From an uncultured virus (IMG/VR IMGVR_UViG_3300034374_006354) (Duplodnaviria > Heunggongvirae > Uroviricota > Caudoviricetes), in IMG/VR virus record IMGVR_UViG_3300034374_006354: a DNA stretch of 20,000 nt; one strand, 5' to 3'. The translations under genes and the position numbers were made by a program. Below, piece after piece: positions 1 to 20,000 of this stretch (positions within the stretch are counted from its first letter, which is position 1; each line of letters starts with the position of its first letter). Under the pieces are notes generated by a model that was not told where the DNA came from, ran no database searches, and saw only the letters and a list, made by a program, of their open reading frames with translations.

Positions 1-145
1 ATGGAAGATATTCTACTTTTACAAATTCGGTATCTGTACTTGGGATTTGATAATTTACAGGGTAAGCAGAGATGTTTAAAGATGTCCACGTTGAACTGGC
101 GAACAGAGCCTCAATGTCTCTTTGTGAATCTACATATTTAGCCAT
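1..145 (-). CDS. Probable tail terminator / tail completion protein, 5' part only (runs off the window)
   Basis: Not in the ORF track. ATG at 145 abuts the TAA of the upstream gene and has a GGAGG RBS; the frame MAKYVDSQRDIEALFASSTWTSLNISAYPVNYQIPSTDTEFVKVEYLP is open to the window edge. Function inferred from position after the head-tail joining genes. Confidence 0.55.
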   Translation of the reverse strand, partial: MAKYVDSQRDIEALFASSTWTSLNISAYPVNYQIPSTDTEFVKVEYLP

Positions 146-493
146 TTAACCCTCCGTTACTTGCATTACAATTAATCCAGGTTCCAGCTTGTAAGACAAG
201 ATAGAATAATCCTGAGAACTAATAGTAATAGTATCATAAAGTTTAGGGTCAGGCAAGTCAGATTCTTTTATATAAACTTCCTTAATCGGTGTGTTCTTAG
301 ATTCAGTGTTATTCTCTTCCTGAGCAATAACAATAGCGGTGACAAACGTCTCCGTTTCTGTAGCAGTAGCCACACCTGTTGAAAAATTATATGATCTACC
401 AGATTGGGTTTTAAGAGTAACCGTTTCTGCTAAATCTCCTACTCCTTTAAAAGCGAGATTGACAGCTGTAGTAATCTTTGATCTTATAGACAT
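146..493 (-). CDS. Head-closure / head-tail joining protein
   Basis: 115 aa, beta-rich pattern (YNFSTG...VYIKESDL...PKLYDTITI..DYSILS) and position after the adaptor in the head module. Confidence 0.6.
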   Translation of the reverse strand: MSIRSKITTAVNLAFKGVGDLAETVTLKTQSGRSYNFSTGVATATETETFVTAIVIAQEENNTESKNTPIKEVYIKESDLPDPKLYDTITISSQDYSILSYKLEPGLIVMQVTEG

Positions 494-496
494 AAA

Positions 497-1018
497 TTAC
501 CACCCGCTTCGCCAATATCTACCGCTTCCTCTGAGAATAGGTTTTAAGAATCTACGAATGCTACTAGGAAACAGTGATGCGTTCTGCACCTCTGTAATCT
601 CAATAGATCCCACCTTGATGTTTTCAAACGATCCAGTACGATCCCATAATCCGTCATTATTGATTAAATGATATGCCAATTCATAGGTTGCCCTACGAAT
701 TAATTGGATATCTCTATTAAGACTAGATTCTGTTTCATCGTTATCCGCAGTAAAAGTATAAGTAGAGCTGAATTCATCTTGGACCCCCCGGCTGGTATCT
801 CTGAAAGATCCAGCGCGAGGGAATGCGAGTAATTGGGAGGTATCAGCTACCTTTCCCAAATAATCCATTTCATCCAAGTAAGAAGTAGCAGTAATAAGAG
901 CCTGCTCCTTCAAATCACAATCAGCGTTATCCCATGCTGCAACGTCCATGCGATCATCGAAGTAACTGTCAGCCTCGTTCAAGGTGACATAACAGTTAGT
1001 ACCCTTTACTAGTGCCAT
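497..1018 (-). CDS. Head-tail adaptor (family often annotated DnaT-like ssDNA-binding protein)
   Basis: Family-typical pattern NxYVTLxEADxYF..R..W...KEQALITATxYLD...G.....Q.LAFPR; directly follows the capsid gene; GGAGG RBS. Confidence 0.75.
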   Translation of the reverse strand: MALVKGTNCYVTLNEADSYFDDRMDVAAWDNADCDLKEQALITATSYLDEMDYLGKVADTSQLLAFPRAGSFRDTSRGVQDEFSSTYTFTADNDETESSLNRDIQLIRRATYELAYHLINNDGLWDRTGSFENIKVGSIEITEVQNASLFPSSIRRFLKPILRGSGRYWRSGW

Positions 1019-1040
1019 AGTCAGTTACCTCCTATGATGA

Positions 1041-2228
1041 TTAAATGTGGAAGATAGGCAGAATGCCGAGGTTAAGCAGATCGACTTTACGGTCCCAAGT
1101 AGGCGTAGCTGCAGAGCCAGCCAGCGTAGCGTTAGTTGCAAACGCAGTGCTTGTGCCGGTGAAGCTATAGCCGCGAGGATGCATTACGTAACCCCAACGG
1201 TACCAAGCAGTCGTACGACCAGAACCCATACCAACGTGTTCGTTGCGATCAACAGCAACAGGGTTGGGTACTGATACGTTATGCATGAATACAGAACCAG
1301 GGAGCATCATAAAGGAGCACTTCAGCGTAGTCATCTGAGTTACACCAGACAGACCAGCATAAGTTACCGTACCAAGAGAAACAGCAAAGTTTCGTGATAC
1401 GATCAGTCGAACAACACCACCAAGGATAGTTTCGAAAGAAACGTTACCGTCGACAACACGCTCGTCGTCTACGAGGTTAGCAACCTTGACATCGAGGTAA
1501 TCTTCAGGAGAGATAACCATGTATACGAAGTCAGGAGTATAATCAGACCATGCACCCATTGCGCGAATAATGTGCTCAACGCGACGACCGGGAACAGTCT
1601 GAGTCAGGTCAACCAGACCTTCAATAGAAGAACCAGTACCAACCGTGTCAGAGCTAGATGCTACATAACCGAAAGCCTTAGAGCCATCAGCGTCAACAGA
1701 GTTACCAGCCCATGCTTCTGTATAGTTGGTAGGGGCCAAATCATTAGCAGTCTTGAGTTCGGCGTTCATTACACCATTCAGGACTGAACGGAGAGCTTGG
1801 TCTTCGTCTTCTGAACGAGTCTCAGCGAAGTCACGAGCAATCTTGCCCAGACCGTCTTCACCCGAGATTACAGACTGAACCATGTACTCGTTAGCACCGT
1901 GGGTACGAACCGTCTTAATGTAGGTCTGTACTTCAGTGCTGATGTTCGTGGTCTTACCGTAGTCTTCGTTCTGAGAAGCAACGTTAACAACAGCGTTTGA
2001 GCTACCTGTTACGTCTTCACTAGCACCACCAGTAGCGCCTACAGCGTAGGCACCAAGAGGCTTGTAGAAGCGAACCTGACCGATAAAGTCTTCGCCGTTA
2101 GGATTAATCTGAGCGTCAGAACCTACGAGAGCAGTACCAACGATCTTCTTAGCTCGAGTGTACATTTCATCAGTGTAACCCGAGATTGCTTTATTAAGTG
2201 TGCCAAATGCACTTGAGGAAATTGCCAT
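1041..2228 (-). CDS. Major capsid protein
   Basis: 395 aa directly after the scaffold; C-terminal HPRGYSFTG...WDRKVD..N pattern of siphovirus coat proteins; GGAG RBS. Confidence 0.85.
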   Translation of the reverse strand: MAISSSAFGTLNKAISGYTDEMYTRAKKIVGTALVGSDAQINPNGEDFIGQVRFYKPLGAYAVGATGGASEDVTGSSNAVVNVASQNEDYGKTTNISTEVQTYIKTVRTHGANEYMVQSVISGEDGLGKIARDFAETRSEDEDQALRSVLNGVMNAELKTANDLAPTNYTEAWAGNSVDADGSKAFGYVASSSDTVGTGSSIEGLVDLTQTVPGRRVEHIIRAMGAWSDYTPDFVYMVISPEDYLDVKVANLVDDERVVDGNVSFETILGGVVRLIVSRNFAVSLGTVTYAGLSGVTQMTTLKCSFMMLPGSVFMHNVSVPNPVAVDRNEHVGMGSGRTTAWYRWGYVMHPRGYSFTGTSTAFATNATLAGSAATPTWDRKVDLLNLGILPIFHI

Positions 2229-2259
2229 TATTTAGTCTCCAATCGAGAAAAATTAAATG

Positions 2260-2937
2260 TTACTGCCACTTCCCTGTTCCATCGAATCGACCTGCTGCGG
2301 CTGCAGCCATAATTTCTTCGGTAGACATTTCTTCTAGTGGCTTATTATGATCAAACCCTTGACCGGACTGTGTAATATTCTCTTGTCCAGAGCCAGAGGA
2401 TTGTTTTGGTTTAAATAAGAACTCTTTGTCTTCGTCTTTGCGGAAAGATTCGATGAAATCTTTAACGGAAGCGCCAGTACGGTGAACCCACTGACCTTTC
2501 TCGTCTTGAACAAGTTGAGATACGACATCTTTGTAAGCAAAGTCTGCTGCAGTGTCGTTTCTGAAATCCAAGCCTTTGAGAGCATTCCTCACGACATTAT
2601 CGCGAGTAAGTTCAGTAATCTGCTTGTCTTTCTCTGCGAGTCGTGCAGTCAGTTCTGCCAACTTAAGATCGGCGGCTTCTTTATGTTTACCCTCTTCTTC
2701 GAGTTGTTGAATCTCTCGTTGCTTTCTTTCTTCCTCGTATGCAACAGCCTTTCGGACTGCTTCATCACGGGCTTCATAAGCAGCATCAAGTTTTTCCTTG
2801 ATACCTGAGAGTTCTTCATTAACCCTAGCTTCAACAATCTTCGCTAGCTCTTCACTAGACGGAGTATCATTTTGGCTTTGGGAATTCTCATCATCCCCTT
2901 GAGAGTTTTGGTTTTCATCTAATTCTTTTTGTGACAT
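2260..2937 (-). CDS. Capsid scaffolding protein
   Basis: Acidic coiled-coil protein with a C-terminal FLFKP..SSGSG motif, just upstream of the capsid gene. Start moved to ATG 2937 (MSQKELD), which has an AAGGAG RBS. Confidence 0.8.
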   Translation of the reverse strand: MSQKELDENQNSQGDDENSQSQNDTPSSEELAKIVEARVNEELSGIKEKLDAAYEARDEAVRKAVAYEEERKQREIQQLEEEGKHKEAADLKLAELTARLAEKDKQITELTRDNVVRNALKGLDFRNDTAADFAYKDVVSQLVQDEKGQWVHRTGASVKDFIESFRKDEDKEFLFKPKQSSGSGQENITQSGQGFDHNKPLEEMSTEEIMAAAAAGRFDGTGKWQ

Positions 2938-2948
2938 TTTAAGCTCCT

Positions 2949-2987
2949 TGGGCACGGCCCAGTAATTTCGTTTTAGGTCACAGACCT
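2949..2987 (-). promoter_or_regulatory. Twin triloop hairpins in the scaffold mRNA leader (candidate translational operator)
   Basis: mRNA sense AGGUC-UGU-GACCU (2975-2987) and UGGGC-CGU-GCCCA (2949-2961); the second abuts the AAGGAG SD. Confidence 0.45.
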
Positions 2988-3003
2988 TTAAATATAAAAT
3001 AGG

Positions 3004-6000
3004 TTATGGGCCAATTCCATACCAGTCTTCTCCTTCTAGGATCAATTCCAATATGTCTTCGGCTGTAATACCATCCTTGGGGTTTAAGAGACCCAACTCT
3101 TCTGCTTCCTTAAGAAGTCTTTCATAGGACTCTTTAGAAAGCCCTTGTTTCCTCATTTCCTTGAGGGTACGAAGGAGTGTTTGACCCTCTACCGCATCCG
3201 CATATATTCTACGTAATGCCCATTTAGCATCTGTAGAATCAACGATGTTAGTAAAGAATCCGTCATGAATAGTCGCTGTGTTCACGTTATTCGCTCTACC
3301 CCATAAGTGGAATTTGCGAACAATGGATGCGTCATTCATGTGGTTTCCATTTACTCCTAGACCGCTACGAGCATCAATAATCGATGACCTTCCTAAATAT
3401 TTAGAGTCGGTTATCGCTACCTCGTAGACATTACTCACCCTCCTTCCAGTTACAGGATCGATAAAAGAGATCCTTTCTTGAACTGTAGGACGGTATCGCT
3501 GATACAAGAGTTTACCGTCTACTGTAACCCAAGGTATGTCTACCTTTCCTGATTCAGTAATGTAAACCTCCGCAACTTTTTTCCAATATGAAATAAAGTT
3601 CTCCGTTACCGGAGCAACGTCTTTAAGGTGTTTTGACATAATACGGGCTACCTCTTTAAATTGTTGAGGGCCTACAATGCCACCTTTAACGTTGGTCAGC
3701 TTGGCTACAAAAAGCTCCGAATCAGGGTGAACGTCTCTAGCGTGTGCCAAGAGCTTTTTCCCGATTGGAACATTGTTAGTTATAGAGTAGTTTACTTCTG
3801 TTTTAAGTTCTCTTAGAGACGCCGCCACAGACGACGCATTAGATTTCTCCGCTGCTTTAATCGCATTATCAATGCCTTTATTAAAGTCTCTTAATTCATC
3901 AGCAGTTACTACTACAAAATTTTTCTTAGCAAGAACTTTAGCTAATTTAGCTTCAATAGCCCCTGCTTGTGTTGCTTGTCCAGCACCATAAAAAGCTACC
4001 ATCGATTGACCTTTAGCTGCCTTAGATAAATCACCAAAGTCTAAGTCGTTTCCTAATGGATTTATTTTATGGAAGTCTGGATCAGATAAGGTTCTTTCTG
4101 CTACAATATCATAAAGACGATTCTTTCTTTTTGTTTTTAGAATATTAGAAGCCTGAGCTAACTGCCTATCCCTTGTGCTTAGGGCAATTAACTGAGCTCC
4201 TGAAGCAGAAGCGTCATTTTCGTTTGCTAATTGTGTGAAATAACCTTTTAATTTTCTATTGTCAGTAAAATCACCATCTACATGCTTATAGATACGTGTA
4301 TATTCAAGAGCAAGTCGAGCTAGTTTTGGAACTTCTTCAGGTTCAGTTGCCCTAATAAGAGGATGCTCTAGGAACTCCCGGATCCTACGATCCCTTTGAG
4401 TTTCTGCTAACATCAACTCCCCTATCTCTCTGAGTGCCTTCTCATTTTCTCTAAAGGCTCTTAGTCTTCCCTCATTAGTCAGAGTATTGAAAGGATCTCC
4501 TACGAGTGTTCCTAATTGCAATCGAAGTTCATTAACAGTCTCAGGACGAATTTGTTTAGATACTTTGGTATTTAAGAAGGGTCGTATGAACTCCCCTCCT
4601 GCAGGGTGAAGATACCCTTGGGTATATAATCGTCCTCTACCGTCTATCTGCGCCCAATTCCTCCAAGATTGTTTATTAACGCGATGCCACCTTAAGGACT
4701 GCATCATGCCTGCGCCTGCTTCTCCTCTTTGAAGAACAATCTTTCGAAAACCGTTTAGCTCATCATAGTAGGCAACTCTTCCTCTGGGGTCTCTGAAATA
4801 CATAAGAGATTCAAAGAAAGAGGCAAAATCATCATCAACTTCCCATTCAAAATCCATGGCGTGATTAAGCATTCTAGAGAAATCCCTATCGATCAGGTTT
4901 TGATCATAATTACCAGAGGCTCTTCGTGTTATTACACTAAGCCCTGTTTTACGACCTCTAGAATCAAAGAACGTCTTTGATCCTGCCTTCACAGTAAGCA
5001 TATCCCTTTCTCTTATGATACCAATTCGTCTAGAGTATACTAACTCCTGATATGCCCTCTGCAGTTTGAGCATTTCAGGGTCAATAATCTGGACTTCCCG
5101 GGAGATGGTATCCGCATAAGAGCCTATTCCCGGCCTTCCGGATTCGACATCGATGATGCCTCTACGAGTAACACCTCTCATGCCAATTCTGATTTTGCCT
5201 TGGTCCTTAAGACCATCAAGAATATCTGATCCTACTTTATGATAATTTTTAACTGTTGGTGGTTTAAAGAATATATCGAAGTCGTTAGCCTCCGCTTCAT
5301 AAATCTTCTTACCAATCCTAATAGCTAACAAATCATAGTCTGTAGACTCGCCTGTTGCTATGTCTGCCATTATCTCAGATAATAGCTTAGTACGTTTCTT
5401 TAAGAAATCAGGAGTAAGCTCTCTTTGTATAAAGTCTTCTCTTTTCCTGGCATATATCCATTCAAGATCTAGAATCCTTCTTTTTCTCTCATTACCAGCT
5501 TGTAAAAAGCGAGTTATAAGATCATCTGAAGGTTCCCCATTATATCTCTTTAGAAAAGCCTTCCCAAAAGGTAAACTCTCAATTTCTTTCTTAATTTTCT
5601 TTCTAATAGATTTCTTAGTAGGAATGTAAGCAGGTACTCTTGGGAAATAAAGCCTAAGCGGTGATCTACCTTTAATATATAAATCTCTAGCTAAAGGTAA
5701 TCCATTTTTAACTGCCCACTCATCTACGTATCTCTGATTTGATAATGTCCTGTCCGACAAGTCATCAAAAGAAGTCCATTCTCCTAATATCTGAACTTGA
5801 GCATCTTCTTCTTTATTGCCAAAACGAAATATATTTCCTCGTAATCTAGATCTTCTATCTAGAATTCTAGAAGTGTTCACTACTGAGTTCTTGAGTTCTG
5901 CTTTAAGAACGCTAGAAAGATTTACCCACGGAGTCTTATCTTTTGCGTACCTTTCGAATACAATTCTAAGGTTTTCAGCAACAGCAGTTCTCTGATTGAC

Positions 6001-7455
6001 AGATAATCCTTCATCTTCCAATGAATCTACAAAACCTGTAATCCAAGCTTTCTGTTCTGTCGTTAGTAGTTTAGATCTATTTACAAAGTCTATTCTCTCT
6101 TGGTATACTTCAAAATCAGGACTATAAATCAGTGTTGATTTTTGTTCTCCGGTTAATGGATCAACTCCCACATTCCTTTCATCGAATTGATTATTTGCTC
6201 TCCGTCGAGTAGCACGTTTACCCGCAAGAGATGTACCTCTATAATCCACAACAGCCAAGGCGGAGGAATTATTGTGTGCCTCTGCCCTGTAAAAGACTTT
6301 AAGTTGGTTCTCAACGTCTTTATTACGAATCAAAGTCTGTGGTCTTGAAGCATCCACTCTCAAATTATTAATAGCGGTTGCACTTAAAGCTTTCTGCTTT
6401 ACTGGTGTGAAGTTTGTATTTTTATTATCCAGCCTTCGAAGTGCTTGTAATGAAATAGGTTTCCCACTTGCTGTAGTAAAACTTGTAAGCGGGAGTTGTC
6501 CAGAATCAAAAAGATCTACTTTCTGTATATCTCCTTGAAAATGGCGAACCTTAGTTTCTCTAGGTTGCCTTGTGAGCCATTGTCCATAGGTTTCCCTACT
6601 TGGCCCAATACCATCGAACTTTTTAATATTAGTTTGTTTAATAGCTTTAAGAGCTTTCTTTTTTACGTCAGGGGAAGTACTAGCTAAGAGCTCATCATAA
6701 GACTTAACAACAGGTACTAGTGTGCTACGACACCTCCAGTGTAAAGGAGGAACAAAGCGGAGGTCATCTAGGTCGTAGATTTCCCCATCGTGATGAGCAC
6801 AAATGGCTGATGTACGATTATCCAATACTGCGGTAAAGCGCATGCCCTTAAGAATTGCTCTATTCTCTTGGAATGAAGCTAATTGAGCTGTAGTTTGCGT
6901 CTTAGTTACGGCAGTTCTCACTAATGCGGATGCTTGGGCTTCGGTCAATCTTGTTGTTTTTATAACCGAGCGGACTAGCTGTTTGTTGTCCCACCCTTCC
7001 CGCAAGCCTTTTGTAATAGTGGCTTGAATGCGCTTAAGTTCGTTAGCGCCGAGACCTTGGATACGCCTGCTTAGTGTTCCTTCCCCTCTGACGTTAGCAC
7101 CTACGATTTCCTCAAGTACTTTAGTAGCAGCAGGTCTGCGGATTACCGCCCATTGACCTAAGCTTTTATTGAGGTTATTAGTGCTAAAATCGGTTTCTAC
7201 CAACCCAAAATCTTGCATTTGGGAGGTTACATTTACATCTAATTCTTTAGAGAATCGACTAACCTCCTGTTTGATTTCAGGCATGTGTTGTACCGCAGTA
7301 CCTTTCGTTAAGTCTTTCCCCTCTAATAATTTAGTCAAACGGGTTCTATGTTTACGTATAGTACGTTTCGTATCCGTTTGAACACGATCCTCGTACATAC
7401 GTGTCATAGCAGTATGATCAACTTGACGATCGTAAATATCATCATTGATTGACAT
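3004..7455 (-). CDS. MuF/SPP1-gp7 minor head protein fused to a T7-type single-subunit DNA-directed RNA polymerase
   Basis: N-terminus: AVLDNRTSAICAHHDG...PPLHWRCRSTLVP and TYGQWLTRQP (MuF/gp7). C-terminus: DGRGRLY (T7 DWRGRVY), motif A NDASASGAQLIALSTRD (T7 FDGSCSGIQHFSAMLRD), motif B KGQSMVAFYG (T7 KRSVMTLAYG), WVTVDGKLLYQRY (T7 WVTPDGFPVWQEY), NGNHMNDA (T7 NFVHSQDG), motif C IHDGFFT (T7 IHDSFGT). One uninterrupted ORF between portal and scaffold. Confidence 0.93.
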   Translation of the reverse strand: MSINDDIYDRQVDHTAMTRMYEDRVQTDTKRTIRKHRTRLTKLLEGKDLTKGTAVQHMPEIKQEVSRFSKELDVNVTSQMQDFGLVETDFSTNNLNKSLGQWAVIRRPAATKVLEEIVGANVRGEGTLSRRIQGLGANELKRIQATITKGLREGWDNKQLVRSVIKTTRLTEAQASALVRTAVTKTQTTAQLASFQENRAILKGMRFTAVLDNRTSAICAHHDGEIYDLDDLRFVPPLHWRCRSTLVPVVKSYDELLASTSPDVKKKALKAIKQTNIKKFDGIGPSRETYGQWLTRQPRETKVRHFQGDIQKVDLFDSGQLPLTSFTTASGKPISLQALRRLDNKNTNFTPVKQKALSATAINNLRVDASRPQTLIRNKDVENQLKVFYRAEAHNNSSALAVVDYRGTSLAGKRATRRRANNQFDERNVGVDPLTGEQKSTLIYSPDFEVYQERIDFVNRSKLLTTEQKAWITGFVDSLEDEGLSVNQRTAVAENLRIVFERYAKDKTPWVNLSSVLKAELKNSVVNTSRILDRRSRLRGNIFRFGNKEEDAQVQILGEWTSFDDLSDRTLSNQRYVDEWAVKNGLPLARDLYIKGRSPLRLYFPRVPAYIPTKKSIRKKIKKEIESLPFGKAFLKRYNGEPSDDLITRFLQAGNERKRRILDLEWIYARKREDFIQRELTPDFLKKRTKLLSEIMADIATGESTDYDLLAIRIGKKIYEAEANDFDIFFKPPTVKNYHKVGSDILDGLKDQGKIRIGMRGVTRRGIIDVESGRPGIGSYADTISREVQIIDPEMLKLQRAYQELVYSRRIGIIRERDMLTVKAGSKTFFDSRGRKTGLSVITRRASGNYDQNLIDRDFSRMLNHAMDFEWEVDDDFASFFESLMYFRDPRGRVAYYDELNGFRKIVLQRGEAGAGMMQSLRWHRVNKQSWRNWAQIDGRGRLYTQGYLHPAGGEFIRPFLNTKVSKQIRPETVNELRLQLGTLVGDPFNTLTNEGRLRAFRENEKALREIGELMLAETQRDRRIREFLEHPLIRATEPEEVPKLARLALEYTRIYKHVDGDFTDNRKLKGYFTQLANENDASASGAQLIALSTRDRQLAQASNILKTKRKNRLYDIVAERTLSDPDFHKINPLGNDLDFGDLSKAAKGQSMVAFYGAGQATQAGAIEAKLAKVLAKKNFVVVTADELRDFNKGIDNAIKAAEKSNASSVAASLRELKTEVNYSITNNVPIGKKLLAHARDVHPDSELFVAKLTNVKGGIVGPQQFKEVARIMSKHLKDVAPVTENFISYWKKVAEVYITESGKVDIPWVTVDGKLLYQRYRPTVQERISFIDPVTGRRVSNVYEVAITDSKYLGRSSIIDARSGLGVNGNHMNDASIVRKFHLWGRANNVNTATIHDGFFTNIVDSTDAKWALRRIYADAVEGQTLLRTLKEMRKQGLSKESYERLLKEAEELGLLNPKDGITAEDILELILEGEDWYGIGP

Positions 7456-7480
7456 AAAACCCCCGTTTAACTAGTATAAT

Positions 7481-7660
7481 TTAGAAGTCGGAATCTTTAA
7501 TAACTTTAGCTTCTTCCCTTGAGGAAACCAAAAGTCGTCCATCTTCCAACACTTCCAGGACTTTAAAGCCCTCGTTATTTGTATCGCCAACTTTTACTTT
7601 GGACTTTTTCTTATCAGCTTTGATACTCCATGAAGTATCTTTTTCTTCTTTATCCGCCAT
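7481..7660 (-). CDS. Small hypothetical protein (59 aa)
   Basis: Not in the ORF track. MADKEEKDTSWSIKADKKKSKVKVGDTNNEGFKVLEVLEDGRLLVSSREEAKVIKDSDF; overlaps the end of the upstream gene and fills the gap before the MuF-RNAP gene. Confidence 0.65.
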   Translation of the reverse strand: MADKEEKDTSWSIKADKKKSKVKVGDTNNEGFKVLEVLEDGRLLVSSREEAKVIKDSDF

Positions 7661-7925
7661 GATTAAATTTCCCTTCCATTAACAGGACAGCATCATCTTC
7701 TAGCATAGGCGTTTTTCCTAGAAACTTATTATTCTCTGGGGTAGGCTCTACAATCCATCGAATTTCAGTATCACCATGACTACCCGCAGGCACTTCTCGT
7801 TTCTCTACAATTTTCCACAAACCGTTTTTAGACAGCATGCCTACTTCCAGTTTAGGAACGGATTTAAGCTCAGGCTTTTCTTCTTCCTTCTTAGGACGGC
7901 CCGGGCCTTTCTTTTCTTCACTCAT
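7650..7925 (-). CDS. Small hypothetical protein with AT-hook-like KKGPGRPKK
   Basis: ATG 7925 overlaps the portal stop region (ATGAGTGA) and has a GAGG RBS; basic GRP motif at the N-terminus. Confidence 0.65.
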   Translation of the reverse strand: MSEEKKGPGRPKKEEEKPELKSVPKLEVGMLSKNGLWKIVEKREVPAGSHGDTEIRWIVEPTPENNKFLGKTPMLEDDAVLLMEGKFNHGG

Positions 7926-9546
7926 TATCATCTTCCTCAGAAATTGGTTCTGGTGTATTAGTTTGTTGGTTGACTATAGAGTCCATAGTCATAGTGTCTA
8001 ATCCACCCATAATTAAATCATCTTGGTTAATCTCATCTTGACCTTCTAGATCATCATAGTCAGAGTCGATAATATCGTTAGCTTTAGCCACTTCCAAGAA
8101 TACGGATCGTGGAATAATGCCGGTTTGATACCACTCTGTAACCAGACGCAACCAATCAGCACCTAAAGGCGCAGGGTTAAGATCAGGAGTCAAGTTAAAG
8201 GTAATCTCTTCGATATCGTAATCGGTGTCATATTTCCAGTTTAGCATCCACATAAGAATTCGTCTCATTTGAGTAGATACTTTAAAACTGATGGAAGCAA
8301 GCAATGCAGACTGACCCGCATTACGGATCTCCAAAGCTACACCAGAATCTCTACCGCTGCCATTCTCAGCAGCCATCATTCTAATACCCAATCTTGCCAT
8401 TTCATTGACAGAGTTTTGAATGATTTGTTCCATATCTCGAAGAGCTTTTGATGGTGTTTCGAGAGCCTTAACATCCTCTCCTGCACCAACCTTTAGCCAA
8501 GAGCCAAGGCCTCCATCCACAACCTCCTCAAACTGATCATCAGTCATGTCAGAGATTACAACAGGAGTATAAGTTGCTGAACCAAGCAATAAGTGGTTCC
8601 TTCGTGATACTTTGTTGTATAGCGCTACTTCCCTATCGATGAGCGGCATAAGAACCGGTTCATCTCCATCGATATTTCCGTTAAGAGGAACAGCAGGAAT
8701 AAAATTTAATCTTTTTCCATTGGCTAGGATATTGTCATTTATGCCAATAAGCTCCCAACCTGAACCTCCTCCACGATGGAAGTCATTTTGTTCTTGACCA
8801 TTGATAAACTGTACATCTACTGGCTTCTTTTTAATCTGGTATTTCTTAATTCTATAAAAACCCATTTCATCTAGTTCATGGACATGAACAGTCTCAATAT
8901 AATCCGGATGATAAGGATTCTCAGCAAAGCTTTCTTCATAGCTTCTGATTATCATAAATTTAAGAACATGTTTTCCAGTTATGGGGTGTTTACCCATCTT
9001 CCAGTTAATAACAGATTCGGCCTGAATAAGGATAGGATAAGGTCTAATCTTATCTCTGTCTTCTTTTTCTAGTGCCTCGATATTAGGAACCACAGGATGG
9101 TCCACCATTACCCAAGCTCTAGAGGTATGAAGCTCCTCTGTAAGAGCATCATTAAGGAATGATAATAGAGAATTACCATTCGCAGTAAATTCGTTTTTAA
9201 TCCAATCTAATGCACCTTCAGGTACACCGTCTGGTAAAATTACTTCAGGTTGTTTTCGAAGCATACCACCAATCAATACTTTAACATATTGAGAGGTAAG
9301 TCCAGGCAGTTCTGCTTCTGCTTTATAAAACTTATATTGAGATTCCGTCATAGACGGAGAGAAGGGCAATAAGATATTACTAAACCCTATTGCATCCAAG
9401 GTGTTATCCAGAGCCTTAGCGTGTGCTTGACCATTCAGGATGCCCCTAGATAACCTCCAAAGAGGCTTCAAGGACTCATACCTTGAATTAGGATCTCCAA
9501 CCGTTTTACTACGGTTATTGGAGGTACCTGTACTATTTGTAGACAT
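7918..9546 (-). CDS. Portal protein (DUF4055-like)
   Basis: 542 aa directly after TerL; Y..Y...AE...LT....L.G...RKQP N-terminus, ILIQAESVINW, FIPAVPLN, acidic tail. Confidence 0.88.
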   Translation of the reverse strand: MSTNSTGTSNNRSKTVGDPNSRYESLKPLWRLSRGILNGQAHAKALDNTLDAIGFSNILLPFSPSMTESQYKFYKAEAELPGLTSQYVKVLIGGMLRKQPEVILPDGVPEGALDWIKNEFTANGNSLLSFLNDALTEELHTSRAWVMVDHPVVPNIEALEKEDRDKIRPYPILIQAESVINWKMGKHPITGKHVLKFMIIRSYEESFAENPYHPDYIETVHVHELDEMGFYRIKKYQIKKKPVDVQFINGQEQNDFHRGGGSGWELIGINDNILANGKRLNFIPAVPLNGNIDGDEPVLMPLIDREVALYNKVSRRNHLLLGSATYTPVVISDMTDDQFEEVVDGGLGSWLKVGAGEDVKALETPSKALRDMEQIIQNSVNEMARLGIRMMAAENGSGRDSGVALEIRNAGQSALLASISFKVSTQMRRILMWMLNWKYDTDYDIEEITFNLTPDLNPAPLGADWLRLVTEWYQTGIIPRSVFLEVAKANDIIDSDYDDLEGQDEINQDDLIMGGLDTMTMDSIVNQQTNTPEPISEEDDNE

Positions 9547-9557
9547 CTAAGCCTCCG

Positions 9558-10898
9558 TTAAAATGTGTATGATTGTCTTGATCTTTTCTTAGTCCCTGCT
9601 GTTACAGGGAACAAGAATTCTGAAGCGTATCTTACACCGTCTGAATGGTGTTCTACGCCTTCTGATTTATCGATCATAGCAGAATCTGGATTATTTTCTT
9701 TCCAGACAGTTCTTTCCATTGATCTAATAGTATTCTTACATCTTGGATGAAATAGCATTCGTACCTCACCAGCTGCTGTTTTAAGCATCCTGTTTACTGA
9801 TGCAACAGAATCTACAATAGGTGGGTTCTTGTTTCTTGCCCTAGTCTCGAAGTTAAAGCTTTGCAGAATAGAGAAGTCAGTTCTTCCTACCGCTGCAGAA
9901 GACTTTCTGTTACGGCCTGTAGGGTCAGGATAACAAATAATCTTATGACCCTTATCTCCATATTGGGCTTTAAGCCTTTTACCTAAAGTTTCTGTATCGG
10001 GATGACCCATAAAGTCCTCTAAGAAGTGCATTTGACCTCCTCTCAATGCAAACAAAGAGGTGGCCATAATACCTACGTTGAAGTCAATACACGCATGAAC
10101 ATCTTCTCCCTCTTCAAAGTAGGGGATAGTATTCGTTACATGATCACGTCTATTAAAGTTATAGAACAGGTTGTTACCTGATTCATCAAAGGACGCTTCA
10201 TATTCCCTCTTAAACTGGAGGGGATCCATTGTGTGTAAATCCCGCTCAATTTCTTCTGGATCAAGGTAGGGACTATCTTTGTATGTAAAATGGTAACTTC
10301 CCCATCGATCGTCGACGGATTCGTTATTGTATAAGTCATAAAAATAATCTTTACCTTTGGGCGTACTAATAATGAGGGATCGTCCTGGTGAAGGAGCACC
10401 TAATGCTCTCGCCCGTTCTGGTGACCATCTAGTAGCTACACAAGGCCTAATCACGGATTCCCATGACTCCCTAAATGAACTACCTGCCCCACCCCAAGAG
10501 GTTACCTCATCGAGCACAACAAAATATTGACCTGAGCCCCTGAGTCGTTCGGACGCTTCATAAGACCATAGTTTCAATATAACGTTATTAGGGAACCAGA
10601 ATGTTCCTGAGTGCATACTACACTTATCTGCCCAATCTTCCATCCCAAATTGCCAAGCAATCATAGGAAAGTAAATATCTAAAGTTTGTTGGTAAGTAGG
10701 AGCAATGAGAGCCACATTCTTATTAGGAACATCTGCTGGCATATTAACTAAATCTTGTACTGCCAAACAAGCCGCTGCTCCTGCAAGATAACTCTTACCA
10801 AATCCCCGAGAAGCACAACAGACTGCATTCCTGATCCTCTTTTCTACAAAGAGATCATTAATGATCTGCGACTGGCCCGGGTGTAGAGTGATACTCAT
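9558..10898 (-). CDS. terL: Terminase large subunit
   Basis: Walker A ASRGFGKS, LIAPTYQQ, Walker B VVLDE, coupling motif ISTPKG, FKREYEASF, RNase H-like nuclease IDFN...HHSDGVRY. Confidence 0.95.
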   Translation of the reverse strand: MSITLHPGQSQIINDLFVEKRIRNAVCCASRGFGKSYLAGAAACLAVQDLVNMPADVPNKNVALIAPTYQQTLDIYFPMIAWQFGMEDWADKCSMHSGTFWFPNNVILKLWSYEASERLRGSGQYFVVLDEVTSWGGAGSSFRESWESVIRPCVATRWSPERARALGAPSPGRSLIISTPKGKDYFYDLYNNESVDDRWGSYHFTYKDSPYLDPEEIERDLHTMDPLQFKREYEASFDESGNNLFYNFNRRDHVTNTIPYFEEGEDVHACIDFNVGIMATSLFALRGGQMHFLEDFMGHPDTETLGKRLKAQYGDKGHKIICYPDPTGRNRKSSAAVGRTDFSILQSFNFETRARNKNPPIVDSVASVNRMLKTAAGEVRMLFHPRCKNTIRSMERTVWKENNPDSAMIDKSEGVEHHSDGVRYASEFLFPVTAGTKKRSRQSYTF

Positions 10899-11386
10899 TT
10901 CATAAATCTCCTAAAGAGTAACTTGATCCTTCCTTTGAAAGATCTAGTATTCTCAATATCTTCTTTTAATCCGTAATAACCAAGATTAGTATATTCTTCT
11001 GTTGTATACCACAACCATTTCTTTGGATCAAAGCGTTTTGGAATCTCATTAGTACACTTGAGATGCTTCGTAGCTATCTCATAACCAATATATTGTCCGG
11101 GGAAGAACGCTTTATGCTTTCCATCAGAAAAATTATAGCATGAATCCTTGTCATAGAATTCTGAAAGGAGTTCTGATTCCTTTTCCTGACATTCTTGCCG
11201 ACTGCCACGGAAGACAATTTCCCTCTTGAAATGCATCTTTGGATCAGAATAATCCCTCCAGAATTCCCAATTTCTACTAGAGCAGACATAGGAATCATCT
11301 TCGGATCCTTTATGATACCCAATGTATATCTTACCACTAGATTGGTTTGTAAGAATATATACAAAGGAAGTCTGCTTGTTGTCCAT
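10895..11386 (-). CDS. GIY-YIG (Seg-like) free-standing endonuclease
   Basis: VYILTN...GKIYIG motif, YxxSS, conserved E (KESELL) and YN; overlaps the terL start (ATGA). Confidence 0.75.
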   Translation of the reverse strand: MDNKQTSFVYILTNQSSGKIYIGYHKGSEDDSYVCSSRNWEFWRDYSDPKMHFKREIVFRGSRQECQEKESELLSEFYDKDSCYNFSDGKHKAFFPGQYIGYEIATKHLKCTNEIPKRFDPKKWLWYTTEEYTNLGYYGLKEDIENTRSFKGRIKLLFRRFMK

Positions 11387-12049
11387 TTAACTCTCCATTA
11401 CTTCTAACCACATTCTACACGCATCGCTCCTTTGGCAGTCTTTGAGGGTGAACTCAATGACTGGGATTGGTAGATTGTGTTTATTAATCTTTTCAACTAG
11501 CCAAGATAACCCCGAATTACAAGGTATATCCTTCTGTTTTAGGTCTCCATTAATTAGTAGTTTGGCGTTTACTCCTACGCGAGTAACTAACATCATTGCC
11601 TGTTCAACTGTCAGGTTCTGACATTCATCCGCTAGGATCCATGTGTCATCAAATGTTCTACCACGCATCAATTGCAATGGTACAATCTCAATATTCTTCC
11701 CTAAGTCACATTTAACCTTACCGTGTCCTACTCGTTGTGCGATGACATCTAGTACAGGCATTGCCCAAGGAATTGTTTTGTCGTCAAGATCACCGGGAAG
11801 GTGTCCTAACTCTTCACCTACGGGAACCATGGGTCTGGTAATGACAATTTTCCTTTTGGGAGAACGTGCATACCAGTCTGCCGCCAACCCTGCTGTAATG
11901 AATGTTTTTCCTGTTCCAGCAGAGCCCGTAGTGACTACTTGATCATAATATGAAATAGCATCTATAAGCTTTTCTTGGTTTAGAGTTTTCGCCTGAATTT
12001 GAGGCGCAGAAAACTGTTGTTGATATTGTTTCTTAGCTCTTTTACCCAT
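11387..12049 (-). CDS. phoH: PhoH-family ATPase
   Basis: AKTLNQ, GSAGTGKT, ITRP, LGHLPGDL, MRGRTF, DECQN, GDLKQKD, RS motifs. Confidence 0.95.
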   Translation of the reverse strand: MGKRAKKQYQQQFSAPQIQAKTLNQEKLIDAISYYDQVVTTGSAGTGKTFITAGLAADWYARSPKRKIVITRPMVPVGEELGHLPGDLDDKTIPWAMPVLDVIAQRVGHGKVKCDLGKNIEIVPLQLMRGRTFDDTWILADECQNLTVEQAMMLVTRVGVNAKLLINGDLKQKDIPCNSGLSWLVEKINKHNLPIPVIEFTLKDCQRSDACRMWLEVMES

Positions 12050-12071
12050 TTATATGAGACCTTCGTTAGTT

Positions 12072-12117
12072 AACACAAAAGGCTCTTGAGGCTTACTCGT
12101 CCGCCCCAGAGGAGCCT
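12072..12117 (-). terminator. Hairpin with U-rich tail between the HNH-like gene and phoH (terminator/attenuator or processing site)
   Basis: Minus strand AGGCTC-ctct-GGGGC...GCCTC-aa-GAGCCT followed by TTTGTGTT. Confidence 0.4.
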
Positions 12118-12119
12118 GA

Positions 12120-12566
12120 CTACCTGTAGGTTTTCTCAACCCACTTTGCAAACAAAAGAAGTTCCTCTTCTCCCGCTTGGCTTTTCATGGCATTAGCCAA
12201 TCCAGATATGAATTGAATATTTCCACGAATATAACCCTTACTAGGATCAATCCTGTCTAATGTAGGACTTGATCTCCATCCTTCATTATCGGTGTAATTA
12301 CCTACCTTGAGTTTAATACCAAGGATAGGGCATTTAAAATCGTAAGGGAGAATATCTACAAGATCTTGCATAGTAATATCAGCGGGTACTCCCTTCTTTT
12401 CTGCTCGTCTGATACAGTCTTTCTTAGTAGAGTTAAGCCACCTGCATAATGTAGTGTCATTTACAAGATCTTTAAAATGGTTCTCGCAACCAATGCATAC
12501 TTTCCTTTTAGGATTGAAACGTTGGCATACGTTAGCGTCATTATGGCAGACATAGCAGCTAGTCAT
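12120..12566 (-). CDS. HNH/EndoVII-like endonuclease family protein
   Basis: CPILG...SPTLDRIDPSKGYIRGNIQFIS..ANAMK beta-beta-alpha-Me-like signature common in phages; N-terminal Cys cluster. Confidence 0.75.
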   Translation of the reverse strand: MTSCYVCHNDANVCQRFNPKRKVCIGCENHFKDLVNDTTLCRWLNSTKKDCIRRAEKKGVPADITMQDLVDILPYDFKCPILGIKLKVGNYTDNEGWRSSPTLDRIDPSKGYIRGNIQFISGLANAMKSQAGEEELLLFAKWVEKTYR

Positions 12567-12990
12567 TTAGGCTATTCCTTGCTACACCTTTCATTTTCTC
12601 ATAGGTCCTCATACCGCCCAGCCCTAAAAGACCAAGTAGGAGAGGCATCATCCCTGAGATATCAATAGTAGGAAATACAACAGGTACTCCTGCTAATGCA
12701 CAGAGAAAAGTGAGCAGTGGACCTATGAGGAAGTTCATAGCGAATCCGATCCCACACACCCAAACAATAAAAGGACGTCCTCCAGAAACAAATAAGCTAC
12801 TGTGTTTAGCCTCTTCTTTATTAATTTCTAGCTGTGCAAGCCTAATAGCCTGCTCATTAGCTGCTTCAAAGGTTTTAATCTTGAAAGCTAATTCATCTTT
12901 ACTAATTTTTCCATCTTGCCATTGGCGGATAAGGTCACCAACCTCTCCAATGAGGTCTCCACCAAGGACACTTAATATTTTACTTAGCAT
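12559..12990 (-). CDS. 3-TM holin (GTA holin / DUF3154-like)
   Basis: EINKEEAKHSSLFVSGGRPFIVWVCG...LGLGGMRTYEKMKGV matches the family pattern (usually GWRP); hydrophobic C-terminal helices. Confidence 0.8.
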   Translation of the reverse strand: MLSKILSVLGGDLIGEVGDLIRQWQDGKISKDELAFKIKTFEAANEQAIRLAQLEINKEEAKHSSLFVSGGRPFIVWVCGIGFAMNFLIGPLLTFLCALAGVPVVFPTIDISGMMPLLLGLLGLGGMRTYEKMKGVARNSLND

Positions 12991-12991
12991 A

Positions 12992-13630
12992 TTATTTATC
13001 CTTAAAGGCTAGTGCAGCTCCCTTAAGCCTTCCTACAGCAATATTACATCTAGTCATTTCCTTATCAGAAACATGATCTGCTTCATGAGAAGCAAAAGAG
13101 CAATAGGTAACTGCAGTAGCATCTAGTCCTTTAATTTCTTCTGTAGATATATGAAATAAAGCAGCAGATTTAACACCTTCAGCCAGATATACCCTTTTAA
13201 GAGCACAATCTGGCATATCATCTACCTTAAATCTCATACTATTCTTGATAATAATTTCTTTAATCCTAGACCTATAATCATCATCCAATTCGAAGTGGAC
13301 ATAATTAATAGGTACTTGACCTCTTAATCTCATTTGCAGAATAGAGGAGGTCCACTGGGGGTTATATTTACCATTCCAAGCCCTAAATACTAAAAACCGA
13401 TCAAGACTAGTATGTTGCAATATACCCCTAATATCTTCCTCGATATGATCCCATTCCTGTATAAATTCAGCAAAGTCTAAAGCCTTCCTACTAAAATCCA
13501 TTTCTGCTTTAGCTTGAGATAACATAATATTTTGTTGTCGTATTTTTCTTTGCCCTAATAAGGCAGTAATACAGACACCCAAAAAGGTAATACCAGCCAC
13601 AATAATAGCTGTCCAATCCAGTCCTAACAT
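12992..13630 (-). CDS. Membrane-anchored protein, N-terminal TM plus probable GAF-like domain
   Basis: TM about aa 6-26, basic coiled-coil linker, then DRFLVFRAWNG...LAEGVKSAALF pattern; adjacent to the holin. Confidence 0.55.
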   Translation of the reverse strand: MLGLDWTAIIVAGITFLGVCITALLGQRKIRQQNIMLSQAKAEMDFSRKALDFAEFIQEWDHIEEDIRGILQHTSLDRFLVFRAWNGKYNPQWTSSILQMRLRGQVPINYVHFELDDDYRSRIKEIIIKNSMRFKVDDMPDCALKRVYLAEGVKSAALFHISTEEIKGLDATAVTYCSFASHEADHVSDKEMTRCNIAVGRLKGAALAFKDK

Positions 13631-13727
13631 TAGTGTTCCCCTTAGGGATAAGTTGTTTAGGTTTAGTTAATAACATCAACTAGCCTCTTCCTATAGGATT
13701 CCTTAGTAAGCTTCCGCTAAGGGGTTC

Positions 13728-13744
13728 CTATAGGGTCATTAATG
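13728..13744 (-). promoter_or_regulatory. Degenerate phage-RNAP promoter copy CATTAATGACCCTATAG
   Basis: 14/17 match to the copy at 13764-13780, same orientation. Confidence 0.35.
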
Positions 13745-13763
13745 ATATACCGGGGTCTATTTT

Positions 13764-13780
13764 CTATAGGGTGATCAATT
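13764..13780 (-). promoter_or_regulatory. Candidate phage-RNAP promoter AATTGATCACCCTATAG
   Basis: Repeated 17-bp motif with T7/SP6-like CTATAG end; points into the lysis/packaging/structural operon. Confidence 0.7.
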
Positions 13781-13801
13781 CATTCCCGGCAGTTTTTAGT
13801 T

Positions 13802-13818
13802 CTTTAATGTGATCAATT
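13802..13818 (-). promoter_or_regulatory. Candidate phage-RNAP promoter AATTGATCACATTAAAG
   Basis: Same motif with T3-like TAAAG end; identical to the copy at 14183-14199. Confidence 0.7.
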
Positions 13819-14152
13819 AGTTACTCCCATCAACAACCTGTTTAAGATAATCCATTGCTTCCTTACCTTTTAATCGCTTTTGTCGTTGTTTTCTGAGCCT
13901 TTCATTGTGACAATCTTTACAGATTTTGTTTCTTCCAAGGGGTTTACGCTTATTAAGCCCAAAGTTTGAAGCATCCTTCTCTGTGTGACAAGCAGAGCAC
14001 GTAATGGGATCACTTGTTGGTTCGTAGTTGAATTTCTTGGCATACTCCCTCTGACACTCTAAACACTTATAGGAATAACCTCTCTTCTTGGAGCTATCCA
14101 TAGGAAATCTATATTCCGGTTTCGTTTCTTTACAAGTAGAACATTTTAACAT
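13817..14152 (-). CDS. Zinc-finger protein with two CxxC..K....F......G....CxxC repeats (no nuclease domain)
   Basis: CSTC/CLEC and CSAC/CKDC pairs; GGAGG RBS; same repeat type as the N-terminus of the HNH at 16230. Confidence 0.7.
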   Translation of the reverse strand: MLKCSTCKETKPEYRFPMDSSKKRGYSYKCLECQREYAKKFNYEPTSDPITCSACHTEKDASNFGLNKRKPLGRNKICKDCHNERLRKQRQKRLKGKEAMDYLKQVVDGSN

Positions 14153-14182
14153 ATTTCCTCCATATTAAATTATTCTATTCTT

Positions 14183-14199
14183 CTTTAATGTGATCAATT
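14183..14199 (-). promoter_or_regulatory. Candidate phage-RNAP promoter AATTGATCACATTAAAG
   Basis: Motif ends about 30 nt before the ATG of the first gene of the leftward operon, with a GGAGG RBS in between. Confidence 0.7.
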
Positions 14200-14323
14200 T
14201 GATCCTTCCAAAAAATTTTTTACTAATTCCCTATAGACCTTCGCTCAGTCGCTATCGCCTACGCTCTATGCTCCTTCGCTTAAAACCCTCATTTATTTGA
14301 TAGCGCTACGCTTTTGCTCAAGG

Positions 14324-14340
14324 TATTGAGCTCTCTATAG
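14324..14340 (+). promoter_or_regulatory. Degenerate phage-RNAP promoter TATTGAGCTCTCTATAG
   Basis: 14/17 match to the copy at 16969 and followed by the same GAC; 27 nt upstream of the first plus-strand gene. Confidence 0.5.
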
Positions 14341-14367
14341 GACAAAACTTAAATAAAGGAAGCTTAA

Positions 14368-14592
14368 ATGATAATCCCAGTAATCGCTGGTAGCTACCAA
14401 GAATTCCTATACTGGAGAAAAGGACAACCCGTAGACGACTATAGGTATATCCCTGTTAACACCATAGACCCCTTAAGAGGCACTAGGTTCACTGAAATAA
14501 AAAAGATAGGCACTTATCTAGACAGATGGAGCCTTGATACCCTACGTGAATTAGAACTATTAGAAATTAATATATCATCAAGATATAAATAA
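14368..14592 (+). CDS. Hypothetical protein
   Basis: 74 aa, AAGGA RBS, first gene of a compact plus-strand cluster. Confidence 0.7.
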   Translation: MIIPVIAGSYQEFLYWRKGQPVDDYRYIPVNTIDPLRGTRFTEIKKIGTYLDRWSLDTLRELELLEINISSRYK

Positions 14593-14604
14593 AGGAGCCC
14601 TTAA

Positions 14605-14922
14605 ATGAAATCATTAGTGATCATAGCGGTCCTACTAATGATTCCATTAAGGACCCTAGGTGACATAGAGATAGACCTCTCTATCCCTAGATATAATGAT
14701 TATGATGTAATTAAATCAGGCAAATTAGAATGTCGACAAGCAGTTACTTCACACAAAAAAGTAGAGATTGGTATAGTAGATGGTAAGATATACTCTAGAT
14801 TAATCATTCCTATTGGCAAAAGACCCAAGAGGTTTGATTGTAGTAAATTATATGACTTAGTCATTAAAGAACTAGAATTGAGACTTTTAAGGTCTTATGA
14901 TGCAAAGGAATTAACTCAATGA
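14605..14922 (+). CDS. Hypothetical exported protein (signal peptide, two Cys)
   Basis: AAGGAG RBS; MKSLVIIAVLLMIPL hydrophobic N-terminus. Confidence 0.7.
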   Translation: MKSLVIIAVLLMIPLRTLGDIEIDLSIPRYNDYDVIKSGKLECRQAVTSHKKVEIGIVDGKIYSRLIIPIGKRPKRFDCSKLYDLVIKELELRLLRSYDAKELTQ

Positions 14923-15176
14923 ATATTAAGGAAATAGCTACCATTGTGATAGGTACTGTGTCCATTACTTTGTCCATTTTAGGTTGGATGGAGTTAAGAT
15001 TTAGCACAAAACAAGAAGCTGAGTTCAGACACATAGAAACCCAAATGGGTATTAATGATATTAGATTAAGGTCATTCGAAGAAAGGGGCATTGATAACCT
15101 TGATGAAACAGAGAAGAGAATATATGAAGCCCTTAAAGATACACAAGCTAATTTAGCAGAAAGGAGGGCTAAATAA
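14919..15176 (+). CDS. Single-TM coiled-coil membrane protein
   Basis: ATGA overlap with the previous gene; N-terminal TM followed by a charged helical region. Confidence 0.7.
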   Translation: MNIKEIATIVIGTVSITLSILGWMELRFSTKQEAEFRHIETQMGINDIRLRSFEERGIDNLDETEKRIYEALKDTQANLAERRAK

Positions 15177-15478
15177 TGAGAAGCATTAAGGACATGTATA
15201 GCGGCACAAGAGTTATTCTCTTAGGGCTAGTGGGTATTCTATCCTTGCTATATATGTTTAACGTATATGCCCACCGTAACCAACATCATAATGATTGGCA
15301 TGTGTATAGCAATACCATGAATGGTTATATGAGTATCATCAATACCTCTAATCATTGGCATGTGTGTACCATTGGTGTGTACCAATTTGAACTACCACCT
15401 GCTAGACTCAACCAATATGGACAGGTAGTACCTTCAGAATCAAGGAGGTATCCCGCAGGGCCATGGGGGTGTTATTAA
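15176..15478 (+). CDS. Hypothetical membrane-anchored or exported protein
   Basis: TAATG coupling, GGAGG RBS, hydrophobic segment ending in VYA. Confidence 0.65.
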   Translation: MRSIKDMYSGTRVILLGLVGILSLLYMFNVYAHRNQHHNDWHVYSNTMNGYMSIINTSNHWHVCTIGVYQFELPPARLNQYGQVVPSESRRYPAGPWGCY

Positions 15479-15565
15479 GGGGTCGTCTAGCGATTCCAAG
15501 AGATACAAGATAAGAATAGAAATGGTCGGGACTGTTTCTAGTAAGGGGTCATCTAACGACTCCAA
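15476..15565. repeat. 24-bp imperfect direct repeat (15476-15499 / 15542-15565)
   Basis: TAAGGGGTCgTCTAgCGAtTCCAA versus TAAGGGGTCaTCTAaCGAcTCCAA, 3 mismatches. Confidence 0.8.
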
Positions 15566-15652
15566 TGACCCTTAGTGGTTCCTTAACTTCGTGATGGGCG
15601 GAGCTAGTGGAATCATTAGGGGTCTTTTTACGGGGAGTCATATAGGGTTCTT

Positions 15653-15710
15653 TAGTGGTCTTTGGTGGGGGTATATGGTTCCCTAGTGGTCTTTGGTGGG
15701 GATATATGGT
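15653..15710. repeat. 27-bp direct repeat, period 31
   Basis: TAGTGGTCTTTGGTGGGG(G/A)TATATGGT at 15653-15679 and 15684-15710, 1 mismatch. Confidence 0.9.
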
Positions 15711-16172
15711 ATATGATGGGGTGTATTCGAACCCTGCTATATGTATGAAATCAAATTCATTCGATCCCCTAATGCAAACTTGGTCTCTCCCTACACAAGA
15801 TCAATATGCGAGAAAAAAGAATCAAAGAGGGACCATATGCCCCCACTATGCCTCCCACATACCTCACCACTCGGGAATCACCCGGCATCCACGGTGATAC
15901 CATGTAAGATTATGTAGGTTTCAAGAGTGCTCCTCTCTGCCCCTCTCTGGGACATTAAGAAAAGCTATACCTAGGCCATGGGTAGGCCATTAATTGTCCT
16001 TAGTGGTCATATATGGTTCACTGGTGGTCATTAGTGGTGAGGGTTTTAATTAGAGAGTGATTTAATGATTTATTAATGGTTATCCGTGGACTAACTGATA
16101 TTTCTCTTTATAAGCAAAGATTGAGTTTTTACACGCAATAATATGCATAGTTATTTATATTTGTTAAATAGA

Positions 16173-16200
16173 TTGATTTTACATTACCCCCTCTTATAAT
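16173..16200 (+). promoter_or_regulatory. Possible sigma70 promoter TTGATT-N16-TATAAT
   Basis: Perfect -10, 4/6 -35, AT-rich upstream; overlaps the phage-type motif at 16198. Confidence 0.4.
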
Positions 16201-16214
16201 TGATCACTCTAAAG
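16198..16214 (+). promoter_or_regulatory. Candidate phage-RNAP promoter AATTGATCACTCTAAAG
   Basis: Repeated motif immediately upstream of the HNH gene. Confidence 0.7.
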
Positions 16215-16229
16215 AACGAACAATAATAA

Positions 16230-16922
16230 GTGATTGATATGTATAAAGTATGTAAGACTTGTGACTTAACTAAACAGGAAAAAAGCTTTCACAAAAATAT
16301 TAAAGGAAGAGACGGTTTACGTAGCTCCTGTAAGGATTGTGAAAGAGAAAAGCGAAAAAGCAAACTACAGTTAGTAGAGAGAAAATGTAATACTTGTAAG
16401 AGAATAAAACCCCTAACAGAGGAATACTTTATATCTTGTGATTCTCCTTCTCACTTTAACTTTACGAGAAAATGTTTAGAGTGTATTAAAACATGTAACA
16501 GTTGTGGAATTAAAAAAGAGTTAAAAGATTTTCCTAAAAATAACTTTCATAAATCAGGATATGCTAACCGTTGCAAATCTTGTCAATTAGAATATCTAGA
16601 TAAATATGGTGCAAAGAAATCTACAGCTAAAAAGAGTAAATATAGAAGAGAACGCAATTCTCTATTTATCTCTAGGGTTAAGATGAGATTAGGCTGTCAA
16701 TGTTGTGGATATAAAGAGCATCCTTCTGCTTTAGATTTCGATCATATAGACCCTTCTACTAAGAACTCTAATGATTACTCCGCTATGAATAGTAATTGGA
16801 GTAGGAAAAGGATAAAAGAAGAGATGAGGAAATGTAGAGTATTGTGTGCTAATTGTCATCGTATTCACTCTCATGGACATCACTACTCTAAATACCCCGG
16901 TTTAAATACACCTACCATTTAA
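16230..16922 (+). CDS. HNH endonuclease with N-terminal Zn-finger repeats
   Basis: Three CxxC...K....F...CxxC repeats, then CQCCG...LDFDHIDP..K...EEMRKCRVLCANCHRIH. Start may be GTG 16230 or ATG 16239. Confidence 0.85.
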   Translation: MIDMYKVCKTCDLTKQEKSFHKNIKGRDGLRSSCKDCEREKRKSKLQLVERKCNTCKRIKPLTEEYFISCDSPSHFNFTRKCLECIKTCNSCGIKKELKDFPKNNFHKSGYANRCKSCQLEYLDKYGAKKSTAKKSKYRRERNSLFISRVKMRLGCQCCGYKEHPSALDFDHIDPSTKNSNDYSAMNSNWSRKRIKEEMRKCRVLCANCHRIHSHGHHYSKYPGLNTPTI

Positions 16923-16968
16923 GATCATTATGGACCACGTTAGAACCCCTTATAAATCAATAAGATAA

Positions 16969-16985
16969 AATTGATCACTCTATAG
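16969..16985 (+). promoter_or_regulatory. Candidate phage-RNAP promoter AATTGATCACTCTATAG
   Basis: Repeated motif ending CTATAG-G as in T7; followed by AT-rich tandem repeats. Confidence 0.7.
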
Positions 16986-17006
16986 GACTAGTCCCCGGGG
17001 GAACCT

Positions 17007-17117
17007 ATTAATATATCATTAATATATCATTAATGATCATTAATATTCATTAATATATCATATATGATCCTTCATTATTCCTTCATATATCCCTTCATTA
17101 TTCCTTCATTATTCCTT
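17007..17117. repeat. AT-rich tandem ~11-mers: (ATATATCATTA)n then (CCTTCATTATT)n
   Basis: Read directly: about five imperfect ATATATCATTA-type units followed by about four CCTTCATTATT-type units. Confidence 0.85.
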
Positions 17118-17231
17118 TAAGAATCCCTGGATGATCCTATAGGACTCTGTTAGTTAGGTTATCATTAATATAACCCTAATAAAGAAACCCCTTAATTAAC
17201 AAACAAAACAACAAACAAAAGAGTAATTAGT

Positions 17232-17588
17232 ATGTATAAATATATGACTATAGTCCTATTAGGGTTAATCCTAGTAGGGTGTGAGAAGATAGAGGTGGAA
17301 CCTGTTACCACTACAGTTAAAAAGAAACAGGAAGGATATGTTATACCAGATAGATTTAGTTGTGAGGCATATAGAGTAGATGAGGAGAATATAGAGAGAT
17401 CATGTGGGATGCATGATAGTAAAGGATGTGTATATATTAAGGAAAGTAGGAGTGTATATAAGGGTATAGATTTGGTAGAGGCACATAAGTATGATATGCC
17501 TCATATGACTATATTCTTTACTACTAGAGGTACTCTTAGACATGAGTTTGATCATATTACTGATGGTCCTAAACATGTAGGTGAGTAA
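17232..17588 (+). CDS. Lipoprotein with HExxH motif
   Basis: Signal peptide with lipobox LVG-C; LRHEFDH near the C-terminus. Confidence 0.7.
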   Translation: MYKYMTIVLLGLILVGCEKIEVEPVTTTVKKKQEGYVIPDRFSCEAYRVDEENIERSCGMHDSKGCVYIKESRSVYKGIDLVEAHKYDMPHMTIFFTTRGTLRHEFDHITDGPKHVGE

Positions 17589-17608
17589 AAAAAAAAGATA
17601 TATAAATG

Positions 17609-17670
17609 ACCCCCTATGACAATAGGTATAGACCCAATTAAGGGAATACCTAAGTCATAGGGGGTTTTTT
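17609..17670 (+). terminator. Intrinsic terminator between convergent gene blocks
   Basis: 12-bp stem ACCCCCTATGAC (17609-17620) / GTCATAGGGGGT (17654-17665), inner stem TAGGTAT/ATACCTA, T-run on +; the A-run near 17587-17596 suggests possible use on the - strand too. Confidence 0.75.
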
Positions 17671-17818
17671 ATTGATCTTCATCATAGGGATAGTCTATAG
17701 GAGTATCCTCTGATAATAGTAGATAAACTATCATAATACAGAGAACTATACCTGTTATGATTATAAATGCCATACCTAGTAAGGCTAGTATTGTTACTAT
17801 TGTTAATAGGGTATTCAT
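17669..17818 (-). CDS. Small membrane protein (49 aa)
   Basis: Not in the ORF track. MNTLLTIVTILALLGMAFIIITGIVLCIMIVYLLLSEDTPIDYPYDEDQ, GAGG RBS, ends at the terminator. Confidence 0.6.
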   Translation of the reverse strand: MNTLLTIVTILALLGMAFIIITGIVLCIMIVYLLLSEDTPIDYPYDEDQ

Positions 17819-17821
17819 AAA

Positions 17822-18145
17822 TTATTCCTCGTAAGAGACTACAATATACCTATATCCTTTGTAATATAGTTCTTTTGCAAGTTGATTAGAAGCTATTGTA
17901 AGGCCTCTGGCTTTACCGTCTAGGTGTACTTTGCCATACATAGTAACATGTAGTTTTATGGCATTAGGGTTCACTGATCTTTCTAGAAAGGTTACATGGA
18001 GTTTCTTTGCTGTATTAGGGATATCTAGAAGTTTTCTTACCCCTGCTTTACAAAGGGAAGCATAACCCGGACCATCAAACCAAGGTTCATACTTTTTATC
18101 GTAATGATTATAAGGTTTTTTAAAGGTGATTGTTTTAGATTTCAT
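17822..18145 (-). CDS. Hypothetical protein (basic)
   Basis: 107 aa, AGGAG RBS, ATGA-coupled to the upstream gene. Confidence 0.7.
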   Translation of the reverse strand: MKSKTITFKKPYNHYDKKYEPWFDGPGYASLCKAGVRKLLDIPNTAKKLHVTFLERSVNPNAIKLHVTMYGKVHLDGKARGLTIASNQLAKELYYKGYRYIVVSYEE

Positions 18146-18330
18146 AGAATTACATTTCTCCTTAATAATGTCCTCTCAAAATGAATCGAATCTCTATCTG
18201 TTTGAATACCGCAATAAATCAGGAAGCCTATAGCTAGTAACCATAGGGGGATGAAAACAATTACTCCTGTAAGAGGAAACAAGAAACATAGTCCTGTCAT
18301 CGCAATCCAAACTGATGCTCTAATACTCAT
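18142..18330 (-). CDS. Small membrane protein
   Basis: 62 aa, long hydrophobic stretch, overlaps both neighbours. Confidence 0.6.
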   Translation of the reverse strand: MSIRASVWIAMTGLCFLFPLTGVIVFIPLWLLAIGFLIYCGIQTDRDSIHFERTLLRRNVIL

Positions 18331-18535
18331 TCTTGTAAGCCCTTTGTTTATTAGCTATATGGTCGTTATGCTGCCTTTGTTTAAGATTATAAAGAGAGCC
18401 CATAACTGTTGCGATATTATTGAGCTCTAATCGTATACCCTCTAAAGCGTTAATTTTGTTTACTTGTAGAAATAAAAAGATAGCTATTTCAATTGAGATA
18501 AAAGCTAGCAATAATGTAATAAATCCCATAATCAT
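18320..18535 (-). CDS. Small single-TM protein
   Basis: 71 aa, GAGG RBS, N-terminal TM. Confidence 0.6.
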   Translation of the reverse strand: MIMGFITLLLAFISIEIAIFLFLQVNKINALEGIRLELNNIATVMGSLYNLKQRQHNDHIANKQRAYKNEY

Positions 18536-18547
18536 TTCCTCATATGT

Positions 18548-18808
18548 TTATGATTCATAATCTATTTCCCATTCAAAGACACCTTTAGCCTTTAACATAG
18601 GACCAGAACGTATATTAGCTGCTGCTAAATTAATTATCTCTCCTTCTGATTTATATGTACCATCCTCTAAGCATACCGCTCCATCTCCACTTTTCATATA
18701 GGGAGTACAAGCTGCTCCCCATGTAAACACTTCTCCTTTCTTTAAATTTCTGAGGAATGCATTAATGCTTTGACTTTTCTTAACAGTTTCTTTCTTTATA
18801 CAGATCAT
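18548..18808 (-). CDS. Hypothetical protein
   Basis: 86 aa in a packed minus-strand run. Confidence 0.65.
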   Translation of the reverse strand: MICIKKETVKKSQSINAFLRNLKKGEVFTWGAACTPYMKSGDGAVCLEDGTYKSEGEIINLAAANIRSGPMLKAKGVFEWEIDYES

Positions 18809-18829
18809 ATTATATTCCCTTTATAAGAG

Positions 18830-19072
18830 TTATAGAAGAGTCCTCATAGAATCTCTTGCCAACATTTCCTCCATAGTAGCTACAACCTTCTTCATGTTAT
18901 CTAGGGCATTACCTAGAGCCTCCATATTATCTACACCTACTGAGAGCTCGATAGACCCTTCTAAATCTAGAGGATGATTAGCTAGCCTAATTGTAACCTC
19001 TTTTGTTTCCTTATCCTCACAGACCAGTAGATGCCCTTGAGGTTGCTTAATTGTGTTACTTTGTTCTTCCAT
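18830..19072 (-). CDS. Hypothetical protein
   Basis: 80 aa, AGGA RBS, starts 1 nt after the upstream stop. Confidence 0.65.
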   Translation of the reverse strand: MEEQSNTIKQPQGHLLVCEDKETKEVTIRLANHPLDLEGSIELSVGVDNMEALGNALDNMKKVVATMEEMLARDSMRTLL

Positions 19073-19073
19073 A

Positions 19074-19310
19074 TTATCCTACCTTTGATTTATCACTACA
19101 CCATGTATTAACTGCTTCCATCCACTCTTCATCCCCTAGGGTACAGGAATACATTAATTTATTACCGTTTACATCTACACCATCATTAGCTATATCACAT
19201 AAGAGATAGTGAGCTCTCTCTAAGAGTTCCTCATACTCTTTCATTTTATTGACCATATAGAGAGGATCTACTGAGGTTCTCATTAGGTCTTCATACTCAT
19301 CATCTATCAT
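19074..19310 (-). CDS. Hypothetical acidic protein
   Basis: Start moved to ATG 19310 (MIDDEYED), which has a GGAG RBS and a short overlap with the upstream gene. Confidence 0.6.
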   Translation of the reverse strand: MIDDEYEDLMRTSVDPLYMVNKMKEYEELLERAHYLLCDIANDGVDVNGNKLMYSCTLGDEEWMEAVNTWCSDKSKVG

Positions 19311-19689
19311 TATCTTTCTCCAGTTCCTCCAGCAGTGCGTCAGCGCCTTTAACGGCCCCTGCATAGGTCATGCCTTGATGGGCTACCAAGGTTTTTGATA
19401 TCTCGTACCGCCACCACTCACGGGTCTGGCCTGTTTTGGAGAGGATGGGGTCATTGGTCGCCACACCTTTACCAACCAGTTTTCCACTTGCGTTGAGCGC
19501 CTGTTGCAGCGCATCTTGTTCGTGACCTGATAGCTGTTCAGGCATGTCCGGTTCAATGTCCGGTTCAATGTCCGGTTTGTCTGCCTGCTCGTCTGTCCAG
19601 TTATAATCAAATGCGTTTCTGTGCAGTCCACTATGGAACTGTCCTCGCACACACTGAAAACCCTTAAGTCTCGATTCACACTGGCTCAT
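19300..19689 (-). CDS. Hypothetical protein with N-terminal C..C...H.G.H Zn-ribbon-like motif and PDIE repeats
   Basis: 129 aa, GGAGG RBS, ATGA-coupled; 12-bp coding repeat at 19544-19577. Confidence 0.65.
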   Translation of the reverse strand: MSQCESRLKGFQCVRGQFHSGLHRNAFDYNWTDEQADKPDIEPDIEPDMPEQLSGHEQDALQQALNASGKLVGKGVATNDPILSKTGQTREWWRYEISKTLVAHQGMTYAGAVKGADALLEELEKDNDR

Positions 19690-19907
19690 TGCTCATCCTC
19701 CAGACGTGACACACGCGGGTCATGTTCTGGATACCAGCAGAGCGTTCCGCTGATTGCCCAATCGTAGGCTTCCATCGCTTCGCGCAACTGGTTGTCATCG
19801 GTGTAGATCGCCACGTAATCAAGGTGACTATCCTCAAACGCCTCGCCGCAGTGATTGCACATTGCTTCGTAGACTGTGATCTGTTTTTCGTTAATGGCCA
19901 TGATCAT
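19686..19907 (-). CDS. Small Zn-binding hypothetical protein (CNHC...C..P.H)
   Basis: 73 aa, GGAG RBS. Confidence 0.65.
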   Translation of the reverse strand: MIMAINEKQITVYEAMCNHCGEAFEDSHLDYVAIYTDDNQLREAMEAYDWAISGTLCWYPEHDPRVSRLEDEQ

Positions 19908-20000
19908 CTTTCTCCGCTTTGGCTAAGGCTTCTTCGACTTTTTGCGCTATTACGCCTAACCCATTAACCCGCAAGGCTCCTGATGTGTCTTTCAGCAACT
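19891..20000 (-). CDS. 3' end of a hypothetical protein (partial)
   Basis: Open frame ...LLKDTSGALRVNGLGVIAQKVEEALAKAEKDDHGH-stop entering from the window edge. Confidence 0.5.
   Translation of the reverse strand, partial: LLKDTSGALRVNGLGVIAQKVEEALAKAEKDDHGH

Follow-up and report, generated by a model that had tools for sequence, protein, structure and literature searches.

Phage N4 packages gp50, a single-subunit-type RNA polymerase (RNAP) that is made late, injected and used to transcribe the early genes (PMC5512222), before RNAPII (gp15/gp16), a T7-family RNAP that N4 also encodes, takes over (PMC5512222, PMC4496689). N4 gp50 comprises about 3500 aa and has its own flanking regions for injection and encapsidation; by the account given in PMC5512222, its RNAP module is central, it is always fused to a metallopeptidase domain, and it is limited to N4-like podophages. 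As described in PMC10770324, the Thermus phage P23-45 has a virion RNAP, gp96, fused to the tape measure protein, and a non-virion RNAP, gp64; the former transcribes the pre-early genes, including that of the latter, two DNA motifs direct the two enzymes, and both are two-barrel RNAPs related to the cellular ones. This phage offers the closest precedent for the locus analysed here and was missing from the list of known virion RNAPs in an earlier note on this DNA. MuF/gp7 proteins, for their part, are head components, and MuF domains occur in fusion with many enzymes whose predicted destination is the host cell (PMC5512222). Such MuF-effector fusions (polymorphic MuF toxins, MuF-ART and MuF-RelA_SpoT) have MuF at the N-terminus and a variable enzyme at the C-terminus, and the enzyme is predicted to travel with the DNA (PMC5512222, PMC11806420).

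The present locus lies in a 20,000-nt stretch of DNA from an uncultured Caudoviricetes virus (hereafter the window) and consists of a single ORF of 1483 aa plus stop, which joins a MuF/gp7 region to a T7-family RNAP (Table 1). The earlier note had the existence, length and coordinates of this ORF right but not its strand, as it runs on the minus strand (7455..3004), with its ATG at 7455 and its stop at 3004-3006. The plus-strand reading of 3004-7455 is ruled out by many stops. The neighboring genes, all on the minus strand, confirm the portal-minor head-scaffold-capsid slot to which the ORF had been assigned: their order is portal, a 93-aa ORF, the MuF-RNAP ORF, scaffold, major head protein and adaptor, and the fusion gene belongs to the late module.

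Table 1. Features of the MuF-RNAP locus, with positions in the window
Feature	Position	Strand	Basis or remark
Portal protein gene, upstream of fusion	7918..9546	minus	phrog_145, E 1.7e-56
Whole ORF, MuF-RNAP fusion protein, 1483 aa plus stop	3004..7455	minus	Pfam, PHROGs
MuF / SPP1-gp7-like minor head region, aa 1-350	6406..7455	minus	PHROGs, AF2 model
Pfam Phage_Mu_F core, aa 142-246	6718..7032	minus	PF04233
Linker between MuF region and middle module, aa 351-358	6382..6405	minus	pLDDT<50, low confidence
Helical middle module, aa 371-545	5821..6345	minus	AF2 model
T7/mitochondrial-type single-subunit RNA polymerase, complete, aa 561-1483	3007..5775	minus	AF2, VIA, Foldseek, family profile
Long beta-hairpin, aa 755-790, approximately at T7 intercalating hairpin position	5086..5193	minus	model strands 375-385, 401-410
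D938-G-R-G-R942	4630..4644	minus	aligned to T7 RNAP D421-W-R-G-R425; R942 invariant
D1081, motif A catalytic aspartate	4213..4215	minus	aligned to T7 'DGSCSGIQ'; invariant in 34/34 sequences
Motif B-like K1148...Y1156-G1157	3985..4014	minus	kept in at least 90% of 34 sequences
Beta-hairpin, aa 1324-1347, at T7 specificity loop position	3415..3486	minus	model strands 944-952, 959-967
H1397-D1398, motif C	3262..3267	minus	aligned to T7 'IHDSF'; D1398 kept in at least 90% of 34
Scaffold gene, downstream of fusion	2260-2955	minus	phrog_206
Major head protein gene, downstream of fusion	1041-2228	minus	phrog_247
Two T7/T3-like promoter motifs, GATCACCCTATAG and GATCACATTAAAG	13764..13814	minus	before long minus-strand operon with fusion gene

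The N-terminal part, previously called a MuF/SPP1-gp7 protein over aa 1-345, matches Phage_Mu_F (PF04233; aa 142-246, E 2.3e-15, 57.8 bits versus a curated cut-off of 29.6) as well as the head morphogenesis family phrog_241, which spans aa 1-363 (PHROGs, E 4.4e-52). The AF2 model of aa 1-560 (pLDDT 85.8) supports the same call: it retrieves 102 matches from BFVD at E<=0.001, which are predicted viral head-morphogenesis or minor capsid proteins and include a protein of phage Halfdan (TM 0.70), and the MuF-ADP-ribosyltransferase (MuF-ART) fusion of Xanthomonas phage Xp12 in BFVD likewise matches this model in structure; a comparison with solved structures gave no match to the model. The previously named residues are all in place (L211-D212-NRTS-AIC219-AHHDG, PPLHWRCRS at 236-244 and TYGQWLTRQ at 289-297), and the invariant residues of the Phage_Mu_F core are T181, T184, N198, L211, D212, T215, C219, P236, P237, H239, C242, R243 and S244. 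For the helical middle module no known fold was recovered, and it is partly common to the longer MuF proteins of the Pelagibacter phages Kolga and Aegir (tblastn, aa 1-489).

The AF2 model of aa 381-1483 (pLDDT 87.1) matches T7 RNAP by Foldseek (E 2.3e-20) and by VIA, which aligns model residues 187-1101 with T7 RNAP residues 35-882 (Z 30.4, rmsd 3.5, 523 aligned); the corresponding Z-scores are 22-28 for mitochondrial RNAPs and 17.2 for the N4 mini-vRNAP (2po4), so that the fused polymerase is far closer in fold to T7 RNAP than to the N4 enzyme. Being of the right-hand T7 type, it also differs from both P23-45 enzymes. The family profile recovers T7 RNAP at E 2.7e-16; the single sequences meet at a phmmer E of 0.0011, with 16-18% identity in structural alignments. 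RNA_pol (PF00940) covers aa 1069-1445 (E 3.6e-7, 29.8 bits versus a curated cut-off of 22) and the RNA polymerase family phrog_414 covers aa 936-1178 (PHROGs, E 2.5e-24). Two of the checks that the earlier note had proposed, Pfam and structure prediction, bear out the architecture it described. It had placed the polymerase motifs within aa 860-1483; the residues it named (D938-G-R-G-R942, D1081, K1148, Y1156-G1157 and H1397-D1398) are all there, but the fold begins near aa 561 and includes a T7-type N-terminal domain. MuF and RNA_pol are the sole Pfam domains above cut-off in the 1483-aa protein, with no metallopeptidase among them of the kind fused to N4 gp50.

The first, second and last of the motifs align to T7 D421-R425, D537 and H811-D812. 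K1148-x7-Y1156-G, a candidate motif B counterpart of T7 K631/Y639, resembles KRNVMTLGYGG of the free RNAP of related phages described below, although hhalign set the two segments apart. Because D1081 and R942 are invariant and K1148, Y1156-G1157 and D1398 are kept in at least 90% of 34 family members, with identity down to 22%, and three of the motifs align to T7, the fused polymerase is likely to be active. The WVT-DG segment before the hairpin at aa 1324-1347 aligns to T7 residues 724 onward, and this hairpin is the predicted counterpart of the specificity loop; the hairpin at aa 755-790, placed by interpolation from the range of the VIA alignment, would correspond to the intercalating hairpin. 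The fused enzyme is like T7 RNAP in its fold along T7 residues 35-882, its catalytic motifs and its two hairpin positions. T7 RNAP, however, has 883 aa and is made early as a free protein, whereas the fused enzyme has 560 extra N-terminal residues and is encoded in a late head operon.

With sequence, profile and fold evidence in agreement, the architecture of MuF/gp7 plus T7-family RNAP in a head-morphogenesis slot is fully supported. The same architecture recurs well beyond the window. The fusion protein matches 216 protein clusters at E<=0.001, and PF04233 was found in 114 of 120 clusters among the matches listed; among the long representatives at 50% identity, all 23 have PF04233 and 17 of them PF00940 too. 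Of the related loci that could be tested, 36 of 37 have a portal gene upstream, and in 66 of 66 the downstream gene is a scaffold gene, not an immunity gene. The fusion is also present in the cultured roseophages DSS3_VP1 and DSS3_PM1. Annotated homologues, which the earlier note had not excluded, do exist, and none carries a polymerase annotation: DSS3_VP1 gp108 is labelled 'head morphogenesis' and the DSS3_PM1 protein 'minor head protein-like protein', the others being gp47/gp49 of EBPR siphovirus 1. Our literature searches turned up neither a description of a MuF-RNAP fusion nor virion proteomics on it, and the main text of the DSS3_VP1 paper has no mention of RNA polymerase, RNAP, MuF, minor head or SDS-PAGE.

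The modest Pfam RNA_pol score of 29.8 bits might raise the suspicion of an assembly chimera or of a decayed, inactive polymerase remnant, but we regard this as extremely improbable. The junction, singled out earlier as the place where an artefact would show, is bridged with zero differences by independent metagenome contigs of 1913 nt (5110-7022, run X6) and 721 nt (5703-6423, run X7), and isolate genomes contain the fusion. Decay is at odds with the full-length T7 RNAP fold and with catalytic residues that are invariant or nearly so across the 34 sequences. Furthermore, group I introns with homing endonucleases interrupt three relatives near the motif B site, and such elements typically occupy conserved, functional sites.

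The fusion shares with the MuF-effector proteins an N-terminal MuF and a C-terminal enzyme. Their cargoes, however, are either toxins or enzymes that modify the host, in many cases followed by immunity genes, whereas the cargo here is the phage's own transcription enzyme and the next gene encodes the scaffold. Moreover, in the five related genomes examined PF04233 occurs once per record, each time inside the fusion, which is hence their sole MuF gene. In P23-45, as here, the RNAP is joined to a structural protein of a siphophage; the carrier there is the tape measure protein (PMC10770324) and here the presumed portal-associated MuF protein. The present case differs from N4, too, in that its carrier is a MuF domain set in a siphophage-type head module.

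As in N4, there are two RNAPs in the relatives of the window phage. A second, free RNAP of about 735 aa (PF00940 E ~1e-82) is encoded in all five related records (DSS3_VP1 and G002-G005) and in G011; it shares 15% identity with the fused enzyme (hhalign probability 98.3%, BLASTP E 0.54). The relatives likewise have two promoter-like motif classes, one T7-like and the other a distinct early-region element. In the related genome G004 the T7-like motifs begin after the free RNAP gene, ahead of the structural modules. The region ahead of that gene (23.4-26.3 kb) has no T7-like motif and contains two exact copies of a 37-nt element, whose core, ATCTATAATGA, turns up again in nine more loci, 2.2-2.6 kb ahead of their free RNAP genes, and in DSS3_VP1, at 35.8 and 36.3 kb. 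This early element includes a perfect TATAAT. In 10 related loci the fusion gene, too, has a T7-like motif about 165 nt ahead of it, in keeping with late expression.

In light of these observations, we consider it fairly probable that early transcription is begun by a polymerase packaged in the virion, which then gives way to a free RNAP, as in N4 and P23-45. The fusion protein would be made late, alongside the portal, scaffold and capsid proteins, and its MuF part would set a few copies at the portal within the procapsid. At the next infection it would leave the capsid with the DNA, and its polymerase part would transcribe the first genes without the host RNA polymerase and may also help to draw the DNA in. 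In complete genomes of related phages, the free T7-like polymerase is encoded among the early genes; it would then read the T7-like promoters before the middle and late genes, the fusion gene included, and so close the cycle. We infer packaging, ejection, polymerase activity and the assignment of promoters to each polymerase; the sole MuF gene, the late module, the second free RNAP and the distinct early element are all consistent with MuF-driven loading. With the fusion protein packaged in this way, the phage would probably arrive in the next cell with a transcription enzyme of its own. Against a packaged polymerase, host RNA polymerase could use the TATAAT-bearing early element of the relatives, as in T7, so that no virion polymerase would be needed, and a 168-kDa protein would have to pass through a siphovirus tail.

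The relay, moreover, is for this phage extrapolated from relatives at 35-50% identity, as neither the 20,000-nt window nor the five incomplete contigs of its closer clade (44-68% complete) yielded a second RNAP or the early element. The window does resemble T7 in its T7/T3-like promoter motifs, with five exact T7-like motifs against 0.95 expected and a count of five reached by none of 200 shuffles, and the fused enzyme itself could equally read them. Together with the model hairpins, located where T7 RNAP has its promoter-recognition elements, these observations would also suit a late polymerase confined to the producing cell, reading late T7-like promoters or acting at the portal during packaging, with the MuF part serving ordinary head morphogenesis and any packaged copies idle in the next infection. 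We judge this unlikely: the complete genomes have a canonical free RNAP with T7-like motifs directly after its gene, the classic layout for a free enzyme; a polymerase that first appears together with the capsid proteins would find little still to transcribe in the same cycle; and a role purely inside the cell gives little reason to tether a diffusible enzyme to a predicted portal-binding module.

The arguments from architecture and packaging that favor a packaged starter of early transcription apply equally to a genome-entry motor or pilot, an alternative already raised in the earlier note, in which the packaged polymerase would bind near the leading DNA end and pull the genome in by transcribing, expression being secondary. 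Transcription by T7 RNAP pulls in most of the T7 genome; however, genome entry in siphophages is not known to depend on transcription, nothing in the sequence separates an entry motor from early-gene transcription, and we hold such a primary role to be quite improbable.

More doubtful still, and in our estimate very improbable, is that the delivered polymerase makes the first replication primers on the incoming genome. T7 and mitochondrial RNAPs do make primers at their origins, the fold is near the mitochondrial enzymes as well as T7 RNAP, and iteron-like repeat clusters occur in the window, but these repeats have no link to the fusion protein and the relatives encode a primase/helicase (DSS3_VP1 gp062). 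The repeat clusters lie at 15.6-16.05 kb and 17.0-17.13 kb.

The 1483-aa reading frame that the earlier note had placed at 3004-7455 stands as one continuous ORF, although on the minus strand, with its ATG at 7455 and its stop at 3004-3006, and the plus strand of the same interval is packed with stops. Every residue that the note had named lies at the position it gave (Table), and the two Pfam families it had suggested both score above their curated cut-offs, with Phage_Mu_F at aa 142-246 (E 2.3e-15, 57.8 bits vs a cut-off of 29.6) and RNA_pol at aa 1069-1445 (E 3.6e-7, 29.8 bits vs a cut-off of 22). PHROGs profiles assign aa 1-363 to head morphogenesis (phrog_241, E 4.4e-52) and aa 936-1178 to RNA polymerase (phrog_414, E 2.5e-24), and by sequence as well as by fold the window protein falls within both PF04233 and PF00940. 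The gene is located in the head module, in the minus-strand order PhoH, a homing-endonuclease-like ORF, TerL, portal, a 93-aa ORF, the fusion gene, scaffold, major head protein and head-tail adaptor. A MuF head protein and a T7-type RNA polymerase (RNAP), which appears to be catalytically competent, share a single polypeptide.

An assembly chimera at the MuF-linker-RNAP junction, against which the same note had cautioned, is ruled out by bridging contigs from two independent public metagenome runs, which cross the junction with zero differences to the window (X6, a 1913-nt contig over 5110-7022; X7, a 721-nt contig over 5703-6423). Contigs from metatranscriptome libraries match parts of both halves of the fusion gene, with DNA carry-over as a possible source. 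Positions 4826-4852 and 7310-7328 are touched by one 486-nt contig each in X6 and X7, followed by unlike sequence; these contigs probably come from another organism and match by chance or through a repeat.

The fusion recurs widely. The identical protein is also recorded on a contig of 66,043 nt. A word-indexed search with aa 860-1483, in which 8000 candidates were scored, recovered 216 proteins at E<=0.001; among the matches listed, PF04233 is present in 114 of 120, and the six lacking it are shorter (817-1257 aa), come from contigs of 6-11 kb and are probably truncated calls. When all 1.84 billion representatives were scanned with aa 381-1483, only 130 proteins reached E<=0.001, and canonical RNAPs appeared only at its very bottom (e.g. 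P0244, at E 7.3e-5). At the same threshold PF04233 was detected in all 23 long representatives (21 over the cut-off) and PF00940 in 17 of the 23 (15 over the cut-off). The gene is full-length in 45 of 75 IMG/VR loci, and the synteny that the earlier note had wished to see conserved is retained: the portal gene is at most 1.5 kb upstream in all testable loci but one (36 of 37; L031 contains a 3.3-kb insert), and the scaffold gene at most 600 nt downstream in all 66 testable ones. The proteins of the cultured roseophages DSS3_VP1 and DSS3_PM1 (Naomviridae) show 44.5% identity over 100% of the window protein, and the annotation of their genes reads 'head morphogenesis' and 'minor head protein-like protein'; in EBPR siphovirus 1 the fusion gene is split around an HNH endonuclease gene. 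Across an alignment of 34 sequences, with identity down to 22%, the invariant positions comprise T181, T184, N198, L211, D212, T215, C219, P236, P237, H239, C242, R243, S244, P248, W293 and Q297 in the MuF part and R942, D1081 and K1145 in the polymerase, with K1148, Y1156, G1157 and D1398 conserved in at least 90%. We conclude that the fusion is real, old and widespread.

Structure prediction is consistent with both halves of the assignment in the earlier note. An AlphaFold2 model of aa 381-1483 (pLDDT 87.1, pTM 0.81), for which 36 family sequences were used, has T7 and mitochondrial RNAPs as its top PDB matches (Foldseek, E ~1e-20, ~1000 columns aligned). In VIA comparisons the model matched T7 RNAP elongation complexes with Z 30.4 (rmsd 3.5, 523 aligned), yeast and human mitochondrial RNAPs with Z 22-28 and the N4 mini-vRNAP with Z 17.2, and model residues 187-1101 covered T7 residues 35-882. 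Based on this coverage and these Z scores, the polymerase is predicted to start near aa 561, to include a T7-type N-terminal domain and to be nearer to the T7 and mitochondrial enzymes than to that of N4; the note had recognized the RNAP correctly and had set its start too far downstream, at about aa 860. The family profile retrieved T7 RNAP from the PDB (E 2.7e-16) through four colinear stretches, spanning the DxRGR segment, motif A, and WVTxDG through motif C, and also matched N4 RNAPII (E 5.2e-5). Judging from their positions in the model, a long beta-hairpin at aa 755-790 would lie approximately in the place of the T7 intercalating hairpin and another at aa 1324-1347 in that of the specificity loop. 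A second model, of aa 1-560 (pLDDT 85.8), displays the MuF region and, beyond a linker of low confidence (aa 351-358), another helical module (~aa 371-545). At E<=0.001 it matched nothing in the PDB and 102 predicted viral structures, which are head morphogenesis and minor capsid proteins and include the MuF-ADP-ribosyltransferase fusion of Xanthomonas phage Xp12.

Several variants of this architecture were observed. Pelagibacter phage Kolga gp59 (L092), a siphophage head morphogenesis protein of 633 aa, matches aa 1-489 of the window protein; hence, part of the middle module exists without the polymerase. The family protein P0157 (1301 aa) retains the MuF domain and matches aa 700-1060, with nucleotidyltransferase (PF01909) and GNAT acetyltransferase matches in its C-terminal part in place of RNA_pol. 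In three relatives the polymerase part is broken by a group I intron (Rfam RF00028, 86-103 bits) with an HNH homing-endonuclease ORF behind it; the insertion site corresponds to about aa 1150 of the window protein, approximately at motif B. The HNH gene of EBPR siphovirus 1 occupies a comparable place, but no intron over threshold was found there.

The wider genome program was deduced from relatives, namely DSS3_VP1 and four IMG/VR records, three of which are rated 100% complete. In all five, PF00940 matches two genes: the fusion, with a weak score, and a canonical RNAP of ~735 aa (E ~1e-82), which in DSS3_VP1 is gp080, annotated 'RNA polymerase', preceded by a run of small genes and followed by the DNA-metabolism genes. 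G011, a sixth record, likewise encodes the two RNAPs and shows 35-48% identity to the window protein. As PF04233 is found once per record in all five genomes, each time in the fusion, the latter is the only MuF protein of these phages. The possibility that the fused RNAP is a recent duplicate of the free one is rejected by the comparison of the two, which gave a BLASTP E of 0.54 and, by hhalign, a probability of 98.3% (E 1.8e-14) over 625 columns with 15% identity; they are distant relatives only. No second RNAP gene was found in the window or in the five incomplete contigs of its closer clade (G006-G010, 44-68% complete), which have the fused RNAP only. A tblastn comparison of 18 window ORFs (12.1-19.9 kb) with all loci recovered no contig joining the right side of the window to a free RNAP gene, and the nearest record to the window, the 7-kb fragment G001, has no PF00940 match.

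We then examined promoter-like motifs. In the relative G004, where all 86 chosen ORFs are on one strand, the T7/T3-like motif CCAGGGGACGCTAAAGAGAGA is seen at 7544, 28514 (a variant), 51876, 52498 and 69419, with sites directly after the free RNAP gene, before the packaging/head module, between the head and tail genes and among the tail genes. The 107-bp terminal repeat of this record falls within the tail-gene run and was therefore treated as a circular-assembly overlap. The T7/T3-like motif is absent from 23.4-26.3 kb, the small-gene stretch ahead of the free RNAP gene, and this stretch holds two exact copies (23815 and 24021) of a 37-nt element that includes ATCTATAATGA. In DSS3_VP1, motifs of the GGGTGCGTTAAAG type are located at 19.2, 45.9-46.6 and 59.2 kb, and GCATCTATAATGA at 35809 and 36256, the start of its small-gene run, as well as at 67793. 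Nine further loci (within L094-L111) carry ATCTATAATGA 2.2-2.6 kb upstream of the free RNAP gene. The element with this core is conserved, promoter-like, arranged in tandem where the small-gene region begins and separate from the T7-like class. Alongside the fusion, the relatives have a second, free RNAP and two distinct classes of promoter-like motif.

In the window, GATCACNNTAWAG occurs five times vs 0.95 expected, a count reached in 0 of 200 shuffles. All five are exact instances of a T7/T3/SP6-like promoter motif, (A)ATTGATCACNNTA(A/T)AG(A/G)A, are intergenic and are oriented with the downstream genes; two precede the long operon that includes the fusion gene. Ten loci of the wider clade carry a T7-like motif, TTGATCACNNTAWAG, ~165 nt ahead of the fusion gene, within or beside a small ORF (e.g. 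L005 9834-9848), and the window has no copy at this place. The window contains one match to ATCTATAATGA, with one mismatch, the number expected by chance, and the early element was not found in the incomplete contigs of the closer clade. A sigma-70 scan of the window gave 56 sites vs 52.4 +/- 7.3 expected, with no enrichment.

Positions of residues, genes, motifs, repeats and introns
Feature	Sequence	Position
Portal gene	window	7918-9546(-)
Scaffold gene	window	2260-2955(-)
Major head protein gene	window	1041-2228(-)
LDNRTSAICAHHDG	window protein	aa 211-224
PPLHWRCRS	window protein	aa 236-244
TYGQWLTRQ	window protein	aa 289-297
DGRGR	window protein	aa 938-942
Polymerase residues	window protein	D1081, K1148, Y1156-G1157, H1397-D1398
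T7/T3/SP6-like motifs, minus strand	window	13764-13776(-), 13802-13814(-), 14183-14195(-)
T7/T3/SP6-like motifs, plus strand	window	16202-16214(+), 16973-16985(+)
Shorter CCTATAGGA variants	window	~13700, 13740, 14335, 17140, 17695
Direct-repeat units TAGTGGTCTTTGGTGGGG-TATATGGT, ATTAATATATCATTAAT, TCCTTCATTAT	window	15620-16040, 17000-17135
Homing-endonuclease-like or HNH/endonuclease VII-like ORFs	window	10895-11386(-), 12120-12566(-), 13817-14152(-), 16230-16922(+)
Group I intron	L127	1205-1559(-)
Group I intron	L045	4999-5251(+)
Group I intron	L052	13396-13662(+)

Taking these features together, we lean towards a scheme in which the MuF part would load the polymerase at the portal, the fusion protein would enter the next cell with the DNA and transcribe the early genes, and, in the relatives, the free RNAP would next read the T7-like promoters of the middle and late genes, including that of the fusion. 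To a broader, joint reading we assign roughly even chances: the Naomviridae and kin, a large group of aquatic siphophages with a global spread, would have a third, independent way of carrying a transcription enzyme in the phage particle, namely a near-canonical T7/mitochondrial-type RNAP loaded via the portal-associated MuF, and would be able to do without the host RNA polymerase from the very first moment of infection, as the virion enzyme would read the conserved early element (core ATCTATAATGA in relatives) and switch on the free T7-like polymerase, and through it the late genes including the fusion. Two points weigh against the scheme: the early element holds a perfect TATAAT that the host polymerase could read, and neither this element nor a second RNAP was found in the window or in the incomplete contigs of its closer clade.

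Phages with a known virion RNA polymerase include the N4-like, jumbo, crAss-like and P23-45 phages. To our knowledge, these polymerases include neither a near-canonical T7-type enzyme nor one carried on a MuF/gp7 head protein. In agreement with the earlier note, which knew of no characterized example, we found no description of a MuF-RNAP fusion in the literature: the main text of the DSS3_VP1 paper mentions neither 'RNA polymerase' nor 'MuF', and that of a later paper on the dU pathway of this phage neither 'RNA polymerase' nor 'virion'. The 2017 polyvalent-protein survey confines virion RNAP modules to N4-like phages, and the cited sources describe MuF/gp7 proteins as head components, with MuF recurring as a carrier of enzymes presumed to be delivered together with the DNA (PMC5512222), the N4 virion RNAP as starting infection and switching on a second phage RNAP (PMC5512222), and the P23-45 virion RNAP, fused to the tape measure protein, as likewise starting infection and switching on a second phage RNAP (PMC10770324). 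The working proposed for the fusion and the free RNAP resembles that of N4 gp50 and RNAPII and that of P23-45 gp96 and gp64, but the fusion belongs to neither family: it lacks the giant size and peptidase domain of N4 gp50 and has a fold nearer to T7, and it is not a two-barrel enzyme of the P23-45 type. Among MuF-effector fusions it is unusual, with cargo that forms part of the core phage machinery and no immunity gene downstream.

In cultured relatives deoxyuridine replaces thymidine in the DNA (PMC8323127), and virion RNAPs also occur in other dU phages, e.g. AR9; by analogy, these two points suggest that a virion RNAP may be a general requirement of dU genomes, and the fusion may explain their initial transcription. 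If confirmed, it would represent a new class of virion polymerase, and core phage machinery would join toxins and host modifiers as cargo of the MuF delivery route. A widespread aquatic phage group would then have a two-polymerase program hidden by annotation ('head morphogenesis' in the cultured members). With DSS3_VP1, DSS3_PM1 and their host, Ruegeria pomeroyi DSS-3, in culture this reading is directly testable, and the family might furnish tools in the form of compact, divergent T7-type polymerases with new promoter motifs.

Other features of the window deserve mention. Dense short direct repeats in two gene-poor stretches (Table) may constitute an origin or regulatory region. At 17595-17679, between convergent genes, a 26-nt inverted repeat (85% complementary, 33 nt apart) with T runs and G/C-rich cores resembles a bidirectional terminator. 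Finally, four homing, HNH or endonuclease VII-like ORFs are packed within 6 kb, one of them wedged between PhoH and TerL.

What the first reader, a model, noticed from the sequence alone, without database searches (positions are those of the whole stretch)
13728..16985. Candidate cognate promoter family AATTGATCACnnTAwAG for the fused RNAP
Seen: five copies with invariant AATTGATCAC and TA(T/A)AG: minus strand 13764-13780, 13802-13818, 14183-14199; plus strand 16198-16214, 16969-16985. Two 14/17 variants lie at 13728-13744 (-) and 14324-14340 (+). All are essentially intergenic and oriented with the downstream genes; by eye I found none in 1-13.6 kb or beyond 17 kb. Established: T7 TAATACGACTCACTATA/G, T3 AATTAACCCTCACTAAA/G and SP6 ATTTAGGTGACACTATA/G share this geometry (AT-rich -17 to -13, specificity block, TATA/TAAA at -4 to -1, G at +1, purine-rich start). 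Inference: this is the promoter of the MuF-RNAP with a new specificity block (GATCAC), i.e. a possible orthogonal polymerase-promoter pair.
Basis: partly seen in the sequence, partly recalled or inferred. Interest (0 to 1): 0.85.

Follow-up and report, generated by a model that had tools for sequence, protein, structure and literature searches.

The report
T7-like phage promoters, different polymerase

Summary
Five exact copies of AATTGATCACnnTAwAG lie at the stated places. None is expected by chance. All are intergenic and point at the next gene.

Relatives carry the same kind of element. The TA(A/T)AG end is conserved, and the upstream block changes from lineage to lineage. It is therefore a promoter family for a phage single-subunit RNA polymerase.

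The family encodes two such polymerases:
- the MuF-fused one in this window;
- a free-standing T7-like one, which scores far better against the Pfam RNA polymerase model (E 8.5e-83 against about 1e-6).

The free-standing enzyme's specificity loop changes with the promoter block. The fused enzyme's equivalent loop does not. Two fused enzymes that are 92% identical, with identical loops, sit in phages with different blocks.

A second element, conserved across the whole family, lies upstream of the free-standing polymerase gene: AAAAAGTGAGAAAA-N5-GYATCTATAATG. It is the better candidate target of the fused enzyme.

The promoter reading is supported. The attribution to the fused polymerase is probably wrong. 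This is a new member of a known kind of promoter.

The parts
13802..13818 (-). Promoter copy AATTGATCACATTAAAG (TAAAG subtype). It is the first of a tandem pair facing the lysis/packaging/head operon. The predicted +1 is G at 13802.
   Evidence: Exact match. Weight-matrix score 28.4. Relatives G003 (473/694) and L175 (10253/10017) have the same tandem of a TAAAG copy followed by a TATAG copy upstream of the late module.
13764..13780 (-). Promoter copy AATTGATCACCCTATAG (TATAG subtype). The predicted +1 is G at 13764, 134 nt before ORF 12992-13630(-).
   Evidence: score 27.9.
14183..14199 (-). Promoter copy AATTGATCACATTAAAG, 31 nt upstream of the ATG of ORF 13817-14152(-), with a GGAGG in between.
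   Evidence: score 32.4. The ORF matches endonuclease VII / HNH PHROGs.
16198..16214 (+). Promoter copy AATTGATCACTCTAAAG, immediately upstream of an HNH endonuclease ORF at 16230-16922(+).
   Evidence: score 30.2. phrog_2255 HNH endonuclease, E 1.5e-38.
16969..16985 (+). Promoter copy AATTGATCACTCTATAG. A 247-nt leader holding two 11-nt repeat arrays follows, then ORF 17232-17588(+).
   Evidence: score 30.0. An identical 17-mer lies about 435 nt upstream of the free-standing RNAP gene in L112/L221.
14324..14340 (+). Possible weak variant TATTGAGCTCTCTATAG, 28 nt upstream of the first of four small + strand ORFs (14368-15478).
   Evidence: 3 mismatches and score 12.6. Sites beginning TATTGATCAC occur upstream of the free-standing RNAP gene in L223 and L224. 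By count it cannot be told from chance.
13728..13744 (-). Degenerate variant CATTAATGACCCTATAG. It shares only the CCTATAGGA end.
   Evidence: 3 mismatches and score below 10. It belongs to a local excess of CTATAGG: 13 strand matches against 3.98 expected.
12992..13630 (-). First ORF of the leftward late operon served by the tandem promoters. The operon continues with holin, endonuclease, PhoH, homing endonuclease, TerL, portal, MuF-RNAP, scaffold and major head protein.
3004..7455 (-). MuF-RNAP fusion of 1483 aa, given as context. It is a full-length T7-like polymerase fused behind a MuF head domain. It is probably not the reader of this motif.
   Evidence: Pfam MuF E 2.3e-15 and RNA_pol E 3.6e-7. 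Model of residues 430-1483: pLDDT 78.3, pTM 0.70. Best fold matches are T7 RNAP chains, E 6e-18, about 1000 aligned columns. Loop comparison.

Best explanation
**What it is.** AATTGATCAC-N-Y-TA(A/T)AG-(A/G)A is the middle/late promoter of this phage lineage. It is read by a phage-encoded, free-standing T7-like single-subunit RNA polymerase whose gene lies outside the 20-kb window.

**How it most likely works, by analogy with T7-type enzymes (inferred).**
1. The polymerase binds the duplex upstream block, about -16 to -5, with its specificity loop.
2. It melts the TA(A/T)A at -4 to -1.
3. It starts at the G, giving transcripts that begin GAA or GGA.

**What the copies drive in this window.**
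- A tandem pair drives the lysis-packaging-head operon, which includes the MuF-RNAP gene.
- Two copies each drive a free-standing HNH / endonuclease VII-like gene.
- One copy drives a small rightward gene behind a repeat-rich leader.

**Role of the MuF-fused polymerase.** It is made late from these promoters. It is inferred to be packaged and to start the next infection from a different, family-wide conserved early element that lies upstream of the free-standing polymerase gene.

**Shown.** The motif, its placement, its lineage-specific counterparts in relatives, the existence of two polymerases, and the loop-block covariation.

**Inferred.** The start site, which enzyme binds, and the packaging of the fusion protein.
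For: **1. The motif is real and well placed.** There are 5 exact copies against 0.00 expected. All are intergenic and co-oriented with the next gene.

**2. Relatives hold the same architecture with other blocks.**
- DSS3_VP1 has AATAGGGTGCGTTAAAG as its most repeated 12-mer family. Of 13 sites at up to 3 mismatches, 12 are on the coding strand.
- Other lineages have ACCAGGGGACG[CT]TAAAG, AATAAGTCTGGTTAAAG, AATACC[GA]CCTT.TAAAG, AATACCTGACGTTAAAG and more.
- 21 distinct type-A sites were collected across relatives at about 65-71% protein identity.

**3. There are two polymerases.**
- DSS3_VP1 has gp108 (MuF-RNAP) and gp080 (free-standing RNAP).
- The free-standing enzyme scores Pfam RNA_pol E 8.5e-83, against 2.4e-6 and 3.6e-7 for the fusions.
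- It was found in the 2 most complete of 5 records searched.
- It is present in a type-A phage: G003 and L223 overlap at 99.97% over 6159 bp.
- L112/L169 hold it together with an exact copy of the window's 17-mer.

**4. The free-standing enzyme's loop covaries with the block.** The stretch aligned to T7 RNAP residues about 739-770 differs between promoter classes.
- Within one subfamily, loops with KVQLQ go with ...GACG[TC]TAAAG, while KVRIQ and KVNIQ go with ...GACCTTAAAG.
- Type A against type A: loop 89-96% identical, the rest 76-88%.
- Type A against type B: loop 52-59%, the rest 67-69%.
- L229 against L231, which have different blocks: 93% outside the loop, 77% inside.

**5. The MuF-RNAP's equivalent loop does not covary.**
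- It is nearly invariant across blocks A, B and C.
- The type-B clade is nested inside type-A diversity on the MuF-RNAP tree (quick tree).
- L042 and L046 are 92.2% identical with identical loops. At a homologous site their blocks are ATACCGCCTTA and GTGACACCTTC.

**6. The layout resembles T7.**
- 57 of 75 loci have a lineage-class promoter within 400 nt after the free-standing RNAP gene.
- Promoters precede late genes, including the MuF-RNAP gene in 11 of 43 loci examined.

**7. A separate conserved element exists.**
- 79 sites in 80 loci, all on the gene strand, all upstream of the free-standing RNAP gene and none downstream.
- It is present in 33 of 36 loci with at least 6 kb of upstream sequence.
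- It is absent from the window.
Against: - No transcript ends, binding data or activity data exist for any member. A search for RNA runs listed none.
- The window's own phage is not shown to encode the free-standing RNAP. The window, G002 (29 kb) and the 7-kb record lack it. The link rests on relatives that share the exact motif.
- In the type-A lineage no promoter follows the free-standing RNAP gene (L221-L223 are among the 18 without). One lies about 400 nt upstream of it instead. That would also suit an early promoter read by an injected enzyme.
- The MuF-RNAP is itself a complete T7-like enzyme with a specificity-loop hairpin and the residue aligned to T7 R746. Other parts of it could determine specificity.
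- L231 and L234 share one promoter block, yet their loops are only 58% identical. Only a few loop positions can matter.
- The promoter classes used for the counts were derived from the same loci.
Confidence: 0.68

Rival explanations
1. One reading: the motif is the cognate promoter of the MuF-fused RNAP. That enzyme, injected or newly made, transcribes from AATTGATCAC promoters.
For: - The fusion carries a complete, apparently active T7-like polymerase. The residues aligned to T7 D537, K631, Y639, H811 and D812 are invariant in 15 of 15 sequences. The best fold matches are T7 RNAP, including the promoter complex 1cez.
- In type-A phages a copy lies about 400 nt upstream of the free-standing RNAP gene, where an early promoter would sit.
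Against: - Its loop equivalent to the T7 specificity loop does not change when the promoter block changes.
- The promoters drive late genes, including its own gene.
- In lineages D, E and F the region between the conserved early element and the free-standing RNAP gene holds no strong lineage-class promoter.
- A far more T7-like enzyme with a hypervariable loop is available.
Confidence: 0.15
2. Both polymerases read the same promoter. The packaged copy starts transcription and the free-standing copy amplifies it.
For: - Both have T7-like architecture and a loop hairpin.
- In the window and the type-A records searched for the type-A motif (window, G002, G003, L221, L223, L224), the only strongly repeated promoter-like motif is type A.
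Against: - The two enzymes are very divergent: Pfam E 1e-83 against 1e-6. Their loops are unrelated in sequence.
- A second, conserved element sits exactly where an early promoter is needed. It is present in type-A phages too: G003 46686 and 47007, L221 near 2008.
Confidence: 0.1
3. It is not a promoter. The TGATCA palindrome is a binding site for a repressor, terminase or methylase, or the copies travel with homing-endonuclease cassettes.
For: - The core holds GATC and the palindrome TGATCA.
- Two of the five copies precede HNH / endonuclease VII-like ORFs.
Against: - The counterparts in relatives occupy the same positions but have non-palindromic blocks, and all keep TA(A/T)AG.
- Strand bias is complete with respect to genes: 12 of 13 sites in DSS3_VP1 are on the coding strand.
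- Flanks outside about 19 nt are unrelated.
- Sigma-70-like matches are not enriched in the region: 19 against 22.6 expected.
Confidence: 0.04

Closest known systems
Promoters of T7-group phages (T7, T3, SP6, K11) read by their single-subunit RNAPs
   Same: - A contiguous element of about 17-19 bp. It has an A/T-rich 5' end, a variable specificity block, TATA or TAAA just before a G, and a purine-rich start.
- It is dispersed in intergenic regions and co-oriented with genes.
- The block co-varies with the polymerase's specificity loop.
- In most lineages the first copy lies just after the polymerase gene.

The consensus sequences of the known phages were not checked by any search.
   Different: - The specificity block is new (TTGATCAC).
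- If +1 is the G, the conserved part starts at -16, one position shorter than the T7-group consensus.
- The phages are not Autographiviridae. They are relatives of Naomviridae roseophages, with a siphovirus-like structural module.
- They carry a second, capsid-fused T7-like polymerase.
Coliphage N4 transcription relay (virion RNAP for early genes, then RNAPII)
   Same: Two phage T7-family polymerases, one encoded among the virion genes and one free. An early promoter class and a later one. The N4 scheme is taken from the abstract of PMC4496689 in the listing.
   Different: - N4's virion enzyme is a protein of about 3500 aa fused to other domains and is said to occur only in N4-like phages (passages of PMC5512222). 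Here the carrier is a MuF head domain.
- The polymerase part matches T7 RNAP best.
- The candidate early element shows no hairpin by eye; this was not tested with a folding tool.
- Packaging of the fusion is inferred, not shown.
P23-45 tape-measure-fused virion RNAP plus non-virion RNAP; phiKZ and AR9 virion and non-virion RNAPs
   Same: A polymerase fused to, or packed with, a virion protein starts a cascade that includes a second phage polymerase. Taken from the abstracts of 10.1101/2022.12.01.518664, PMC10612078 and PMC5312081 in the listing.
   Different: Those enzymes are two-barrel, multisubunit-type polymerases. Both enzymes here are single-subunit T7-type.

Membership tests
T7-type single-subunit RNAP promoter | A contiguous conserved element of about 17-23 bp, repeated in the genome | tested here: met
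   5 exact copies in the window against 0.00 expected. 21 distinct type-A sites in relatives, with conservation limited to about 19 nt.
T7-type single-subunit RNAP promoter | TATA or TAAA immediately before an initiating G, kept across relatives while the upstream block varies | tested here: met
   TA(A/T)AG is invariant in all lineage classes found. That the G is +1 was not tested.
T7-type single-subunit RNAP promoter | Intergenic and co-oriented with downstream genes | tested here: met
   5 of 5 in the window. 12 of 13 sites in DSS3_VP1 are on the coding strand. G005 has 5 of 5 and G006 6 of 6 on the gene strand.
T7-type single-subunit RNAP promoter | A T7-like RNAP encoded by the same genome | tested here: inconclusive
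   The window encodes only the MuF-RNAP fusion. The free-standing RNAP is shown in a type-A phage (G003 + L223) and in L112/L169, which hold the exact 17-mer. It is not shown on a contig joined to this window.
T7-type single-subunit RNAP promoter | The specificity block co-varies with the polymerase's specificity loop | tested here: met
   Met for the free-standing RNAP. Not met for the MuF-RNAP loop.
T7-type single-subunit RNAP promoter | Polymerase-dependent initiation at the site | not testable with these tools
   No RNA run was listed. There are no biochemical data.
N4 virion-RNAP hairpin promoter | A short inverted repeat forming a hairpin with a 3-nt loop on single-stranded template (feature recalled) | tested here: not met
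   The only symmetry is the loop-less palindrome TGATCA. The blocks in relatives are not palindromic.
Bacterial sigma-70 promoter | -35 and -10 hexamers at 16-18 bp spacing | tested here: not met
   Consensus matches in 12800-17800 number 19 against 22.6 expected. Two of the 19 weak matches take the TTGATC of a copy as their -35-like hexamer (14197-14169 minus strand; 16200-16227 plus strand; 9 of 12 each), and a third (16173-16200) ends at the start of the 16198 copy, but the conserved motif itself does not have the two-hexamer form.

The most novel reading that the evidence does not exclude
The whole phage family runs a two-polymerase relay that does not need the host polymerase.
1. A complete T7-like RNAP fused behind a MuF head domain is packed in the capsid and ejected.
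2. It reads a roughly 30-nt early element that is conserved across the family: AAAAAGTGAGAAAA-N5-GYATCTATAATG.
3. That element switches on a second, free T7-like RNAP.
4. The free enzyme's hypervariable specificity loop and its promoter block (here AATTGATCAC) have co-diversified into ten or more natural, mutually orthogonal polymerase-promoter pairs.

In the dU-DNA members (DSS3_VP1), this would explain how a genome without thymine is first transcribed.
Probability: 0.4. Interest if true: 0.8.

Novelty: new member of a known kind. Interest (0 to 1): 0.55.

Why it matters
The promoter itself is an ordinary kind of thing, a T7-type phage promoter with a new specificity block. Three points make it more useful than one more consensus sequence.

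1. The comparative set gives a natural series of at least ten promoter blocks, each paired with the loop sequence of a small (about 730 aa) T7-like polymerase. Some pairs differ at single loop positions. That is raw material for orthogonal expression systems and for reading the recognition code.

2. It corrects an attractive but probably wrong pairing. Anyone who cloned the MuF-RNAP with this promoter would likely see nothing.

3. It exposes a two-polymerase organisation: a MuF-fused T7-like enzyme plus a conserved candidate early promoter. The searches made here did not find this in print:
-;
- no hit for 'RNA polymerase' in the text of PMC8323127 or PMC12697855;
- passages of PMC5512222.

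Tried and rejected
- **Own assembly.** It is not held. I worked from the nearest records by handle instead.
- **RNA evidence.** No RNA holder was listed for window 12900-17600.
- **Nucleotide search of phage records with 13600-17200.** It gave only a 47-nt chance-like match to coliphages.
- **Unrestricted 9-mer seed listing across loci.** It was too noisy to use. It was replaced by clustering anchored on TA(A/T)AG.
- **A supposed second class in G006 (TTAGCACTTGTTAAAGC).** I set it aside. The copies sit in a triplet-periodic repeat at the contig ends and look like a coding or terminal repeat. This was not followed up.
- **A cluster that first appeared as '...TCATTATAGATGC' on the strand opposite the genes.** It proved to be the reverse complement of the conserved gene-strand element ending TCTATAATG.
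- **Exact-pattern scan of viral contigs.** Most of the 122 stretches are single chance matches. Only L107, L111, L112, L142, L169, L174 and L175 proved related.
- **Bridging the window's right end to other genome parts.** Using ORF 19300-19689 I found only a 4.1-kb contig at 60% identity.
- **EBPR siphovirus 1.** The record is partial and shows no replication module, so it could not serve as a case with a MuF-RNAP only.
- **Rfam scan of 13400-17800.** Nothing reached threshold.
- **Earlier notes of this scan.** None for this genome and none by words.

Full report
**Observation**

The pattern AATTGATCACNNTAWAG occurs exactly five times in the window, at the coordinates given. None is expected in 200 dinucleotide-preserving shuffles.

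About two such matches are expected by chance, so those two are not established by count.

All five exact copies lie between ORFs and point at the next ORF. Only about 19 nt are shared, AATTGATCAC-N-Y-TA(A/T)AG-(A/G)A, and the flanks are unrelated.

A sixth exact copy lies at G002:21532. G002 is a 29-kb contig that overlaps window 1-7293 and continues into the tail genes.

**Genes in the window**

The minus strand from 13.6 kb down to 1 carries, in order:
- a 212-aa ORF, a holin and an endonuclease;
- PhoH, a homing endonuclease and TerL;
- a portal protein;
- the 1483-aa MuF-RNAP fusion;
- scaffold and major head protein.

The promoters serve these genes:
- The tandem pair at 13802 and 13764 faces the operon listed above.
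- The copies at 14183(-) and 16198(+) each precede an endonuclease VII / HNH-type ORF.
- The copy at 16969(+) precedes a 247-nt leader with two 11-nt repeat arrays, then a 118-aa ORF.

**It is a promoter family**

The nearest isolated phages are the roseophages DSS3_VP1 and DSS3_PM1 (Naomviridae). Their fusion protein is 44.5% identical to the window's over its full length.

In DSS3_VP1 the most repeated 12-mers form AATAGGGTGCGTTAAAGAGGGG. Of 13 sites at up to 3 mismatches, 12 are on the strand that carries all the genes.

Metagenomic relatives show the same design with other blocks:
- ACCAGGGGACG[CT]TAAAG;
- AATAAGTCTGGTTAAAG;
- AATACC[GA]CCTT.TAAAG;
- A[AG]TGAC[GA]CCTTCTAAAG;
- AATACCTGACG[TC]TAAAG;
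- ATACCTGACCTTAAAG.

The window's own block recurs in relatives whose fusion protein is only 65-71% identical. That gave 21 distinct sites, 14 with TAAAG and 7 with TATAG.

At homologous positions the flanks stay alike while the block is replaced (L042:505 against L046:7269). A conserved TA(A/T)AG, a lineage-specific block, strict gene-strand orientation and intergenic placement together are the signature of a phage single-subunit RNAP promoter. Sigma-70-like matches are not enriched in the region. The palindrome TGATCA is not kept in relatives, which argues against a dimeric binding site.

**Which polymerase reads it**

The family has two.

- DSS3_VP1 encodes gp108, the MuF-RNAP fusion (annotated 'head morphogenesis').
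- It also encodes gp080, a 732-aa free-standing RNAP.
- The free-standing enzyme matches Pfam RNA_pol at E 8.5e-83. The fusions match at about 1e-6.
- It was found in the two most complete of five related records.
- It is present in a type-A phage. G003, which carries a fusion protein 69% identical to the window's and three exact type-A promoters plus one near copy (AATCGATCAC..., 35867), overlaps L223 at 99.97% over 6159 bp. L223 carries the free-standing RNAP.
- Contigs L112/L169 carry this RNAP together with a 17-mer identical to the window's 16969 copy.

Both enzymes align to T7 RNAP across the stretch that holds its specificity loop. That residues 746, 748, 756 and 758 of T7 read the promoter is recalled, not tested here.

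*The free-standing enzyme's loop is hypervariable and tracks the promoter found next to its gene.*
- In the subfamily with ...KRTELKYG..LKVxxQVWE.., loops with Q at x go with ...GACG[TC]TAAAG in all loci listed. Loops with R or N go with ...GACCTTAAAG.
- Type-A loops ([QV]RVRVRFC[RK]SN[RK]GKGIQLTIQPKE) are 89-96% identical to each other. The rest of the protein is 76-88% identical.
- Against type B (VEVRVQFCNKKKKGLQLVIQPEE) the loop drops to 52-59%. The rest is 67-69%.
- L229 and L231 have different blocks. They are 93% identical outside the loop and 77% inside.

*The fused enzyme's equivalent loop (VQERIxFxDPVTGRxVSNIYE) behaves the opposite way.*
- It is almost invariant across blocks A, B and C.
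- No residue in it separates A from B.
- On a tree of the fusion proteins the type-B clade is nested inside type-A diversity (a quick IQ-TREE run, because the careful search did not finish).
- L042 and L046 are 92.2% identical with identical loops. Their phages use ATACCGCCTTA and GTGACACCTTC.

*The layout agrees.*
- 57 of 75 loci have a lineage-class promoter within 400 nt after the free-standing RNAP gene.
- Promoters precede late genes. In 11 of 43 loci examined a type-A copy lies 157-176 nt before the MuF-RNAP gene itself. The window's own copy lacks this one.

**A second, conserved element**

While clustering sites I found a roughly 30-nt element on the gene strand: AAAAAGTGAGAAAA-N5-G[CT]ATCTATAATG.

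- With a loose pattern there are 79 sites in the 80 loci that hold the free-standing RNAP.
- All 79 are on the gene strand and upstream of that gene. None is downstream.
- There are one to four copies per locus.
- The element is present in 33 of 36 loci with at least 6 kb of upstream sequence.
- Examples: DSS3_VP1 at 35793 and 36240, G003 at 46686 and 47007, G005 at 453, and a variant in G006 at 69811.
- It has a perfect TATAAT but no -35 hexamer at 16-18 bp. Its GTGAGAAAA part is conserved across phages whose polymerases are only about 45% identical.
- It is absent from the window.

A conserved element and a conserved loop fit each other. I therefore take it as the candidate early promoter of the injected MuF-RNAP. 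Host RNA polymerase remains possible. This part is inference.

**The fused polymerase**

A model of residues 430-1483, built from an alignment of 15 sequences, has pLDDT 78.3 and pTM 0.70.

Its best fold matches are T7 RNAP chains. The E-value is 6e-18 over about 1000 aligned columns, and the promoter complex 1cez ranks fourth. Mitochondrial RNAPs follow.

The residues aligned to the catalytic residues of T7 are invariant. It is therefore a complete, probably active T7-like enzyme.

**Evidence against my reading**

- There is no transcript or binding evidence at all.
- The window's own phage is not shown to hold the free-standing RNAP on a joined contig.
- In type-A phages no promoter follows that gene. 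One lies about 400 nt before it instead: L221:4014, L223:8334 and L224:8576. That suits self-amplification, but it would also suit an early promoter.
- L231 and L234 share a block although their loops are 58% identical.
- The class patterns used for the counts were drawn from the same loci.

**Comparison with what is known**

In working it is a T7-group promoter. It meets four of the six membership features tested; whether the same genome encodes the polymerase is inconclusive, and initiation itself cannot be tested here. The block is new.

The two-polymerase arrangement resembles the N4 relay. The carrier is different (a MuF domain), and both enzymes are T7-like.

In the papers I could search I found no description of this promoter family or of a MuF-RNAP fusion:
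- searches;
- the term search found no 'RNA polymerase', 'MuF' or 'RNAP' in PMC8323127, and the one found no 'RNA polymerase', 'RNAP', 'promoter' or 'transcription' in PMC12697855;
- passages of PMC5512222 say N4-like virion RNAPs occur only in N4-like phages.

I treated it as a lead and tested it here.

**Verdict**

| Question | Result |
|---|---|
| Observation | Confirmed |
| Promoter reading | Supported, about 0.9 |
| Attribution to the fused polymerase | Probably wrong |
| Free-standing RNAP as reader | About 0.7 |
| Novelty | New member of a known kind |
| Interest | Moderate |

The interest is raised by the natural series of loop-block pairs and by the unreported relay.

Noticed in passing
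Relatives: L081 (DSS3_VP1) 35793 and 36240; G003 46686 and 47007; L221 about 1989-2016; 79 sites in L221-L300: A family-wide conserved element of about 30 nt, AAAAAGTGAGAAAA-N5-G[CT]ATCTATAATG. It occurs in one to four tandem copies, always on the gene strand and always upstream of the free-standing RNAP gene. It is a candidate early promoter. It is absent from the window.
   Followed up: partly
L112 5571-5856 and 5851-6315: The type-A free-standing RNAP gene is interrupted by a group I intron (Rfam RF00028, 86.5 bits, E 2e-22) that carries an HNH endonuclease ORF (Pfam HNH_3, E 3.3e-10).
   Followed up: partly
window 15473-16040: A stretch of about 750 nt without a convincing ORF holds several repeats: a 31-nt unit repeated 2.3 times (15640-15710), a fourth related copy at 15990-16040, and a 27-nt direct repeat (15473-15499 and 15539-15565). 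There was no Rfam match. Its function is unknown; an origin of replication or a non-coding RNA is possible.
   Followed up: partly
window 17007-17117: Two adjacent arrays of 11-nt repeats, ATTAATATATC x5.2 and TCCTTCATTAT x4.5, lie inside the 247-nt leader downstream of the 16969 promoter. They look like iterons.
   Followed up: no
window 13690-17701: A local excess of CTATAGG, often as the palindrome CCTATAGG. There are 13 strand matches against 3.98 expected, and 12 of the 13 lie in this 4-kb stretch. Several have no upstream block (13690, 14230, 17136).
   Followed up: partly
window 10895-11386, 12120-12566, 13817-14152, 16230-16922: Four free-standing homing-endonuclease-like ORFs (HNH / endonuclease VII types) in 6 kb. 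Two of them have their own copy of the promoter.
   Followed up: no
window 13745-13763 and 16986-17000; G002 from 21549; G003 from 711; L175 below 10000: In 5 of 7 TATAG-subtype copies the transcribed start holds CCCCGG or CCTCCGG within about 15 nt. This may be a 5' stem or a regulatory site. L107 and L221 lack it.
   Followed up: no
G006 34-1855 and 80139-80335: The ends of this 80-kb relative repeat each other over about 200 nt. They hold copies of TTAGCACTTGTTAAAGC in a triplet-periodic context. This could be a terminal repeat, an assembly overlap or a coding repeat.
   Followed up: no
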